A DNA stretch of 64,000 nt from IMG/VR virus record IMGVR_UViG_3300020420_000671; one strand, 5' to 3'. The translations under genes were made by a program, and so were the position numbers. The notes under the pieces are model-generated. The model was not told where the DNA came from. It made no database searches and saw only the letters and a list, made by a program, of their open reading frames with translations. The stretch comes from a virus (Duplodnaviria > Caudoviricetes). Positions 1 to 64,000 of this stretch are shown piece after piece. Every line of letters starts with the position of its first letter. Within the stretch, counting starts at the first letter, position 1.

Positions 1-1
1 A

Positions 2-2734
2 AATACAATAGATGATAGAACATTTAATATCACAATCGACGGAGCAGATGCTCCTACTTGGGTAACCAATGAAGGTTCTTTACCATTAGGTCCTAATCAA
101 AAATTTTATATACTAGATAGTAGTCCGGTTGATTTTCAACTACAGGTAATAGATCCTGATATACCAGCAGGAGATAATCTAGAATACTTTATAGCTGATG
201 GAGATGGAGAATTACCTCCAGGTATAGAACTAGGAAATACAACAGGAAAACTTACAGGCATTGTTGAACCTTTGTTGGCATTAGAAAAAAGAGCCGCTTC
301 TGGATTTTATGATTCAAATACATTTGGAGAATTTCCTTTTGATTTTGGTGTACAAAGTTTTAATGGTTATTCAAGTTTTTATTATGATACGAATTTTTAT
401 GATTTTGCTATACCAACACAAAGTCCAAAAAAATTAAATAGATTCTATGATTTTACAGTTAGTGTTAGTGACGGAATAGTAATAGCCAAGAGACCATTTC
501 AAATTTATCTTGTAGGTGATGATTTCCTTAGAACAGATAATACAATCATGCAGATAGGAACAGGATTATTTACAGCAGATAACACATTCCTAAGAGCTCC
601 TGTTTGGTTGACTCCAAGTGATTTAGGATTTAGGAGAGCTAACAATTACGTTACTTTATTCTTAGATGTGTATGATCCTACAAGCAATCAAGGACTAATC
701 AGTTTCACAGTAAAAAAAGCTAATCCAGATGGAACAGCAAGTGCTTTACCTCCAGGATTAAGTATTGATTCTACAACAGGCGAAATCGCAGGATTAGTTC
801 CTTATCAACCTGCTGTTACAAAAGAATATAAATTTACTATTGAAGCTCTAAGACAACTTGGATCAGCCGCTAGTACATCTTTCCAATCATATTTCAATAA
901 CATAGGCGTTGGCCAAACTTGGTCAGGAGAACAAAATGTTCCTTTCTTTAATTTTGCTGAACAAAACTTTATAGGACAAAACAACGAAACTGGTTGGATT
1001 GTTTTTAATTCTGTTCCTGTAACAACAGCAGATGCTAGTGATAATTCAAAATATACTCTACAAGGAGTAATTGATAAATCTGTTTGGGTGGTGAAAAATG
1101 GTAGAGTAGTTGGAACAGCAACTGATAAAACTTTAACAAGAGTAGAGCAAGGTGATAGTGATTTAATTAGATCGAGTTTTAAAGGCAGTATTACTGATGT
1201 TGGTTTTAGAACATTTGATGGTAACGGGGCAGTGACTTCCAACAAAGTAGTTACAATGTCCTTTTATGATTATGATGAAAGGATTACATCTGAAACAAAT
1301 CAGGTTATAGGAAAAGATAAAACCTTTACAGTAAAATTACTAGGAGAAGTAGAAAGTGTAATTACGTGGAATACAGCGAGTGATCTCGGAAACTTACGAG
1401 CAAACTTTATTTCAACTTTGTCAGTAAATGCTACAAGCACAGTACCTAATGCCATTTTAGTGTATTCATTAGATTCAGGTAGATTACCTCCTGGAATAAC
1501 ATTAGCTATTGATGGACAATTACAAGGAAAAGTTAGACAGTTTGGAGAAGTTGGTAAGCCCGGACTGACCACCATTGATAAAGCAACTGGAGCATTTACG
1601 TTAGACGGTGGTACAACAACACTTGATAGATCATATACGTTCACAGTTACAGCACAAGATCAATTTGGATTTAGTGCTACAACAAGAACGTTTACTATAT
1701 CAACAACTGATCCAGATGATTTGTTATATAGCAGTATCTCAATGGTACCATTAATGAAAAATACTGATAGATTAAGTTTTAGGAATTTTATATCTGATCC
1801 AAATATATTTCCTCCACAGGCAGTATACAGACCAAACGATCCTGCTTTTGGATTACAAGATCAAATCAAAGCATTAGCATACGCAGGAATTGAAACAAAA
1901 GAGGTACAAGAATTTGTTGGAGCTGTGGCGAAAAATCATCTAAAGAAACAATACAAGTTCGGAGCAGTAAAAAAAGCTGTGGCGAAAAATGTTGGCTCTA
2001 ATGACACAGTATATGAAGTTATCTATGTTGAACTAGTTGATCCTTCGGAGCCTACAGCAGGAGAGACAAAAGAACAGTTTATCACAACAACTTCTAAAAA
2101 CGTTACGGTTGATAGTGTTCAGTTTGAGGTTAATGATGATAACACTGGTGTAGGTACTGGACAAGGATTTTTTGACATAGGACTAAGAGGTGGGGCAGGA
2201 AAATCGCCTGCTTCTACAGGAACAATAACAATCTTTGCTAGAACATCTCCGTTATTGTTTACTCCAGGAAATCAAATTACAGTTACAGATCAATCAGGCA
2301 ATGTTATTGTTGTTGCTGATATAGATGACAGTATTAACAGTGATCCTCTTAGACTTCGTCCAATTACTAATACGATTAAGATTGATAGTAATGCTATTAA
2401 GATAAGCGATAGTGCTGATCAAAGAAAGTACATCAGTAATATAACAAATATGAGAAAACGTATTAGAGCATTAGGAAATAATTTAAGAGAATTTTATCCA
2501 TTATGGATGCGAACATCACAAGCAACTGGCCAAGCTGAATTAGGTTTTATTTTAGCAGTACCTTTGGTGTATTGTAAACCAGGACAAGCTGATGCTGTTT
2601 TACTAAACATAACAAACAGTAATTTTGATTTTAAAAAATTAAACATAGAAATAGATCGTTATAACATAGACTCAACAAAAAATAACAGTAATGAACAATA
2701 CATCAAATTTGCTGATTTCCAATTTAACGTCTAA
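2..2734 (+). CDS. Large virion structural protein with putative Ig/cadherin-like repeats (baseplate/tail associated); 5'-truncated by window edge
   Basis: Frame is open from position 2, upstream of the 272 start in the ORF track. Repeated LPPG(I/L)xxxxxxG motifs typical of He_PIG/putative Ig domains; Thr/Gly/Asn-rich beta composition. Confidence 0.65.
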   Translation, partial: NTIDDRTFNITIDGADAPTWVTNEGSLPLGPNQKFYILDSSPVDFQLQVIDPDIPAGDNLEYFIADGDGELPPGIELGNTTGKLTGIVEPLLALEKRAASGFYDSNTFGEFPFDFGVQSFNGYSSFYYDTNFYDFAIPTQSPKKLNRFYDFTVSVSDGIVIAKRPFQIYLVGDDFLRTDNTIMQIGTGLFTADNTFLRAPVWLTPSDLGFRRANNYVTLFLDVYDPTSNQGLISFTVKKANPDGTASALPPGLSIDSTTGEIAGLVPYQPAVTKEYKFTIEALRQLGSAASTSFQSYFNNIGVGQTWSGEQNVPFFNFAEQNFIGQNNETGWIVFNSVPVTTADASDNSKYTLQGVIDKSVWVVKNGRVVGTATDKTLTRVEQGDSDLIRSSFKGSITDVGFRTFDGNGAVTSNKVVTMSFYDYDERITSETNQVIGKDKTFTVKLLGEVESVITWNTASDLGNLRANFISTLSVNATSTVPNAILVYSLDSGRLPPGITLAIDGQLQGKVRQFGEVGKPGLTTIDKATGAFTLDGGTTTLDRSYTFTVTAQDQFGFSATTRTFTISTTDPDDLLYSSISMVPLMKNTDRLSFRNFISDPNIFPPQAVYRPNDPAFGLQDQIKALAYAGIETKEVQEFVGAVAKNHLKKQYKFGAVKKAVAKNVGSNDTVYEVIYVELVDPSEPTAGETKEQFITTTSKNVTVDSVQFEVNDDNTGVGTGQGFFDIGLRGGAGKSPASTGTITIFARTSPLLFTPGNQITVTDQSGNVIVVADIDDSINSDPLRLRPITNTIKIDSNAIKISDSADQRKYISNITNMRKRIRALGNNLREFYPLWMRTSQATGQAELGFILAVPLVYCKPGQADAVLLNITNSNFDFKKLNIEIDRYNIDSTKNNSNEQYIKFADFQFNV

Positions 2735-2740
2735 TAAATA
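2733..2740 (+). promoter_or_regulatory. T4-like late promoter (AATAAATA)
   Basis: Matches the recurring (N)ATAAATA box found upstream of many genes here; followed by GGAG SD and ATG 2758. Confidence 0.45.
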
Positions 2741-2757
2741 TTTTGTTGGAGTAACAT

Positions 2758-3507
2758 ATGGCTGGTATTAGCAAGTCCCAAAAATTAGAATTATCAAACA
2801 TAGCTGTAGAACTAGATAAAGAAGAAGTTGGTTTAATAAGATACGTCCTTGAGAATTATTTCACAATGACTTCTGTAGCTAGATTGGTGAATACTTTAAA
2901 GTCCTGTAAATATGCTGTAGAAAATAATATCCCTGGAGATTTTGTTGAATGTGGAGTATGGCGAGGCGGACATGGAATATTAGCAAAGAAAATATTTGAA
3001 CGCATGGGGTCTAACAAAAAAGTTTGGATGTATGATACATTTGAAGGAATGGCAGAACCAACAGAATTTGATGTCAATGCTCGGACTAAAGAAAAGGCCA
3101 CTGTTAAATATCATCAAACCAAAACAGAGACGCATGTTGATTGGTGTTACGCATCTTTAGAAGATGTCAAGAAATGTTGTCAGGTATCTGGTTTAGACAT
3201 AAATGCAGTTACGTTTATAAAAGGAGACGTGTGCGAAACACTTAAAGATCCTATCAATAGACCGACACAGATAAGTGTGCTTAGATTGGACACTGATTGG
3301 TATCAATCTACTAAAACAGAATTACATTGGTTGTATCCTGTTTTAAGCAATAATGGTGTGCTTATTATCGATGATTATGGGCATTGGCAAGGATCTCGTA
3401 AGGCAGTAGACGAATATTTCGCCAAAAATCCATATAAACCTTTGTTTAACGTAGTAGACTTTACTGGACGTTCAGCAATTAAGATAAATAATATGACAGG
3501 AGAATAG
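2758..3507 (+). CDS. TylF/MycF-family (macrocin) O-methyltransferase
   Basis: GDFVECGVWRGG SAM-binding motif, DTFEGM, LRLDTDWYQST and IIDDYGHWQG motifs. Confidence 0.9.
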   Translation: MAGISKSQKLELSNIAVELDKEEVGLIRYVLENYFTMTSVARLVNTLKSCKYAVENNIPGDFVECGVWRGGHGILAKKIFERMGSNKKVWMYDTFEGMAEPTEFDVNARTKEKATVKYHQTKTETHVDWCYASLEDVKKCCQVSGLDINAVTFIKGDVCETLKDPINRPTQISVLRLDTDWYQSTKTELHWLYPVLSNNGVLIIDDYGHWQGSRKAVDEYFAKNPYKPLFNVVDFTGRSAIKINNMTGE

Positions 3508-3508
3508 C

Positions 3509-4081
3509 ATGGCTAGTAATATAAATGATACAGGTGTAAACAAAGATTACCCAGTAGCAGGTCAAGATAACGATTCACAGGGCTTTAGAGATAACTTTAA
3601 TGTTATCAAGGACAATTTTGTAGCCGCAAAAAGCGAGATAGAAACCCTACAAACAAACACAGCAAAGCTAAACGCTTCTAATAATTTTCTTGGCAACAAT
3701 ATTCAAAACGCAAACTTCATTGACAATAGCTATGGTTATTTTGCTGGAGGTACTGTAAACTCTAGTCAAAACGTAAACTATAGTAACGGTAATTTTCAAT
3801 CTTTTACTGTTGGCGCAGATATTACATTAACATTAACTGAGTGGCCGGCAACTACTAAAGCAGGTGTTGTAAGAGTGTATGTCAACAATGACGGAGTGCA
3901 AAGAACAATTACCTTTGCTTCTAATGCTGGCGCTGGAACTTTAAAAAAGAGCAGTGACTGGTCAGGCGCAGGGAATACATTTGTAATAGATACTCCGAAC
4001 ACAAGAACTTACGTTTTTGAATTCATTAGTTACGACGCTGGAGCAACTGTATTCGCAGATTACATCGGTTACTTTGAATAA
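3509..4081 (+). CDS. Probable virion structural protein
   Basis: N-terminal YPVAGQDNDSQGFRDNF segment, short coiled coil, then beta-rich domain; lies in the structural gene run. Confidence 0.5.
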   Translation: MASNINDTGVNKDYPVAGQDNDSQGFRDNFNVIKDNFVAAKSEIETLQTNTAKLNASNNFLGNNIQNANFIDNSYGYFAGGTVNSSQNVNYSNGNFQSFTVGADITLTLTEWPATTKAGVVRVYVNNDGVQRTITFASNAGAGTLKKSSDWSGAGNTFVIDTPNTRTYVFEFISYDAGATVFADYIGYFE

Positions 4082-4311
4082 TGATTCATCCATTTAGCGA
4101 AGATACTGCTAATATGTCTGTATCCGATATACACGAAAAACTTGCCGAACTATCCAAAAAATACTTCCAAACCCAAAATCCACAGGTAAGAGAACAATTA
4201 CAAACATTTATTGAATTCTATAAGCAAGAAGCTAGAATAAAAGAAGAAAAAGAAAAACAACAAGAACAAAATGGCGATTTAGATCTTGACAATTTGATCA
4301 ATATATCGTAA
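4081..4311 (+). CDS. Hypothetical protein
   Basis: ORF translationally coupled to the upstream gene; helical, charged. Confidence 0.6.
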   Translation: MIHPFSEDTANMSVSDIHEKLAELSKKYFQTQNPQVREQLQTFIEFYKQEARIKEEKEKQQEQNGDLDLDNLINIS

Positions 4312-4321
4312 AATACAATTA

Positions 4322-4843
4322 ATGCTAATGAAAACAGACAATTTTGGAATTCCCAGATTCACGAGCGAGGATCTAATAGATTTAATCTATGAAGGTAATA
4401 TTAATAAGTGCCACACAGTTCTATGTGATCCTAGTGACGATATAGATAGATTTAACACACTAGCAGAACACTCTGGTATTCCTAAATTAAAAAAATATAA
4501 AGAGATAGATGTATCAAAAGAACAGTTTGACGAAGTGTGTCAAAATGAATGGTTCATGCCAGATTATTACAAAACACTAGATATAGAGAAATACGTAAAA
4601 GATAAGTGTAAAGATCAACAAGAAATTGATAGAGTAGAAAAAGAACTAATAGAGTATAAAAAAAGACAGATGTACAATCTTCTTAGATACATGGTTTATC
4701 TAGTTGACTTTATGAGAGAAAACCACATAGTGTGGGGTGTAGGAAGAGGTTCGAGTGTAGCCAGTTATATACTATATTTAATTGGTATACATAAAGTTAA
4801 TTCGATCCAATATGAGCTAGATTACACCGAGTTCTTGAGATAA
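4322..4843 (+). CDS. Stand-alone fragment of DNA polymerase III alpha (DnaE) palm region
   Basis: RVEKEL...VWGVGRGSSVASYILYLIGIHKVNSIQYELDYTEFLR parallels DnaE GRGSAAGSLVAYxLGITxxDPxxYxLxFERFL; stops before the catalytic DxD. Confidence 0.75.
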   Translation: MLMKTDNFGIPRFTSEDLIDLIYEGNINKCHTVLCDPSDDIDRFNTLAEHSGIPKLKKYKEIDVSKEQFDEVCQNEWFMPDYYKTLDIEKYVKDKCKDQQEIDRVEKELIEYKKRQMYNLLRYMVYLVDFMRENHIVWGVGRGSSVASYILYLIGIHKVNSIQYELDYTEFLR

Positions 4844-4870
4844 GTACATATATAATAAAGGAGGTCAGTT

Positions 4871-5263
4871 ATGGCAGTCAGACAAACAGGTAGAAAACAA
4901 TACCGTACAATGCAAGGTAAGAACATTGATATGGATCTTCTACGCCAGAGAAATGAACTTACTCCAGCAGTTGGCAACGTAAGAGTTAACGCTAGAGGAG
5001 ATGAATTAGGTCCAGGCGGAAAGATCGTTAGAAAACGTGAAGATGTCCTTAGAGACTATTACGAAGATAATGTTCCTGCTACAGAGTTTGAAACTCCAGC
5101 TACTTCAGTCAAAGAAGAAGCCGATGAAGCTCCAGCAGTACAAGTAGAAGAAGTTAAAAAATCTTCGAGTGTAAAAACAAAGTCTGGAAAAACAAAAGCT
5201 GAAACAGCTGAAGAAGATTGGGTAGAAGACAAAGACGGCAATTTTGTTAAAAGAGGTGCGTAA
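4871..5263 (+). CDS. Hypothetical protein
   Basis: Strong SD (AGGAGG), ATAAGTA box upstream, low-complexity charged C-terminus. Confidence 0.7.
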   Translation: MAVRQTGRKQYRTMQGKNIDMDLLRQRNELTPAVGNVRVNARGDELGPGGKIVRKREDVLRDYYEDNVPATEFETPATSVKEEADEAPAVQVEEVKKSSSVKTKSGKTKAETAEEDWVEDKDGNFVKRGA

Positions 5264-5661
5264 TGGCAACTAATCTACATACTATACAGGGAGACCTTAC
5301 CCCTGTTAAAAATAGAGTCTTGGTAAGAGATATGTATTTTGGAGAGCAAAAGACAGCAGGTGGTTTAATTATCTCAAATGATGACGGAACCACAAGAGGT
5401 ATATATCCTAGATGGGCAAAAGTTTATGCCAAAGGTCCAACTAATAATGATGACTATAATAATGGTGATTGGATATTAGTTGAACATGGTAGATGGACTA
5501 GAGGAGTAAAAATCAATAACGGCAATGAGGAAATTGAACTTAGAATGGTAGAAGCTGAAAGTGTTCTAGCAGTAAGTGAGGAGAAACCTACGGACGCTAT
5601 TATTGGTAAGGAGTACTCCGACGGACCTGTAGATATTAGACCAGAAGAATTTACAAGGTGA
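5263..5661 (+). CDS. groES: Co-chaperonin GroES (Cpn10)
   Basis: PVKNRVLV...KTAGGLII mobile-loop motif, GPxxxxxxxGDWILV. Confidence 0.8.
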   Translation: MATNLHTIQGDLTPVKNRVLVRDMYFGEQKTAGGLIISNDDGTTRGIYPRWAKVYAKGPTNNDDYNNGDWILVEHGRWTRGVKINNGNEEIELRMVEAESVLAVSEEKPTDAIIGKEYSDGPVDIRPEEFTR

Positions 5662-6125
5662 TTGAATTGATAGATTTAGAAACTGTTCGTAGGAACATAC
5701 CAGAAGAAAAAAGCACAGACAAGATTGATCTAAACAAGTATAAAAACTTTGTACAAGAAGTGACGTCTGCGGAATCAAATAATAGTTCATTTATGACTGA
5801 AAGAATTAAGCAACTTGAATTCGATTCCAAAACAAATATAGCTTTACTGATGACAGGAGCAATTGGTATAGCATCAGAAGGAGGCGAATTTGCTGAAATT
5901 ATTAAAAAATGTGTATTTCAAGGTAAGCCTATGGACGACGATACCAAATATCATATTAAGCGAGAACTTGGCGATATTATTTGGTATTGGATTAATTCAT
6001 GTAGAGCATTGGATTTAGATCCAAATGAAGTTATAAAAGAAAATGTTAACAAACTTAAGGCAAGATATCCAGGCGGTGAATTTGATGTACACTATTCCGA
6101 AAATAGAAAACAAGGTGATTTATAG
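5658..6125 (+). CDS. MazG-like nucleotide pyrophosphohydrolase
   Basis: GIASEGGEFAEIIKK...ELGDIIWY...ENVNKLKARYP all-alpha NTP-PPase motifs. Confidence 0.85.
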   Translation: MIELIDLETVRRNIPEEKSTDKIDLNKYKNFVQEVTSAESNNSSFMTERIKQLEFDSKTNIALLMTGAIGIASEGGEFAEIIKKCVFQGKPMDDDTKYHIKRELGDIIWYWINSCRALDLDPNEVIKENVNKLKARYPGGEFDVHYSENRKQGDL

Positions 6126-6135
6126 CCAAAAGTAG

Positions 6136-6164
6136 TTGACATTCCGAGTTGTTTATGTTATTAT
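6136..6164 (+). promoter_or_regulatory. Sigma70-type promoter
   Basis: TTGACA-17 nt-TATTAT with TGn extended -10. Confidence 0.7.
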
Positions 6165-6184
6165 AAACAAAATAGGAGTGTATA

Positions 6185-6349
6185 ATGAAGTTTCCAAAAC
6201 CACAATCAAGCGGCATTGGTACAACTGGAGTTGTAGGTGTTGCTTTAATGACTTTACATTTAATTGGCATGATAGAAGGCTGGGGTTGGCCTATACTTTA
6301 TATTCTACTAATCCTCATAGCAATGGGACAGGAGAATAGGAAAGGATAA
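6185..6349 (+). CDS. Small membrane protein (54 aa, not in ORF track)
   Basis: AGGAG SD; MKFPKPQSSGIGTTGVVGVALMTLHLIGMIEGWGWPILYILLILIAMGQENRKG; stop overlaps next ATG. Confidence 0.65.
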   Translation: MKFPKPQSSGIGTTGVVGVALMTLHLIGMIEGWGWPILYILLILIAMGQENRKG

Positions 6350-7023
6350 TGGGTAAAAGTGTTTACGACATAATTAAAAGACGTAAGCATGTGGTTCATT
6401 ACGACATGAATAAAATTCCATCTAAAGTAGAGATATTGAAATGTTTAAGAGCGTCATGGTCAATGACTCCTTCAAAACAAAACTGCCATCCTTATAGTAT
6501 TAATATATTAGGTCCGGAACACAAAGAACAAAAAATTAAACTATGGAATTTAGTAAAAGATAATCATTTTACAATGGAAGAAAAAGGTGTAAAAGTAGGA
6601 ATGATAGACGAAGTAAGCGGTAGCATTAATCCTTACTATTATCATATAAGGAAAAATCCTTACACACTTATCATTACACCAAGGCTAGTTCTAAAACAAA
6701 ATGAACATTATACAAGGAAGATTAAAGGGGGACATTACATGGAGCAGATGGACCCTGTTAGAATGGAAAACAGAAAAGATATAAATGCTATCTCAGTTGA
6801 GGTAGGTATGTTTGCGGCAAATCTCTGTTCAATATTAATGGAGCGTGGTTTGGATATATCATATACAAATTGCTTTCCAACTGATATAAAACATTGGAAA
6901 GAATTTCCTTTTATAAAGTATGCTCCTGTTCTACTAGTTAGTATAGGAAAGGCTGAAAATTATAGGGGCCGTGTCCAAGGAGATACAAAAGCTCCCTTTG
7001 AAGATATAATAGAATGGAGGTAG
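6349..7023 (+). CDS. Nitroreductase-family protein
   Basis: IIKRRKHVVHY, MTPSKQNCHPY (APSxxNxQPW-like), EVGMFAANL...GLDISY, C-terminal SIGK. Confidence 0.7.
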   Translation: MGKSVYDIIKRRKHVVHYDMNKIPSKVEILKCLRASWSMTPSKQNCHPYSINILGPEHKEQKIKLWNLVKDNHFTMEEKGVKVGMIDEVSGSINPYYYHIRKNPYTLIITPRLVLKQNEHYTRKIKGGHYMEQMDPVRMENRKDINAISVEVGMFAANLCSILMERGLDISYTNCFPTDIKHWKEFPFIKYAPVLLVSIGKAENYRGRVQGDTKAPFEDIIEWR

Positions 7024-7024
7024 A

Positions 7025-7156
7025 ATGAAAAAATATAAAAGAAATTGGTTAGAAAGAAAACTTGATGAATACAATCATACTATGGAATTAATTAGAACAA
7101 TTCTGCCGATTGCTATATTGATCATACAAGTTATAATATTATTGAAGGTTTTATGA
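7025..7156 (+). CDS. Small protein with C-terminal TM helix (43 aa, not in ORF track)
   Basis: MKKYKRNWLERKLDEYNHTMELIRTILPIAILIIQVIILLKVL; stop overlaps next ATG. Confidence 0.5.
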   Translation: MKKYKRNWLERKLDEYNHTMELIRTILPIAILIIQVIILLKVL

Positions 7157-7320
7157 TAGAAGAAATACTTAAAGATTTAAAAGCATTAAGAGATGAGATG
7201 TTATCAGTAAACTGGCCTGCTCAGAGATTAAGTAATATTATTACAATATATGAGATAAAGTTACAAGAGCAAAAAAGTGAAAGTCAAAAATTACAGGATG
7301 ATTTAGAGCCTATAGAATAA
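7153..7320 (+). CDS. Small hypothetical protein (55 aa, not in ORF track)
   Basis: ATGA overlap with upstream gene; fills the gap before 7336. Confidence 0.5.
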   Translation: MIEEILKDLKALRDEMLSVNWPAQRLSNIITIYEIKLQEQKSESQKLQDDLEPIE

Positions 7321-7335
7321 GGTACAGGAGATAGT

Positions 7336-7881
7336 ATGGCGACACATGGAATGATAGATTTAGAAACACTTGGGGTTAATCCTGATAGTGTTATCGTAAC
7401 AGTTGGTGCTATTAAGTTTAATCCATTTGATAATGCTGAACCTCATAATCCTTTGTATCTCAGATGTGATATAGAAGAACAAAGTGAAAATTTAAATAGA
7501 AAAATAGATGATAACACAATGAAGTGGTGGAGTAAACAACCACAAGAAATACAAGACGAAGCATTTGGAGATCATGAAAGAGTGGACAGTGGCGAACTTA
7601 CAAAACAATTAAACAAGTGGTGCGTAGGTTTAGATTATATTTGGTGCCAAGGACCTACCTTTGATTTTGTAATATTACAGGACTTATATAAAAATTTAGG
7701 CAAACCTGTGCCTTGGAACTTTTGGCAGATTAGAGATAGTAGAACATTGTTTAAAATGTTGCCACAGGATCCAAGAAAAAAGATACAACAATCAGCACAC
7801 AACGCCTTAGCAGATTGTTATTATCAAGCAAAATGCGTTCAAGACACATATAAACATTTTGGAGTTAAAAGTGAAAGCTAG
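7336..7881 (+). CDS. DEDDh 3'-5' exonuclease/exoribonuclease
   Basis: MIDLETLG motif I, QGPTFDFVIL motif II, HNALAD motif III. Confidence 0.85.
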   Translation: MATHGMIDLETLGVNPDSVIVTVGAIKFNPFDNAEPHNPLYLRCDIEEQSENLNRKIDDNTMKWWSKQPQEIQDEAFGDHERVDSGELTKQLNKWCVGLDYIWCQGPTFDFVILQDLYKNLGKPVPWNFWQIRDSRTLFKMLPQDPRKKIQQSAHNALADCYYQAKCVQDTYKHFGVKSES

Positions 7882-8182
7882 AAAATTAATTGACGGAACT
7901 GTAGTAGAAGAATTAGAGCAACCAGTTAATTTAGTTATTGAAACCAAATGTCCGAGCAAATGGAAAATCATTGATATGGAAACAGGACAGGCATATATTG
8001 GTACAGATAAAAATAAAAAGTTTCAATATTGGCAAGCCATAGATAATGATAGATTGACAAATATAGAAAAAGAACTTAAAATGTTAAATGAGAAGTTAGG
8101 AAAACATATTGAATTTATTGATCAAACATATGAAGGACTTAAAAACCCAATCAATGCGGCTAGGAGGTGGTTAGGACGATGA
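7871..8182 (+). CDS. Hypothetical protein
   Basis: GTG start after GGAG; CPSKWKIIDMETG motif; coupled to clamp loader. Confidence 0.55.
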   Translation: MKARKLIDGTVVEELEQPVNLVIETKCPSKWKIIDMETGQAYIGTDKNKKFQYWQAIDNDRLTNIEKELKMLNEKLGKHIEFIDQTYEGLKNPINAARRWLGR

Positions 8183-9096
8183 AGGAACTTTGGGTAGAAA
8201 AATATAGGCCGAAGGACGTAAAAGGATATGTGTTTCGGGATGAGCATCAAAGAAAACAAGTTGAGCAGTGGATAAAGGATGGTACTATTCCCCATTTATT
8301 GTTTAGCGGAAATGCTGGTATAGGTAAAACAACTCTAGCTAAAATTTTATTAACACAATTAGAAATAAATGACTTAGACGTATTAGAGATTAATGCCAGT
8401 AGAACTAATAGTGTAGAAGACGTTAGAGATAAGATTGTAAACTTTGTACAAATGATTCCGTTTGGAGCATTTAAGGTTGTATTGCTAGATGAGGCAGATT
8501 ATCTAAGTCCAAACGCACAAGCGGCATTGCGTGGTGTGATGGAAGAATATCATACAACAAGCAGGTTCATACTTACTTGTAACTATCCAAACAGGATTAT
8601 TCCAGCACTACATTCAAGATGTCAAGGCTTTCATATTGAACGTATTGATCAAACAGAATTTACTGCTCGTGTAGCAGAGATATTAATTGCTGAAGAAATT
8701 ACACCAGACATTGATACACTAGATACATACGTTAAGGCTACGTATCCTGATTTACGTAAGTGTATAAATATGGTACAAATGAATAGTGTAAGTGGTGAGC
8801 TTGTTCCTCCGCAAAAGAGTGATGCTGGAGAAAGTGATTGGAAACTTGAGATGACTGAACTATTCAAAGCAGGACAGATTTCTAAAGCAAGAAAACTTGT
8901 CTGTAGCCAAGCAAGACCAGAAGAGATAGAAGATGTTTACAAATGGCTTTATGACAACATTGATCTGTTTGGAAATGAAGAAAAACAGGAAAGTGCTATA
9001 TTGATTATAAAACAAGGATTAGTAGATCATACATTGGTTTCCGACCCAGAAATAAATTTGGCGGCTACTATGATCCGGTTAGCAAGAATGAAATGA
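8179..9096 (+). CDS. Sliding-clamp loader AAA+ subunit (RFC/gp44-like)
   Basis: [15 protein letters not shown] Walker A, LDEAD Walker B, SRC motif, INLAA terminus. Confidence 0.92.
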
Positions 9097-9437
9097 CATA
9101 CCTTGTTAATGACAACTGTATAAAATGCAAACACATGGATTGCGTTGAGGTTTGTCCTGTAGACTGTTTCTACGAGGGTGAAAACATGTTGGTGATAAAT
9201 CCAGACGAATGTATTGACTGTGGTGTTTGTGAGCCTGAATGTCCTGTGGATGCTATAATACAAGATTTTGATGATCCTCAAAACAAATGGTATGATTTAA
9301 ATTTTAAATATTCAAACGAATGGCCAAACATTACAGAAAAACGTGACGCCGATGTCCCTGCTGATGCTTCTGAATACAAAGATATGAAAGATAAATTCGA
9401 TAAGTATTTTTCAGAGAAGCCCGGTAAAGGTGATTAA
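9093..9437 (+). CDS. fdxA: 7Fe ferredoxin (FdxA type)
   Basis: [21 protein letters not shown]...[12 protein letters not shown] pattern. Confidence 0.92.
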
Positions 9438-9757
9438 TGAAATTAAAATGTAAGCATATTCTATTAAGTCATAAAGACGCAGAAAATAGTACTCACGATA
9501 GACCTTTAGGCGTTGCTGTTAAAGAAGCCGAAAGAATAATCAAAGAACTTAAAACAGGTGGTATTTCATTTGCCGAAGCCGCAGGAACATTTAGTGCCTG
9601 TGCCAGTGGTCCAAGACAGGGCGGAGATCTTGGTTGGTTTGAAGAACATAAGATGCATCCAGACTTTTCAGAAGCAGTCAAGGTTATAGGAGTAGATACA
9701 ATAGGACCTCCTGTGATTACTCCTTGGGGTGTTCACATAGTATTGAGGACAGGATGA
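9437..9757 (+). CDS. ppiC: Parvulin (PpiC-type) peptidyl-prolyl isomerase
   Basis: HILL, FAEAAGTFSAC, GGDLGWF, TPWGVHIV. Confidence 0.9.
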   Translation: MKLKCKHILLSHKDAENSTHDRPLGVAVKEAERIIKELKTGGISFAEAAGTFSACASGPRQGGDLGWFEEHKMHPDFSEAVKVIGVDTIGPPVITPWGVHIVLRTG

Positions 9758-10284
9758 ATATTAAAAAATACGATTGGAACTATCTAATCACACAAAAAGA
9801 TAGGGATATGGTTTGTGACGATGTACGTCAAGCGATAGATGATGGAAAGTTTTGGACCAATAGTCCTAAATTTCAAACAAACTTCAATGTATTTGGATTG
9901 CCAAGTCCACATTGGATGAAACTTAAAATGAGTTTTATCATGAGTTGTTTTATGTTTTTAGAAAAAGAAGTACAAATTAAAAATATTCAAGCATGGAGTT
10001 TTATGACAAAACTACCAGGAGAAGATAGAGAAAAGCTATGGCATCATCACTGGCATGATATAAGCACAAACAGTATAAGTGGTGTATACTACGCACACTT
10101 ACCTGAAGCAGATGATGACTGCGGAACAGAATTTGCGCCTGATGGACCTAAAGAAAAATCAAGACACATGGAACCACCATTGTTAGGTGGCTGGATAATT
10201 TACGAAAGTAAAGAATGGCATCGACCAGGAAAATTAAAATCTGAAGATTCAAGATTTATCGTTGCCGCAGATATGATGTACTAG
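9754..10284 (+). CDS. Putative 2OG-Fe(II) oxygenase-like protein
   Basis: WHHHWHD...ISGVYY...GTEF...WHRP double-stranded beta-helix pattern. Confidence 0.55.
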   Translation: MNIKKYDWNYLITQKDRDMVCDDVRQAIDDGKFWTNSPKFQTNFNVFGLPSPHWMKLKMSFIMSCFMFLEKEVQIKNIQAWSFMTKLPGEDREKLWHHHWHDISTNSISGVYYAHLPEADDDCGTEFAPDGPKEKSRHMEPPLLGGWIIYESKEWHRPGKLKSEDSRFIVAADMMY

Positions 10285-10293
10285 GAGTTTCAA

Positions 10294-10959
10294 ATGGAAG
10301 TAAAATTAATAAGCTATTCCCAACCTGTGGAAAATTTAACAGCCCGGCATCTTATAGATGCTCAAGACTTGATTGCTTTTTGTGCTAGAGTAAGTAATCC
10401 GTCAAATCAAATGAATACAGAAACTAGTGAAAAACTAATCAAATATCTAGTGAAGCATAAACATTGGTCACCATTGGAGATGGTTAGTGCCTGTTTAGAA
10501 ATAAAAACCACAAGAGATATAGCACATCAAATTGTAAGACATCGTAGTTTTAGTTTTCAAGAATTTAGTCAACGCTATGCTGATCCAGAAGCACAGGGTG
10601 AGATGTTTGAGTACAGTGAAGCAAGGTTACAAGATCCTAAGAATAGACAAAATTCTGTAGAAGTTGAAGATTCAAAACTTCAACAGGAATGGGAATGGGC
10701 TCAAAGACGTATAGCTGTTTTGGCCAAGAAAGAATATGATTGGGCTATTAAAAAAGGTATTGCAAAAGAACAAGCTAGGAAAGTTCTACCTGAAGGCCTT
10801 ACAAAAACCACACTCTATATGAATGGAACCTTAAGAAGTTGGGCCCATTATATCGAGTTACGTGGAGCAAATGGCACACAAAAAGAACACATGGATATTG
10901 CTCACGCTTGTGCCAGCGTCATCAGTAATATTTTTCCGTTGGTTGACGAACTAAACTAG
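10294..10959 (+). CDS. thyX: FAD-dependent thymidylate synthase
   Basis: HWSPLE, RHRSFSFQEFSQRY signature, EQARKVLP. Confidence 0.95.
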   Translation: MEVKLISYSQPVENLTARHLIDAQDLIAFCARVSNPSNQMNTETSEKLIKYLVKHKHWSPLEMVSACLEIKTTRDIAHQIVRHRSFSFQEFSQRYADPEAQGEMFEYSEARLQDPKNRQNSVEVEDSKLQQEWEWAQRRIAVLAKKEYDWAIKKGIAKEQARKVLPEGLTKTTLYMNGTLRSWAHYIELRGANGTQKEHMDIAHACASVISNIFPLVDELN

Positions 10960-11679
10960 TTCATCACCATATACTTCTAACACTTCTTTTACTGCTTCAT
11001 GCCTTTCAATATCTGTATGCGAAAAGGTCACACATGCCAATCTACTAGCAGACGGGTGTCTGCTTAGGTTACCTATAAAATCCAAAAGGCCGTTATCTTT
11101 CATACGGTCAGCTTGATTCAGGTCACCAGTGACTGCCATTTTTGATCCTTCTCCTAAACGAGTGAGTAACATTTTCATTTGACTTACTGTTGAATTCTGC
11201 ATTTCGTCAGCAATGATATAAGCATTTTTAAAAGTTCTGCCACGCATATATGCTAATGGAGAAATTTCTATAACACCTTCATTAATCATTCCTTCTATTT
11301 CTCGAGCGTTAAAATACTCTCTTAAAACATCAAATACAGGTCGTGTCCATGGAGCCATCTTTTGCTCCAATGTTCCTGGTAAAAATCCAAGATCTTCATC
11401 TACAGAAACTGCTGGTCTTGTTACAATAATTTTGTCAACTTGGCCTTCTTTAAAAAGTTTTACAGCCGTTAATACCGCAATGATCGTTTTTCCTGTCCCA
11501 GCCGGACCAATCCCAAAGACTACGTCTTTTCTCGTGTCAGCAAGGGTAAGCAGGTAGGTTTCCTGTGATCTGTTTCGCGGATATATTTTAACGATTTTTT
11601 TCTTTTCAGGGAGATAATTAGTTAGTTGTACAACATTATTGTGAAAGTTTTTGCTCTTTCGAGCCCTCTTTGCACTCAT
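10951..11679 (-). CDS. phoH: PhoH-family ATPase
   Basis: GPAGTGKT, LGFLPG, YMRGRTF, DEMQN, TGDLNQAD; start at 11679 preceded by GGAGG. Confidence 0.95.
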   Translation of the reverse strand: MSAKRARKSKNFHNNVVQLTNYLPEKKKIVKIYPRNRSQETYLLTLADTRKDVVFGIGPAGTGKTIIAVLTAVKLFKEGQVDKIIVTRPAVSVDEDLGFLPGTLEQKMAPWTRPVFDVLREYFNAREIEGMINEGVIEISPLAYMRGRTFKNAYIIADEMQNSTVSQMKMLLTRLGEGSKMAVTGDLNQADRMKDNGLLDFIGNLSRHPSASRLACVTFSHTDIERHEAVKEVLEVYGDELV

Positions 11680-11803
11680 GAAGTGTCCTCCTTTATATGA
11701 CTTCTGTAGGCATTTCTTCCTACACAAATATTTAGTAGGTGAACCCAAAGAGTTAAACACAAAGACAATTATGGATAAATAATACTAACATACAGGAAAA
11801 CCA

Positions 11804-12340
11804 ATGAAAGACGTTTTAGAGGTAATAAAAAACATACAAAGCATATACGAAAGCGATGTATCTTTTCAAGTTTTAAAAGACTTTGAAAGGGTGCTAGACG
11901 ACCTTGATTTGTATGTTTATGAAAACTGGATGGATGGAGAGCTAGTAAGTGGACCTAAAATAGGTAGACATTGGGTTACTTGTTCATTTATGTGGGATCG
12001 TGATAAAATGCCTGATCCTATGGGTGGTAAAAGACTTTTAGATTATGACTGTAAAGTTTCATATAAAAGAGATACTATAATTAAACCACGTAAAATACGT
12101 AAACCTGATGATATAAGACCTGGAACTAAAAAGGGTAAATTAGACGTCGAACCTATATGGGTAGTTGAAATAATGATGCCTAAGAAGTTGATAGCTGACA
12201 TTTATACTGGCTACAAAGCACAGGAAGATATAGGCACAGATCCTACTGTAACTCCAAGTATTGCTCCAGAAATACAACCTGCTGAAGTAGGTGCTGAAGC
12301 AACTAATGTAGTAACACAAGGCGCAGAGGATATAGCATAA
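11804..12340 (+). CDS. Hypothetical phage protein
   Basis: Late box GATAAATA at 11774 and AGGA SD. Confidence 0.7.
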   Translation: MKDVLEVIKNIQSIYESDVSFQVLKDFERVLDDLDLYVYENWMDGELVSGPKIGRHWVTCSFMWDRDKMPDPMGGKRLLDYDCKVSYKRDTIIKPRKIRKPDDIRPGTKKGKLDVEPIWVVEIMMPKKLIADIYTGYKAQEDIGTDPTVTPSIAPEIQPAEVGAEATNVVTQGAEDIA

Positions 12341-13044
12341 TGGGATTACTATCTAACGATTTACAATTTTTAGTAGATAATGTTCTTGAAATAGATTCAT
12401 ACAAATCAAAAATGGGTACAGATAGAGATATTGTTACCCTTGCTTTTTCAGTAAACGGAAAAGAACCAGCCACTGATTTAGAAAATTTTATAGAAAAAGG
12501 ATATCCTTTTGTATTAGATGCTGATGTGACTAGTGGTGAACAATCAGACGGAACTTACAAAGTGTTTGTAGAAATAGAAAGAAACAAGGATGTAGGTTCA
12601 CAAATTATGGAAATAGCTGACGGTGTAACAAAACTTGCTAATGTTGATAATCTTAGATTTAGATATTACAAGAACTTTAAAAGCAAAGAACTAAACAACG
12701 AAAACATCAACGAAGAATTACCATTAGATGGCGAAGCATACGATGTCAAAACAAAAGAATCACATTTAGAAAATTACAAAAACTTTTTTACAAACAGTTA
12801 TGCAGAAAGCATTAATATAGTAGGTGATACACTTACTGTTAAAAATACCTACCAACAACCTGTTCACTTCGAAGTTATTGACTTTGGTAAGGGAATGGAA
12901 ATAAACGAAACAATTAACATGGATCACATGTCAGAAGTAATATGGCTTACAAAGTATTTAGGTGATTACAACATCAACAAATATGGTAAGGATTTAGTTT
13001 TACAAAATGAAGGATATGTGCTCAAGCTAAGAAGGATACAATAA
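12340..13044 (+). CDS. Hypothetical phage protein
   Basis: Coupled ORF, 234 aa. Confidence 0.7.
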   Translation: MGLLSNDLQFLVDNVLEIDSYKSKMGTDRDIVTLAFSVNGKEPATDLENFIEKGYPFVLDADVTSGEQSDGTYKVFVEIERNKDVGSQIMEIADGVTKLANVDNLRFRYYKNFKSKELNNENINEELPLDGEAYDVKTKESHLENYKNFFTNSYAESINIVGDTLTVKNTYQQPVHFEVIDFGKGMEINETINMDHMSEVIWLTKYLGDYNINKYGKDLVLQNEGYVLKLRRIQ

Positions 13045-13193
13045 TGAACTGTTGTTTAAACTGCGGTCATGAACAACACGACGGGCCACTATGGAAAGAA
13101 TTTCTTGATGGTGATAATAAGCCTGTCATGATTGAAGTGTGCAAACAGTATAGAGGTGAAGTTTGCCAAGAAGAGGAAACTGTAGATGGCTAA
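13044..13193 (+). CDS. Small Cys-containing hypothetical protein (49 aa, not in ORF track)
   Basis: MNCCLNCGHEQHDGPLWKEFLDGDNKPVMIEVCKQYRGEVCQEEETVDG; overlaps both neighbours. Confidence 0.5.
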   Translation: MNCCLNCGHEQHDGPLWKEFLDGDNKPVMIEVCKQYRGEVCQEEETVDG

Positions 13194-14034
13194 AGAGCAT
13201 TTTAAATTTGATTTTGAAGAATGGATGGCCGAAGAGCTTATCCATAGAGATGACTGGAAAGATTGGTACGAAGCTATGTGCGAAATCTTACCATTATGGG
13301 AAGTAGATACTGTAGAACGTGTAGCAGGTTTTATTGCTCAGTGTGGACACGAGTCCGGGGGCTTTAGAGTGTTAAGCGAAAACTTAAACTATAGTGCCAA
13401 AGCATTAAACACTATATTTCCAAAATACTTTAGGAGAGCAGGAAGAGATGCGAACGATTATCATAGAAAGCCTGAAAAGATTGCAAACGTTATCTATGCT
13501 AATAGGATGGACAATGGCGATAGTGATTCAGGAGACGGTTGGCGTTTCAGAGGAGGTGGAATACTTCAACTCACTGGAAGATACAACTATACAGAATTTG
13601 GAAAAGCAGTAGAAATGTCTCCAGAAGAAGCAGTTGACTATGTACGCACAAAGAAAGGTGCGTTAGATTCAGCTTGTTGGTTTTGGGATACAAATAACAT
13701 TAACAAATACTGTGATAACCAAGACATTGTTGGTATGACAAAACGTATCAATGGTGGAACCATAGGCTTAGAAGATCGTAAGAAACATTACATACATGCG
13801 TTGGATGTTTTTGGCGGAGACTTTGAAGAGCCTGAAGTGGATTATAATCAAACAATAAAACAAGGTTCAAGAGGACCATTAGTAGCAGAAGTACAGGAAA
13901 AACTAGATATTTCTCCAGCAGATGGAATATTCGGCCCTGGAACTGCTAAAATTGTTAAACACTGGCAGAGTTCAAATGGACTAGTGGCTGATGGTATAGT
14001 AGGACCAAAAACATTGGGAAAGTTGTTAGGGTAA
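13186..14034 (+). CDS. GH19 endolysin with C-terminal peptidoglycan-binding domain
   Basis: FIAQCGHESGGF..LSENLNYS, FRGGGILQLTGRYNY, TKRINGG..GLEDR; C-terminal DGIFGPGT/ADGIVGPKT PGBD. Confidence 0.9.
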   Translation: MAKEHFKFDFEEWMAEELIHRDDWKDWYEAMCEILPLWEVDTVERVAGFIAQCGHESGGFRVLSENLNYSAKALNTIFPKYFRRAGRDANDYHRKPEKIANVIYANRMDNGDSDSGDGWRFRGGGILQLTGRYNYTEFGKAVEMSPEEAVDYVRTKKGALDSACWFWDTNNINKYCDNQDIVGMTKRINGGTIGLEDRKKHYIHALDVFGGDFEEPEVDYNQTIKQGSRGPLVAEVQEKLDISPADGIFGPGTAKIVKHWQSSNGLVADGIVGPKTLGKLLG

Positions 14035-14039
14035 AGAGT

Positions 14040-14432
14040 ATGGGGATTTTCGGTGGTTTGAAATTGCTTCTAGTAGTGGGGCTTCTTGCTGGTGCTGGTG
14101 GCGGTTTATTTTACGTTAAAAATTTAAAAGCAAACTTAGATTTAGCAAAGGCAAATGTTGCTAAACTGGAGTCTGCTGTTGAAACAAGTGAAGCAAGTTT
14201 GGCTTTACTTAAAAAGGATAATGCTAGATTAAATGATCTTGCTGATCAACTTGGCGTGGATCTAAAAAAATCAGAACAGTATGGGGATGAACTCCGTGCT
14301 ACATTAAATAAACATGACCTAACACACTTGGCAAATAAAAAGCCAGGTTTGATAGAAAAACGAATGCAGGATAAAACAGATGCACTATGGAAAGATCTCG
14401 AGTCTATTACTGATTCTACTCCTACTGAGTAG
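14040..14432 (+). CDS. Putative i-spanin (Rz-like)
   Basis: N-terminal TM followed by long coiled coil; directly after endolysin. Confidence 0.65.
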   Translation: MGIFGGLKLLLVVGLLAGAGGGLFYVKNLKANLDLAKANVAKLESAVETSEASLALLKKDNARLNDLADQLGVDLKKSEQYGDELRATLNKHDLTHLANKKPGLIEKRMQDKTDALWKDLESITDSTPTE

Positions 14433-14760
14433 TTGCAGTTCATTCAGACCCGACCCAGAAATTAAGATAGTAACCAAGATAGAAAAAACTGTGGTTCCTA
14501 TACAACCACTACCTAAGCCAGTACAGATGAACGACATCAAGATATATGTTGTTTCTCCAAGCGAAAACTTTGAAGAGTTTAAGAAAGAGTTTGAAGCTAA
14601 GAACGGTGGTGATTCATATATAGCAATAAGTGTTAAGGACTATCAAAATTTAGCAAAAAACTTTGCTGAACTAAGACGCTATATAGAACAGCAAAAAGCC
14701 ATTATAGTATATTATGAGAAAGCTGTCCAACCTGTACCTGCTGATAATACTACTGAATAA
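14380..14760 (+). CDS. Putative o-spanin lipoprotein (Rz1-like)
   Basis: Lipobox LLLSSC, Pro-rich segment, overlaps the i-spanin 3' end. Confidence 0.65.
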   Translation: MHYGKISSLLLILLLLSSCSSFRPDPEIKIVTKIEKTVVPIQPLPKPVQMNDIKIYVVSPSENFEEFKKEFEAKNGGDSYIAISVKDYQNLAKNFAELRRYIEQQKAIIVYYEKAVQPVPADNTTE

Positions 14761-14778
14761 TCAGTAAATCTTTCCGCT

Positions 14779-14786
14779 TATAAATA
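14779..14786 (+). promoter_or_regulatory. T4-like late promoter TATAAATA
   Basis: Exact T4 late consensus; ATG begins 6 nt after the box. Confidence 0.6.
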
Positions 14787-14791
14787 CATTC

Positions 14792-15472
14792 ATGAGCGTA
14801 TTAGATATTTTACGAGCCAAAAGACATAAAACAAAATTCCACAAGCGATTAGGTGAAGAAAACAGCTACGGTTACAGAGCTATGGAGTTTGATTCTTATG
14901 AATGGGCCAACAGCATTTTATTCTTAGGCTGTAGTCATGTGTTTGGTATGGGAAATTACATAGAGGATACTATACCTTATCTAGTTTCTAAATTAAGTGG
15001 TGACCCAACTATCAACATGGGTATATGTGGTGGAAGTATTGATACTGTTTATCATAACACTTTCGCATGTATAGAAAAAGGATATATTCCAAAACAGGTT
15101 GTAGTATTATGGCCTCAAGCATCAAGACAGTTTTATTACAAAGGCGATAAGATTGGAAGTTTTATAGTTGGCGCCAATCTAGGAAATTGGAGTGAAAAAG
15201 CAGAAGCGGCTTTATGGCAACAACATATCATAAGCGACGAAAATTACCTAACAAAAGCATATCTGGGCGTAAGTGCAGTTAACAAGGCGTGGCAACTAGA
15301 AAACGTAAAAGTATTAAATTTTTCAATTATAAGGAAAGATTCTACATATTTTTTAAAAGGAAAGTATCCTGTTACTCCCCTACCTAGACGTGTAGATACA
15401 GCACAAGATGATGTACATTGGGGGCCAAAGACACATTTGAACTATGCCAAAATTATACATAAATACTTGTGA
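14792..15472 (+). CDS. SGNH/GDSL-like hydrolase or acyltransferase
   Basis: FLGCSHVFG block I, NMGICGG block II, DDVHWG block V. Confidence 0.6.
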   Translation: MSVLDILRAKRHKTKFHKRLGEENSYGYRAMEFDSYEWANSILFLGCSHVFGMGNYIEDTIPYLVSKLSGDPTINMGICGGSIDTVYHNTFACIEKGYIPKQVVVLWPQASRQFYYKGDKIGSFIVGANLGNWSEKAEAALWQQHIISDENYLTKAYLGVSAVNKAWQLENVKVLNFSIIRKDSTYFLKGKYPVTPLPRRVDTAQDDVHWGPKTHLNYAKIIHKYL

Positions 15473-15762
15473 TGGAAGCAATATACGAAATGATAGCAAG
15501 AATGGCCTCTGATAGACTGTGGATTTACACAGCACTAGCAGGTTCTCTATTTGGAGCCGCATTTTTGTTCTGGTTCAAAGACACAAGAATGGCTACATGG
15601 GCAGTTGCTAAATTTGATCGTACATTAGAATATCTAGTAAATCGATGGGGTTGGACTTGGTTACAGAATGATCCTAACGCTTGGCGTGTTAAGTATCCTA
15701 AAATTACAAGTAAGATAGATGAACTAGAAGCCAGAATTAAAAAATTAGAAAAGAAGAAATAA
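15472..15762 (+). CDS. Membrane protein
   Basis: One TM segment, C-terminal coiled coil; CATAAATA box at 15458. Confidence 0.6.
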   Translation: MEAIYEMIARMASDRLWIYTALAGSLFGAAFLFWFKDTRMATWAVAKFDRTLEYLVNRWGWTWLQNDPNAWRVKYPKITSKIDELEARIKKLEKKK

Positions 15763-15763
15763 A

Positions 15764-16216
15764 ATGTTTGATCAATTAGGAATGGAACTTACAGACTTGT
15801 TAGCACCATGGATTGCTATTTTAATATCTTTATCGGCGGTATTTTGGTTTAAGGATTTTGCCGTCAACTTAATGAGCGGATTAAAATTTAAATTCAACCC
15901 AGCGTTCAACGAAGGTGATCATATCATACTAGATGATTGTGATGCCATCATTGTTAAGATTGGTTTGCGAGAATCAGTATTTGGTGTTTACAGTGACAAA
16001 GGTTATGTTTGGCAATATATTTCAAATGATAGAATTAAATTACATAAACTTGAAAAGATTATAAACAAGAATCTACATCTAGATAGCGAAGCAGAAAAAG
16101 GAAGACGCTTACAAGCTATGATTGATAAAGCACAAAATGAGGACATAGATCATAACAGAGATGATATTGCTAAGAACAAAAAAGAAATTGAAGACATAAA
16201 AAGAGGGAGAAAATAA
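15764..16216 (+). CDS. MscS-like membrane protein (single TM plus MscS middle beta domain)
   Basis: NLMSGLKF...FNEGDHIILD...IVKIGLRES...ISN resembles MscS FxxGDxIxxxxxxGxVxxIxxRxT. Confidence 0.55.
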   Translation: MFDQLGMELTDLLAPWIAILISLSAVFWFKDFAVNLMSGLKFKFNPAFNEGDHIILDDCDAIIVKIGLRESVFGVYSDKGYVWQYISNDRIKLHKLEKIINKNLHLDSEAEKGRRLQAMIDKAQNEDIDHNRDDIAKNKKEIEDIKRGRK

Positions 16217-16572
16217 TGCCTAGAAAGAAACCTGAGGAACTTGAAGTAAGTAAAAAAGCCGATGCTGAGGTCGTAGTGCCTGCTTCAAAAGAAGGTGTAA
16301 GTAAAAAGGTAAAATTAGATTTGGAAGTTGATACAAGTGTAAAAGACTTGGGTCCTAATCCTTTTGCTTGGATTATTCATTTAGCAAGAGCAGTAGATGC
16401 TTGGAGAATATTTCCAAGGATCTTTATTACAATGTATATTTTTTTACTATACAAATGCGTAATTTGGTTTATGGCTCTTGAAAATCCAACCTTAGAACAG
16501 TCAGGTTTAATATCTGTTGTTGTTGGTGCTGGAGCCGCTTGGTTTGGTTTGTATACCAGTTCAAGAAAATAA
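16216..16572 (+). CDS. Two-TM membrane protein (holin-like candidate)
   Basis: Charged N-terminus, two hydrophobic helices, near the lysis cassette. Confidence 0.4.
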   Translation: MPRKKPEELEVSKKADAEVVVPASKEGVSKKVKLDLEVDTSVKDLGPNPFAWIIHLARAVDAWRIFPRIFITMYIFLLYKCVIWFMALENPTLEQSGLISVVVGAGAAWFGLYTSSRK

Positions 16573-16575
16573 CAC

Positions 16576-16604
16576 TTGACATTTGACAAAGAAAGTAATA
16601 TAAT
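16576..16604 (+). promoter_or_regulatory. Consensus sigma70 promoter
   Basis: TTGACA-17 nt-TATAAT; ATG 7 nt downstream with no SD. Confidence 0.8.
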
Positions 16605-16610
16605 TTAACT

Positions 16611-17696
16611 ATGAGATTTAGAGATATTAAAATTGCTGAAGCGAATAAAGGATCTAACGTAGTAAGGTATAACACCGAACTGGCGATGTTGACTGCTTTC
16701 AGTGGAGGAACAACTTTAAAAGATATTCCAGATGAAGCACTTGTCAATCCTAAAGCAACAAAAGTTGAAATAAAAAAGGTAGCCAAGTACTTTGATCAAA
16801 AAAAGTTTGATCAATGGATGACAATTAGTAATACATATAAAGAAAAAATATTATCTCATAGTGGAAAATTACCTCAACAATATGATTGGGTTGGCGGAAG
16901 CAACATAGGACCAGTAGCTGATTTAGTATTTAAGGATCATCCAGCTAGTGGAATAAGTGTAAAAGACGCATCCGGAATTACTCTAGCAAATCTAACACCT
17001 AAGGCTCTAGGTTTGGAACCATTGAAGGGCAAAGATGTGTTTCAATCATATGCTGATAAAGAATTTAAAAAATTTAAGATAAGAGTTTTTAATTTAATGA
17101 TGGACGAAGCAGAAGCAAGTCCTGGACAAGTTATACATCCAAGACCTAGTGGAAAAGAACGAAGTATGATGTTCGATGAAGAAAGTAAAAAATTTGTAAT
17201 TAAATATGACAAAGGTGTATTGAATCTTGATAGGAATGAAGTAATAAGAACTTCACCAAAAAATGCTTTATGGCAAAGAGTATTTGGTGATTGGTATCAA
17301 TCTAATTTTCAAAAATACAAAGACATAATGCGGCCACTTGTAAAAACAATTTCAAGAAGCTTCAAAGAAATAATGGGTAATGCTCTTTCAGATAGTGATA
17401 CCCTAAAAAAACTTTTACAGTTTGAAGACAAACCTTACTACTATGCTACTCCAAAAAAAATGTATTTTGTTCCGTCTGCCAAAGAGGCAGGAGATCTAGA
17501 ACTTAAAGCAATTGACTATGATGATCCAGATGGTACCAGTCAATTATTTAAAGCAAAGATTGGTAATGTTAACAGTGACGATGGAGCAGTCATAGATATC
17601 TACATACGTTTTGCAAATGGATTATTTGCTACTAATTCAACAGCCCGAGTACAAAGTATTAAGAACCCTGAACTGATAGCTTGGGACCTCATATAA
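16611..17696 (+). CDS. Putative PD-(D/E)XK nuclease-like protein with capsid-targeting-like leader
   Basis: Leader MRFRDIKIAE; YNTEL, VADLVF...GISVK resembles the restriction-endonuclease core. Confidence 0.45.
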   Translation: MRFRDIKIAEANKGSNVVRYNTELAMLTAFSGGTTLKDIPDEALVNPKATKVEIKKVAKYFDQKKFDQWMTISNTYKEKILSHSGKLPQQYDWVGGSNIGPVADLVFKDHPASGISVKDASGITLANLTPKALGLEPLKGKDVFQSYADKEFKKFKIRVFNLMMDEAEASPGQVIHPRPSGKERSMMFDEESKKFVIKYDKGVLNLDRNEVIRTSPKNALWQRVFGDWYQSNFQKYKDIMRPLVKTISRSFKEIMGNALSDSDTLKKLLQFEDKPYYYATPKKMYFVPSAKEAGDLELKAIDYDDPDGTSQLFKAKIGNVNSDDGAVIDIYIRFANGLFATNSTARVQSIKNPELIAWDLI

Positions 17697-17709
17697 AATA
17701 AGTAATAGT

Positions 17710-18558
17710 ATGGACTATTACGATCTATTAGGCGTATCAAGACAAGCCTCCGACAAAGACTTAAAAAATGCTTTCAAAAACAAAGCCAGAGAACACCATC
17801 CCGACAAAGGTGGTGATCCTGAAAAGTTCAAACAAGTCAACGAGGCTTATCAAAATTTAAGCGATCCTCAAAAGCGTCAGATGTATGATCAATTTGGAAC
17901 TACTGACCCACAACAAGCAGGTTTCAATCAAGGCGGACAAACTTTCCATTTTACAGGAGATGGCTTTGGTGGTGGTATTAACATTAATGATATAATGAAC
18001 CAATTCGGTATGGGTGGTTTTGGACAAAGACAAATGGCTAACCAGGATGTCACGATCGGGTGTAGGATAACACTTAATGAAATATATACTGGTAAGAATG
18101 TTATTGCTAATTATAGACTTAATAATGGACAAGAACAAACTGTAGACATAAAGATTCCACCTGGAATAATTCCCGGAGATAAAATTAAATATTCAGGAAT
18201 GGGTCAAAGGGATATAAATGGTATTCCTCCAGGAGATCTATATGTTCAAATTCAAGTTTTAAGAGATAGAGATTGGGCTATCAATGGACTGGATTTGTTG
18301 ACAGAAAAGAAAGTGAGTGTTTTAGATTTGATGACAGGAACAACATTTAATGTAGACACTCCGGCAGGCAACAGTATAAGACTTACAATTCCAAAAGGCA
18401 CACAACCTAATACTGTATTCAACGTAACAGGAAAAGGCTTACATAACAGAAGAACAGGTAATATAGGAAACATACATGTCAAAATAATAGGTACAGTTCC
18501 TAAAAATTTAGACAACGAAGATGTAAACGCAATTGAGCAAATACGGAGAAAAAATTAG
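17710..18558 (+). CDS. dnaJ: DnaJ/CbpA-type co-chaperone (no zinc finger)
   Basis: DYYDLLGV, HPDKGG J-domain, G/F-rich linker, GDLYV C-terminal domain. Confidence 0.92.
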   Translation: MDYYDLLGVSRQASDKDLKNAFKNKAREHHPDKGGDPEKFKQVNEAYQNLSDPQKRQMYDQFGTTDPQQAGFNQGGQTFHFTGDGFGGGININDIMNQFGMGGFGQRQMANQDVTIGCRITLNEIYTGKNVIANYRLNNGQEQTVDIKIPPGIIPGDKIKYSGMGQRDINGIPPGDLYVQIQVLRDRDWAINGLDLLTEKKVSVLDLMTGTTFNVDTPAGNSIRLTIPKGTQPNTVFNVTGKGLHNRRTGNIGNIHVKIIGTVPKNLDNEDVNAIEQIRRKN

Positions 18559-18587
18559 TTGACAAATATGTGTGAAATATGTATAAT
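18559..18587 (+). promoter_or_regulatory. Consensus sigma70 promoter
   Basis: TTGACA-17 nt-TATAAT upstream of clpA. Confidence 0.8.
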
Positions 18588-18613
18588 AAATAAAAAATTA
18601 GGAGTGTATAAGA

Positions 18614-20875
18614 ATGGTTGAACCATCTGAAGAATTACAGGTAGTTTTTGAAAAAGCAAATAAAGATGCTAAAAAGTTAAAACATGATTATGTTACTTTA
18701 GAGCACTTGTTTTTTGCGATGTGTTGTAGTGACAACTTTATGAAGATACTAGAAGGGTATGGAGTAACTATTACAAAACTTAAAGACGAACTACATGACT
18801 ATCTTCAAAACAAATTAGATGATATCAAGAGAACTGACGACAAGCCGTATAAACCAAAGAAAACACAAACTGTTGAAAGAGTCATGAACAGAGCTTTCAC
18901 TCAAGTCTTGTTTAGTGGTAGACAGCATATTGATATTACTGATGTATTTTTATCTATGCTTAATGAGAAAAAATCATTCAGCACATACATTGCGACAGCA
19001 AACGGAGTTAACAAAGATAAGTTTAATGAATATATTAACGCCGAATATGTTAGCACTATCGAAGATGAGGAATTAGCAGGAGTTGCCCAAAGGGCTTTAA
19101 GAGCATTTACGACTAACCTCAATACTAAAGTTACGCAAGGTAAAATAGATCCTGTAATTGGCAGACAAGACGAGCTTGAAACGATATGTTTAAGTTTAGG
19201 TAGGCGTTTAAAGAATAACGTTTTGCTAGTAGGAGATCCAGGCGTTGGTAAAACTGCTATAGCCGAAGGTTTAGCATATAGAATTGTTAACAAAGTTGTT
19301 CCTAAGTTCCTAGAAGAATATAGTGTTTACAATCTAGATATAGGCTCAATGTTAGCAGGCTCTAAATATAGAGGAGACTTTGAAGAAAGATTTAAATTAG
19401 TTATGTCAGCTATTAAAAAGCAAGGCAAAACAATAGTATTCATTGATGAAGCACACATGATTAACGGTGCTGGTGCTGGTGGCGGAAACAGCTCAAATGA
19501 TTTGGCCAATATGTTGAAACCAGCTCTAGGTAAAGGTGACATCAAGGTTGTTGCTTCAACCACTTGGGAAGAATATAGAAAATACTTTGAGAAAGATAGA
19601 GCACTAATGCGTAGATTTCAACGTGTAAGTGTTGATGAACCTGATAAGAAAACTTCAGAAGATATCCTTAAAGGTATTAAAAAGTATTACGAGGACTTTC
19701 ATAACGTAGTAATTACAGATGAGGCGATTGACGAGTCAATCAAATTAAGTGTCAAATACATGACTGATAAAAAATTACCTGATAAAGCTATTGACTTGAT
19801 TGATCTAGCATGTTCAAGATTTAATTTGAAAGAAAAAGTACCGGAAGTTAAGACTGTAACTCCTGAAGAAATAAAGTTCGAACTTGCTAAGGTAGTAAAT
19901 TTACCTCCAGAACAAATACAACAAAAAGAAACAAATAATTTAAGTAAACTTAATAAAAACTTAAAACTAAATGTATATGGCCAGGATAATGCTATAGATG
20001 AAATAGTTGATAAGATCTTGGTAGCACAGGCAGGACTTAAATCAGAAGATAAACCAATTGGTTCATTTGTTTTCATGGGTCCAACTGGTGTAGGTAAAAC
20101 TGAATTAGCAAAACAATTGGCTAAACATTTAAGCATTAATTTAGCAAGATTTGATATGAGTGAATATCAAGAGAAACATAGTGTAAGTAAGCTGATTGGT
20201 TCACCTCCAGGATATGTTGGTCATGATGAACATTCAGGACAGTTGATTAATAAACTACAGGAACATCCTAATTGTGTATTGTTACTAGATGAAGTAGAAA
20301 AAGCACATCCTGATATTTCGCAAATTCTATTACAGTTAATGGATAACGGAAAAATTACAGGTAGTGACGGTAAAGAAGCAGACGCTAGAAATTGTATTTT
20401 AATATTAACAACTAATCTTGGTGCTGAGCAGGCAGAAAAAAATACAATAGGATTTAGTCAAGATATGGATATCGCTTATGGAGATGAGGAATTTAAAAGA
20501 TTCTTTGCTCCTGAATTTAGAAATAGACTTGACGGTGTTGTTGTGTTTGGAAAACTAGACAAACCAATTATGTTAAAAATTGTTGGAAAATTCCTAGTTG
20601 AGTTGAGAAATATGTTAACGGATAAAAATGTAAAATGTGAAATATCTGATTCTGCTTTAGATCATCTAGTCGATAATGGGTTTGATAGCAAGATGGGTGC
20701 TAGACCTATGCAGAGATACATAGACAAAAACATTAAACGTCCTTTAAGTAAATTACTGTTGTTCGGTGAATTAAAAGATGGCGGCACAGTAAAAATTGAT
20801 ATTGAAAAAGATCAAATAAAACTTATTCCACTAGAAAAAAAGGTCACCCATGTTACTGAAAAAGAAAACAGCTAG
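18614..20875 (+). CDS. clpA: ClpA-type Hsp100 ATPase
   Basis: Clp-N domain, two AAA+ modules (GDPGVGKT, GPTGVGKT), no ClpB middle domain, IGF loop (NTIGF), GARPM. Confidence 0.92.
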   Translation: MVEPSEELQVVFEKANKDAKKLKHDYVTLEHLFFAMCCSDNFMKILEGYGVTITKLKDELHDYLQNKLDDIKRTDDKPYKPKKTQTVERVMNRAFTQVLFSGRQHIDITDVFLSMLNEKKSFSTYIATANGVNKDKFNEYINAEYVSTIEDEELAGVAQRALRAFTTNLNTKVTQGKIDPVIGRQDELETICLSLGRRLKNNVLLVGDPGVGKTAIAEGLAYRIVNKVVPKFLEEYSVYNLDIGSMLAGSKYRGDFEERFKLVMSAIKKQGKTIVFIDEAHMINGAGAGGGNSSNDLANMLKPALGKGDIKVVASTTWEEYRKYFEKDRALMRRFQRVSVDEPDKKTSEDILKGIKKYYEDFHNVVITDEAIDESIKLSVKYMTDKKLPDKAIDLIDLACSRFNLKEKVPEVKTVTPEEIKFELAKVVNLPPEQIQQKETNNLSKLNKNLKLNVYGQDNAIDEIVDKILVAQAGLKSEDKPIGSFVFMGPTGVGKTELAKQLAKHLSINLARFDMSEYQEKHSVSKLIGSPPGYVGHDEHSGQLINKLQEHPNCVLLLDEVEKAHPDISQILLQLMDNGKITGSDGKEADARNCILILTTNLGAEQAEKNTIGFSQDMDIAYGDEEFKRFFAPEFRNRLDGVVVFGKLDKPIMLKIVGKFLVELRNMLTDKNVKCEISDSALDHLVDNGFDSKMGARPMQRYIDKNIKRPLSKLLLFGELKDGGTVKIDIEKDQIKLIPLEKKVTHVTEKENS

Positions 20876-21533
20876 TCTCTTTTACAACAAGTATCTTTAT
20901 AAGCTAAGACTACGTAACCCTATTGGTGCTATTTTTAGGGGTATGAATCTAGGATTTGCTAAACAAAAGCTAGATGAAATGCAAAGAGATGCTGAAGCAG
21001 ATATATCAATTAAGAGTCCATTCCGTGTTTGGCGTGGTGAATCGAAACACATTAGCTTAGAATTGTTCATGGATAATTGCGTAATTTATTCTTTTTTAGA
21101 GAATAACAAGGCAAAAGCATCAGTACGTTGTGAAGGACAAAAACTCGATATCTATTCCAACGAACCTAATTGGTTATTGGAACTAGCAGAAAAAATTGGA
21201 GCAATTGAATTCCATGAGCCTGCCACAGATGATATAGCAAATTTTTTAGCTAACAATGCTGTAAACACAGTAGTTACAGATAAAGACAATGAATGGCCTT
21301 ACAAAGCCTTTTTAGCAAAAAGAGTTGATAGTAGATTTGCTGATTTTTGTAGACAAAATTCAAAGCACATAAAAATAGGAAACAGAGCATTAAGGGCTAT
21401 AGAAAAAGACCATTGGACACAAGGTTTTTACTTTAGATGTAAAACAGAAAAATATCTTATGTTAGCTAAGATAGCCGCAGGAACTGGAATTACCAAAGTC
21501 ATCAAATATGTTAGCGAGAACGATTTGGCATAA
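20850..21533 (+). CDS. Hypothetical phage protein
   Basis: 227-aa ORF overlapping the clpA end. Confidence 0.65.
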   Translation: MLLKKKTASLFYNKYLYKLRLRNPIGAIFRGMNLGFAKQKLDEMQRDAEADISIKSPFRVWRGESKHISLELFMDNCVIYSFLENNKAKASVRCEGQKLDIYSNEPNWLLELAEKIGAIEFHEPATDDIANFLANNAVNTVVTDKDNEWPYKAFLAKRVDSRFADFCRQNSKHIKIGNRALRAIEKDHWTQGFYFRCKTEKYLMLAKIAAGTGITKVIKYVSENDLA

Positions 21534-21536
21534 ATA
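21529..21536 (+). promoter_or_regulatory. Late promoter CATAAATA
   Basis: ATG begins 6 nt after the box; no SD. Confidence 0.55.
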
Positions 21537-21541
21537 CTTGT

Positions 21542-21883
21542 ATGCCAAGTAGTAGTGAAATAATTTTATCAGCAAACACACATCCTGGAGATAGCACGAC
21601 TGAAACTATCACAGGAAGTAACTTTCGTGGTGATGGTTATTACGGTAGAGCAGACGGTTTACACACCGTAATGTATGATTATACCGGTTTAACTGGAACA
21701 ATTACCATACAAGGAACGTTAGCTACAACACCAACAGATTCTGATTGGTTTGACGTAGATTCTATTACTGCGTCAACAGAAACAGCAATCAAGTATGCTA
21801 ATTTTACTGGTAACTTTGTTTACATTAGAGCTAAGGTTGTATACACAGACGGTACAATAAATAGTATCAGAATGAATCATTAA
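21542..21883 (+). CDS. Beta-rich hypothetical (possibly virion) protein
   Basis: Late box, Thr/Gly-rich all-beta composition. Confidence 0.55.
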   Translation: MPSSSEIILSANTHPGDSTTETITGSNFRGDGYYGRADGLHTVMYDYTGLTGTITIQGTLATTPTDSDWFDVDSITASTETAIKYANFTGNFVYIRAKVVYTDGTINSIRMNH

Positions 21884-21892
21884 GGAAGTGCT

Positions 21893-22159
21893 ATGGAAAA
21901 CTTTATCAACATCGTTTTTGACACAAAGCAAGAAGTAGATGACATAGTTGTCTCTGAAGTAGCAACATCAGCATCAAATGCCTTACTAGAAGAAGAAACA
22001 GGCTACGAGCTGTACGACACAAACGATGGCAAAACAGTTCTAACAGTTGAAACACATGTACAACTAGATGAACAAGCGTCAAATGATGTGGCAAAGAAAA
22101 TAGCAAATAAATTATTTGATTTAGGATATAATAACTTTGACATTGAAGTGAGTGTCTAA
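21893..22159 (+). CDS. Acidic hypothetical protein
   Basis: AAGGAAG SD; coupled to the next gene. Confidence 0.6.
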   Translation: MENFINIVFDTKQEVDDIVVSEVATSASNALLEEETGYELYDTNDGKTVLTVETHVQLDEQASNDVAKKIANKLFDLGYNNFDIEVSV

Positions 22160-23229
22160 TGCGTTTTTATCATTTTAAACTAGACGAAAAGGTTCGACCG
22201 CCACGTCCTCAGACTGGTTTAGATCCTGAGCGTCTAAAAAAAATTGATAGAATTACACGTAAACTACAAAGCGATCCTGAACTAGTAGATGAAATTTTTA
22301 CCCAGATAAGCACTAAAGCAAAAGACATAGAAGGCAATTTTATTAATAGATTTATAGCTATGTTGAATCCGGATAATACTAGACCGGAAGCAGATCAAGC
22401 ATTTTCAAACTTTTTAAGAAAGTATGCTGAAGTTATTTCCGAAGTTGAAAGTACAACAGAAGAAAAATTTGCTTTTATTGGTAATCTAGGAAAGAAAAGC
22501 TATGTAGACACAGGTAAACTTTTAAAGCCAGGAAAGTCAAGCTGGGACGATTGGTTAGCAAATGACGACTTTGCCAGAAAATTATTTGACCATGCGTTCG
22601 GCGATCCAAGACTTACTACTGACAATAAGGGTCCAGGCGAAGCGGCCCTGGCTATTCTTTCTCCAGATATAAAATTATCAATTGGCGGAAGTGGTGACAT
22701 AGAAGTAAAAAATACACCAGTTGAAGTAAAAGCGGCGGCTGGACAAAGCACAGGTGCTGGAAGGCTTACTCCAACAAAAAACACTCTCGGTAATTATGAT
22801 TCTAAGGTAGTAGCTAAAATGTTATTTCCAAACGATCAAACCAAGCAAGATGCGTTAAATCAAAATTATAGAAACTGTTCAGCAAATATTTTTGGTAAAT
22901 TTGTAGAAGATTTTCAACTAGAGACTAATCAAGTACAAACTTTACTATCTAATATATTCAAAGAAGAAAGCATACAAGACATGGTTTCTAAGGTTGCGGC
23001 AAAGGGTAAAAACATAACTGGAAAAGACCTTCTTGGATTAAGCATTTACAATTACGGTAGATCACAAAATGATGAACATTTTTTAATACTTGTTAAGTCC
23101 ACTAGATCCAGCTTATATTTCCAGATAGACAATTGGGATCAGCCTGGTCTACAATTTGGTTTAACTGTGTTTGGAAGCGATGCACGTACTGTAGGTCAAA
23201 CGCAAATTGGAATCTTAAAGAGAGCTTAA
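22159..23229 (+). CDS. Putative PD-(D/E)XK nuclease-like protein with capsid-targeting-like leader
   Basis: Leader MRFYHFKLDE; GPGEAAL...GDIEV...VEVK motif triad. Confidence 0.5.
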   Translation: MRFYHFKLDEKVRPPRPQTGLDPERLKKIDRITRKLQSDPELVDEIFTQISTKAKDIEGNFINRFIAMLNPDNTRPEADQAFSNFLRKYAEVISEVESTTEEKFAFIGNLGKKSYVDTGKLLKPGKSSWDDWLANDDFARKLFDHAFGDPRLTTDNKGPGEAALAILSPDIKLSIGGSGDIEVKNTPVEVKAAAGQSTGAGRLTPTKNTLGNYDSKVVAKMLFPNDQTKQDALNQNYRNCSANIFGKFVEDFQLETNQVQTLLSNIFKEESIQDMVSKVAAKGKNITGKDLLGLSIYNYGRSQNDEHFLILVKSTRSSLYFQIDNWDQPGLQFGLTVFGSDARTVGQTQIGILKRA

Positions 23230-23577
23230 ATTTTTTTCTCTATCTAAAAACTTATATTCAACTTTTTCTGGTTCAAACTGCTGTAAGGCATCAAATACTT
23301 TTTGTATATCTAAAGGACCGCATGTATAAACATCTAATTGTATTAACCCAGGTTTACATTCATCCCAAACATGTATAGCAACATGACTGGTTTCTATAAC
23401 AGTCACACAGGTAATACCTCTATTGCCTTCCATATCGCAATACTTTGCGTAGGGACCTAGCATGATTCTCATGCCTATTGACTCTATTAAACTTTTTGCC
23501 CAACCCACTATTTGATGTTCGTTATTAGGTGGATTCTTTACTTCTGACCTAACAATCAGATGCTTGTGCTGTAACAT
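23215..23577 (-). CDS. speD: Pyruvoyl-dependent S-adenosylmethionine decarboxylase family
   Basis: KHLI..., VIETSHVAIHVW, LDVYTCG. Confidence 0.85.
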   Translation of the reverse strand: MLQHKHLIVRSEVKNPPNNEHQIVGWAKSLIESIGMRIMLGPYAKYCDMEGNRGITCVTVIETSHVAIHVWDECKPGLIQLDVYTCGPLDIQKVFDALQQFEPEKVEYKFLDREKNLSSL

Positions 23578-23672
23578 AAGCGTATCCTTTTTAGGTTCTA
23601 CTTATCTCGAACTAACTTTTGTATTTACATATATTGATAAATACTTTATAATAACGTATACAAGGTGTTATC

Positions 23673-24542
23673 ATGACAAAAACATTTAAAGATTATCTAA
23701 AAGAAAGCGGTTTACAGTACTATACTGGTGTTAAAAAACACGGTGAAGAGTACATGAAAAAAGCGGCTAAAGCAGGTCGTGAAGGAGCTAGCCAAGAAGA
23801 ACTAGGACGCCTAAAGGACAAATACAGTAAAGCAGAAAAGAATAAAAAAACTACTGAAGCTGATATGCAACGTGGCATGGGTGCTTTAGATAAATTTAGA
23901 GAATTATATAGAAAAGGTATTGGCACAAATGATGACGAAGTTGTTTTGAAAGAGTTGATTGACGTAATTAATGATGATACTTTACAAGATGATTTTCCAC
24001 AACTTAAATCTTTTACAAGTGCATCACCGTTTGACGACTCAGAGATAGTCCAAGCAAAAGATGTACCTGGAAATAGTGCTGATGAAAAAATTATGTCACT
24101 CATAAAAGCAATTGATGATGATTCATGGGTAGATGGTTTCGCTCAAATGTTGACGAAAGATTTCAACATGAGTGATAATGAAGAACTTGATAGAGTTCAG
24201 GAACTTGCTGGTGTACAAACAAATGAAGAAACATATGATGGAGATGATTTCTATAATAACTATGGTGACATGTGGTACAACGAAGATGAGATCATGGACG
24301 AAGCAGAATATCAAGGACGTAAAGTAAAGCTAGGCAAACCAATGCGTGGCGATGTAAAAAAGTTCAAAGTATACGTTAAAGATCCAAAAACTAAAAATGT
24401 TAAAAAAGTAAACTTTGGTGATCCTAACATGAAAATTAAAAAATCTAATCCGGCACGTAGAAGAAGTTTCCGTGCTAGACACAACTGTGATAATCCAGGA
24501 CCAAGAACAAAAGCTAGATATTGGTCATGTAGGAAATGGTAA
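23673..24542 (+). CDS. Putative internal head protein (T4-like CTS) with C-terminal basic two-Cys module
   Basis: MTKTFKDYLKE closely resembles T4 IP leaders; late box GATAAATA at 23636; C-terminal AEYQGRKVKLGKP...RYWSCRKW. Confidence 0.6.
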   Translation: MTKTFKDYLKESGLQYYTGVKKHGEEYMKKAAKAGREGASQEELGRLKDKYSKAEKNKKTTEADMQRGMGALDKFRELYRKGIGTNDDEVVLKELIDVINDDTLQDDFPQLKSFTSASPFDDSEIVQAKDVPGNSADEKIMSLIKAIDDDSWVDGFAQMLTKDFNMSDNEELDRVQELAGVQTNEETYDGDDFYNNYGDMWYNEDEIMDEAEYQGRKVKLGKPMRGDVKKFKVYVKDPKTKNVKKVNFGDPNMKIKKSNPARRRSFRARHNCDNPGPRTKARYWSCRKW

Positions 24543-24896
24543 ATGAAAATATTTGAAATTTTTAATAAAGAAATAGAAGATAAAATGCCCTACGATGTAG
24601 TAGATGACGTTCATTTTCATTTGCTTAATGACGATATGTTTTATAGAAAATATTATCTTCCGTGTATGGAAAAAATAAGAGCAGAGAAAAATGAAAAAGT
24701 GATTCAAGGTCATATGGATCCTATGATCCATAAAGGAATCAATCATTATGTTATAAAATATGACATAGATAAAACACCCACTGATTTAATGACTCCAGAG
24801 GAAGTAAAATCATTAAAGGACAGGGTTTTGGATCACGAACGAAATCCTGATAAGGAGTTACAAAGTGCACCTGAGACAGATATTCGAAGACCGTAA
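24543..24896 (+). CDS. Putative internal head protein
   Basis: Leader MKIFEIFNKE. Confidence 0.5.
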   Translation: MKIFEIFNKEIEDKMPYDVVDDVHFHLLNDDMFYRKYYLPCMEKIRAEKNEKVIQGHMDPMIHKGINHYVIKYDIDKTPTDLMTPEEVKSLKDRVLDHERNPDKELQSAPETDIRRP

Positions 24897-25749
24897 AACG
24901 GCTGTCTTTGCTTTAGGTAGACTGAATCCAGCTACCATTGGCCATGAAAGACTAGTTAACAAAATCAAAGAACAAAAAGGTGATCCTTTCCTTTTCTTAA
25001 CTGACCGACCATCAAAATTACCTGACGATCCTTTAGCACCGCAAGAAAAATTAGAGTGGGCACAAAAAAGTTTTGACGGAATACAAATTAGATTAGCAAA
25101 AACAATAGCTACAGCGGCAAATCAATTATATAGACAAGGTTACAATGAAATTACATTCTTAGAAGGTGAAGATAAATTATTTAATATACTTAAAAATTAC
25201 AACGGAAAGTTTGATGGCAAAAAAGGTCCTATTGAATTTCCCTTTAAGTTCGATAAATTAAATTACGTTAGGCTAGAAAGAAATGCTGACGATCCTGGTG
25301 CTTCAGGAATGAGTGCTACAAAGCTAAGACAATTTGCTCAAAATAATGATCTAGAAAAATTTACTTCAGGACTAGCTCAAAAGGCACAACCAAATGCGGA
25401 AAAAATGATGCGTCAGTTACAAGGAGCATTAGGTGTTGATCCTGTTGAAGAAGATTTACAAGAGCTAGAAGTAAAACAGCAAAAACCAAAGATAGATGTA
25501 TTGAATAACATTGCCGCAAGGACAGATGGAAGACCTTTTCCTTTGAGTTGGAACGCAGGTAAAGATGAAATATCAGTTGGAGGTAAAATGTTTGTATCTC
25601 CAAAGACAGCAAATAAATTTTTACGTTTCTTCGATAATCAAGAAAAGGAAAATCAAGAACTTATGAAAAAAGCACTAGGAAGTGCTAAAACAGCCGCTCA
25701 GCTTTTTAAAAATTTAGGCTTTGAATTTAAACTTGATATGGAGAGATAA
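24865..25749 (+). CDS. HIGH-superfamily nucleotidyltransferase (cytidyltransferase-like) with CTS-like leader
   Basis: GTG start after AAGGAG; MHLRQIFE; GRLNPATIGH (HIGH-like) and GMSATKLR (KMSKS-like). Confidence 0.75.
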   Translation: MHLRQIFEDRKTAVFALGRLNPATIGHERLVNKIKEQKGDPFLFLTDRPSKLPDDPLAPQEKLEWAQKSFDGIQIRLAKTIATAANQLYRQGYNEITFLEGEDKLFNILKNYNGKFDGKKGPIEFPFKFDKLNYVRLERNADDPGASGMSATKLRQFAQNNDLEKFTSGLAQKAQPNAEKMMRQLQGALGVDPVEEDLQELEVKQQKPKIDVLNNIAARTDGRPFPLSWNAGKDEISVGGKMFVSPKTANKFLRFFDNQEKENQELMKKALGSAKTAAQLFKNLGFEFKLDMER

Positions 25750-25961
25750 TGGATATTAAAACTCTTCAAAAACTTGCTGGCATAAATGAATTTCAAGGTT
25801 ACAGACCTGTTAGCATAGAAAATATGAGTCATACTGCTAGTGCTTTGAAGGCAAAGGAAAAGCGTTTAGGAGTAAAACCAGGCGATCGCGATTGGTTCAA
25901 GTTGTGGTTTAACTTACCTTACCTTACTGGTCCTGCTCAATTTAGGAGTAGAAAGAAATGA
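25749..25961 (+). CDS. Small putative internal head protein
   Basis: MDIKTLQKLAGINE; basic remainder. Confidence 0.55.
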   Translation: MDIKTLQKLAGINEFQGYRPVSIENMSHTASALKAKEKRLGVKPGDRDWFKLWFNLPYLTGPAQFRSRKK

Positions 25962-26506
25962 AAATAAGACAAATTTTTGAAGCAGTTGAAGGTAAACTAG
26001 AACTAACAAAATTGCCTTATAAAACAGGAGATCTTTCTCCAGTTCTTTCTAAGGACAATGTAGAATATCATTATAATGTGCTATCCAAAGGATATGTAAA
26101 TAGATATAATAATCAAGAAGGTGATCCAAAATTTAATTATGGTGGTGCTATGTTACACAATTTATTTTGGTCACAACTAAAGAAACCAGCAGGGTCAAAT
26201 TTACCTACAGGAGCAATTAAAAATTTAATTGAAGAAAACCATGAAGACTATTCTACGTTTAAAAATAGCGTGGTAGTTTTAGCAATGGGTATACAAGGTA
26301 GTGGTTGGGTCTATCTATCAAAAAACGGAGATCTTAAAACAACTCCTAATCAAAGTTATAAAACAGATATACTAATGCCTATAGATATGTGGGAACATAG
26401 TTTTACTGATTATATTCCGGCAAAAGATGCTAAGAAAAAGTATTTACAAAACATATTTAAGATAGTAAACTGGGACGTAATAAACAATAGGATAGACGGA
26501 AAATGA
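25958..26506 (+). CDS. Fe/Mn superoxide dismutase with CTS-like leader
   Basis: MKIRQIFEAVE; LPYKTGDLSPVLS, YHY, LHNLFW, GSGWVYL, DMWEH (all four metal ligands present). Confidence 0.88.
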   Translation: MKIRQIFEAVEGKLELTKLPYKTGDLSPVLSKDNVEYHYNVLSKGYVNRYNNQEGDPKFNYGGAMLHNLFWSQLKKPAGSNLPTGAIKNLIEENHEDYSTFKNSVVVLAMGIQGSGWVYLSKNGDLKTTPNQSYKTDILMPIDMWEHSFTDYIPAKDAKKKYLQNIFKIVNWDVINNRIDGK

Positions 26507-29500
26507 AATTTGGTGATTTCAAAGTAAAAGAAGAAGCCGCTGGCGTTGGCATAATTACAAAACAAAACGCAACCAAAGATGTTCCTGTTGGCGGTGAATA
26601 TATGAATGTGAAAAAACTTGGTTTGGGCAAAGGTAAGCCAAAAAAACATCCTAAAAAAGTACGAGGATCAAAGACCAATGTATTATTCAATTTAGGAATG
26701 GCCGAGAAGGAAGACAAAGGCGAAGACATGAAAGGTTTTGATCCTGAAACAGTACAAGCCCTAGCTAGACTTAGATCCAAATATCCACATGCCAAAGATC
26801 CGTTAGACGCACTTCTAAAATCAGTTCTTGCTACAGATAGAGATAACGATGCTGTTGACGATACGCAAGATGATAAGATCAGTAAAAACAAAACAACGGT
26901 TAGTAAACTTGAACCTGAGATTATAAGATTAAAAAGCAGATTGAGAGATGTAGAACTTCAGTTGAAAAATAAAGTGAAGGTAGGAGAGGCAGAACAATTA
27001 GACGAATTTATCCCCGCAGTGGCCGCAAGAATTGCTACTAGTGTTTTACCTAACATCGCAAAAAATTCTTCGCACCTAGGAGCCACAGGAGCTGGTACAG
27101 CAATAGGTGATAAGTTATTCAAACAGATTAAAAAAACTAGAAATGCCAATAAAGGTGTAGGACTAAAGGGTAGAAATCTAAGAGCTAAACAACTTTCACA
27201 AACCAATGAAGTTACAGCAAAGGATTTAAGTAGCGACAGCGAAGTTTACGTCGATATGGATGGCGTTCTAGCTGATTTCTTTGGTGCTTGGAAAAAACTT
27301 GTAGGTAAAGATTGGCGACAAATAAAAGATTTAGATGGAGCGTTACAGAAGATTAGGGATAAGGAAGATTTTTGGTTAAACATTCCTATTACTTCAAATG
27401 CTATGAATCTTTTAAATTTGATAAAAGAACTTAAAGGCAAATATAATATATTAAGTGCTCCTCTTCCAAACGATCCTAATGCTGAACCCCACAAACGTGA
27501 ATGGATCAAAAAGAATCTATCAGCCTTTCCACCGAGCAAGGTTATAATTACATCTAATAAAGCAGTACACGCTACCCAACCAGACGGAACACCAAACATC
27601 CTAATAGATGACTTTGGGAAAAATATTGAAAAATGGGAAGCGGCAGGCGGTGTTGGATTCAAACACAAGGATCACAAGTTTGAAAGAACTGTTAAAAATC
27701 TTAAACAAAATATGAAAGAAGATCTAGAAGAGCAACAGTTAGATGAATTTTTTCAATATTTTAAAATGTTAAAATATGGTTGGAAAACAGGCATGTGGCT
27801 GTGGAACAACAAATGGGCTATTGCGTTTATAGGCATTTCTTACAAGGCTTTTAAATGGGTTGCTGATGCTATAGCATGGCTTAAACCCTTCCTTGACAAT
27901 CCAGTAGTAAAAGCATTAGGAAGATATGGATTACCTGCTATAGGAGTTGCTATTGCGTTATATGGTGGAAAAAAACTATACGACCAAATAACAAAAGCAG
28001 AGAACGAAAAAGACTTGGAAAAAATATTAGCAAACTTTGAAGCAGATCAAGAAGAACTTGCTATGCTTAAAAAAGAATTAGAAATTATATCGAAAAAAAG
28101 CAAAACTACTGAAGCAAAAATGAGCAAAGATTCCATTAAAAGCATACACAAAACAGCTGACAAAATTAAAGATAAACCAAAAGCCAAAAAGTCAATAGGC
28201 AATTGGGCAAAAGAAAGAGGAATGGATCCTGAAGGAGCAATTTACGCAATAGCTACAAATATGAAAAAGCGTAAGCAAGGAAAAAAAATTACAGGATTAG
28301 GCAAGGAGTCTTACACAAGAGATGAACTTCCACAAATAAGTCAAAAACATTTAGTGAAGATTCCGCACACGATGGAAACTGTTTATGTCAAAGACATAGT
28401 CCCAGTACAAAAAGAAAGATTAAAAGAAAATCATAAAAAACAACTTTACAAAATACTAGATGGAAGATTTAATCCTATTGTGGTAGACTGTTACGATAGA
28501 ATAGTCAACGGTCATCACAGATATGACATCCTTAAAATGCTTCAGATGGAAAGCATTACAGTTGCTAAACTTCCTTTTACATTAGAATTTTTATTAGAAA
28601 TAACTAGAAGAGATTTCTTAAAAGGGCTTGGCGCCACAGCGGCAATGTCCATGGTACCGAAGGCCGCAAAAGCGTTGGCCAACAACAAGGAACAATGGTA
28701 TGTTATAGATGAAAAAGGCAGATTACAAGGACCTATGGATAGTAATAAAGCAAAAACTGTATCCATTGCTTATCCAAAAAAATTACCGGCTATAGAACCT
28801 GCTCCTGAAGGTTTTGAAATAATAATTGCCCAAGGATCAAGTACTAAATTGAATATGGCTTTTACAAAAGCCGAGTTTGCTATAAAGAAAATATATGCTA
28901 GAAGATTTCCTGGAAAGACTGTGAATGTAAATCGCAAAATAATTAAATTACAGGGTAGAGCAATAGAGGCGGCAGGTTCATCTTATGTAGCTACTCAGAG
29001 TGCTTATGTTAAGAAAACTACAGAAGAAAGCGTTGAAGAAGGAAATTTATTATCAAATCCACAGAACTCTATTTTGGTTAGAAAAAAAGATGGTTATGAC
29101 CATTATAAACTTGCCACGCACATAGCAAACATAAAAGGAATGTCACCAAAGGTTGCCGCTAGGAATAAGCAAGACATATTCATTCAATTTTATGGTGGTG
29201 AAAAAGAAAAACAATACATGATGAAAAATCTTAAACGTATAGGATATGATGTACAACCTGCTGATGGATATAAAGATACACATTTCGACGAAAACATAGA
29301 CGGATCATACATATTAAGAGTGAGAGAAAATTTTGCTGATGGTAAGAAAAAAGGTAAAAGTAGACCAGGACGTGTTAAACGTTCAGGAGCAAGTTGTAAA
29401 GGATCAGTTACAAGTTTAAGAGCAAAAGCAAAGAAAGCATCAGGTGAACGTGCTAAGATGTATCATTGGTGTGCTAATATGAAGGGTGGTAAAAAGAAAA

Positions 29501-30423
29501 CTGAAGCATATACCCAAGATGAATTTTTTAAAATTTTAGTAGAAAGTACTCCACAACAGCTCGAAGAAGGTATAGCAGATACACTTAAAAAACTTCCTAA
29601 GAATTTATTATCAAAAGTGACACCTATAATTAAAAAGATCCCAAAGACAGCAAAAAATTTAACCTTAATGGCAGTATTGCTTGGTACAATGGTAAATGCT
29701 GTTGCGGCAGGAGATATGGCCAAAGTCAATACACCACTTGATAAACTTAATAATATGACAACTATGAGCACTACAATGGACACAGGTACTGATGCTGACG
29801 TTGGGCCAGGGCATACAATGCCTGACAAAATAAAGGTATTAAAAATGCCAACACCTCCACCAGCACCGGGTGCAGATACTCCAGATGGAACAAAAAATGA
29901 TGGTACAAACACACAGACAACAAAAGATGGTAATCGTACTGTGTCAAGTGGAGCAGGTACATATACATTTTCACCAGATGGGAAATTATTAAAGTATGAA
30001 ACTCCTAAAATAAAAGGATATCAACAAATACATGATCTAGTTAAAAAAACAGTCACAGTTGATGCTAATACATCTGTTACAATGGACAAAGATTTTGGTA
30101 ACTTATCCAAAGCAGATAAAGAATTATTGAAAAAGAATGATCCTAATTTTGATAAAAGTACATCAGTAATAGATCAAAAAGCAACTTATGACATGAGCGG
30201 TAACCTTATAAGCAAAGATCATACTGGTATAAAGTCCGGAGCAGTATCGATTGGTATTGGTGGAGATGGAAATAAGAGTTTTAAATTTGACGCAGGAGGA
30301 GGAAAGGTATATAAAGCAAGTAGTGCCGATATGCCAGCGGCTAAGAAAACTTTAAGCAAAATGCAGACGGATTTGAACAAAGCAAAAGATCAGAGTGCGC
30401 CATTTGCAAACAAATCGACCTAG
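26503..30423 (+). CDS. Modular polyprotein (HAD 5'-nucleotidase, membrane segment, ParB/Srx-like domain, Tat-signal domain, basic module, Sec-signal domain)
   Basis: DMDGVLADF...ILIDD HAD motifs; PIVVD...IVNGHHR ParB-like motif; TRRDFLKG; modules bounded by xLxE-type linkers. Confidence 0.7.
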   Translation: MKFGDFKVKEEAAGVGIITKQNATKDVPVGGEYMNVKKLGLGKGKPKKHPKKVRGSKTNVLFNLGMAEKEDKGEDMKGFDPETVQALARLRSKYPHAKDPLDALLKSVLATDRDNDAVDDTQDDKISKNKTTVSKLEPEIIRLKSRLRDVELQLKNKVKVGEAEQLDEFIPAVAARIATSVLPNIAKNSSHLGATGAGTAIGDKLFKQIKKTRNANKGVGLKGRNLRAKQLSQTNEVTAKDLSSDSEVYVDMDGVLADFFGAWKKLVGKDWRQIKDLDGALQKIRDKEDFWLNIPITSNAMNLLNLIKELKGKYNILSAPLPNDPNAEPHKREWIKKNLSAFPPSKVIITSNKAVHATQPDGTPNILIDDFGKNIEKWEAAGGVGFKHKDHKFERTVKNLKQNMKEDLEEQQLDEFFQYFKMLKYGWKTGMWLWNNKWAIAFIGISYKAFKWVADAIAWLKPFLDNPVVKALGRYGLPAIGVAIALYGGKKLYDQITKAENEKDLEKILANFEADQEELAMLKKELEIISKKSKTTEAKMSKDSIKSIHKTADKIKDKPKAKKSIGNWAKERGMDPEGAIYAIATNMKKRKQGKKITGLGKESYTRDELPQISQKHLVKIPHTMETVYVKDIVPVQKERLKENHKKQLYKILDGRFNPIVVDCYDRIVNGHHRYDILKMLQMESITVAKLPFTLEFLLEITRRDFLKGLGATAAMSMVPKAAKALANNKEQWYVIDEKGRLQGPMDSNKAKTVSIAYPKKLPAIEPAPEGFEIIIAQGSSTKLNMAFTKAEFAIKKIYARRFPGKTVNVNRKIIKLQGRAIEAAGSSYVATQSAYVKKTTEESVEEGNLLSNPQNSILVRKKDGYDHYKLATHIANIKGMSPKVAARNKQDIFIQFYGGEKEKQYMMKNLKRIGYDVQPADGYKDTHFDENIDGSYILRVRENFADGKKKGKSRPGRVKRSGASCKGSVTSLRAKAKKASGERAKMYHWCANMKGGKKKTEAYTQDEFFKILVESTPQQLEEGIADTLKKLPKNLLSKVTPIIKKIPKTAKNLTLMAVLLGTMVNAVAAGDMAKVNTPLDKLNNMTTMSTTMDTGTDADVGPGHTMPDKIKVLKMPTPPPAPGADTPDGTKNDGTNTQTTKDGNRTVSSGAGTYTFSPDGKLLKYETPKIKGYQQIHDLVKKTVTVDANTSVTMDKDFGNLSKADKELLKKNDPNFDKSTSVIDQKATYDMSGNLISKDHTGIKSGAVSIGIGGDGNKSFKFDAGGGKVYKASSADMPAAKKTLSKMQTDLNKAKDQSAPFANKST

Positions 30424-30444
30424 GAAATAAAGGTAAATAATACT

Positions 30445-30663
30445 ATGTTAGTTAGAGAAATAATTAAGGAATACGCTACACAAGGAGCGACTGTCGCAGG
30501 TAATGTACCAGCAGTAGCGAACCCTAGTATGGCTTATGGACATAGACCTAAGGGTAAAAATGGCTTACCACAAGCTCCACAAAAGAAAAACAAGGATGGA
30601 ACAGCTAAAAACGCATTGGATATTAGTAACAATTTAATGGGCGGTAAGACCATTAAGAGATAA
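30445..30663 (+). CDS. Small basic putative internal head protein
   Basis: GTAAATA box 6 nt before ATG; leader MLVREIIKE. Confidence 0.55.
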   Translation: MLVREIIKEYATQGATVAGNVPAVANPSMAYGHRPKGKNGLPQAPQKKNKDGTAKNALDISNNLMGGKTIKR

Positions 30664-30682
30664 ATACTAAAAAGGAAGCAAA

Positions 30683-31618
30683 ATGAGAGAAAAGGACCTT
30701 AAAGAAGATTTAGCAACGCTGGCTTACAAAGCCGAAGCAGACCATGAAGTACAGATGGCTAGATCAGATCTATATAAAATAGCCAAATACTCTATCAAGC
30801 TACACGAAATGATGAAGGGTGTAACTGAGCAAGAGGGTATTGAAGGTTGGGTTCAATCTAAAATTACAAAAGCCGCAGATTACATAGGTTCAGTATACCA
30901 TTATCTAGACTATGAAATGAAGTTTGATGAAATGACTGAAGCTAAAAAAGCAAAACCAGATTACATTGATATTGACGGCGATGGCGATAAAAAAGAGCCA
31001 ATGAAAAAAGCAGTCAAGGATAAAGCTAAGAAGAAAAAAGTTAAAGAAGGTATGATGGACGACGAAGTAAAATCCATACTTATGAAGCATCCAAAAGAAT
31101 TCGCAAAACTGAGAGCATCAGAAGATTTGATGGACGTTTATGGCACTCCGTTATATCAAGAATTGTTTGAATATTTTTCAGATTCAGGTGAAATGCCATA
31201 TGGTACTCAAAAGGGCAGAGACGGTGATCCTGTCCAGTGGATGAACGATGAGCTAGATGACATGGGTGTATTTGACCAACCAGAAAAAATGAATGTATCA
31301 GCCGCAGACAAAAGATTAAACACACCTGCTTTCAAAAAAATGCAAGCCGGAGATAAACGTTATAGTGATAAAACTGAAGAAACATACGAAAGTTATCTAC
31401 AGGAAAAACTTAACAAAACAAGAAAGTATAAAACACTACTGGAATCTGTTGGAAAACCAATTTCAGAAGAAGAATTTGACACCCTTGCTGAGAAACAAGA
31501 TGCTTGTTATCACAAGGTAAAGTCCAGATACAAAGTTTGGCCTAGCGCCTATGCCTCTGGTGCTCTAGTTCAGTGCCGTAAAAAGGGTGCTAAGAACTGG
31601 GGTAACAAGAGCAAGTGA
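30683..31618 (+). CDS. Modular putative internal head protein
   Basis: GATAAATA box at 30659; MREKDLKE; DIDGDGD Ca-binding-like loop; C-terminal KQDAC...VQCRKKGAKNWG module. Confidence 0.55.
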   Translation: MREKDLKEDLATLAYKAEADHEVQMARSDLYKIAKYSIKLHEMMKGVTEQEGIEGWVQSKITKAADYIGSVYHYLDYEMKFDEMTEAKKAKPDYIDIDGDGDKKEPMKKAVKDKAKKKKVKEGMMDDEVKSILMKHPKEFAKLRASEDLMDVYGTPLYQELFEYFSDSGEMPYGTQKGRDGDPVQWMNDELDDMGVFDQPEKMNVSAADKRLNTPAFKKMQAGDKRYSDKTEETYESYLQEKLNKTRKYKTLLESVGKPISEEEFDTLAEKQDACYHKVKSRYKVWPSAYASGALVQCRKKGAKNWGNKSK

Positions 31619-32388
31619 AACTAAGACAACTCATAAGCATTATCGAAAACGCTGACCAAGACAGTACAGAAGTCACTGTTGGCAATTATACCACAACACA
31701 TTTTTATATGTGTGGAAGTGCGATCAAGACAGCAGAAAAACACGGGGAAAAGCCCGGTATGGAAGATTTAGTCCGTTTACAAGATATGATTTATAAACTT
31801 GAAAAAGCAGTTATGGATACTGGCGAAGCAACATCTGAAGCAAAACAATTTGCTCAAAAATTACATAACGAAATAATGGATAAAGCAAAAGAGATTGGCA
31901 TCGAAGACGAAATTGTTGACTACCAAGAAGATCATAGAGACAGTATTTTAAAAGGCGATCCTAAGCCTGGATTTGGGCGTGTGGATGTTGAAGAAAATTG
32001 GGAAATTACAGATGAAGGTACTAGATGTTGGAAGGGTTATGAACGTAAAGGCATGAAGACCATGTTCGGAAAACGTGTACCTAACTGTGTAAAAAGAGAA
32101 CATGTAGACTATTGTGTGAACTGTGGTGATCTTGTATTTTCAGAAGATATGAATTTACATGAAGATTTAAAAAAATGGTTCAAACAAAAATGGGTCCGCT
32201 TTGGTCCAGACGGAAAAGTACGTGGATCATGCGGAGGAAAAAGTGAAGGTGAAGGAAAGCCAAAGTGTTTACCAGCCGCAAAGGCCTACGCTATGGGCAA
32301 GAAGAAAAGAAAAACTTCTGCCGCTCGTAAACGTAGGAAAGATCCTAATGCAGATAGACGTGGTAAGGCTAAAAACGTTAAAACTTAG
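31615..32388 (+). CDS. Modular putative internal head protein
   Basis: GTG start; MKLRQLISIIE; two basic two-Cys modules following Glu residues. Confidence 0.55.
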   Translation: MKLRQLISIIENADQDSTEVTVGNYTTTHFYMCGSAIKTAEKHGEKPGMEDLVRLQDMIYKLEKAVMDTGEATSEAKQFAQKLHNEIMDKAKEIGIEDEIVDYQEDHRDSILKGDPKPGFGRVDVEENWEITDEGTRCWKGYERKGMKTMFGKRVPNCVKREHVDYCVNCGDLVFSEDMNLHEDLKKWFKQKWVRFGPDGKVRGSCGGKSEGEGKPKCLPAAKAYAMGKKKRKTSAARKRRKDPNADRRGKAKNVKT

Positions 32389-32397
32389 GAGTAGAAT

Positions 32398-32511
32398 ATG
32401 GAAAACACTTGTAAATGCGATAAATGTAATCATGATTGTCACTGTGATACTGAATGCCAAGAATGCGTAAATGATATCTGTACAGGTTGTGAATGCGATC
32501 ACTGCAGATAA
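32398..32511 (+). CDS. Metallothionein-like Cys-rich peptide (37 aa, not in ORF track)
   Basis: AGGAG SD; MENTCKCDKCNHDCHCDTECQECVNDICTGCECDHCR has 11 Cys and 3 His. Confidence 0.65.
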   Translation: MENTCKCDKCNHDCHCDTECQECVNDICTGCECDHCR

Positions 32512-32627
32512 AAGACATACCTATCTACGAAAAGTGGAGTTCTAAATATAAAAAGAGCATAAACTGTTCTAATCCTAAAGGCTTTTCACAAAAAGCTCAT
32601 TGTGCCGGAAAGAAAAAGAAGAAATAA
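32493..32627 (+). CDS. 44-aa CTS-like leader plus basic two-Cys micro-protein (not in ORF track)
   Basis: MRSLQIKDIPIYE|KWSSKYKKSINCSNPKGFSQKAHCAGKKKKK. Confidence 0.6.
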   Translation: MRSLQIKDIPIYEKWSSKYKKSINCSNPKGFSQKAHCAGKKKKK

Positions 32628-32648
32628 TATCAGATAAATACATTTGAT

Positions 32649-33296
32649 ATGTCTTTTTTAGTTTGTAACACCCCAATTATTCCAGTATATGTAAAGAAAG
32701 AATATCTCTATGATTTAGAAAAAGGTCATGGCGAACTAACTCCTGGCTTTTGGATCACAGCTAAAAGTGTTATGGGTAAAGCTCTGTACTTTGAAACACT
32801 TCTAACAGATTACGGTGCTTTATTTGATAAACTTCCTATATCAGCTTTTGTTTGGAAGGAAGATTATGATAAACATAACCAACTACCATTAGATGTTTTA
32901 CAGATATGGGATTGTTTTGATTATGACATTACTATTATTAAAAAGTCTATGCTATCCAACTGTCAATTTTTTGGAAAAGATAAAAAAATGCATAACGGTG
33001 AATATCTATTTACTATTGACAATGCTCATAGGGAAAGAAATGTTATTGATACAAACTTTTCTGAACACGATCCCGAACACAAATCGTTTAACATAATTAA
33101 GTTAGACAATGGTCAGTTTGCGGCACAGCCTAACAATAGAATAATATTCACAGATCAAAGCCTAGTTCTAGGTGATAGAAAACAACCAGACTTCAAAGTG
33201 TGTACACAAAATTACACAGTAGAAAATACCCCAAAGTGGTCAGTAGGACATACAGACGAATGGCAATACAAGACAAAAGAGGAAAAAGATTTATAG
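32649..33296 (+). CDS. Hypothetical protein
   Basis: 215-aa ORF after GATAAATA box at 32633. Confidence 0.7.
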   Translation: MSFLVCNTPIIPVYVKKEYLYDLEKGHGELTPGFWITAKSVMGKALYFETLLTDYGALFDKLPISAFVWKEDYDKHNQLPLDVLQIWDCFDYDITIIKKSMLSNCQFFGKDKKMHNGEYLFTIDNAHRERNVIDTNFSEHDPEHKSFNIIKLDNGQFAAQPNNRIIFTDQSLVLGDRKQPDFKVCTQNYTVENTPKWSVGHTDEWQYKTKEEKDL

Positions 33297-33985
33297 AAGA
33301 TTATCGGCTTTATGATCTTGAAGAACGTGAACTTTATAGAAAACTTCCGCACTTACACAAGTGGTGGAATAAATTGTACCTGGCAGAAACAATGGGCTAT
33401 CAATGTGGACCAGGCGCAACTGAAATTCCTGAAACAAAAGAATACGTAATAAGACCAATTTATAATCTAGGTGGTATGGGTATATGTACCACCATTAAAG
33501 TTTTAGAACAAGGTGATATATCAAGTGTACCGCCAGGTTACTTTTGGTGTGAGTATCTTGAAGGCAACCACTATTCAGCAACATATTTTAAAGAAGATAA
33601 AGGATTTTACCACGAATGGAAACTGCTTCATAACTGGCAGGGCTGGAATGACAAATCAAACGTTGTTAAATTTACAAGATGGCTTAAATTAGATACTGCT
33701 CCGGAACTGCCCAAACAGTTAGCAGAAATAGATGTTCCTGTTATCAATGTAGAATACAAAGGTAGCAATCCTATTGAAATACATTTTAGACCAAGTGGTA
33801 ATCCAGACGGTACAACTGACAACAAATGGAATGAATACATTCCAATATGGCAAGATACAACTGAAAATTATAAAAACTCTTTAGTTGAACAAGGATATGT
33901 TTGGATCGATAATCCATTTGAAGACTGGTATGAGGATATAAAGCCATATTTTAATGAGAAGAGGTTAGGTTATTATGTACGGTAG
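33260..33985 (+). CDS. ATP-grasp-like protein
   Basis: YVIRPIYNLGGMG, FWCEYLEG.HYS, INVE...IEIHFR resemble ATP-grasp motifs; start uncertain (33200-33260). Confidence 0.4.
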   Translation: MAIQDKRGKRFIEDYRLYDLEERELYRKLPHLHKWWNKLYLAETMGYQCGPGATEIPETKEYVIRPIYNLGGMGICTTIKVLEQGDISSVPPGYFWCEYLEGNHYSATYFKEDKGFYHEWKLLHNWQGWNDKSNVVKFTRWLKLDTAPELPKQLAEIDVPVINVEYKGSNPIEIHFRPSGNPDGTTDNKWNEYIPIWQDTTENYKNSLVEQGYVWIDNPFEDWYEDIKPYFNEKRLGYYVR

Positions 33986-34421
33986 AGTAGATTTATCTAA
34001 AATAGAATATGAATTAGATAAAGAAATAGTTAATCAAAAGCCAACATTGGAAGAAGCAACTGATGTGTTTAGGGCATATTGTTTACATAAAAATTTTGCC
34101 AGTGTACATCCATTATATCAAGATGACATAAATTTATTTGAATGGAATTGTCTATATGAAAACGCCAAACTCATTGCTTGGGAACAAACATTGTTATATC
34201 CAAATGATAAGATTGGAATGAGTATTCAATTCGCATGGAATTATGAGGAACCCACAAAACAAATAGGTTGGAGATTTAGTCATCACGTTCCGGCCTGGTT
34301 AAAGTCTATAGGGTATAAGTACTTATACTTGGGAGATCATCACGAGTATAAAGCCAAAATAAAAGGATATGAAGTTTTAGCTCCAATTAGTAAACATATA
34401 GATGGAACATTTTCAAAATGA
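33975..34421 (+). CDS. GNAT/aminoacyl-transferase (ATE C-terminal)-like protein
   Basis: QFAWNYEEP..QIG...LKSIGYKYLYLG resembles the ATE_C YDP..SLG...G..YxYLG pattern. Confidence 0.4.
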   Translation: MYGRVDLSKIEYELDKEIVNQKPTLEEATDVFRAYCLHKNFASVHPLYQDDINLFEWNCLYENAKLIAWEQTLLYPNDKIGMSIQFAWNYEEPTKQIGWRFSHHVPAWLKSIGYKYLYLGDHHEYKAKIKGYEVLAPISKHIDGTFSK

Positions 34422-34615
34422 CACCAGAATTTCGGAAAGAAGCATACCGAAGATTTTGGATGATAAAAGGTCATTTAGGTTGCCATAATTGGTCTGACGA
34501 CGATATTATTTCAATGAACGATTCCTACTTAAAAAGACTTTGGCATAATGAAGAAGCATATATACATTCAGAAGGTTTTGAAGAAGCATATCAAAAATTA
34601 TTACAAAATGGTTAA
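34418..34615 (+). CDS. Hypothetical protein
   Basis: Coupled small ORF. Confidence 0.55.
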   Translation: MTPEFRKEAYRRFWMIKGHLGCHNWSDDDIISMNDSYLKRLWHNEEAYIHSEGFEEAYQKLLQNG

Positions 34616-34622
34616 ATTTTAC

Positions 34623-34651
34623 TTGACAAAACAACAAAAATACATTATAAT
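34623..34651 (+). promoter_or_regulatory. Consensus sigma70 promoter
   Basis: TTGACA-17 nt-TATAAT heading the replication operon. Confidence 0.8.
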
Positions 34652-34673
34652 TAGGCAACACTAGGAGAATATT

Positions 34674-34934
34674 ATGAGTGATAGAGTTTATGGACAAGAC
34701 GAAAAGGCAAAACTAGAAAGACTAGTAAATGAAGGCGCCACTGTTTTACAAGAAATTAATGATCTTCAAGAAGGTCTTAAAGAAACAGTCAAAGCAGTTT
34801 CAGAAGAATTGAACGTAAAGACAGCATTAATTAACAAAGCGATTAAGGTAGCACACAAAGGTGACTGGCATAAAGTTGCTGATGAATTTGAAGACCTTGA
34901 AACTCTTGTTACTACTGTTGGAAAAGACAAGTAG
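34674..34934 (+). CDS. Small dsDNA-binding protein (GapR/T4 DsbA-like)
   Basis: Helical pattern LERLVNE...EGLKETVKAV.EELNVKTALINKAIK; sits just before polB. Confidence 0.45.
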   Translation: MSDRVYGQDEKAKLERLVNEGATVLQEINDLQEGLKETVKAVSEELNVKTALINKAIKVAHKGDWHKVADEFEDLETLVTTVGKDK

Positions 34935-35014
34935 ATATATAAGTTAATAACGCCCTATGCCAAATGGCGGGCATGTAGTATGGTTTTGTTGGCCACAAGC
35001 AACATGGAGATTGA

Positions 35015-37687
35015 ATGAGTTACGTAGACGCCTATTTTGACAGAGATTCTGACATCATCAGAGTAGTAGAACGAGTTGATGGTAAAAGAATTTTTCAAGA
35101 ACATCCTGTAAAATATACTTTTTATTATGACGACCCGAAAGGTAAGCACAGAAGCATCTATGGAGATCCAATCTCGCGTATTGTTTCAAGAAACACAAAA
35201 GACTTTCGCAAAGAACTAGCAATAAACAATAAAAGAAAACTTTTTGAAAGTGATATCAATCCTATATTCCAATGTTTGAGTGAAAACTATCTTAATCAAG
35301 ATGCTCCAAAACTTAATGTAGCATTTTTTGACATTGAAACAGATTTTGATCCTGAAAGAGGATTTGCTGACCCAAGCGATCCTTTTATGCCTATCACTGC
35401 TATTACGGTACATTTACAATGGCTTGATGCCTTGATAACTTTAGCAGTTCCGCCAAAGACTTTGACAATGGAGGAGGCAAAAGAACAGACTAAGGAATGG
35501 GGACAGGAATGTGTACTCTTTGAAAAAGAAGAAGATATGTTACAAGCATTCTTGGATCTGATTCAAGATAGTGATATACTAACAGGTTGGAACAGTGAAG
35601 GTTATGATATTCCTTATACTGTGAATAGAGTAAGCAGAGTCCTAAGCAAAGATGATACAAGACGTTTTTGTTTATGGAAACAACTTCCGAAAAAACGTGA
35701 ATACGAAAAATATGGTAAATCTGCTGAAACCTATGACCTAATAGGTAGAGTACATTTAGATAGTTTAGAATTATATCGTAAATATACATATGAAGAAAGA
35801 CATACTTACAGACTTGATGCCATTGGTGAACTTGAAGTTGGTGAAAAGAAAACTGTGTATGAAGGTACACTCGATCAACTTTATAACAATGACTTCAGAA
35901 CATTCATCGAATACAACAGACAAGACGTTGCACTACTGGACAAGCTGGACAAAAAACTAAGATTCATCGATCTTAGTAATGAATTGGCACATGCGAATAC
36001 TGTTTTGCTACAGACCACTATGGGTGCTGTCGCAGTTACAGAACAAGCTATTGTGAATGAAGCACACAGGCGTGGTATGCGAGTGCCTAATAGGCCGAAA
36101 CGTGATCCTGAGTCTTCGACAGCGGCTGGTGCCTATGTCGCTTTTCCTAAAAAAGGCTTACACAAATGGATAGGATCAATGGACTTGAATTCACTGTATC
36201 CATCTGTTATTAGAGCATTAAACATGGATCCAGCAACTATTGTTGGACAACTACGCCCAACACTTACTGATGAATATCTAAATGAAGCTATGAACTTACA
36301 AAAGAAATCCTTTGCTGGTGCTTGGGAAGGAAAGTTTGGCACATTAGAATATGAAGCAGTAATGGATCAGAAGAGAGATGTTGCTATTACTGTTGATTGG
36401 GAAAATGATAAAGAAGATGTTCTAAGTGGAGCAGAAATTTACAAAATAATTTTTGAAAGCAACAAACCTTGGATGCTTTCCTCAAACGGAACAATCTTTA
36501 CAACTGAACATGAGGGTGTAATTCCAGGATTGCTTAAACGTTGGTATCAAGAAAGAAAAGAATTACAAGGCCAACTTAAAAAGGCAAAAGATGCTGGTAA
36601 TTCTATTGAAATAGAATATTGGGATAAAAGACAGTTAGTAAAAAAGATTAACCTAAATAGTTTATACGGTGCTATTCTAAATCCTGGTTGTAGATTCTTT
36701 GATAAACGTATTGGTCAATCAACAACACTGAGTGGTAGAACTATTGTTAAACACATGTCAGCAGAAGTAAACAAAGTAATTACAGGTACATATGATCATG
36801 TAGGTGATGCGGTTATATATGGAGATACAGATTCTGTTTATTTCAGTGCTTTTCCTATACTTAAAAAAGATATTGATGCTGGTAAAATTCCTTGGAGCAA
36901 AGAAAACGTTATTACACTATATGATCAAGTAGCAGAGGCGGCAAACGCAACATTTGACAAGTTCATGGCTGAAGCTTTTCATTGCCCTAAAAGTCGAGCA
37001 GAGGTTATTGCGGCTGGTAGAGAAATCGTAGCAGAAAGTGGCTTATACATTACAAAGAAAAGATATGCGGCATTGGTTTATGACTTAGAAGGATTTAGAA
37101 CTGATACAGAAGGCAAGCCTGGTAAAGTAAAAGCAATGGGTTTAGACTTGCGTAGATCAGATACTCCGGTATTCATGCAAGAGTTTCTAAGTGAACTTCT
37201 ACTAATGGTATTAACTAATAAAACTGAAAAAGATGTACTAGACAGAATTACTGAATTTAGAACTGACTTTAAACAACGCCCAGGTTATGAAAAAGGTTCT
37301 CCAAAGAGAGCAAACAAGATAGGACACTATCAGAGACTTGAACAAAAGCAAGGAAAAGCTAACATGCCTGGACATGTAAGAGCAAGTATCAACTGGAATA
37401 CACTAAAACGTATGAATGGAGACAAGTATTCGCAGGAAATCGTAGATGGTATGAAAGTAATTGTTTGTAAACTAAAACAAAATCCATTAGGATATACCTC
37501 CGTTGCTTATCCAACAGATCAACTACGTATTCCAGATTGGTTTAAAGAACTTCCGTTTGATAATGATGCGATGGAGGAAACAATAATTGACAATAAACTA
37601 GGAAACTTAATAGGTGTGTTGAATTACGATTTAGAAAATACAAAACAAAACAACACTTTCAACAGCCTATTTGACTTTGGAGAGTAA
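35015..37687 (+). CDS. polB: Family B DNA polymerase
   Basis: FDIETD exonuclease I, GWNSEGYDIPY, DLNSLYPS, KKINLNSLYG, YGDTDS, KKRYA. Confidence 0.97.
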   Translation: MSYVDAYFDRDSDIIRVVERVDGKRIFQEHPVKYTFYYDDPKGKHRSIYGDPISRIVSRNTKDFRKELAINNKRKLFESDINPIFQCLSENYLNQDAPKLNVAFFDIETDFDPERGFADPSDPFMPITAITVHLQWLDALITLAVPPKTLTMEEAKEQTKEWGQECVLFEKEEDMLQAFLDLIQDSDILTGWNSEGYDIPYTVNRVSRVLSKDDTRRFCLWKQLPKKREYEKYGKSAETYDLIGRVHLDSLELYRKYTYEERHTYRLDAIGELEVGEKKTVYEGTLDQLYNNDFRTFIEYNRQDVALLDKLDKKLRFIDLSNELAHANTVLLQTTMGAVAVTEQAIVNEAHRRGMRVPNRPKRDPESSTAAGAYVAFPKKGLHKWIGSMDLNSLYPSVIRALNMDPATIVGQLRPTLTDEYLNEAMNLQKKSFAGAWEGKFGTLEYEAVMDQKRDVAITVDWENDKEDVLSGAEIYKIIFESNKPWMLSSNGTIFTTEHEGVIPGLLKRWYQERKELQGQLKKAKDAGNSIEIEYWDKRQLVKKINLNSLYGAILNPGCRFFDKRIGQSTTLSGRTIVKHMSAEVNKVITGTYDHVGDAVIYGDTDSVYFSAFPILKKDIDAGKIPWSKENVITLYDQVAEAANATFDKFMAEAFHCPKSRAEVIAAGREIVAESGLYITKKRYAALVYDLEGFRTDTEGKPGKVKAMGLDLRRSDTPVFMQEFLSELLLMVLTNKTEKDVLDRITEFRTDFKQRPGYEKGSPKRANKIGHYQRLEQKQGKANMPGHVRASINWNTLKRMNGDKYSQEIVDGMKVIVCKLKQNPLGYTSVAYPTDQLRIPDWFKELPFDNDAMEETIIDNKLGNLIGVLNYDLENTKQNNTFNSLFDFGE

Positions 37688-37688
37688 T

Positions 37689-37904
37689 ATGATACACACT
37701 ATACAACAACTAATGGACAAAGTAAGTGCTATGCATGGCTTGGCTGTACAAGCACACAGAGAAAAATACAAAAGTCACACAAAAGAATACAATGTTGACC
37801 TTGTTACACACTTGGTCGAACAGATTCAAGCTATGGCTGGGGATATCTATAACGACAGGACACCTCATCCTAAGCTGGTAGCAAAGAAGAAGGAGAAGAA
37901 ATAA
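37689..37904 (+). CDS. Hypothetical protein
   Basis: GGAG SD. Confidence 0.55.
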   Translation: MIHTIQQLMDKVSAMHGLAVQAHREKYKSHTKEYNVDLVTHLVEQIQAMAGDIYNDRTPHPKLVAKKKEKK

Positions 37905-37905
37905 A

Positions 37906-38328
37906 TTGAATATGTTTGCTAAAATTAGTAGCCGATTGCCAGAGTTTTGTTTGAGCCATTGGTTATTTAGAATACCTTTAGCGATTGTTTTTATACAACA
38001 AGGGTTAGATAAAATACCTGTTGATATAGAAACCGCTGAATCTTTTGGTTTACCTTATCTCGTGTGGTGGTTCGTTGCTTATGGTGAACTAGGTGGAGGT
38101 CTCGGCTTGTTAGCAGGAGGCTTGATGAACAACAAATGGTTAAAAAGATGGCCTTGGATGGGAGATACTGTTACAAGGTTCAGTGGTATTACTATCTGTT
38201 GTATCATGACTGGAGTAATTTGGATCGGAGAGCCTGAAAGTTTCTGGGACGTAATATTATATGATAACCTACATGTATTTTTATGGGTAGGTGGATTGTT
38301 TTTTGCTTTGAGAGGTAATAGGACGTGA
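37906..38328 (+). CDS. DoxX-family membrane protein
   Basis: FRIPLAIVFIQQGLDK, ELGGGLGLLAG, 4 TM segments. Confidence 0.75.
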   Translation: MNMFAKISSRLPEFCLSHWLFRIPLAIVFIQQGLDKIPVDIETAESFGLPYLVWWFVAYGELGGGLGLLAGGLMNNKWLKRWPWMGDTVTRFSGITICCIMTGVIWIGEPESFWDVILYDNLHVFLWVGGLFFALRGNRT

Positions 38329-38558
38329 GTAATGTAAAAAAAGTAGCACAGGAACAAGCCGAAGAAGCATATGATATATTTTTTAAATTTATGAAAGGCT
38401 TTGCTTGGGTATGTGGGTTTATTATGTTAGCATTAGTAAGTTGTAATTTTGGTGTAGATGGTACAGGTAGTAAATCGGATCCTGCTCTTTATGAAGAATA
38501 TAAAGAACGTATGGAAGAAATGACAGAAGAAATTAAAAGGAAAAAATATGAGCAATGA
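38325..38558 (+). CDS. Small membrane protein
   Basis: Single TM segment. Confidence 0.55.
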   Translation: MSNVKKVAQEQAEEAYDIFFKFMKGFAWVCGFIMLALVSCNFGVDGTGSKSDPALYEEYKERMEEMTEEIKRKKYEQ

Positions 38559-38805
38559 ACCGTATCATAATCAAGGCTTTGGCGTAGCTTTTTTATGGAT
38601 TATATTAGTTGTGTTTCTATTTCCATTGGCGGCAATGATGACCGTAGATGATACATGGGATAGATTTTTGAGCAAGTATGGAGACCCAATTACGACAGAG
38701 TGTTGGGAAAACAGTAAGCATGAAAAAGTTTGTAAAACAAAAAATAGTTGTAAATTTTTAAGAAACTTTTGTATAGAAGAAGTATATAGATGGAGAGCAA
38801 AATGA
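38548..38805 (+). CDS. Small membrane protein
   Basis: N-terminal TM, Cys-containing tail. Confidence 0.55.
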   Translation: MSNEPYHNQGFGVAFLWIILVVFLFPLAAMMTVDDTWDRFLSKYGDPITTECWENSKHEKVCKTKNSCKFLRNFCIEEVYRWRAK

Positions 38806-38888
38806 TGATATCAGATACAGAAACAATGTTATTAACATTAGTACTAGGTGGACTATTTTATGCCTACCTATGCTGGAAAAATTTATGA
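38802..38888 (+). CDS. 28-aa single-TM peptide (not in ORF track)
   Basis: MMISDTETMLLTLVLGGLFYAYLCWKNL; ATGA overlaps on both sides. Confidence 0.4.
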   Translation: MMISDTETMLLTLVLGGLFYAYLCWKNL

Positions 38889-39655
38889 AACTTACACTAA
38901 TAGGATTTGGCTTCGTAGGCAAAGCAGTACATAACTTACTACAAGAACATTACGATGTAAAAGTAGTGGATCCTCAGTATAATAAAAATACAATTACGGA
39001 TGATTCAGATGGTTATATTGTTTGTGTTCCTACTCCAAGTTCACCTAACTTACATGCTTGTGATATGAGCATTGTTTGGGAGGTAGTGAAAGAGTGTCCT
39101 GACGATAAACCAATTTTAATTAAAAGCACAATTAGTTTAGAAGGTTATGAAGAAATCAAGAATTGGAACAAAAGAATTACTTTTAGTCCAGAATTTCTAA
39201 CAGCCGCAAATGCTAATGAAGATTTTAAAAATCAAAAAGATATGTTGTTCGGTGGATATGACACTGACTTTTGGTATGACATATTTATTTTAGTAAAAGG
39301 ATTCAAACCAACGTATGGTACAATAGAAGAACTTATTATGGCAAAGTATCTACGTAATAGTTTTTTAGCTACTAAGGTAGCCTTTTTCAATGAAGTATAT
39401 GATTTTTGTAAAGCAACAAATATTAGTTACGAAAGTGTTGCTGAACTAGTGGGAATGGACAATAGAATAACTAGAAATCACATGAAGGTTCCTGGTCCAG
39501 ATGGTAGTAGAGGATTTGGTGGTGCTTGTTTTCCTAAGGATACTAAAGCACTCTTACATACTTTTTCAACTTACAATAAACCGTTTACTATACTTAAAGA
39601 AGTAGTAGACTCAAACGAAAGGACAATTGATGAACATTCTGATAACAGGACATGA
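38885..39655 (+). CDS. UDP-glucose/GDP-mannose dehydrogenase family (N-terminal plus central domains)
   Basis: GFGFVG, VCVPTP, IKSTI, FSPEFL, KYLRNSFLATKVAFFNE, GFGGACFPKD. Confidence 0.9.
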   Translation: MKLTLIGFGFVGKAVHNLLQEHYDVKVVDPQYNKNTITDDSDGYIVCVPTPSSPNLHACDMSIVWEVVKECPDDKPILIKSTISLEGYEEIKNWNKRITFSPEFLTAANANEDFKNQKDMLFGGYDTDFWYDIFILVKGFKPTYGTIEELIMAKYLRNSFLATKVAFFNEVYDFCKATNISYESVAELVGMDNRITRNHMKVPGPDGSRGFGGACFPKDTKALLHTFSTYNKPFTILKEVVDSNERTIDEHSDNRT

Positions 39656-40346
39656 GGGATTCATAGGAACCGAGTTATGGAAAAAACTATCCACTAAACA
39701 TGATCTAATGGGATTAGATATAAAGAGTGGGGACGACATATTAACCTGCGATTTGCCTCACCCTAGTGTTGTAGAAGTGGTAATACATTTGGCAGGCATA
39801 GGAGGTGTGAGAGAAAGTCTAGCTGACCCACAAAAGTATTGGAATAACAATGTAGAAGGCACTAAAAGACTGCTCAATTACTATCCTAATGCTAGAATAT
39901 GTGTTGCTGGATCAAGTTCGCAATATGAACCACATCTAAATCCTTATGCGGCAAGTAAGAATGCTATAGAATATATTCCACATGATAATTGTTGTTTTAT
40001 GAGATTTCATACAGTATACGGTCCTGTACCAAGAGCAAACATGTTTTTTGATAAACTGCTTAACAACAAATTAGAATACGTAACACATCACAAAAGAGAC
40101 TTTATACATATTGAAGATTTATGTGATGCTATAGAAATTATAATGAACAGTAAAACTGTAGGATCATTAGATGTTGGAACCGGAGTATCTGTAAGTATCC
40201 AAGACATTAGGCCGGATCTACCTGTAAAACTAAATACTGTTGGTGAAAGAAAAATCACACAGGCAAATACAAAACAACTTCGAGATTTAGGTTTTAGATA
40301 TAAACACACAGTAGAAGGCTTTTTAAAAGAAAGAGGCATAAAATGA
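39630..40346 (+). CDS. NAD-dependent epimerase/dehydratase
   Basis: ITGHEGFIG, HLAG, YAASK, RFHTVYGP, RDFIHIED. Confidence 0.9.
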   Translation: MNILITGHEGFIGTELWKKLSTKHDLMGLDIKSGDDILTCDLPHPSVVEVVIHLAGIGGVRESLADPQKYWNNNVEGTKRLLNYYPNARICVAGSSSQYEPHLNPYAASKNAIEYIPHDNCCFMRFHTVYGPVPRANMFFDKLLNNKLEYVTHHKRDFIHIEDLCDAIEIIMNSKTVGSLDVGTGVSVSIQDIRPDLPVKLNTVGERKITQANTKQLRDLGFRYKHTVEGFLKERGIK

Positions 40347-40750
40347 AAATAGGCTTTACTTGTTCTACATTTGATTTACTACACGCAGGCCATGTTATAA
40401 TGTTGAGAGAGGCAAAACAACAATGCGACTTTTTAATTTGTGGTCTACAAGTTGATCCTAGTTTAGATAGAAAAGATAAAAATCCCCCCGTACAAACACT
40501 AGTAGAAAGATACAGTCAACTACATGCCTGTAAGTATGTAGATGAAATAATCCCTTATCAAACAGAAAAAGATTTAGAAGATATTTTGGAAATGTATGCC
40601 ATTGACGTAAGAATTTTGGGTGAAGAATACATAGAAAAAGAATTTACAGGTAAAGATATCTGTGAGAAAAGAGGTATACAACTATACTTCAATACAAGAG
40701 ATCACCGTTTTAGCAGTAGTGATCTAAGAAAAAGAGTAAAAAACTGTTGA
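40343..40750 (+). CDS. Glycerol-3-phosphate cytidylyltransferase-like (TagD family)
   Basis: STFDLLHAGH, YVDEIIPY, RFSSSDLR. Confidence 0.88.
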   Translation: MKIGFTCSTFDLLHAGHVIMLREAKQQCDFLICGLQVDPSLDRKDKNPPVQTLVERYSQLHACKYVDEIIPYQTEKDLEDILEMYAIDVRILGEEYIEKEFTGKDICEKRGIQLYFNTRDHRFSSSDLRKRVKNC

Positions 40751-40775
40751 CAAATAATGACAAATATCGTATACT
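40747..40775 (+). promoter_or_regulatory. Sigma70-type promoter
   Basis: TTGACA-17 nt-TATACT. Confidence 0.7.
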
Positions 40776-40794
40776 ATAAAATAGGAGAAGCAAT

Positions 40795-41529
40795 ATGAAA
40801 GATATTTTACAAGATGTAGTCGCAAAAACACATGCCCTTGGGTTCCTTAACTTGGTTAAGGTGACAGGCGATGACACATCAACAACAATTGAATCAATGG
40901 CTGAAGACAGAAGTGTGATTCTCACTGCCAACACTAAAGACAAGGTAGAAGAGTTTGGTGCTAATGTTTTCGGTATGCCTAACATGGATAAGTTGGCTTT
41001 ACATTTAAAAAATCCAGAGTATCAAAAGAACAGTAAACTTACAATTACTAAAGCACAAAGAAATGGTGTTGAAGTTCCTACTGGAATACATTTTGAAAAT
41101 GAAGCTGGAGACTTCCAGAATGACTTTAGATTTATGGTAGCAGAAATCATAAATGAAAAACTTAAAAGTGTTAAATTTAAAGGGGCGTCTTGGGACGTGA
41201 ACTTTACTCCGTCTTTAGCATCTATTACTAGAATGAAATTACAGAGTGCGGCACACACAGAAGAAACTGTGTTTACTGTAAAAGTAGAAGACAAAGACTT
41301 GATGTTTTACTTTGGTGATGCTAATACACACGCAGGTAAATTTGTTTTCCAGAATGCTATTGAAGGAGATCTAAAACATACTTGGGCTTATCCGGTAGCA
41401 CAGGTACAAGCTATACTTAATCTGGATGGGACAATAACAATGTCGCTCAGTGATCAAGGAGCAATGCAGATTGCTGTCGATAGTGGAATGGCAACTTACA
41501 ATTACATATTGCCAGCACAAAGTAAATAG
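40795..41529 (+). CDS. Probable sliding clamp (gp45/PCNA-like)
   Basis: 244 aa, two-domain alpha/beta alternation, C-terminal YNYILPA; PolB and clamp loader are in the window. Confidence 0.55.
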   Translation: MKDILQDVVAKTHALGFLNLVKVTGDDTSTTIESMAEDRSVILTANTKDKVEEFGANVFGMPNMDKLALHLKNPEYQKNSKLTITKAQRNGVEVPTGIHFENEAGDFQNDFRFMVAEIINEKLKSVKFKGASWDVNFTPSLASITRMKLQSAAHTEETVFTVKVEDKDLMFYFGDANTHAGKFVFQNAIEGDLKHTWAYPVAQVQAILNLDGTITMSLSDQGAMQIAVDSGMATYNYILPAQSK

Positions 41530-41536
41530 GAGGTTT

Positions 41537-41743
41537 ATGACCGAAACAGACGAAAACTTAAGATCAGAAGATACAAGTTATGAAAATGAACAAAGTATGG
41601 TAACAATACCCCTAAAAGAATATGACAAGTTGAAGGGAAGATCTAAATACATTACTGATAGAGATCTTATCAGTTGTATAGACAAGATAGAAGAACTTGT
41701 TAGAGCTTTAAGGAAACACATAGTAAGGACGGACTTAGATTGA
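41537..41743 (+). CDS. Hypothetical protein
   Basis: AGGAGG SD. Confidence 0.6.
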   Translation: MTETDENLRSEDTSYENEQSMVTIPLKEYDKLKGRSKYITDRDLISCIDKIEELVRALRKHIVRTDLD

Positions 41744-43200
41744 ATACTAACCTAACCAACGAACAAAAGGACTACGCAATATTTTTGCCAGCATTGAGCG
41801 GCTTTTTTGCGACCTTTGTCGGAAAACAACGTAAGGAAGAATACGTAGAAAAAACACGTATTCCTAAATGCTTCCCCAATGAGGTTGAAAGTTTAAACTG
41901 GCTTAACCCTAGTAAGTCTATGTTCAATTATCATTGGAGTTTGTATTCAGCGGGTCATGCTGATCTTGACGTAAACAAAGATGCTCCCAAGGAAGATATG
42001 GTTAGAGATAGAGATCATAAGAACAGTTGGTTGTTAGGTGACTCGGGTGGTTTTCAAATTGGTAAAGGTGTATGGGAAGGTGACTGGAAAGATCCTAATT
42101 GTCCTAAGGCAAAGAAGAAACGTGAACAAGTGCTTACATGGATGGATGCCTATATGGATTATGGAATGATACTTGATATTCCAGCTTGGGTATCAAGATC
42201 AGAAGCAGGACAAAAAGCAACAGGAATAACAACTTATCAAGAAGCAGTCAATGCCACACGTATAAACAATGATTACTTTATGAAAAACCGTAATGGTAAC
42301 TGTAAGTTTTTAAATGTTTTACAAGGTGAAAATCATGCTGATGCTGAAGATTGGTATCAACAAATGAAAGACTATTGTGATCCTGTAAAATATCCTAACA
42401 CACATTTTAATGGTTGGTCCATGGGAGGACAAAACATGTGTGATATTCATCTAGTTTTGAAAAGATTGGTAGCACTACGTTTTGATGGTTTACTGGAAAA
42501 AGGTGTACATGACTTCATGCACTTCTTAGGCACATCTAAGTTAGAATGGGCTACCCTATTAACAGATATACAAAGAGCAGTTAGAAAATATCACAACGAA
42601 AACTTTACAATTACTTTTGATTGTGCTTCTCCATTTCTTGCTACTGCTAACGGACAGTTATACATACAAACAGAAACACAAGACAGAACAAAATGGGTCT
42701 ACAGAATGGTGCCTAGCATAGATGACAAGAAATATGCCAGTGACACAAGAATATTCAAGGATGCTGTTTTACAAGATGGTATATTTAAAAATTTTACAGA
42801 CAGTCCTGTGACTAAGGACTTGTTAGTAAAAGACGTTTGTATATATGCTCCAGGTGATTTGAATAAAATAGGCAAGGAAGGAAAGACTAGTTGGGATAGT
42901 TTTAGTTATGCTATACAAATGGCACACAACGTTTGGAGCCATATAAATGCGGTACAAGAAGCGAATAGACAATATGACTCAGGTATAACTCCAGCAATGC
43001 TTATAGATGAATCCTTTGATAGAATTTTATTTAGAGATGTTATTGAAGCAATTTTTGCTACATCTAATAGAGATGAAGCTGAAGCAGTAATAGAAGAATT
43101 CAGTAGATTCTGGATATCAATTATAGGTACACGAGGTGCCGTTGGTAAAAAGACAGTGAATGCTTCTACACAATTTGGAAACCTATTCGAGGAGGTATAA
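41740..43200 (+). CDS. TGT/DpdA-like guanine transglycosylase (7-deazaguanine insertion)
   Basis: LLGDSGGFQIG (TGT DSGGFQ), ILDIP, NVLQG, HFLG, FDCASP, HNV; linked to folE, queD and queE. Confidence 0.75.
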   Translation: MNTNLTNEQKDYAIFLPALSGFFATFVGKQRKEEYVEKTRIPKCFPNEVESLNWLNPSKSMFNYHWSLYSAGHADLDVNKDAPKEDMVRDRDHKNSWLLGDSGGFQIGKGVWEGDWKDPNCPKAKKKREQVLTWMDAYMDYGMILDIPAWVSRSEAGQKATGITTYQEAVNATRINNDYFMKNRNGNCKFLNVLQGENHADAEDWYQQMKDYCDPVKYPNTHFNGWSMGGQNMCDIHLVLKRLVALRFDGLLEKGVHDFMHFLGTSKLEWATLLTDIQRAVRKYHNENFTITFDCASPFLATANGQLYIQTETQDRTKWVYRMVPSIDDKKYASDTRIFKDAVLQDGIFKNFTDSPVTKDLLVKDVCIYAPGDLNKIGKEGKTSWDSFSYAIQMAHNVWSHINAVQEANRQYDSGITPAMLIDESFDRILFRDVIEAIFATSNRDEAEAVIEEFSRFWISIIGTRGAVGKKTVNASTQFGNLFEEV

Positions 43201-43201
43201 T

Positions 43202-43384
43202 ATGGGGACTGGAAGAGCTAGTAAAAGAGCTAAGAAACTACAAAATCTACACAACTATTTCCACAATAAAGTAGAACAAGTAGAGATTGAAAGAAACGGC
43301 GATAGAACTTGGCAAACAAAGGAACATCTTATTAGATTAAAAAAACAAAAATTAGCAATCAAAGATAGGTTACAGAATGAATAG
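43202..43384 (+). CDS. Small basic hypothetical protein
   Basis: GAGGAGG SD. Confidence 0.55.
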   Translation: MGTGRASKRAKKLQNLHNYFHNKVEQVEIERNGDRTWQTKEHLIRLKKQKLAIKDRLQNE

Positions 43385-43922
43385 AGATTACGAAAACGGA
43401 CAACAAAACGATATAGATTACTTTGTAGGAAGAGAAGTAGAAAAAACTCCAGCCTATGATAAGAATACTTTGTTTGTAGTAGGCATAAAACCTGTGAAAG
43501 ATGTGTTAAAATTAGCAACAAGAAATGATTGCGATCATGTTTATTTAGGAGCAAATCAAAGTTTTCATCTTACAGGAGAATCTGGTACAGAAGAAGAAAG
43601 CCAAGGTTGGGACAATTTGGTCACAGAACTACTTAAAGCAGGACTTTGGGTAACATTGGATTATGATGTAAGATATCATGATTATGTAATAGAAAGCGGA
43701 TACAACGAAAATGACAACTTTATAAGCATGATATCAGTAAAACTACCACACGTTAACCAATTGAACTATAACGCATGTATTAAGTTAGATGATGTTGATT
43801 TCAAAGCTACAAATCCAGGTGTTTGGGTATCATATGTACAAGAACATTTGGATAGAAAAAAATTTACAGATTGGGAAAAATATACCAAAGATCTGCCAAT
43901 TAAGGTTGACAGTGAGCATTAA
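43377..43922 (+). CDS. Hypothetical protein in the deazaguanine cluster
   Basis: FVGREVEKTPAY..TLFVVG, HVYLGANQSF; between the DpdA-like and QueD-like genes. Confidence 0.65.
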   Translation: MNRDYENGQQNDIDYFVGREVEKTPAYDKNTLFVVGIKPVKDVLKLATRNDCDHVYLGANQSFHLTGESGTEEESQGWDNLVTELLKAGLWVTLDYDVRYHDYVIESGYNENDNFISMISVKLPHVNQLNYNACIKLDDVDFKATNPGVWVSYVQEHLDRKKFTDWEKYTKDLPIKVDSEH

Positions 43923-43934
43923 AGGTAGTATACT
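43906..43934 (+). promoter_or_regulatory. Sigma70-type promoter
   Basis: TTGACA-17 nt-TATACT. Confidence 0.6.
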
Positions 43935-44408
43935 ATGTTTGGAAATGTTGAATATTCAGAACCAGAGCGATATTATGATTGGATGCTTTGGAAAATGAGA
44001 CAAGAAAGAGAAGAGGCAAATATGAAAACAAAAGCAAAAAGAATGATTTGGGTAACTTTTAGAAAAGAAGGTATCCACAAATATCCGGCGGCATTAGATG
44101 ATCCTAAATTAGCTACAGGTGACGAGTATGATGTTTCATTTTTAGGATATCCACATAGACATATATTTCATTTTAAAGTAGGTATTACTGTAACACACAA
44201 CGATAGAGATATTGAGTTTATACAATTTAAAAGATGGATGGAGAAACTTTACGCAGAAAAAACACTAGAACTAGATTATAAGTCATGTGAAATGATGGCT
44301 GATGATTTGTACGATAAGGTTACAGAAAAGTATCCTAACAGAGAAGTACATATTGATATTTCAGAGGACGGTGAGAACGGTGCTCACATTGAATACCCTA
44401 GCTACTAG
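43935..44408 (+). CDS. QueD-like (6-pyruvoyl-tetrahydropterin synthase fold) protein
   Basis: GIHKYP...HRHIFHFKV...DIEFIQFK...SCEMMA...SEDGENGA T-fold pattern; real start may be 44022. Confidence 0.7.
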   Translation: MFGNVEYSEPERYYDWMLWKMRQEREEANMKTKAKRMIWVTFRKEGIHKYPAALDDPKLATGDEYDVSFLGYPHRHIFHFKVGITVTHNDRDIEFIQFKRWMEKLYAEKTLELDYKSCEMMADDLYDKVTEKYPNREVHIDISEDGENGAHIEYPSY

Positions 44409-44421
44409 AAGGAGAAACAAA

Positions 44422-44679
44422 GTGAAACAGGGTGACTACTTCGTTAAGAATCCAGAGATTGTAAAAATCTTTGACGATTTAGAACAATACAAAAAGTTTT
44501 GCCAAATTGCTTTTGGCTATGGCCATGACGGCTATGTTTTTAATGAGAAAGACCTTTACAATGACAAAAGTCGTGCCTGGCGTGCCTTTTGTAATTTTAG
44601 AAAAGGCAAAAAACGTCCTTACTTTAAAAAGTTTGATAAAAAATTTCAAGGACGTTATTATAGTAAAAGGAGACACTAG
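44422..44679 (+). CDS. Hypothetical protein
   Basis: GTG start after AAGGAG. Confidence 0.5.
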   Translation: MKQGDYFVKNPEIVKIFDDLEQYKKFCQIAFGYGHDGYVFNEKDLYNDKSRAWRAFCNFRKGKKRPYFKKFDKKFQGRYYSKRRH

Positions 44680-45746
44680 TGACGATTTATATAGTAGATA
44701 TTGAAGCAGTTGATACACGTTATACAAAACAATGGAAAGAGCATCTTCCCTCTCAACTAAGACAATCTACTAACCATAAAGTTGTTACTATAAGTGGCGG
44801 AGATACTCCCCAGGCAACAACACCTGGGGCGTTTCTTAACTTTGGTGGTACTAACGTATACAAAAGTAAACAGTTAGAACAGATAGGAGAAATGTTTTGT
44901 AAAGGTGAAGTTAAAAAAGGTGATTACTTTCTTTATACTGATGCTTGGAATCCTACTGTTATACAATTACGTTACATGTCAGAACTATTAGGAGTTCCAA
45001 TTAGAATTGGAGGACTATGGCATGCCGGTTCATATGATCCACAAGACTTTTTAGGTAGATTGATAGGTGATAAACCTTGGGTAAGACATGCTGAAAGAAG
45101 TATGTATGCTTGTTTTGATGATAACTTTTTTGCCACACAGTTTCATATTGATATGTTTCTTGATACGTTTAAACATAAAGGAAGTGACCTCCAATGGATA
45201 CAAGTAGATGAATCTAAAGTAAAGAAAGTTGGCTGGCCAATGGAGTATCTAAAAGATAGTTTAACTTCTTATAGAAAGATGGACAAAATAAATTCTATAG
45301 TATTTCCACATAGACTTGCTCCAGAAAAACAAATTGACATTTTTAAAGATCTAAGAGAAAGTATGCCAGAATATGAGTTTGTAATATGTCAAGAAAGACA
45401 ACTGACAAAGAATGAATATCATAACATACTAGGCGAAGCTAAAATTGTTTTTAGTGCTAACTTACAAGAAACTTTGGGAATAAGTTGGTATGAAGGAGTA
45501 ATAGTAGGTGCCCTTCCACTAGTTCCTGATAGATTAAGTTATAGTGAAATGGCTACACAAGATTTTAAATATCCTAGCATTTGGACTAAGAACTTTGAAC
45601 AGTATCAAAGATACAAACCGCAGTTGATAGCAAAAATAAAAGACCTAATGGAATACTATGATGAATATTTAGGGCCATTAGAAAAACAACGTTTACAACT
45701 TAAAAAGTTTTTTGATGGTGAAAAGTTATACGGGAGTATAAAGTAA
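44679..45746 (+). CDS. GT-B glycosyltransferase
   Basis: FPHRLAPEKQ, FSANLQETLGISWYEG...PLVPDRLSYSE (E-x7-E type donor-binding motif). Confidence 0.75.
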   Translation: MTIYIVDIEAVDTRYTKQWKEHLPSQLRQSTNHKVVTISGGDTPQATTPGAFLNFGGTNVYKSKQLEQIGEMFCKGEVKKGDYFLYTDAWNPTVIQLRYMSELLGVPIRIGGLWHAGSYDPQDFLGRLIGDKPWVRHAERSMYACFDDNFFATQFHIDMFLDTFKHKGSDLQWIQVDESKVKKVGWPMEYLKDSLTSYRKMDKINSIVFPHRLAPEKQIDIFKDLRESMPEYEFVICQERQLTKNEYHNILGEAKIVFSANLQETLGISWYEGVIVGALPLVPDRLSYSEMATQDFKYPSIWTKNFEQYQRYKPQLIAKIKDLMEYYDEYLGPLEKQRLQLKKFFDGEKLYGSIK

Positions 45747-46093
45747 TGGGCGACGATCATAAAATTACAATTAATATTAGCAATCCGGAGGACAACTATT
45801 CTACTTATATTACTAGTGGAACCTCAACGATCGCTCCTAGTTTTAACATAGATGATTTAAATGATACTGGCTCAGAATATGCTATAAACACAGATTACAC
45901 TTATACTACAGACGGTTTTGATATTAGTATGCCTGGTATAGACAATAGCCCAGACACTTGGCCTGCTGAGTATAGAGTAAAGGAAATGATTGAAAAGTAT
46001 CCAGCTTTGAAAATACAATATGAAAAATTTTTAGAGATTTATAATTTAATTAAAGATGACCATAAGGACAATTTGGATGACATTCTTAAGTAA
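45746..46093 (+). CDS. Hypothetical protein
   Basis: Acidic low-complexity N-terminus, KYPAL C-terminal helix. Confidence 0.55.
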   Translation: MGDDHKITINISNPEDNYSTYITSGTSTIAPSFNIDDLNDTGSEYAINTDYTYTTDGFDISMPGIDNSPDTWPAEYRVKEMIEKYPALKIQYEKFLEIYNLIKDDHKDNLDDILK

Positions 46094-46586
46094 GTTTATG
46101 GATAAAATAGGAAGACGCAGAGTAATTACAGATAGGACTGGGAAGATTCCTTATCTTATAAGATACTATGTGTTTCTAAAAGATAGAAAACATTTTCCGT
46201 TCAACATAACCTTACATAAGGTTTTAGTAAGTGATGAACCTAAACTACATGACCATCCTTGGAACTGGGGAGCAGTAATATTGAAAGGTGGTTATTGGGA
46301 ACACATTCCTATTAGATCAATGGAAGGAGCAGTAGTTGGTAGCACAAGAGAATGGAGAGGTCCTGGGCACATTAGATTTAGAAAAGCAGAAGACTTACAT
46401 TGGTTAGAATTAGAAAAGGATAAGGACGGTAATGAAATACCTTGTGTCAGTTTATTCTTGATGGGTAAGAAACGTAAAGAATGGGGATTTGTAGACTGGT
46501 TTCCAGCAACAGAGAAAAACTGGAGAAACGCAGGTTATAGATGGGTACATAATGAAACATACTTAAAGGAAAGGCAGAATGGTTAA
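46077..46586 (+). CDS. Cupin-fold protein
   Basis: LHDHPWNWGAVILKGGYWE...HWLEL cupin metal motif. Confidence 0.65.
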   Translation: MTFLSKFMDKIGRRRVITDRTGKIPYLIRYYVFLKDRKHFPFNITLHKVLVSDEPKLHDHPWNWGAVILKGGYWEHIPIRSMEGAVVGSTREWRGPGHIRFRKAEDLHWLELEKDKDGNEIPCVSLFLMGKKRKEWGFVDWFPATEKNWRNAGYRWVHNETYLKERQNG

Positions 46587-47112
46587 AAAGCATTACTACA
46601 CTTGGAAAGATGTAGAAAGAAGTTGTATTAGCATCGTTAATCAAATGTATACTGACCAGTGGCGACCAGATTACATTGTTGGTATTACAAGAGGTGGTAA
46701 TATTCCTGCTACGATAATTTCAAACATGACAGGAATACCATGTGAAGCAATTAAAGTAAGTCTTAGAGATGACAGCAAATTAGAAAGCAATACTAGAATG
46801 GCAATGGATGCCTATGGCAAATTTCAACAAGGACAAAACAAAAACGAAGGAAAAAACATTTTAATTGTTGATGATATAAATGACACAGGAGCAACGTTCA
46901 ATTGGATAGTAGATGATTGGGAAAGAAGTTGTAATCCTGGTGATACAGAATGGAGAAACGTTTGGTGTGAAAATGTACGTTTCGCAGTAATAACAGATAA
47001 CTCAGCAAGTGATTTTAAATTTATGGTAAATTATTCAACACATGAAGTGAATAAAAAAGAAGAAGACATTTGGTTAGTTTACCCTTGGGAAAGGGTAGGC
47101 ACATATGATTGA
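46579..47112 (+). CDS. Type I phosphoribosyltransferase (purine PRTase-like)
   Basis: IVGITRGG, ILIVDDINDTGATF PRPP loop, WLVYPWE. Confidence 0.88.
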   Translation: MVKKHYYTWKDVERSCISIVNQMYTDQWRPDYIVGITRGGNIPATIISNMTGIPCEAIKVSLRDDSKLESNTRMAMDAYGKFQQGQNKNEGKNILIVDDINDTGATFNWIVDDWERSCNPGDTEWRNVWCENVRFAVITDNSASDFKFMVNYSTHEVNKKEEDIWLVYPWERVGTYD

Positions 47113-47689
47113 ACATCAATTAATTTTTCCTACACAGGTATTTAGAGCCCAGTATCAACCTGCTAATGAATTACAAAGGACTGTGGTACCAATATTATTA
47201 GAACAAGAGAAAAATGATCAAAAACCTTTAAAGTATACTGCTAACGGATATACTGACTATGGTAGAGAAAACTTATTAGAAAGACCCGTGTTTAAAGACT
47301 TGAAAGAGTTCATTGATGATGTAGTGGTGCGTTGTCATAAACAGACAGGCTTACAAAACACACCGTCACTTAAAAGCAGTTGGTTTAGTATTAACCGTAA
47401 ATACACATATCACGAAGAGCATAATCATCTTCCAGACACATGGAGCGGAGTATATTATATACAAGCAGATAGAGATCATCCAGGGCTTACTTTGGTTAAT
47501 CCTAACATGAAATCAAACTGGCCTGGTACATATGGTAGAGCAGAATTGAACGATGTTAATTCATCAAGTGTTACTTGTGCGGCATTTACAGGAAGCCTAA
47601 TAGTATTTCCAAGCCATTTACATCACAAAGTAGAACAACAAACAGTAGATAAAGAACGTATAATGGTGGCATTTAATTATGGATTCTAA
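47105..47689 (+). CDS. 2OG-Fe(II) oxygenase family protein
   Basis: HEEHNH...WSGVYY...FPSHLHHKV...RIMVAFN. Confidence 0.8.
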   Translation: MIEHQLIFPTQVFRAQYQPANELQRTVVPILLEQEKNDQKPLKYTANGYTDYGRENLLERPVFKDLKEFIDDVVVRCHKQTGLQNTPSLKSSWFSINRKYTYHEEHNHLPDTWSGVYYIQADRDHPGLTLVNPNMKSNWPGTYGRAELNDVNSSSVTCAAFTGSLIVFPSHLHHKVEQQTVDKERIMVAFNYGF

Positions 47690-48014
47690 ACCTTGGACAG
47701 ATATTTTGATTGATACGAGAGATTATACAGTTTATAGAGACAAGTATCCAGTAACAGAAGGACACATACTTTTTGTACCCAAAGAACAAACCTTTGAAGC
47801 AATACAAAAATGCTATAAAGCCGCATACGGCTGGGGTTATGAATGGGTAGAAAAAGGTTACTGTGATGCTTATAATGTTGGACAAAATGTAGGCAAGGAA
47901 GCAGGTCAAACTGTTCCTTATCCACATATCCATCTCATCCCACGTCGCAAGGGTGATATGGAAGATCCAAGAGGAGGAGTGCGACACGTGATCCCTGAAA
48001 AGGGAAGATATTAG
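47679..48014 (+). CDS. HIT-family nucleotide hydrolase
   Basis: YPVTEGHILFVP, GQTVPYPHIHLIPR histidine triad. Confidence 0.92.
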   Translation: MDSKPWTDILIDTRDYTVYRDKYPVTEGHILFVPKEQTFEAIQKCYKAAYGWGYEWVEKGYCDAYNVGQNVGKEAGQTVPYPHIHLIPRRKGDMEDPRGGVRHVIPEKGRY

Positions 48015-48017
48015 GAG

Positions 48018-48239
48018 GTGAAAATGAAGCCAGGTGATGCTCTATTAGTTGCGGCTAGAAAACAAGCAGAAGGTGAAATTGCGGTACATCTTGCTAACAT
48101 TGAAGTTTACAAAACAATGCCAGCAGGTATTGGTGAACATTCAGATGTTACAGAAGCAGTTATCGCAGAGCTTGATAAGTTAGCGGCGGCTGATGACCGG
48201 TTAGAAATGCTTGACAAGTACTTCAAAGATAATGACTAA
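48018..48239 (+). CDS. Hypothetical protein
   Basis: AGGAGG SD. Confidence 0.6.
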   Translation: MKMKPGDALLVAARKQAEGEIAVHLANIEVYKTMPAGIGEHSDVTEAVIAELDKLAAADDRLEMLDKYFKDND

Positions 48240-49059
48240 AACATTATTCTTGGGTGACAGCCATTCACATGGTTACTTCGAAATGGGTGGAAAAGTCCAC
48301 GCATGGGAAAGCAATAACTATGCTGAAATATACGCCAGAGATAATGACAAACAAACTGTAATTTACAGTATTCCAGGCGGGTGTAATAGAAAGTATCCTG
48401 CCTGGTTAAAATCAATGCTTGATAGATATCAAGACATAGATGAAGTATTTGTTCAATCAACTTACTGGAATAGATTTTTATTATCCTGCTCAAGAGACTT
48501 AGGAGTCGGAGAGGAAACTGATTCTAGCCTGTACCTGGACGAAGACCAACCTAAAGACGAACTAATTGATAGATACACAGATCATAGAATAACAGATGGT
48601 TATATAGAAATGATCGAACAAACAAGGAAAGAAAACTATGAAGAATTCAAAGGATTTGCTTTTAATGATATGAAAGTTGGACATGATTTTAAAACATTCC
48701 ATGAAAAATATTCTTATACAAAACTATGGCATGAATTGGTTACACCATTACAGTATAAAGACTATTGTATCGATCTTTATGCCATAGATAATATGTGTAA
48801 GGAAAGAAACATAAAATGGTATCTTTGGAGTATAAATGATAGGGTATTCGTTCCTGAAAATATCAATTACTATGGAAAGCTATCTTGTATTAGAGCGCCT
48901 ATGAGTGCTGAATCTTTTTTCAAAACTAAGATGGATTTGGATATTGAAACGGATCATTATAGACTTGATGGTGAACATTACATTAGAGAAATACACAATA
49001 AGATAGCTAGAGACTATATTGGTTATTTAAAGGATCCTAATTATGAAATTAAGACTTGA
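48232..49059 (+). CDS. SGNH-like protein
   Basis: FLGDSHSHG block I, DGEHY block V. Confidence 0.55.
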   Translation: MTKTLFLGDSHSHGYFEMGGKVHAWESNNYAEIYARDNDKQTVIYSIPGGCNRKYPAWLKSMLDRYQDIDEVFVQSTYWNRFLLSCSRDLGVGEETDSSLYLDEDQPKDELIDRYTDHRITDGYIEMIEQTRKENYEEFKGFAFNDMKVGHDFKTFHEKYSYTKLWHELVTPLQYKDYCIDLYAIDNMCKERNIKWYLWSINDRVFVPENINYYGKLSCIRAPMSAESFFKTKMDLDIETDHYRLDGEHYIREIHNKIARDYIGYLKDPNYEIKT

Positions 49060-49084
49060 CAAAAACCTAAATAAAGTATATAAT
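49056..49084 (+). promoter_or_regulatory. Consensus sigma70 promoter
   Basis: TTGACA-17 nt-TATAAT upstream of folE. Confidence 0.8.
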
Positions 49085-49127
49085 AAACAGAAATGGCAAT
49101 CCACTGCCTTAACATCGGAGATGAAAA

Positions 49128-49817
49128 TTGGATAAAAGTGAAGAAATTATTAAAAGACTGCGTGATGCCAACATTAGGTATTGGGCAGGTGATAATATTA
49201 GTGAAGTACTAAAACAAGGTGACAAGGAAGCCTTAATTGAAGAACTTACTCCAAAGTTTGAAACAGTACTAGACAGTTTAATTATTGATCGTTATAATGA
49301 TCCTAACAGTAAAGACACTGGTAGACGATTAGCAAAAATGTATATCAATGAAATAATGAGTGGTAGGTATGAGCCTATGCCAAACGCAACTGCTTTTCCT
49401 AACCACGTAGATGATGGTTACAAAGGAATGTTGGTTGTGCGAAGCGAAATAAAAAGTATGTGTTCGCATCATCATCAACCTGTAAATGGTGTGGCATACA
49501 TAGGTATCATTGCCGCAGAAACACTAATAGGACTTTCTAAGTATACACGTATAGCTCAATGGTGTGCTAGAAGAGGAACATTACAAGAAGAACTAAACAA
49601 TGTAATTGCTAACGAAATACAAAAAGCAACAGGTAGTTCAAACATAGGTGTCTATTTACAAGCAACACATGGTTGTTGTGAAAATAGAGGTATAGGTGCT
49701 CATAGTAGTTTAACACAGACTACTGTACTACGTGGAGCATTTAATGAGGATCCAGGAACTAAAAAGGAGTTTATGGACAATATTAAACTACAACAAGAAT
49801 TTGCTTGTGGAAAATAG
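49128..49817 (+). CDS. folE: GTP cyclohydrolase I
   Basis: TTG start; SMCSHHHQP, GLSKYTRI, LQEEL, HGCCENRG. Confidence 0.95.
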   Translation: MDKSEEIIKRLRDANIRYWAGDNISEVLKQGDKEALIEELTPKFETVLDSLIIDRYNDPNSKDTGRRLAKMYINEIMSGRYEPMPNATAFPNHVDDGYKGMLVVRSEIKSMCSHHHQPVNGVAYIGIIAAETLIGLSKYTRIAQWCARRGTLQEELNNVIANEIQKATGSSNIGVYLQATHGCCENRGIGAHSSLTQTTVLRGAFNEDPGTKKEFMDNIKLQQEFACGK

Positions 49818-49827
49818 AAAGGATAAC

Positions 49828-50028
49828 ATGAATCATTTTTCAGTTAGTATAGTTAAAAGTATTTTTAGAATCGTAGCAGGTGGATTATTATCCTATGGAG
49901 GCTACGTTTTTTGGTCGGCAAATATGTACAGTGATATCTTTATAGCAGACAGTGGGTTTGTAATAATGTTATCAGGTGGAGCATTTGTCATAGCAGAAGC
50001 ATTAGGTATAATAGAGGAGATAGTGTAA
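49828..50028 (+). CDS. Small two-TM membrane protein
   Basis: Two hydrophobic helices. Confidence 0.55.
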   Translation: MNHFSVSIVKSIFRIVAGGLLSYGGYVFWSANMYSDIFIADSGFVIMLSGGAFVIAEALGIIEEIV

Positions 50029-50141
50029 TGAAGTTAAGCGAATTTAGAAAAAAGTTCGGTGAAGGTACAGATTTTGATCTTGACTATGGTAAACTTTTTA
50101 TTATAGCAATTTGTATTTACATTGCGATTAAGGTCAGCTAA
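50028..50141 (+). CDS. 37-aa single-TM peptide (not in ORF track)
   Basis: MKLSEFRKKFGEGTDFDLDYGKLFIIAICIYIAIKVS; GAGGAG SD. Confidence 0.45.
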   Translation: MKLSEFRKKFGEGTDFDLDYGKLFIIAICIYIAIKVS

Positions 50142-50144
50142 GAT

Positions 50145-51047
50145 ATGGACAAGGCAGAAAAGAAAGTATATTACAGTGAAATATTCCACTCTATTCAGGG
50201 AGAAGGACACTATACAGGTGTGCCTACTGCTTGGATACGTTTCTTTCTGTGTAACCTACAATGTAGTGGCTTTGGACAGATAGATCCTACAAATCCAGAA
50301 ACATATGATCTTCCGTTTTTAGATTATGATGTAAGTCAAGTAGAAAGAGTAGAAGACTTGCCTGTGTGGGAAAAAGGTTGTGATAGTTCTTACACTTGGG
50401 CAAAAAAATACAAACATCTTATGGGACATGAAGTTCCTAGTGTATTGGCAAACAAGATTGTAGATATACTAAGAACAGATTCGAATCCAGAAGGTTTGTT
50501 TTTACATCCTGTGAGTAAACAAAGACAACACTTATGTTTTACAGGCGGCGAACCCTTAATGATTACTGGACAGACAGCAAGTGTTGGCATTTATGAGGAA
50601 CTTGAAAAATTAGGTAACTTGCCTAGTTCAATGACTTTTGAAACTAACGGTACACAAAAGTTGAGAGATCCTTTTAAAGAATGGGTGAAAAGAATAGATG
50701 AAGAAGTATTCTTTAGTTGTAGTCCTAAACTGTTTACTGTGAGTGGAGAAGAAGCTAAAAAAGCAATTATACCAGAAGTAGTAGGTGAGTATGCTGATCT
50801 TTCTAATAAAGGACAATTAAAATTTGTTGTAGGTTCTGAACAACGACAATGGGATGAAATGGAATCTGTTGTAGAAAAATTTAAAGCACAAGGTGTTGAT
50901 TGGCCAATATGGGTTATGCCTGTAGGAGCCAGAGAAGAAGAACAGAGTGCGACAGCAGGTGATGTAGCAAAAATGGCTTTCCAAAGAGGATATAATGTAG
51001 CGGCAAGAGTACATGTATACTTGTTTGGAAACGCAATTGGAACGTAA
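50145..51047 (+). CDS. queE: 7-carboxy-7-deazaguanine synthase (radical SAM)
   Basis: SEIFHSIQGEG, RFFLCNLQC...CDS, FTGGEP, ETNGT, SPK, RVH. Confidence 0.9.
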   Translation: MDKAEKKVYYSEIFHSIQGEGHYTGVPTAWIRFFLCNLQCSGFGQIDPTNPETYDLPFLDYDVSQVERVEDLPVWEKGCDSSYTWAKKYKHLMGHEVPSVLANKIVDILRTDSNPEGLFLHPVSKQRQHLCFTGGEPLMITGQTASVGIYEELEKLGNLPSSMTFETNGTQKLRDPFKEWVKRIDEEVFFSCSPKLFTVSGEEAKKAIIPEVVGEYADLSNKGQLKFVVGSEQRQWDEMESVVEKFKAQGVDWPIWVMPVGAREEEQSATAGDVAKMAFQRGYNVAARVHVYLFGNAIGT

Positions 51048-51057
51048 AGGAGGTGAT

Positions 51058-51447
51058 ATGAAAGATATCATTAATAAGATAAAAGGTCTTGGCAAAAAGA
51101 AAAAAGAAGTAAAGAAACCTCTTAGTGCTGAAGAAGAAAGAAGAGCAGTATTAGCCAAAGAAAAGGAAGAAGCATCTAAGAAAGGTGAACCTTGGGTTGG
51201 TGTATTAGATACAAAAGTAAATCCAGATAACATCAAAAATGGTTTTTTCGAGCTTGATTGGAATAATGAATTTATTGAACAATTACTCGATGCTGGCTAT
51301 ACTGGCGAATCAAATGAGCAAATTGTTGATGCTTGGTTCAAAACTATTGCTAGGCAAGTGCTTGAAGATGGTGGAGAAGACCCAGATAGAAATGCTGGTT
51401 TTATAGACACTACTAAAATTGATGAAAAGAAAACAAAAGTTTCTTGA
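51058..51447 (+). CDS. Hypothetical phage protein
   Basis: AGGAGG SD; GFFELDWN motif. Confidence 0.65.
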   Translation: MKDIINKIKGLGKKKKEVKKPLSAEEERRAVLAKEKEEASKKGEPWVGVLDTKVNPDNIKNGFFELDWNNEFIEQLLDAGYTGESNEQIVDAWFKTIARQVLEDGGEDPDRNAGFIDTTKIDEKKTKVS

Positions 51448-51472
51448 CAAATTACACAATAGAAAGTATAGT
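51444..51472 (+). promoter_or_regulatory. Sigma70-type promoter
   Basis: TTGACA-17 nt-TATAGT; ATG 7 nt downstream. Confidence 0.65.
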
Positions 51473-51478
51473 AATACT

Positions 51479-52465
51479 ATGACTTACATATTAGTAGATA
51501 CAGCAAATACATTTTTTCGAGCTAGACACGTAATACGTGGAGATTTAGAAACTAAAATTGGTATGGCATTACATATCACGTTAGGTGGTATACGTAAAGC
51601 ATATCAGGACTTTGAAGGTGCTCATGTTGTATTCTGCTTAGAAGGTCGTAGTTGGCGTAAGGATTATTATGAGCCTTACAAAAGAAATAGAAGTGATGCT
51701 CGTGCGGCACAGACAGAAAGAGAACAAGAAGAAGATAAAGTGTTCTGGGAAATATTTGATGAGTTTAATAAGTTTGTAAGTAACAAAACAAATTGTTCTG
51801 TATTACATCACCCTACTTTAGAAGCAGATGATTTGATCGCAGGTTGGATACAAGCACACCCTAATGATAATCATGTTATTATATCAACCGATGGTGACTT
51901 CGGACAACTTATTGCTCCTAATGTAAGTCAATACAATGGCGTACAAAATACTATTATTACACACGAAGGATACTTTGATGATAAGAAAAGATTGCCTGTG
52001 ATAGATAAAAAGACAGGCAAAGAAAAGCCTGCTCCAGATCCTGAATGGTTATTGTTTGAAAAGTGTATGAGAGGTGACACAAGTGATAATGTGTTTAGTG
52101 CTTATCCTGGTGTAAGAACAAAAGGCACAAAAAATAAAGTAGGCTTGTTAGAAGCATACGCAGATAGAAAAAGTAAAGGATTTAATTGGAATAATCTAAT
52201 GTTACAACGTTGGATGGATCACAAAGGAGAAGAACATAGAGTTCTTGACGATTACAATAGAAATGTTGTTCTGTGTGATTTATCAGCACAGCCTGGTAAC
52301 GTTAGGTCAATTATAAATGACGTAGTAGAAGATGCTATGGAACAACCGAAAAGCATATCACAAGTTGGATTACATCTTATGAAGTTCTGTGCTAAACATG
52401 ACCTACAAAAGATAGCAGATAATGTTCAACAATATGCTGAACCACTACAGGCAAAATACTCATAG
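51479..52465 (+). CDS. T4 RNase H-like 5'-3' exonuclease (flap endonuclease family)
   Basis: ILVDTAN, SWRKDYYEPYKRNR, EADDLIA, ISTDGDF, GDTSDNV. Confidence 0.88.
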   Translation: MTYILVDTANTFFRARHVIRGDLETKIGMALHITLGGIRKAYQDFEGAHVVFCLEGRSWRKDYYEPYKRNRSDARAAQTEREQEEDKVFWEIFDEFNKFVSNKTNCSVLHHPTLEADDLIAGWIQAHPNDNHVIISTDGDFGQLIAPNVSQYNGVQNTIITHEGYFDDKKRLPVIDKKTGKEKPAPDPEWLLFEKCMRGDTSDNVFSAYPGVRTKGTKNKVGLLEAYADRKSKGFNWNNLMLQRWMDHKGEEHRVLDDYNRNVVLCDLSAQPGNVRSIINDVVEDAMEQPKSISQVGLHLMKFCAKHDLQKIADNVQQYAEPLQAKYS

Positions 52466-52474
52466 GAGGCAAAT

Positions 52475-52951
52475 ATGATAAAAGCAAAACCAATACTAAA
52501 AAATAAATTTTGGATTATAGAAAACAATGGACAAAGAATAGGCACATTATCTAAGCAAGAAGATAAAAGATATATGTATAGTTGTGCTACTGGTACTGAA
52601 TATTTTTCGGATACAAAAAGTTTCAACAGTTACATAGGAGGAGTAAGCTGGGATAAAACAAGTATTTCAGATGCTGACTCTGTCACAAAAGAAATACACG
52701 GATTTAGTACTTCAACTAAACCACACAATGTGATTTATAATGTACAGAAAAAACTTCCGCTTTTTACAAAAAGTAAAAAGTCTAAAAGTTTATATTGTGC
52801 TGGATATTATATAATTAAGTTTGACAAGGGTTGGGTAAGAAGTTTTTGTCCTAAACTTGTTACTCTTGAAACCTATGATTACAAAGGACCTTTCAAGACA
52901 GAATTTACTATGAGAGAGGAACTTAAAAATGCAAACAAAAGAAGCTATTAA
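52475..52951 (+). CDS. Hypothetical phage protein
   Basis: AGGAGG SD, 158 aa. Confidence 0.65.
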   Translation: MIKAKPILKNKFWIIENNGQRIGTLSKQEDKRYMYSCATGTEYFSDTKSFNSYIGGVSWDKTSISDADSVTKEIHGFSTSTKPHNVIYNVQKKLPLFTKSKKSKSLYCAGYYIIKFDKGWVRSFCPKLVTLETYDYKGPFKTEFTMREELKNANKRSY

Positions 52952-53174
52952 TACTATTCCTATACAAAAGTTTATCCAACAGGTAAAGATTGCTGATTCA
53001 GGTCAGCATAAAGAAATTAGGATGAATATACAAGAAGCAAAAAATCTTATGTTTTCTTTAAGCACACTCATTGCTAATACACAAGGCAGACTAGAACAAC
53101 TTATTGTTGATAACAAATCAACTGGTGAAGAGACTGTTACAATAGCAATGGACGGTGGTTCTGAATGGAAATAA
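52929..53174 (+). CDS. Hypothetical protein
   Basis: Coupled ORF. Confidence 0.6.
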   Translation: MQTKEAINTIPIQKFIQQVKIADSGQHKEIRMNIQEAKNLMFSLSTLIANTQGRLEQLIVDNKSTGEETVTIAMDGGSEWK

Positions 53175-53234
53175 ACAGATAGTTTAACCTAAAAAGAGAT
53201 AAATATATACGTATATAATTTGAAGGATACGTAT

Positions 53235-53525
53235 ATGAGTAGACCAAAACCTACAGTAATATTAGAGAACATTGATAAGAACAATTACAAGTGTGAACAA
53301 ATACTAAAGGCAGAAGCTATATGGGCTGTCTTTTTTAAAGGTGCTCCTTTTAATTTAAAAACCTCTAATGCTCTTACAAATTACCCCGGACCTAAATATA
53401 AGAAAGTTTCTTTTTCAAATCCAGGCCATGCTCATAATCTAGCTAAGAAGCTAAATGAGATGTTCAAGTGCGAAGACTTTTCCGTGTATAAACTTACAAG
53501 TGGAGAAGTGGTAACGGATGAATGA
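53235..53525 (+). CDS. Hypothetical phage protein
   Basis: MSRPKP, KYKKVSFSNPGHA; late box GATAAATA at 53198. Confidence 0.65.
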   Translation: MSRPKPTVILENIDKNNYKCEQILKAEAIWAVFFKGAPFNLKTSNALTNYPGPKYKKVSFSNPGHAHNLAKKLNEMFKCEDFSVYKLTSGEVVTDE

Positions 53526-53905
53526 ACTGGAAAGAAACATACACTAAGATCTTCCTAAAACAGGCTGATATTGCAATTAGTGAAACATCACTAAAGCAGT
53601 ACATGCCTCTATGGTGGCAAAACACCAGAGGCAAAACACAAGGCGGATTACGTCTTACTGATGATGGCTTTGATTTTCTTGCTGAAAGAATAGATCTACA
53701 GATGTATGAAATACCGTTTCCTAAAGATTTTACCATGACTACCCAAACTGTCATTTTTTTAGACCAATTCATAAATTGTCCATACTATCTTGGTAACAGA
53801 AGTATATGGGTAACGGATGAAAAGAAGTCTATGGAACTACATCTTTTCTCAGGTGATCTCCGAAAATATGGTTTAGTGAAAGCAATCGAACGCCAAAAAA
53901 AATAA
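53522..53905 (+). CDS. Hypothetical phage protein
   Basis: GGLRLTDDGF, CPYY. Confidence 0.65.
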   Translation: MNWKETYTKIFLKQADIAISETSLKQYMPLWWQNTRGKTQGGLRLTDDGFDFLAERIDLQMYEIPFPKDFTMTTQTVIFLDQFINCPYYLGNRSIWVTDEKKSMELHLFSGDLRKYGLVKAIERQKK

Positions 53906-53924
53906 TATTTTGGTAAAAAAGAGG

Positions 53925-53952
53925 TTGACTTTTATCTAATTGATGCTATACT
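53925..53952 (+). promoter_or_regulatory. Sigma70-type promoter
   Basis: TTGACT-16 nt-TATACT with TGn extended -10. Confidence 0.55.
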
Positions 53953-53998
53953 GTATACATAGTTAGAAATTAGGCACTGACACAAAAAGGAGTACAAA

Positions 53999-55087
53999 AT
54001 GGAAAATATCGCACTAAGAACAGTTAGTCCGAACGGAGCCAAAAGAAGCATCCGTAGGGCATTCAAGAAGAAAAGACCAATTTTTATTTGGGGACCTCCA
54101 GGCATTGGTAAGTCTGAAGTAGTTCACCAGATTGGTGATGAATACAAGAAAGCTCTTGTAATAGACATTAGACTTTCATTATGGGAACCTACAGACATTA
54201 AAGGTATTCCATATTTTGATAGCAATGCTGGTACAATGGTTTGGGCACCACCATCAGAGCTTCCAGACGAAGCAACTGCTAAAAAATATGAAGTAGTTAT
54301 TTTGTTTATGGACGAAATGAATTCTGCTCCGCCGGCAGTACAAGCGGCGGCTTATCAGCTTATATTAAACAGACGTGTTGGCACATATCATTTGCCAGAT
54401 AACGTTGTTATTGTTGCGGCTGGTAACAGAGATGCTGACAAAGGTGTTACTTATAGAATGCCTGCTCCGTTGGCAAACAGATTTGTACACCTAGAAATGA
54501 AAGTTGATTTTGAGGATTGGTTACAATGGGCCGCCGAACATCAATTACATTCAGACGTTGTAGGTTATTTGACTTTCGCAAAGAAAGACTTGTATGACTT
54601 TGATCCTAAAAGTCCAAGTCGTTCCTTTGCTACACCGCGTTCTTGGTCATTTGTTTCCGAATTACTGGAAGACGATGATGACGAGAATACCACTACCGAT
54701 TTGGTAAGTGGTGCCGTAGGAGAAGGACTTGCCGTTAAGTTTATGGCGCATCGTAAGGTTGCTTCGAAACTCCCTCAACCAATTGACATCTTAGATGGCA
54801 AGGTAAAGGAGTTAGAGACTAAAGAAATCAGTGCCATGTATTCCTTAACAGTCTCTTTATGCTATGAACTGAAAGAAGCCTGTGATAAAAAGGATAAAAA
54901 GTTTGATACGAAAGTTAATAACTTCCTTAGATTCGCAATGGATAATTTTGATACAGAATTGGTTGTAATGGGTATTAAGTTAGCCCTCACACAATACTCA
55001 CTACCAATTGACCCAGATGAGGTTGACTGTTTCGATGAGTTCCATAACAGGTTTGGTAAGTACGTAACTGCGGCTCAAAGTGCATAA
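53999..55087 (+). CDS. MoxR-like AAA+ ATPase
   Basis: GPPGIGKS, FMDEMN, AAGN, LANRF, TPRSW. Confidence 0.88.
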   Translation: MENIALRTVSPNGAKRSIRRAFKKKRPIFIWGPPGIGKSEVVHQIGDEYKKALVIDIRLSLWEPTDIKGIPYFDSNAGTMVWAPPSELPDEATAKKYEVVILFMDEMNSAPPAVQAAAYQLILNRRVGTYHLPDNVVIVAAGNRDADKGVTYRMPAPLANRFVHLEMKVDFEDWLQWAAEHQLHSDVVGYLTFAKKDLYDFDPKSPSRSFATPRSWSFVSELLEDDDDENTTTDLVSGAVGEGLAVKFMAHRKVASKLPQPIDILDGKVKELETKEISAMYSLTVSLCYELKEACDKKDKKFDTKVNNFLRFAMDNFDTELVVMGIKLALTQYSLPIDPDEVDCFDEFHNRFGKYVTAAQSA

Positions 55088-55101
55088 TAGCACTGGGAGT
55101 T

Positions 55102-55133
55102 TGGGCGTCTCCTTTAAAAAACGCCCATTTTTT
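55102..55133 (+). terminator. Intrinsic terminator
   Basis: TGGGCGT/ACGCCCA stem followed by a T6 run. Confidence 0.7.
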
Positions 55134-55136
55134 CAC

Positions 55137-55165
55137 TTGACAAATGATGAAAAATGTTGTATATT
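55137..55165 (+). promoter_or_regulatory. Sigma70-type promoter
   Basis: TTGACA-17 nt-TATATT. Confidence 0.6.
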
Positions 55166-55196
55166 AAATATATAATAAGGCAATACGGAGAGGCAC

Positions 55197-56465
55197 ATGA
55201 CAATAGATACTAAAGGATTTGAACCAAAAAAGCTCACAAAAGAAGAGCTAGAGGTAATGAGAGCAGACGTTGCTGATAGAATTATCGTAGCAAGAGTTGG
55301 TTTATTACTACGACATCCGTTCTTTGGTAACATGGCAACTAGACTTAAAGTTGAAAACTGTGATGCTTGGTGCCCTACTGCCGCTACAGACGGTAAGCAT
55401 TTATTTTACAATACACAATTTTTTAATGCTCTTTCTAACAAGGAAATAGAGTTTGTTATAGCACATGAAATACTTCATTGTGTTTTTGATCACATTATAA
55501 GAAGAGAAGATAGAGATCCAGAAATATACAATATTGCTTGTGACTATATTGTAAACAATACACTGGTCCGTGATAAAATAGGTGATCCTGTAAAAATGAT
55601 TCCAATATATCAAGACTGGAAATATGATAACTGGCAATCAGAAGCAGTATACGATGATATTTACGAAAAGGCAAAAGAGAACGGTAAAAAGTTCTTAGAA
55701 CAAATGGGTCAGTTACTTGATGAACATATTGATTGGGAAAAGAAGCCTGGACAAAGTAAAAAAGGTAAAGGTGGAAAAGGGCAACAACGTCCATATTACA
55801 CAAAAGATGAAATGAAAAAGATTAGAGATCAGGTTAAAGAAAACATGATTTCTGCGGCACAATCCGCTGGTGCTGGTAATGTTCCTGCTGAAATAGAAAG
55901 AATGATAAAGGAACTAACAGAACCAAAAATGAATTGGAGAGAAATACTAAGACAGCAAATACAGGCAACTATAAGAAACGATTATACTTTTAGTCGACCT
56001 AGTAGAAAAGGTTGGCATACTGGTGTTGTATTGCCAGGTATGAATTTTGATCAACAAATAGATTGTGCTATTGCTTTTGACATGTCAGGTTCTATTGGAG
56101 ATGATCAAGCAAAAGACTTCCTATCAGAAGTAAAGGGCATAATGGATGAATTCAAAGAATACAATGTTAAGTTGTGGTGTTTTGATACAGCCGTGTATAA
56201 TGAACAGGATTTTTCCAGCACAGACGGGGAAGACTTTTCAAACTATCAACCCATTGGTGGCGGCGGTACAGAGTTTATGTGTAATTGGGAATACATGAAA
56301 GAACATGATATACAACCTAAAAAGTTGATTATGTTTACAGATGGTTATCCTTTTGGTAGTTGGGGTGAAGATGATTACTGTGATACAGTCTTTGTAATTC
56401 ATGGACATCATGATAAAAACTTTACTGCTCCTTTTGGAATAACTGCCCATTATGAGGATGCCTAA
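55197..56465 (+). CDS. Metallopeptidase-like plus VWA domain protein (MoxR partner)
   Basis: TAATDG, AHEILH (HExxH), DMSGS MIDAS, GGGT, FTDG. Confidence 0.85.
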   Translation: MTIDTKGFEPKKLTKEELEVMRADVADRIIVARVGLLLRHPFFGNMATRLKVENCDAWCPTAATDGKHLFYNTQFFNALSNKEIEFVIAHEILHCVFDHIIRREDRDPEIYNIACDYIVNNTLVRDKIGDPVKMIPIYQDWKYDNWQSEAVYDDIYEKAKENGKKFLEQMGQLLDEHIDWEKKPGQSKKGKGGKGQQRPYYTKDEMKKIRDQVKENMISAAQSAGAGNVPAEIERMIKELTEPKMNWREILRQQIQATIRNDYTFSRPSRKGWHTGVVLPGMNFDQQIDCAIAFDMSGSIGDDQAKDFLSEVKGIMDEFKEYNVKLWCFDTAVYNEQDFSSTDGEDFSNYQPIGGGGTEFMCNWEYMKEHDIQPKKLIMFTDGYPFGSWGEDDYCDTVFVIHGHHDKNFTAPFGITAHYEDA

Positions 56466-56471
56466 TATTAT

Positions 56472-56753
56472 ATGAAATTAGAATACAAACTAAATCCACA
56501 AGATTATTTTAAGTTTAGGAAACTTAATCACCAGTCACCTCATTTGGCTGTAATTGACCTACCACTAAAATATAATATCCAAAATGCTATAGAAACTTGG
56601 ATAGATTCAAATCTTAAAAACAGATATTTTATTGGAAAATCAATAGGCTTAACCAAAAGTAATAGCATTGATCAAGTTCTTAGAGTAGGATTTGAGGATC
56701 CAAAAGAGCTGTCTTTTTTCGTTTTAGCTTGTCCACTTTTGAAGTACAAGTAA
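56472..56753 (+). CDS. Hypothetical protein
   Basis: 93-aa ORF. Confidence 0.6.
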   Translation: MKLEYKLNPQDYFKFRKLNHQSPHLAVIDLPLKYNIQNAIETWIDSNLKNRYFIGKSIGLTKSNSIDQVLRVGFEDPKELSFFVLACPLLKYK

Positions 56754-56792
56754 ATACTGAGCAGATAATTACTATATAAAGGAGTATAAAAT

Positions 56793-57086
56793 ATGTCTGA
56801 AAACACAACTGTACAAGGTACAAAACCCGCTGAAGCACCTACTGGAGCACCGGCTCAAGGCACACCGCCTGCTGGATCACCTGTAGAACTTACAGTACAA
56901 GATCTTGGAGTTATTAAATCCATTATCGATGTTGCTTCACAGAGGGGTGCTTTTAGAGCAAATGAAATGGAAGCCGTTGGCAAAACTTTTAACAAACTGG
57001 ACTCATTCCTTTCAACTGTTCAAAAAGCTGAAGAAGAAGCAAAAAAGGCCAACGAAGGCAAAGAAGAGTCTAAAGGAGACAAATAA
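56793..57086 (+). CDS. Hypothetical phage protein
   Basis: LTVQDL...RGAFRANE; late box GTAAATA at 56750. Confidence 0.65.
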   Translation: MSENTTVQGTKPAEAPTGAPAQGTPPAGSPVELTVQDLGVIKSIIDVASQRGAFRANEMEAVGKTFNKLDSFLSTVQKAEEEAKKANEGKEESKGDK

Positions 57087-57742
57087 TGGCTGATATAAAA
57101 CACGTAGGTCGACTTAAAGCAAACCAACGAAAGGTTGTTGTCGCTTACAAAGTCATACCAAATGAAGATCCAGCAGTAAGTGCATTGATAATTGATACGG
57201 CAACTTTAGAAGATGCTGATCACGATGCTTTAATTAATACTGTCCAAGGTAACGCAGGCCAGTCAGCATTTGAATTTGCTGAAGTAATGGCAAGAAGCAC
57301 ATTACCTGATGGTTCGAACATGTTAGCTAGATTCCATGCTACTGGAAAATTAGTTAAAGTTCCGCACACTTCAGTTGAAATGATGCCTAATCCAAACACA
57401 ATGATAGGGTTAGATGAATTAGTGAAAATTATTGCTGAACAAAGAGGCACAACTGTTGCAGGTTTGGCTATGGAAGATCCAAACAAATTGCCAGAAGGCA
57501 CAACAATTACAGAAGCTGGTTCAGTAAGCGAGATGCCAAAAACATCAAACGTAGCGGCTGAAGCACAGGCGGCAAGTATTCAAGCCCCAGACAACGCGGC
57601 ATTATCAGATGAGCAATTAGCGGCGAGCTATAGATCTCAAGCTGATAGACTTTATAAAGAAGCAAAAAGTCTTAGAGAACAAGCTGAAGAGCTAGTTCCT
57701 ACTAAAAAGAAAAGCAAAGCCAGTGTCAAAGCGGCTTCCTGA
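57086..57742 (+). CDS. Hypothetical phage protein
   Basis: 218-aa coupled ORF. Confidence 0.65.
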   Translation: MADIKHVGRLKANQRKVVVAYKVIPNEDPAVSALIIDTATLEDADHDALINTVQGNAGQSAFEFAEVMARSTLPDGSNMLARFHATGKLVKVPHTSVEMMPNPNTMIGLDELVKIIAEQRGTTVAGLAMEDPNKLPEGTTITEAGSVSEMPKTSNVAAEAQAASIQAPDNAALSDEQLAASYRSQADRLYKEAKSLREQAEELVPTKKKSKASVKAAS

Positions 57743-58040
57743 TGATGTAATAAAGCATTGGCCAGACGTTTTCAAAGATATTGATATTCACACTATCCCC
57801 ATAAACTATCTTAGTTCTATTAAGGTAGAGTTTAAAAAAGGTAGAGTATGGGAGATAGATTGTAATGCTAAAAGAGAAACTGGCGCTGATCTAGACAAAA
57901 GCATATCAGATCTATTTAAACAGTACGGAGACGATATATTACACGTCGATTTTAGGCTTAATACACCTAGACTTAAGAGGGACATAGAAAAACGTACTAG
58001 AGCATTCCTAAAAAACCCAAGAAAAAAGAGAACACGATAA
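57723..58040 (+). CDS. Hypothetical phage protein
   Basis: GTG start, 105 aa. Confidence 0.55.
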   Translation: MSKRLPDDVIKHWPDVFKDIDIHTIPINYLSSIKVEFKKGRVWEIDCNAKRETGADLDKSISDLFKQYGDDILHVDFRLNTPRLKRDIEKRTRAFLKNPRKKRTR

Positions 58041-58086
58041 TTGATTAATGTGATAAATATATATAACAATGAATTAGGAGTATTAG

Positions 58087-59184
58087 ATGGGTACTTTAAG
58101 ACTTAAAAGAGGAACAAAAGAAGCACTACAAACCAACCCGGGTTTTACACCTGCGGAGGGTGAACTTGTTTATACAACCGATAGCAAAGAGGTATTTGTA
58201 GGCGATGGTGCCACACAAGGTGGCATAGCAGTTTCAGTATCCACACAGAACCTAGAAGATTTAGGTAACGTTCAAGCACTAGCGGCACAAAAAGACCAAA
58301 TATTAGTATATACAGGATCTAATTGGGCGGCGACAGACAATCCAGCAGTAGACATACGTGGTAACATTTACGGTGATGATTCAACACTATTAGTTGATGC
58401 TATCAACGGAAAAATAGTAGGACCAGTTGAAACTTCAACTGTAGCGGCAACTACACTAACAGGAAACCTTACAGGTGATACTAACGGATCACATACAGGC
58501 GGAGTAGTAGGTGATGTTGTAGGTAATGTAGTAGGAACTATCACTGGTTCATTAACAGGTACTATGACCGGTTCAGTGTTTGGTGACGACAGTTCAGGAT
58601 TACTAGTAGACGGTATCAATAACAAAATTACTGGTGCTATTAATGCTATGAATGTTTCAACCTTTGATAATACTATCAACATAGGTACAAAAGTAGCTAA
58701 TCCAGCTTTTAATTATAACACAACGTCAACAAACGGTTCTTTTCCACAATCAACTATACAGATAAGAAATGTACATAACGATGTAACAGCAGACGAATTA
58801 GGTCTTTTCAGATCCAGAGGAACTTTAGGAGCAAGAACAACTGTACAAGCAAATGATGTAATAGGTGGATTTGGTTGGTCAGCATATGATGGAGCATCAG
58901 TTTTAATTGGTGCGAACATGAATAGTGTTATTAATAGTGTTTCCGCTAATAATCTATCAGCAGATTTAATTATTAGAACAAGAAACGGTGCTATATCAAC
59001 ATACGGCGAAGCAATGAGAATCAAAGCAGATAAAGGTGTGACAACAGCAAGTTACGTCCAGTTTGGTAGTTTAACAACTACACAAAGAGATGCTCTAACA
59101 GCCGCGAATGGTATGGTGATATATAATTCTACAGATAATAAGTTCCAAGGCTATGAAAATGGTGCTTGGGCTAATTTAATTTAA
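58087..59184 (+). CDS. Tail-fibre-like virion protein
   Basis: LRLKRGT...PAEGELVYTTDSKEVFVGDG N-terminal anchor, two GDDS repeats, GxVxG beta repeats, C-terminal LTTTQRDAL...GMVIYN; late box at 58052. Confidence 0.65.
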   Translation: MGTLRLKRGTKEALQTNPGFTPAEGELVYTTDSKEVFVGDGATQGGIAVSVSTQNLEDLGNVQALAAQKDQILVYTGSNWAATDNPAVDIRGNIYGDDSTLLVDAINGKIVGPVETSTVAATTLTGNLTGDTNGSHTGGVVGDVVGNVVGTITGSLTGTMTGSVFGDDSSGLLVDGINNKITGAINAMNVSTFDNTINIGTKVANPAFNYNTTSTNGSFPQSTIQIRNVHNDVTADELGLFRSRGTLGARTTVQANDVIGGFGWSAYDGASVLIGANMNSVINSVSANNLSADLIIRTRNGAISTYGEAMRIKADKGVTTASYVQFGSLTTTQRDALTAANGMVIYNSTDNKFQGYENGAWANLI

Positions 59185-59755
59185 ATAATTTACCCTTATC
59201 ATATAAATCAACAATTTCACCAAAAGGTATATCTGTACTAAATTGGCAATGAAATCTATAATCATTTGTCTCGTTTGTAGCATTATGATATTCTAACAAG
59301 TTAAAAATCACAGCAGTATGATCTTGATAATTTATAGTTTCCTGTAATTTAAATTTAGCATTATCGTAATCATTGTACTCCCCCTCCTCTAAAGTCCAAA
59401 ACTTTGTTGGTCCGAAACTACGAATATCTAAAGGATAAACAGGAATACTAATTACACTTACTCTTGGCACAAAAGGATTCTTTTGGTCTACATGAATCTT
59501 TCCTATGGTAAAAGGCGTTTGTCCTAGTATTTCATAGTGTACATCAACCATAAACTTTTTGCCAATTTCATCCATAAGTTCTGTAGGAATCAAATCTCTA
59601 GGACAATACCAATTCCAATCTGTTTTACCATACTTGTCTGGCTTTGTACCAGTATAAGCAAAATTGTCTTTGTGTTTCAGTATATGATCTGCTAATTTAG
59701 ATCTAGTTTCTTTACAGAAAGTTAATTCTTTTATGTGTTGATAATAAGGTCTCAT
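59171..59755 (-). CDS. 2OG-Fe(II) oxygenase-like protein
   Basis: IHVD...YHNA...R HxD...H facial triad. Confidence 0.55.
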   Translation of the reverse strand: MRPYYQHIKELTFCKETRSKLADHILKHKDNFAYTGTKPDKYGKTDWNWYCPRDLIPTELMDEIGKKFMVDVHYEILGQTPFTIGKIHVDQKNPFVPRVSVISIPVYPLDIRSFGPTKFWTLEEGEYNDYDNAKFKLQETINYQDHTAVIFNLLEYHNATNETNDYRFHCQFSTDIPFGEIVDLYDKGKLFKLN

Positions 59756-60312
59756 TTATTTCTCTCTTTAATTTTTTGCTTAACATCCTCGTAAGAGTCC
59801 TTAGTAAAACGTAATGTATATAACACCCTTTTCATATCAGTTTGAACCGGAACACTATGTGGAATAGTTATGTTTAACAATGCTATGTCATAAAAATCTT
59901 CATTGTAGCCTTTGAATACAACCGGTGTGTGGCCGCCCTGTAGCACAAAATTAATCTTACAGGTAGTTCCAGGATCAGTATGTAGAAGCACCTCTGTGTT
60001 CTTCTCCTGTGTAAGAAAATTTGATTTGATATCATCAGTGTCGCACATTGTTTTAAATAATGCTAATATGCGTCTGCTTTCTGAAATATCAAACTCACTT
60101 GTTTTAGGTTCTCTTGATGCGTTCCAGGATGTCTGCTCTTCCCACCATTGTCCGTTATTCTCAATAAAAGACAAATCATCATTATGTATCTCATCGCTAG
60201 ATCTTGTTAAAAAATTTTGTTTGTTAACAGGTTTGTAATTAAACACCTTTGACTCTTGTAATAGTTTATTTTTATCAAAATCAATTTTAAATTTATATAA
60301 ACAGTTCTCCAT
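59752..60312 (-). CDS. 2OG-Fe(II) oxygenase-like protein (paralogue A)
   Basis: LHTD...HSV...R. Confidence 0.55.
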   Translation of the reverse strand: MENCLYKFKIDFDKNKLLQESKVFNYKPVNKQNFLTRSSDEIHNDDLSFIENNGQWWEEQTSWNASREPKTSEFDISESRRILALFKTMCDTDDIKSNFLTQEKNTEVLLHTDPGTTCKINFVLQGGHTPVVFKGYNEDFYDIALLNITIPHSVPVQTDMKRVLYTLRFTKDSYEDVKQKIKERNK

Positions 60313-60315
60313 TTA

Positions 60316-60888
60316 CTATCTCCACATCGGATAATTATTTTGAATACATTGCTTTATCTCATCGAAAGTATGATGTGTAAAACGTAATTTGAATAATATT
60401 CTATTTTGATCTTTTTGTACTGGCACACTATGATTCACACTTACATTCAATAATGCTGTATCATAATATTCATCTGCGTATCCTTCAAAATTAATAGGAG
60501 TTTGCCCTCCTTCTAAAATAAAATTTATAGCACATAAGGTTCCTACGTCTGTATGTGTAGGTACTTCTGACCCTTGTGTCTGTGTTAAAAAGTTAGCTTT
60601 GATTTTATCTGTTTTACATATTTCTTTCATTAACTTTGTTATACGTATACTCTCTGAAAGATCAACTTTTTCTGACATAGGTTCTCTTGAAGCCGCCCAT
60701 GATTCTTGTTCTGTCCACCATTTATCATCCTTTTCAATAAAAGAAATATCATCGTTAAATTCTATTCCTTCATTGTATATCCATGTTAAAGTCTCTTTGT
60801 TGATCGGTTTATAATTGAAAACCTTAGATTCTTCTATAAGTTTTTCCTTGTCATGATCCATTTTAAATTTATAAAGGCAATTCTCCAT
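60316..60888 (-). CDS. 2OG-Fe(II) oxygenase-like protein (paralogue B)
   Basis: THTD...HSV...R; N-terminus closely matches paralogue A. Confidence 0.55.
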   Translation of the reverse strand: MENCLYKFKMDHDKEKLIEESKVFNYKPINKETLTWIYNEGIEFNDDISFIEKDDKWWTEQESWAASREPMSEKVDLSESIRITKLMKEICKTDKIKANFLTQTQGSEVPTHTDVGTLCAINFILEGGQTPINFEGYADEYYDTALLNVSVNHSVPVQKDQNRILFKLRFTHHTFDEIKQCIQNNYPMWR

Positions 60889-61599
60889 TTATTTTTTCCT
60901 ACCTAGGTAATACATTCTATTTGCCATATCTAAAGCTACTATATCCCCTGTAGCAAACCAATCATCATATATACAAGTATCTCCTTTTACATAAAGTTCA
61001 TGATCAATTATTTTCCAGTCACAATAAAATTTATTTCCTAAAATTGTATAACCTTCAAAACATCTTTCCTTTACGTATTTTACATATTCTAAATTATCAA
61101 ATTCTATATTAATAGTGATAGGCCCTATTTCACTCATTCCCCAATTTGGTTGTACTATTGCTCCTCTTTCTACAAACGACTCTATCATTTCCCAAGACAC
61201 AGGATCACTTCCACCTAATATTCTTTTTCCAGATAGATCACAATCCTTAAATCCTTTTGTATTCATCAATGCTTTCATTTGAGCAGGTGCTAAGAAAGTA
61301 TGTGTGTAATGTTCTAAATTTTTTAAGAAAGTAAAAGGATTAAATTTATTTAATACTGTTACTTCTGCGTTTACACTAAAAGCTGGTAAACTTTGTGCTA
61401 ATAAACCACCAGCATGACTCATCCTAGTCACAGTTAATATTTTACTGGTTACTGATATTTTCTGAGCTTCTACAGCTACCTTATTTGCCGCTTTGAGATT
61501 TTCTGGTGTTCTAAAAATTTCTTTGGCAGGACCTGTTGTGCCACTACTAGAAATGGTTACACCCTCTTCCAAAATTTTTCCAAAATCAATCATTTTCAT
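60889..61599 (-). CDS. Truncated adenylate-forming (AMP-binding, ANL family) enzyme
   Basis: SSSGTTGPAK P-loop, WGMSE, WFATGD, YLGRK; lacks the N-terminal subdomain and C-terminal lid. Confidence 0.75.
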   Translation of the reverse strand: MKMIDFGKILEEGVTISSSGTTGPAKEIFRTPENLKAANKVAVEAQKISVTSKILTVTRMSHAGGLLAQSLPAFSVNAEVTVLNKFNPFTFLKNLEHYTHTFLAPAQMKALMNTKGFKDCDLSGKRILGGSDPVSWEMIESFVERGAIVQPNWGMSEIGPITINIEFDNLEYVKYVKERCFEGYTILGNKFYCDWKIIDHELYVKGDTCIYDDWFATGDIVALDMANRMYYLGRKK

Positions 61600-62632
61600 A
61601 TCTTTCCAAACTATTATTGATTTGATTATTCACTTTAATAAACGTGCAAAGCTCATATAAGCGGTTTATGTGTTCTGCGCCTACATACGTACATGTACTC
61701 CTTAAACCCCCTTGTAACTGCTTTAAAATGCGTTTAATAGGCCCTTTACAGGGTATTAACAAGTCTCTACCTTCGTTAGGTTTGTAGTCCATTTCGTCTG
61801 GATTTGTTTTATTGTACATTTTGGTACTGCCCAATCCATATAAATTCACATAGTGTTTTCCATCTATTTCTACCTGGTTATCACACTCATCACTACCACT
61901 TACCATACCTGCTATCATAACAATTTTGGCTCCTGCTCCTATTGCTTTCGCAACATCACCCGGAGTTACACAACCTCCATCAGATATAATATCCAATCCA
62001 AATTTTGTTGCTTCAGGATAACAATCCATGATAGCACTCAATTGTGGTACACCGACTCCGACTTCTGATCTTGTTTTACAAGCCGCTCCACTGCCTACAC
62101 CTACCTTTATTAAATTTGCTCCTGCCATTGCTAATTTTTTAATTACTGATGGAGTTGCTATGTTTCCGGCACAAATTTTTATGTGAGGAAATTCTTTTCT
62201 AAATTGTTTAATTGTTTCTACCATTCCTTCAACATTAGCATACACATTAGCAATATCAATATTAATAATTCCTACGTCCGGAAAATGAGATATTATTTTA
62301 ATTGTTTTTTCTCTATCCTTAGGACGCACACCGCTTGTTATAGCAATGTATCTTCTATCTTCTATTTCTTGTAAATGCTTCAGATGATCTTCTAACTTAT
62401 ATTCTTTATGTATGAAAGTAAAAAATCGCAATGGTGTAAGAATTTTTGCTATGTTATATGTGCCAGTGCTTGTCATATTAGCAACTGCGATAGGATGGAC
62501 TGTAGTATCTAACCAGTCAATCTCTATGTTTATATCTTTACGTGTGAGTGATTTAGATGCCTCACGAGGTTCTATTAATACATCTTTAAAGTCTAATTTT
62601 GTATCTTGTTTTACTTTAATATTCATTTTCAT
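61586..62632 (-). CDS. guaC: GMP reductase
   Basis: KLDFKDVLIEP, ANM, IDIAN, KVGVGSGAACKTR, ISDGG, GGLRSTCTYVGA. Confidence 0.88.
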   Translation of the reverse strand: MKMNIKVKQDTKLDFKDVLIEPREASKSLTRKDINIEIDWLDTTVHPIAVANMTSTGTYNIAKILTPLRFFTFIHKEYKLEDHLKHLQEIEDRRYIAITSGVRPKDREKTIKIISHFPDVGIINIDIANVYANVEGMVETIKQFRKEFPHIKICAGNIATPSVIKKLAMAGANLIKVGVGSGAACKTRSEVGVGVPQLSAIMDCYPEATKFGLDIISDGGCVTPGDVAKAIGAGAKIVMIAGMVSGSDECDNQVEIDGKHYVNLYGLGSTKMYNKTNPDEMDYKPNEGRDLLIPCKGPIKRILKQLQGGLRSTCTYVGAEHINRLYELCTFIKVNNQINNSLERYEND

Positions 62633-63548
62633 TCATTTTTACATGTTCATAAAAAGGAGCTAACTTCCAATCTTTTGTAATTCTTCCTCTACGTGTGCTT
62701 CCAGGATCAGGAATACCTACTTCATTATCTGTATCCCAATCTGTTATTTTTACCCATTGCCCTTTGTATCTTTCTTTGTTACTAGGATCTAATGGAAATT
62801 CTATTGTGCCGGGTTCAACTACATTACTATATCTATGAGGCTTACCATAATGACTCCAAATATAATCTTCTGTAAAATTTAATTGATCAGCACAAAGTTT
62901 TACCATGTCCTTCATTTTTAAATTCTCATCAGCTTCTTTTTGATATCTTCCAAGTTGTCCTACATTTTTAAAACGTAAAGTTATATCAGGAACCTTTTCT
63001 CTAGTAATTAAATCGAGAGCGGCCGCTGGTGCTTCTTCATTTATACCTTTAACTAAAATTATTCCTGCGTTCATGTTAAATTTATCTTTACAATTTTTAA
63101 ATGCTTTTATTTTTTTTGTGGCACATCTCATTTCATCTATTTGCTCGTACCAGTCATCATTATCTATTCCATTAAGACTCATGTAAACATGTTTCAATCC
63201 AGTGGCTTCTATTTTATCTACAAAAGATTGGCTAGCCATTCTCAATCCATTTGTAATCAAAATACAATTATGTCCATACTTAAATCCAATGTTTATAAAA
63301 TCTACAAGCTGTGGATGTAGTGTTGGTTCTGCTCCAACGATACGTAGCATAATTGGTTTAGGAAGTTTAGAAACAAATTTTTCATATGGCTCTACTTCCA
63401 TATCAGGTATGAATCTATTTGGAACATAACAGTTTTTACATTCCATATTACAGCGATGAGTTATGTCAGTAACAACATCAAAAAAAGAATTATTTTCAGG
63501 CTCAACTTCATAATAATTCATATTGTTAAGATCTATTTGTTTTGTCAT
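62616..63548 (-). CDS. Radical SAM protein (MoaA-like)
   Basis: CNMECKNC CxxxCxxC, GAEPTLH, ITNG, MSLNG. Confidence 0.85.
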   Translation of the reverse strand: MTKQIDLNNMNYYEVEPENNSFFDVVTDITHRCNMECKNCYVPNRFIPDMEVEPYEKFVSKLPKPIMLRIVGAEPTLHPQLVDFINIGFKYGHNCILITNGLRMASQSFVDKIEATGLKHVYMSLNGIDNDDWYEQIDEMRCATKKIKAFKNCKDKFNMNAGIILVKGINEEAPAAALDLITREKVPDITLRFKNVGQLGRYQKEADENLKMKDMVKLCADQLNFTEDYIWSHYGKPHRYSNVVEPGTIEFPLDPSNKERYKGQWVKITDWDTDNEVGIPDPGSTRRGRITKDWKLAPFYEHVKMNENEY

Positions 63549-63568
63549 ATAGGTGCTCTTTTACAAAG

Positions 63569-63587
63569 TATTTATAGGATATAAATA
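63569..63587. promoter_or_regulatory. Back-to-back divergent late promoters
   Basis: TATTTATA (63569-63576; TATAAATA on the minus strand) and TATAAATA (63580-63587; plus strand). Confidence 0.6.
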
Positions 63588-63592
63588 TACGT

Positions 63593-64000
63593 ATGTATGA
63601 TGTGAACAAATGGAAAGAATTATATACGCCACATACTGATTATGAAAAAAGTCAGCATAGTGTGATAAGTTTACCTGAAAAGTATAACGTAAATTTACAA
63701 GAAATAGATAAAGGAATAGAATCAGTCCTGAATAATTTTGAGATGGTTGCTTATACTGTAGATACTCCTGTAGGAAAAGTCCAAGTTCCGGGATATTATG
63801 GACTTTGTTTTAAAACAAAATCAAAAACTGTTGATCCTTTAGGTGAAGGCTTGACTAGTAATATACATTCCCATTCAAACATGGACAGTCCTGTAGACAT
63901 AGAATATACAGAAAAAAGTCCTGCTTGGTTTCCATATTTAGATGAAATTGTTGATAAATTTCAAGGACAAGTGACACAGATAAGACTAATAAAATTAGAA
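63593..64000 (+). CDS. Hypothetical protein (possibly oxygenase-like); 3'-truncated by window edge
   Basis: Frame open from ATG 63593 to the window end; ATG begins 6 nt after TATAAATA. Confidence 0.6.
   Translation, partial: MYDVNKWKELYTPHTDYEKSQHSVISLPEKYNVNLQEIDKGIESVLNNFEMVAYTVDTPVGKVQVPGYYGLCFKTKSKTVDPLGEGLTSNIHSHSNMDSPVDIEYTEKSPAWFPYLDEIVDKFQGQVTQIRLIKLE

What the first reader, a model, noticed from the sequence alone, without database searches (positions are those of the whole stretch)
28600..28680. Internal twin-arginine signal exposed only after cleavage
Seen: residue 700 onward reads ITRRDFLKGLGATAAMSMVPKAAKALA, a textbook (S/T)RRxFLK motif with an h-region and an AxA site, directly after FLLE. 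Nucleotides 28621-28680 are 37/60 GC versus about one-third overall, partly explained by Ala/Gly codons. Known: Tat signals work at the N-terminus and export folded proteins. Inference: capsid proteolysis creates a neo-N-terminal Tat substrate that, once injected into the cytoplasm, is exported or membrane-anchored by host TatABC without new synthesis, for example for superinfection exclusion or Tat jamming.
Basis: partly seen in the sequence, partly recalled or inferred. Interest (0 to 1): 0.8.

Follow-up and report, generated by a model that had tools for sequence, protein, structure and literature searches.

The report
Buried Tat export signal in phage polyprotein
An uncultured marine jumbo phage carries a textbook bacterial Tat export signal 700 residues inside a modular protein, always just after a T4-type head-protease cutting motif, which suggests (untested) that cutting in the capsid unmasks an export tag on a protein injected with the DNA.

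Summary
Residues 700-726 of the 1306-aa ORF 26503-30423(+) read I-T-R-R-D-F-L-K, then a 12-residue uncharged stretch, then P-K-A-A-K-A-L-A. They pass the curated cut-offs of Pfam TAT_signal and TIGR01409.

The cassette is conserved. I found it in 32 related proteins, in 19 distinct versions.
- L/I-x-E immediately precedes it in all 11 distinct upstream contexts.
- The spacing to R-R is invariant.
- R-R-x-F, G-A and the -3 Ala are invariant although the hydrophobic core has been swapped several times.
- It is internal in 27 proteins and sits right behind a 9-residue T4-like leader in 5.
- In one clade the cassette-plus-passenger module and a ParB module occur in both orders.
- The codon before T/D-R-R is ATA, CTT or ATG, so internal initiation is not the general route.

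Close relatives (DNA polymerase 83-94% identical) encode a T4-type prohead protease. Their major capsid protein has L-A-E|A aligned to the T4 L-T-E|A site.

Cleavage that exposes a Tat signal on a head-packaged, injected protein is the best reading (about 0.4). Packaging, cleavage, Tat dependence and function are all untested, and the passenger fold is unknown.

The scan noted the same design before on other DNA (e1-5342070, e1-5318639). I found no paper describing it.

The parts
26503..30423 (+). 1306-aa modular ORF (P0001), the gene that holds the finding
   Evidence: The same continuous ORF design occurs in relatives.
26503..26532 (+). N-terminal leader M-K-F-G-D-F-K-V-K-E, T4 CTS-like
   Evidence: Compared with T4 IPII/IPIII M-K-T-Y-Q-E-F-I-A-E.
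27244..27648 (+). 5'(3')-deoxyribonucleotidase (NT5C) domain, residues 248-382
   Evidence: PF06941 25.5 bits (cut-off 24.8); phrog_2643 E = 8e-23.
27796..27969 (+). Aromatic/hydrophobic segment(s), residues about 432-489, starting soon after Q-L-D-E|F-F
   Evidence: Hydropathy peaks; homology breakpoint at residue 415.
28309..28578 (+). ParB-like domain, residues about 603-692
   Evidence: phrog_620 match at 654-689, E = 1.3e-5; PF02195 precomputed on relatives; alignment.
28579..28599 (+). Joint T-L-E-F-L-L-E (residues 693-699), with two L-x-E motifs. This is the proposed prohead-protease site L-L-E699|I700.
   Evidence: 72 homology segments end at 695-701. L at -3 is nearly invariant and E at -1 invariant in alignment A2. 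11 of 11 contexts.
28600..28680 (+). Tat-type signal cassette, residues 700-726: T-R-R-D-F-L-K, 12-residue uncharged core, P-K-A-A-K-A-L-A. Proposed signal-peptidase site A726|N727.
28681..29040 (+). Passenger domain A, residues 727-846, fold and function unknown. Ends at S-V-E-E846|G.
   Evidence: Homology breakpoint at 842-846. It is missing as a block in P0274 and P0277. AF2 gave pLDDT 40.
29041..29328 (+). Widespread module starting G-N-L-L-S-N-P-Q, residues 847-942. It is preceded by Glu in 28 of 28 distinct contexts.
29329..29499 (+). Basic tail module N-F-A-D-G ... H-W-C-A-N-M-K, residues 943-999. It is the C-terminal end of most family members.
   Evidence: Most of the 924 hits at E <= 1e-10 match it. 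Glu at -1 in 177 of 177 and V/I/L/M at -3 in 137 of 177 distinct contexts.
29500..29544 (+). Leader-like joint T-E-A-Y-T-Q-D-E-F-F-K-I-L-V-E, residues 1000-1014
29638..29721 (+). Hydrophobic helix, residues about 1046-1073
   Evidence: Hydropathy 1.59 over 19 residues.
29722..30420 (+). C-terminal Thr/Gly/Lys-rich domain, residues 1074-1306, no family match
   Evidence: shared with P0002, P0012 and the G001 ORF.
22159..32388 (+). Surrounding array of genes with M-[KR]-x-x-[EQD]-[FIL]..E leaders. It includes a leader-tagged Fe/Mn superoxide dismutase and a nucleotidyltransferase.

Best explanation
P0001 is a head-packaged polyprotein of an uncultured marine T4-related jumbo phage. It is built of exchangeable modules joined by Glu-ended joints that copy the T4 capsid-targeting leader. 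Proposed steps, all inferred: (1) the N-terminal leader takes the protein into the prohead; (2) the T4-type prohead protease cuts after L/I/V-x-E at the joints, including L-L-E699|I700; (3) this frees a roughly 147-residue piece whose new N-terminus, I-T-R-R-D-F-L-K, is a Tat signal; (4) the piece is ejected with the DNA into the next host's cytoplasm; (5) host TatABC exports it; (6) signal peptidase removes the signal after A-L-A726. A pre-made protein would thus reach the periplasm without new gene expression. Directly shown are the motif and its conservation, the fixed joint in front of it, the modular shuffling, the absence of a general internal start codon, and the T4-type head machinery in close relatives.
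For: - The Tat motif is above the curated cut-offs and is unlikely by chance in the window.
- 32 proteins and 19 distinct cassettes carry it. R-R-x-F, G-A and Ala at -3 are invariant; Pro and Lys in the c-region are nearly invariant. The hydrophobic cores differ and chimeras exist.
- Normal GC3 in other variants but 0.54 here suggests a recent core swap, so the signal properties were kept through replacement.
- L or I at -3 and E at -1 occur in 11 of 11 distinct upstream contexts, always two residues before R-R. This is the T4 gp21 motif L/I-x-E (PMC9026906).
- The cassette is N-terminal behind a 9-residue leader in 5 proteins and internal in 27. ParB and cassette modules occur in both orders (P0212 against P0283-P0285). 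This fits modules that are separated after translation.
- The start codon position holds ATA, CTT or ATG.
- Homology breakpoints in P0001 fall at 415, 699, 842-846, 940 and 999. Glu precedes the tail module in 177 of 177 contexts, with V/I/L/M at -3 in 77%.
- Leaders resemble T4 IPII/IPIII.
- Relatives G001 and G002 encode Peptidase_S77 (93 and 98 bits) next to a scaffold-like gene and a gp23-type capsid protein. That protein has L-A-E|A aligned to T4 L-T-E|A. G001 also carries a cassette-bearing homologue.
- T4 CTS cargo is delivered into the infected cell (PMC9026906).
Against: - There are no data on virion content, cleavage or export.
- The window's own genome is not held, so the protease is known only from relatives.
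- The gene array lies among replication and chaperone genes, not head genes. The T4 late-promoter consensus is not enriched.
- N-terminal versions of the cassette would already be export-competent in the producing cell. That competes with packaging and shows masking is not obligatory.
- The shared E-I-T-R-R-D-F-L string in two clades may reflect common descent of joint plus cassette rather than independent selection.
- The uncharged core here is only 12 residues.
- The passenger has no recognisable fold or periplasmic function.
Confidence: 0.4

Rival explanations
1. The Tat signal is genuine but is used in the producing cell, with no need for head packaging. N-terminal versions are exported directly. 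Internal versions enter the translocase as a loop with the upstream domains left in the cytoplasm, or are freed by another protease. Signal peptidase then releases the passenger into the periplasm of the infected cell, for example for exclusion or lysis control.
For: Five relatives have the cassette at the true N-terminus. Internal, tethered Tat signals work in Sco2149-type proteins (PMC5449189). The array is not in a head-gene module and no T4 late promoters were seen.
Against: It does not explain the invariant L/I-x-E two residues before the motif. It also does not explain why unrelated cytoplasmic enzymes in the same array share the T4-like leader and Glu-ended joints. The number of hydrophobic helices upstream of the cassette is 0, 1 or 2, so there is no conserved Sec-then-Tat topology.
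Confidence: 0.2
2. The cassette is Tat-like in sequence but not a Tat substrate. It could be a phage-specific handle or a weak membrane-inserting helix. Examples would be a new N-terminal anchor on an ejection protein, or a peptide bound by a phage or host chaperone or by capsid parts.
For: The mature SPN3US ejection protein gp47 is described with a predicted transmembrane helix after protease processing (PMC5694885). P0001 has other hydrophobic segments just after Glu joints. Earlier scan notes report Tat-like leaders fused to capsid-protein pieces in many phages, where the export reading did not hold up (unchecked by me).
Against: A plain anchor does not need the full R-R-x-F-[LM]-K consensus, a c-region Lys, a Pro at -6 or -7 and a conserved A-x-[AST] site. 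All of these are kept while the core changes. The hydropathy of the core is below that of a membrane helix.
Confidence: 0.2
3. The internal motif is a functionless relic of a gene fusion that buried the N-terminal signal of a formerly separate exported protein.
For: Stand-alone N-terminal versions exist. The start Met is retained in one variant.
Against: The motif stays intact in 27 internal copies across diverged clades. The cores have been replaced yet keep signal properties, and the cut-site-like joint is invariant.
Confidence: 0.05

Closest known systems
T4 internal proteins IPI, IPII, IPIII and Alt, with the capsid-targeting sequence processed by prohead protease gp21
   Same: Both have short N-terminal leaders of the M-K-x-x-Q-E-F-I-x-E type on otherwise unrelated proteins, and a cut motif L/I-x-E. 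A T4-type protease, scaffold and gp23-type capsid protein are present in relatives. In T4 the cargo is injected with the DNA.
   Different: Here many modules are strung into one polyprotein with internal copies of the leader or joint. One module starts with a Tat signal. None of this has been shown in virions. T4 internal proteins are not known to carry export signals.
Bacterial twin-arginine signal peptides (PF10518, TIGR01409)
   Same: The cassette has the full S/T-R-R-x-F-L-K consensus, a weakly hydrophobic Gly/Ala-rich core, a basic c-region and an A-x-A site, and scores above the curated cut-offs.
   Different: It lies 700 residues inside the primary translation product, is encoded by a phage, and has no cofactor-type passenger.
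Dual Sec-Tat membrane proteins such as the actinobacterial Rieske protein Sco2149 (PMC5449189, PMC3471235)
   Same: Both have an internal Tat motif that works without a free N-terminus.
   Different: Those have an even number of Sec-inserted helices before the motif, an uncleaved hydrophobic helix after it and a cofactor domain. Here the upstream helix count varies from 0 to 2, the core is short and an A-x-A site follows.
Polyvalent proteins of phages and conjugative elements (Iyer et al. 2017, PMC5512222)
   Same: Both are multi-domain proteins that combine ParB-type and nucleotide-processing domains, are predicted to be packaged and delivered with the DNA, and are sometimes proteolytically processed.
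   Different: That paper does not contain the terms signal peptide, twin-arginine or transmembrane. The modules, the basic tail and the T4-like joints found here are not described there.
Giant-phage ejection proteins processed by the prohead protease (phiKZ, 201phi2-1, SPN3US)
   Same: Both involve many head proteins cut after Glu at a short motif. In gp47 a hydrophobic helix is described in the mature fragment (PMC5694885).
   Different: Those use S/A-x-E motifs and long propeptides, and no Tat motif is reported.

Membership tests
Tat signal peptide (PF10518 / TIGR01409) | S/T-R-R-x-F-L-K motif | tested here: met
   T-R-R-D-F-L-K at residues 701-707. PF10518 scores 23.8 bits against 22.7; TIGR01409 scores 17.5 to 23.3 against 16.7.
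Tat signal peptide (PF10518 / TIGR01409) | Weakly hydrophobic h-region, then a c-region with a basic residue and an A-x-A site | tested here: met
   12 uncharged residues, 19-residue hydropathy below 1.2, then P-K-A-A-K-A-L-A. The core is short; other variants have 15-20.
Tat signal peptide (PF10518 / TIGR01409) | Located at the N-terminus of the translated protein | tested here: not met
   The cassette starts at residue 700. The frame is open for 705 codons upstream, the codon is ATA, and no start or ribosome-binding site is seen. It is met only in 5 relatives.
Tat signal peptide (PF10518 / TIGR01409) | Export depends on TatABC and on the R-R pair | not testable with these tools
   This needs a reporter assay in wild-type against tatC cells.
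T4-type capsid-targeted internal proteins | Short N-terminal leader like M-K-T-Y-Q-E-F-I-A-E | tested here: met
   P0001 starts M-K-F-G-D-F-K-V-K-E. Nine neighbouring genes and about half of 204 distinct family N-termini fit the pattern; T4 sequences were read directly.
T4-type capsid-targeted internal proteins | L/I-x-E site at the end of the leader | tested here: met
   L-L-E699 lies before the cassette, and 11 of 11 upstream contexts fit. Motif from PMC9026906.
T4-type capsid-targeted internal proteins | Genome encodes a gp21-type prohead protease | tested here: inconclusive
   Peptidase_S77 is above cut-off in relatives G001 and G002. The window's own genome is not held and the window has no head genes.
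T4-type capsid-targeted internal proteins | Protein found in virions in cleaved form and injected | not testable with these tools
   There is no cultured relative, and the tail module is absent from isolate genomes.
Dual Sec-Tat integrated membrane proteins | Even number of Sec-dependent helices directly upstream of the internal Tat motif | tested here: not met
   The upstream hydrophobic 19-mers number 0, 1 or 2 among 17 cassette-bearing proteins, and 9 have none.
Polyvalent proteins (Iyer et al. 2017) | Two or more unrelated effector-type domains in one phage protein, with variable architectures | tested here: met
   NT5C plus ParB-like plus other modules. Relatives add nucleotidyltransferase, superoxide dismutase and acetyltransferase domains.

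The most novel reading that the evidence does not exclude
A clade of jumbo phages pre-loads its capsid with proteins whose Tat export signal is unmasked by the head-maturation protease. Once injected, these ready-made proteins are sent by the host's own Tat machine to the periplasm or inner membrane within moments of infection, before any phage gene is expressed. This would be a delivery route for virion cargo that has not been described.
Probability: 0.35. Interest if true: 0.85.

Novelty: new variant of a known kind. Interest (0 to 1): 0.64.

Why it matters
Phage proteins injected with the DNA are known to act in the cytoplasm, for example on restriction enzymes or RNA polymerase. A cargo protein carrying a protease-unmasked Tat signal would extend that reach to the cell envelope without new synthesis. 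It would also be a natural case of a Tat signal whose activity is switched on by proteolysis. This clade offers a rich, unexplored set of exchangeable cargo modules with clear joints. The idea is cheap to test with standard Tat reporters and virion mass spectrometry.

Tried and rejected
- Internal translation start: rejected as a general route. The codons are ATA, CTT or ATG, and no Shine-Dalgarno-like bases lie upstream in the window.
- Conserved Sec-then-Tat topology: rejected.
- T4 late promoter TATAAATA near the array: 4 matches in the window against 10 expected, none near the gene.
- Fold of residues 700-942: AF2 on a 13-row alignment gave pLDDT 40, which is unusable, so no fold search was run.
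- ESM Atlas look-alikes of the passenger: none.
- Close phage isolates: none by DNA. The protein matches isolates only in the NT5C domain. The basic tail module has no match in 50,697 isolate records.
- Wider locus scans: the IMG/VR scan with the cassette alignment gave only 5 loci.
- Phage-encoded TatA, or further Tat-signal hits in four relatives' contigs: none.
- Rfam families at 26000-31000: none.
- The minus-strand 74-aa ORF 28542-28766 overlaps the GC-rich cassette. I saw no support for it as a gene.
- Elevated GC3 as a general nucleotide-level signal: rejected, because other cassette variants have normal GC3.
- Literature: no open-access paper combined twin-arginine with prohead protease, capsid targeting or jumbo phage.

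Full report
**1. The observation**

The + strand ORF 26503-30423 encodes 1306 residues (P0001). Residue 700 starts at base 28600.
- The sequence there is F-L-L-E, then I-T-R-R-D-F-L-K, then G-L-G-A-T-A-A-M-S-M-V-P, then K-A-A-K-A-L-A, then N-N-K.
- Pfam TAT_signal (PF10518) matches residues 699-718 at 23.8 bits (cut-off 22.7).
- TIGR01409 gives 17.5 bits on the whole protein and 23.3 bits on the fragment 690-760 (cut-off 16.7).
- A strict pattern occurs once in the six-frame translation of the window, against a mean of 0.02 in 200 codon-block shuffles.
- The GC count of 37/60 is exact.
- The excess GC extends to synonymous sites. GC3 is 0.54 against 0.24 for the gene, and the highest-GC3 window of the whole gene starts at residue 705.
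- Other variants of the cassette have normal GC3 of 0.18-0.25. I therefore read the GC excess as a recent swap of the hydrophobic core from a GC-richer source, not as an RNA-level signal.

**2. What the gene and the phage are**

P0001 has the following parts:
- an NT5C deoxyribonucleotidase domain;
- a ParB-like domain just before the cassette;
- two or three hydrophobic segments;
- a highly basic module starting N-F-A-D-G;
- a C-terminal domain with no family match.

The window's neighbouring genes and relatives:
- The window also holds a DnaJ homologue, a ClpA/B-type double AAA+ unfoldase, a Fe/Mn superoxide dismutase and a family-B DNA polymerase.
- The polymerase is closest, at 42-50% identity, to jumbo phages of Rhizobiales, Vibrio, Erwinia and Yersinia.
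- No isolate is close by DNA.
- IMG/VR holds many marine relatives.
- Two long relatives are G001 (146 kb, polymerase 94% identical) and G002 (165 kb, 83%). CheckV rates them 41-47% complete, so the genome is probably about 350 kb.
- The window's own genome is not held.

**3. Conservation of the cassette**

Three protein searches recovered a large, very modular family. Thirty-two members carry the cassette, in 19 distinct versions.
- In alignment A2 the invariant columns are Glu at -1, R-R, Phe, G-A and Ala at -3 of the A-x-[AST] site.
- Leu at -3 of the joint, the c-region Pro and the c-region Lys are nearly invariant.
- At least six different hydrophobic cores occur.
- Chimeras exist. The G001 protein has the N-part of one type joined to the core and passenger of another.
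- Three unrelated passengers follow the signal.

This is the pattern expected if the export-signal properties are under selection.

**4. The joint in front of the cassette**

- All 11 distinct upstream 8-mers have Glu at -1 and Leu or Ile at -3, and the cassette always begins exactly two residues before R-R.
- L/I-x-E is the cleavage motif of the T4 prohead protease gp21. The first ten residues of T4 IPIII form the capsid-targeting sequence (PMC9026906).
- I read the T4 leaders directly from the T4 genome: M-K-T-Y-Q-E-F-I-A-E for IPII and IPIII, and M-K-T-F-K-E-F...I-T-E for IPI.
- Relatives with the cassette at the N-terminus start M-R-A-Q-E-F-I-T-E or M-R-F-K-E-I-I-A-E, followed at once by I-T-R-R.
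- The codon at the first cassette position is ATA in the window and two relatives, CTT in another and ATG in a third. Internal initiation therefore cannot be the general way to expose the signal.

**5. Evidence that the protein is a chain of separable modules**

- Homology breakpoints of P0001 against about 280 relatives cluster at residues 415 (Q-L-D-E|F), 699 (L-L-E|I), 842-846 (V-E-E|G), 940-942 (V-R-E|N) and 999.
- The cassette plus passenger A (residues 700-846) is absent as a block from P0274 and P0277. There the same ParB joint runs straight into the next module.
- The basic tail is preceded by Glu in 177 of 177 distinct contexts. It has V, I, L or M at -3 in 137 of them, against a background of about 1.4% for [LIVM]-x-E per residue.
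- In another clade the same two modules occur in both orders: leader, cassette-passenger, ParB, tail in P0212; and leader, ParB, cassette-passenger in P0283 to P0285.
- A position-dependent signal that is free to move within the polypeptide fits a protein that is cut into its modules.

**6. The cutting machinery**

- G001 and G002 encode Peptidase_S77, the T4 prohead protease family, at 93 and 98 bits (cut-off 27).
- In G001 a 366-residue acidic coiled-coil protein and a gp23-type capsid protein follow the protease gene; the gp23 family also matches in G002.
- In a BLASTP alignment, the G001 capsid protein has Y-L-A-E|A-A-T-A-G opposite T4 F-L-T-E|A-E-I-G-G. From memory, this is the T4 gp23 maturation site Glu65|Ala66, and it fits the published motif.
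- G001 also has a cassette-bearing homologue of P0001.
- The leaders cluster in the window. Seven pattern matches lie in 22159-31618, with two more on GTG starts, against two loose matches among about 79 other genes.

**7. Best reading and its limits**

The best reading is that the prohead protease cuts after L-L-E699 and leaves a new N-terminus that is a Tat signal. The piece is injected and then exported by the host. T4 shows that leader-tagged cargo, even foreign proteins, is packaged, processed and delivered into the next cell (PMC9026906). Tat export is post-translational. No step conflicts with known biology, but none is shown here.

Weak points:
- The array sits among replication and chaperone genes.
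- No T4 late promoters were found.
- N-terminal cassettes would be export-competent already in the producing cell.
- Joint plus cassette may be conserved partly by common descent.
- The hydrophobic core of this variant is short.
- The passenger has no recognisable fold.
- The host and its Tat system are unknown. TatA family genes are widespread, present in 11 of 14 control genomes, and the relatives' contigs encode none of their own.

**8. Rivals**

- (a) Genuine Tat export in the producing cell without head cleavage. This is possible because tethered internal Tat signals work in Sco2149 (PMC5449189). However, the conserved even-helix topology of that class is absent here, and this reading leaves the joint unexplained.
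- (b) A Tat-like but Tat-independent handle or anchor, as suggested by the hydrophobic mature end of SPN3US gp47 (PMC5694885) and by earlier scan notes on Tat-like leaders fused to capsid pieces. The full consensus and the peptidase site argue against a plain anchor.
- (c) A dead relic of a gene fusion, which the conservation makes unlikely.

**9. Novelty**

The components are known: Tat signals, T4 capsid-targeting leaders and polyvalent proteins. The combination is not.
- The polyvalent-protein survey does not contain the terms signal peptide, twin-arginine or transmembrane.
- No open-access paper combined twin-arginine with prohead protease, capsid targeting or jumbo phage.
- The scan itself has noted the same design on two other genomes (e1-5342070, e1-5318639). 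I did not check those notes.

I class the finding as a new variant of a known kind, of fairly high interest because it is surprising and directly testable.

Noticed in passing
window 29329-29499, and about 924 proteins: A roughly 57-residue, very basic module (N-F-A-D-G-K-K-K-G-K-S-R-P-G ... H-W-C-A-N-M-K) ends hundreds of otherwise unrelated proteins from uncultured phages. Glu always precedes it, and a hydrophobic residue usually sits at -3. It matches no Pfam or PHROG family and no isolate genome. It could be a DNA-binding or packaging tail that is cut off in the head.
   Followed up: partly
window 17710-18558 and 18614-20875: A full DnaJ homologue (J domain plus C-terminal domain) and a ClpA/ClpB-type double AAA+ unfoldase lie just upstream of the leader-tagged gene array. 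Such chaperones could unfold or refold cargo proteins. This is not tested.
   Followed up: partly
window 25958-26506: A Fe/Mn superoxide dismutase (both Pfam domains) starts with the leader M-K-I-R-Q-I-F-E. Its stop codon overlaps the start of P0001 (ATGA).
   Followed up: partly
window 27006-27011, 27747-27752: Two joints of P0001 read Q-L-D-E|F. If they are cut after Glu, the new N-terminus would be Phe. In the L-T-R-R cassette variants it would be Leu. From memory, both are bacterial N-degron residues, so some fragments might be short-lived unless they are exported or protected.
   Followed up: no
P0212 against P0283-P0285; P0006 / G001 ORF: Module order is permuted between relatives, and recombination joints fall inside the Tat cassette itself, right after R-R-D-F-L. 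The conserved motif may therefore also serve as a recombination site for swapping passengers.
   Followed up: partly
window 32649-33296: A 215-aa protein matches phrog_3704 ('ferredoxin', E = 7e-102) but no Pfam family at E <= 0.001. The PHROG name may be misleading.
   Followed up: no
window 59171-60888, minus strand: Two adjacent paralogous genes start with the same M-E-N-C-L-Y-K-F-K peptide. Function unknown.
   Followed up: no
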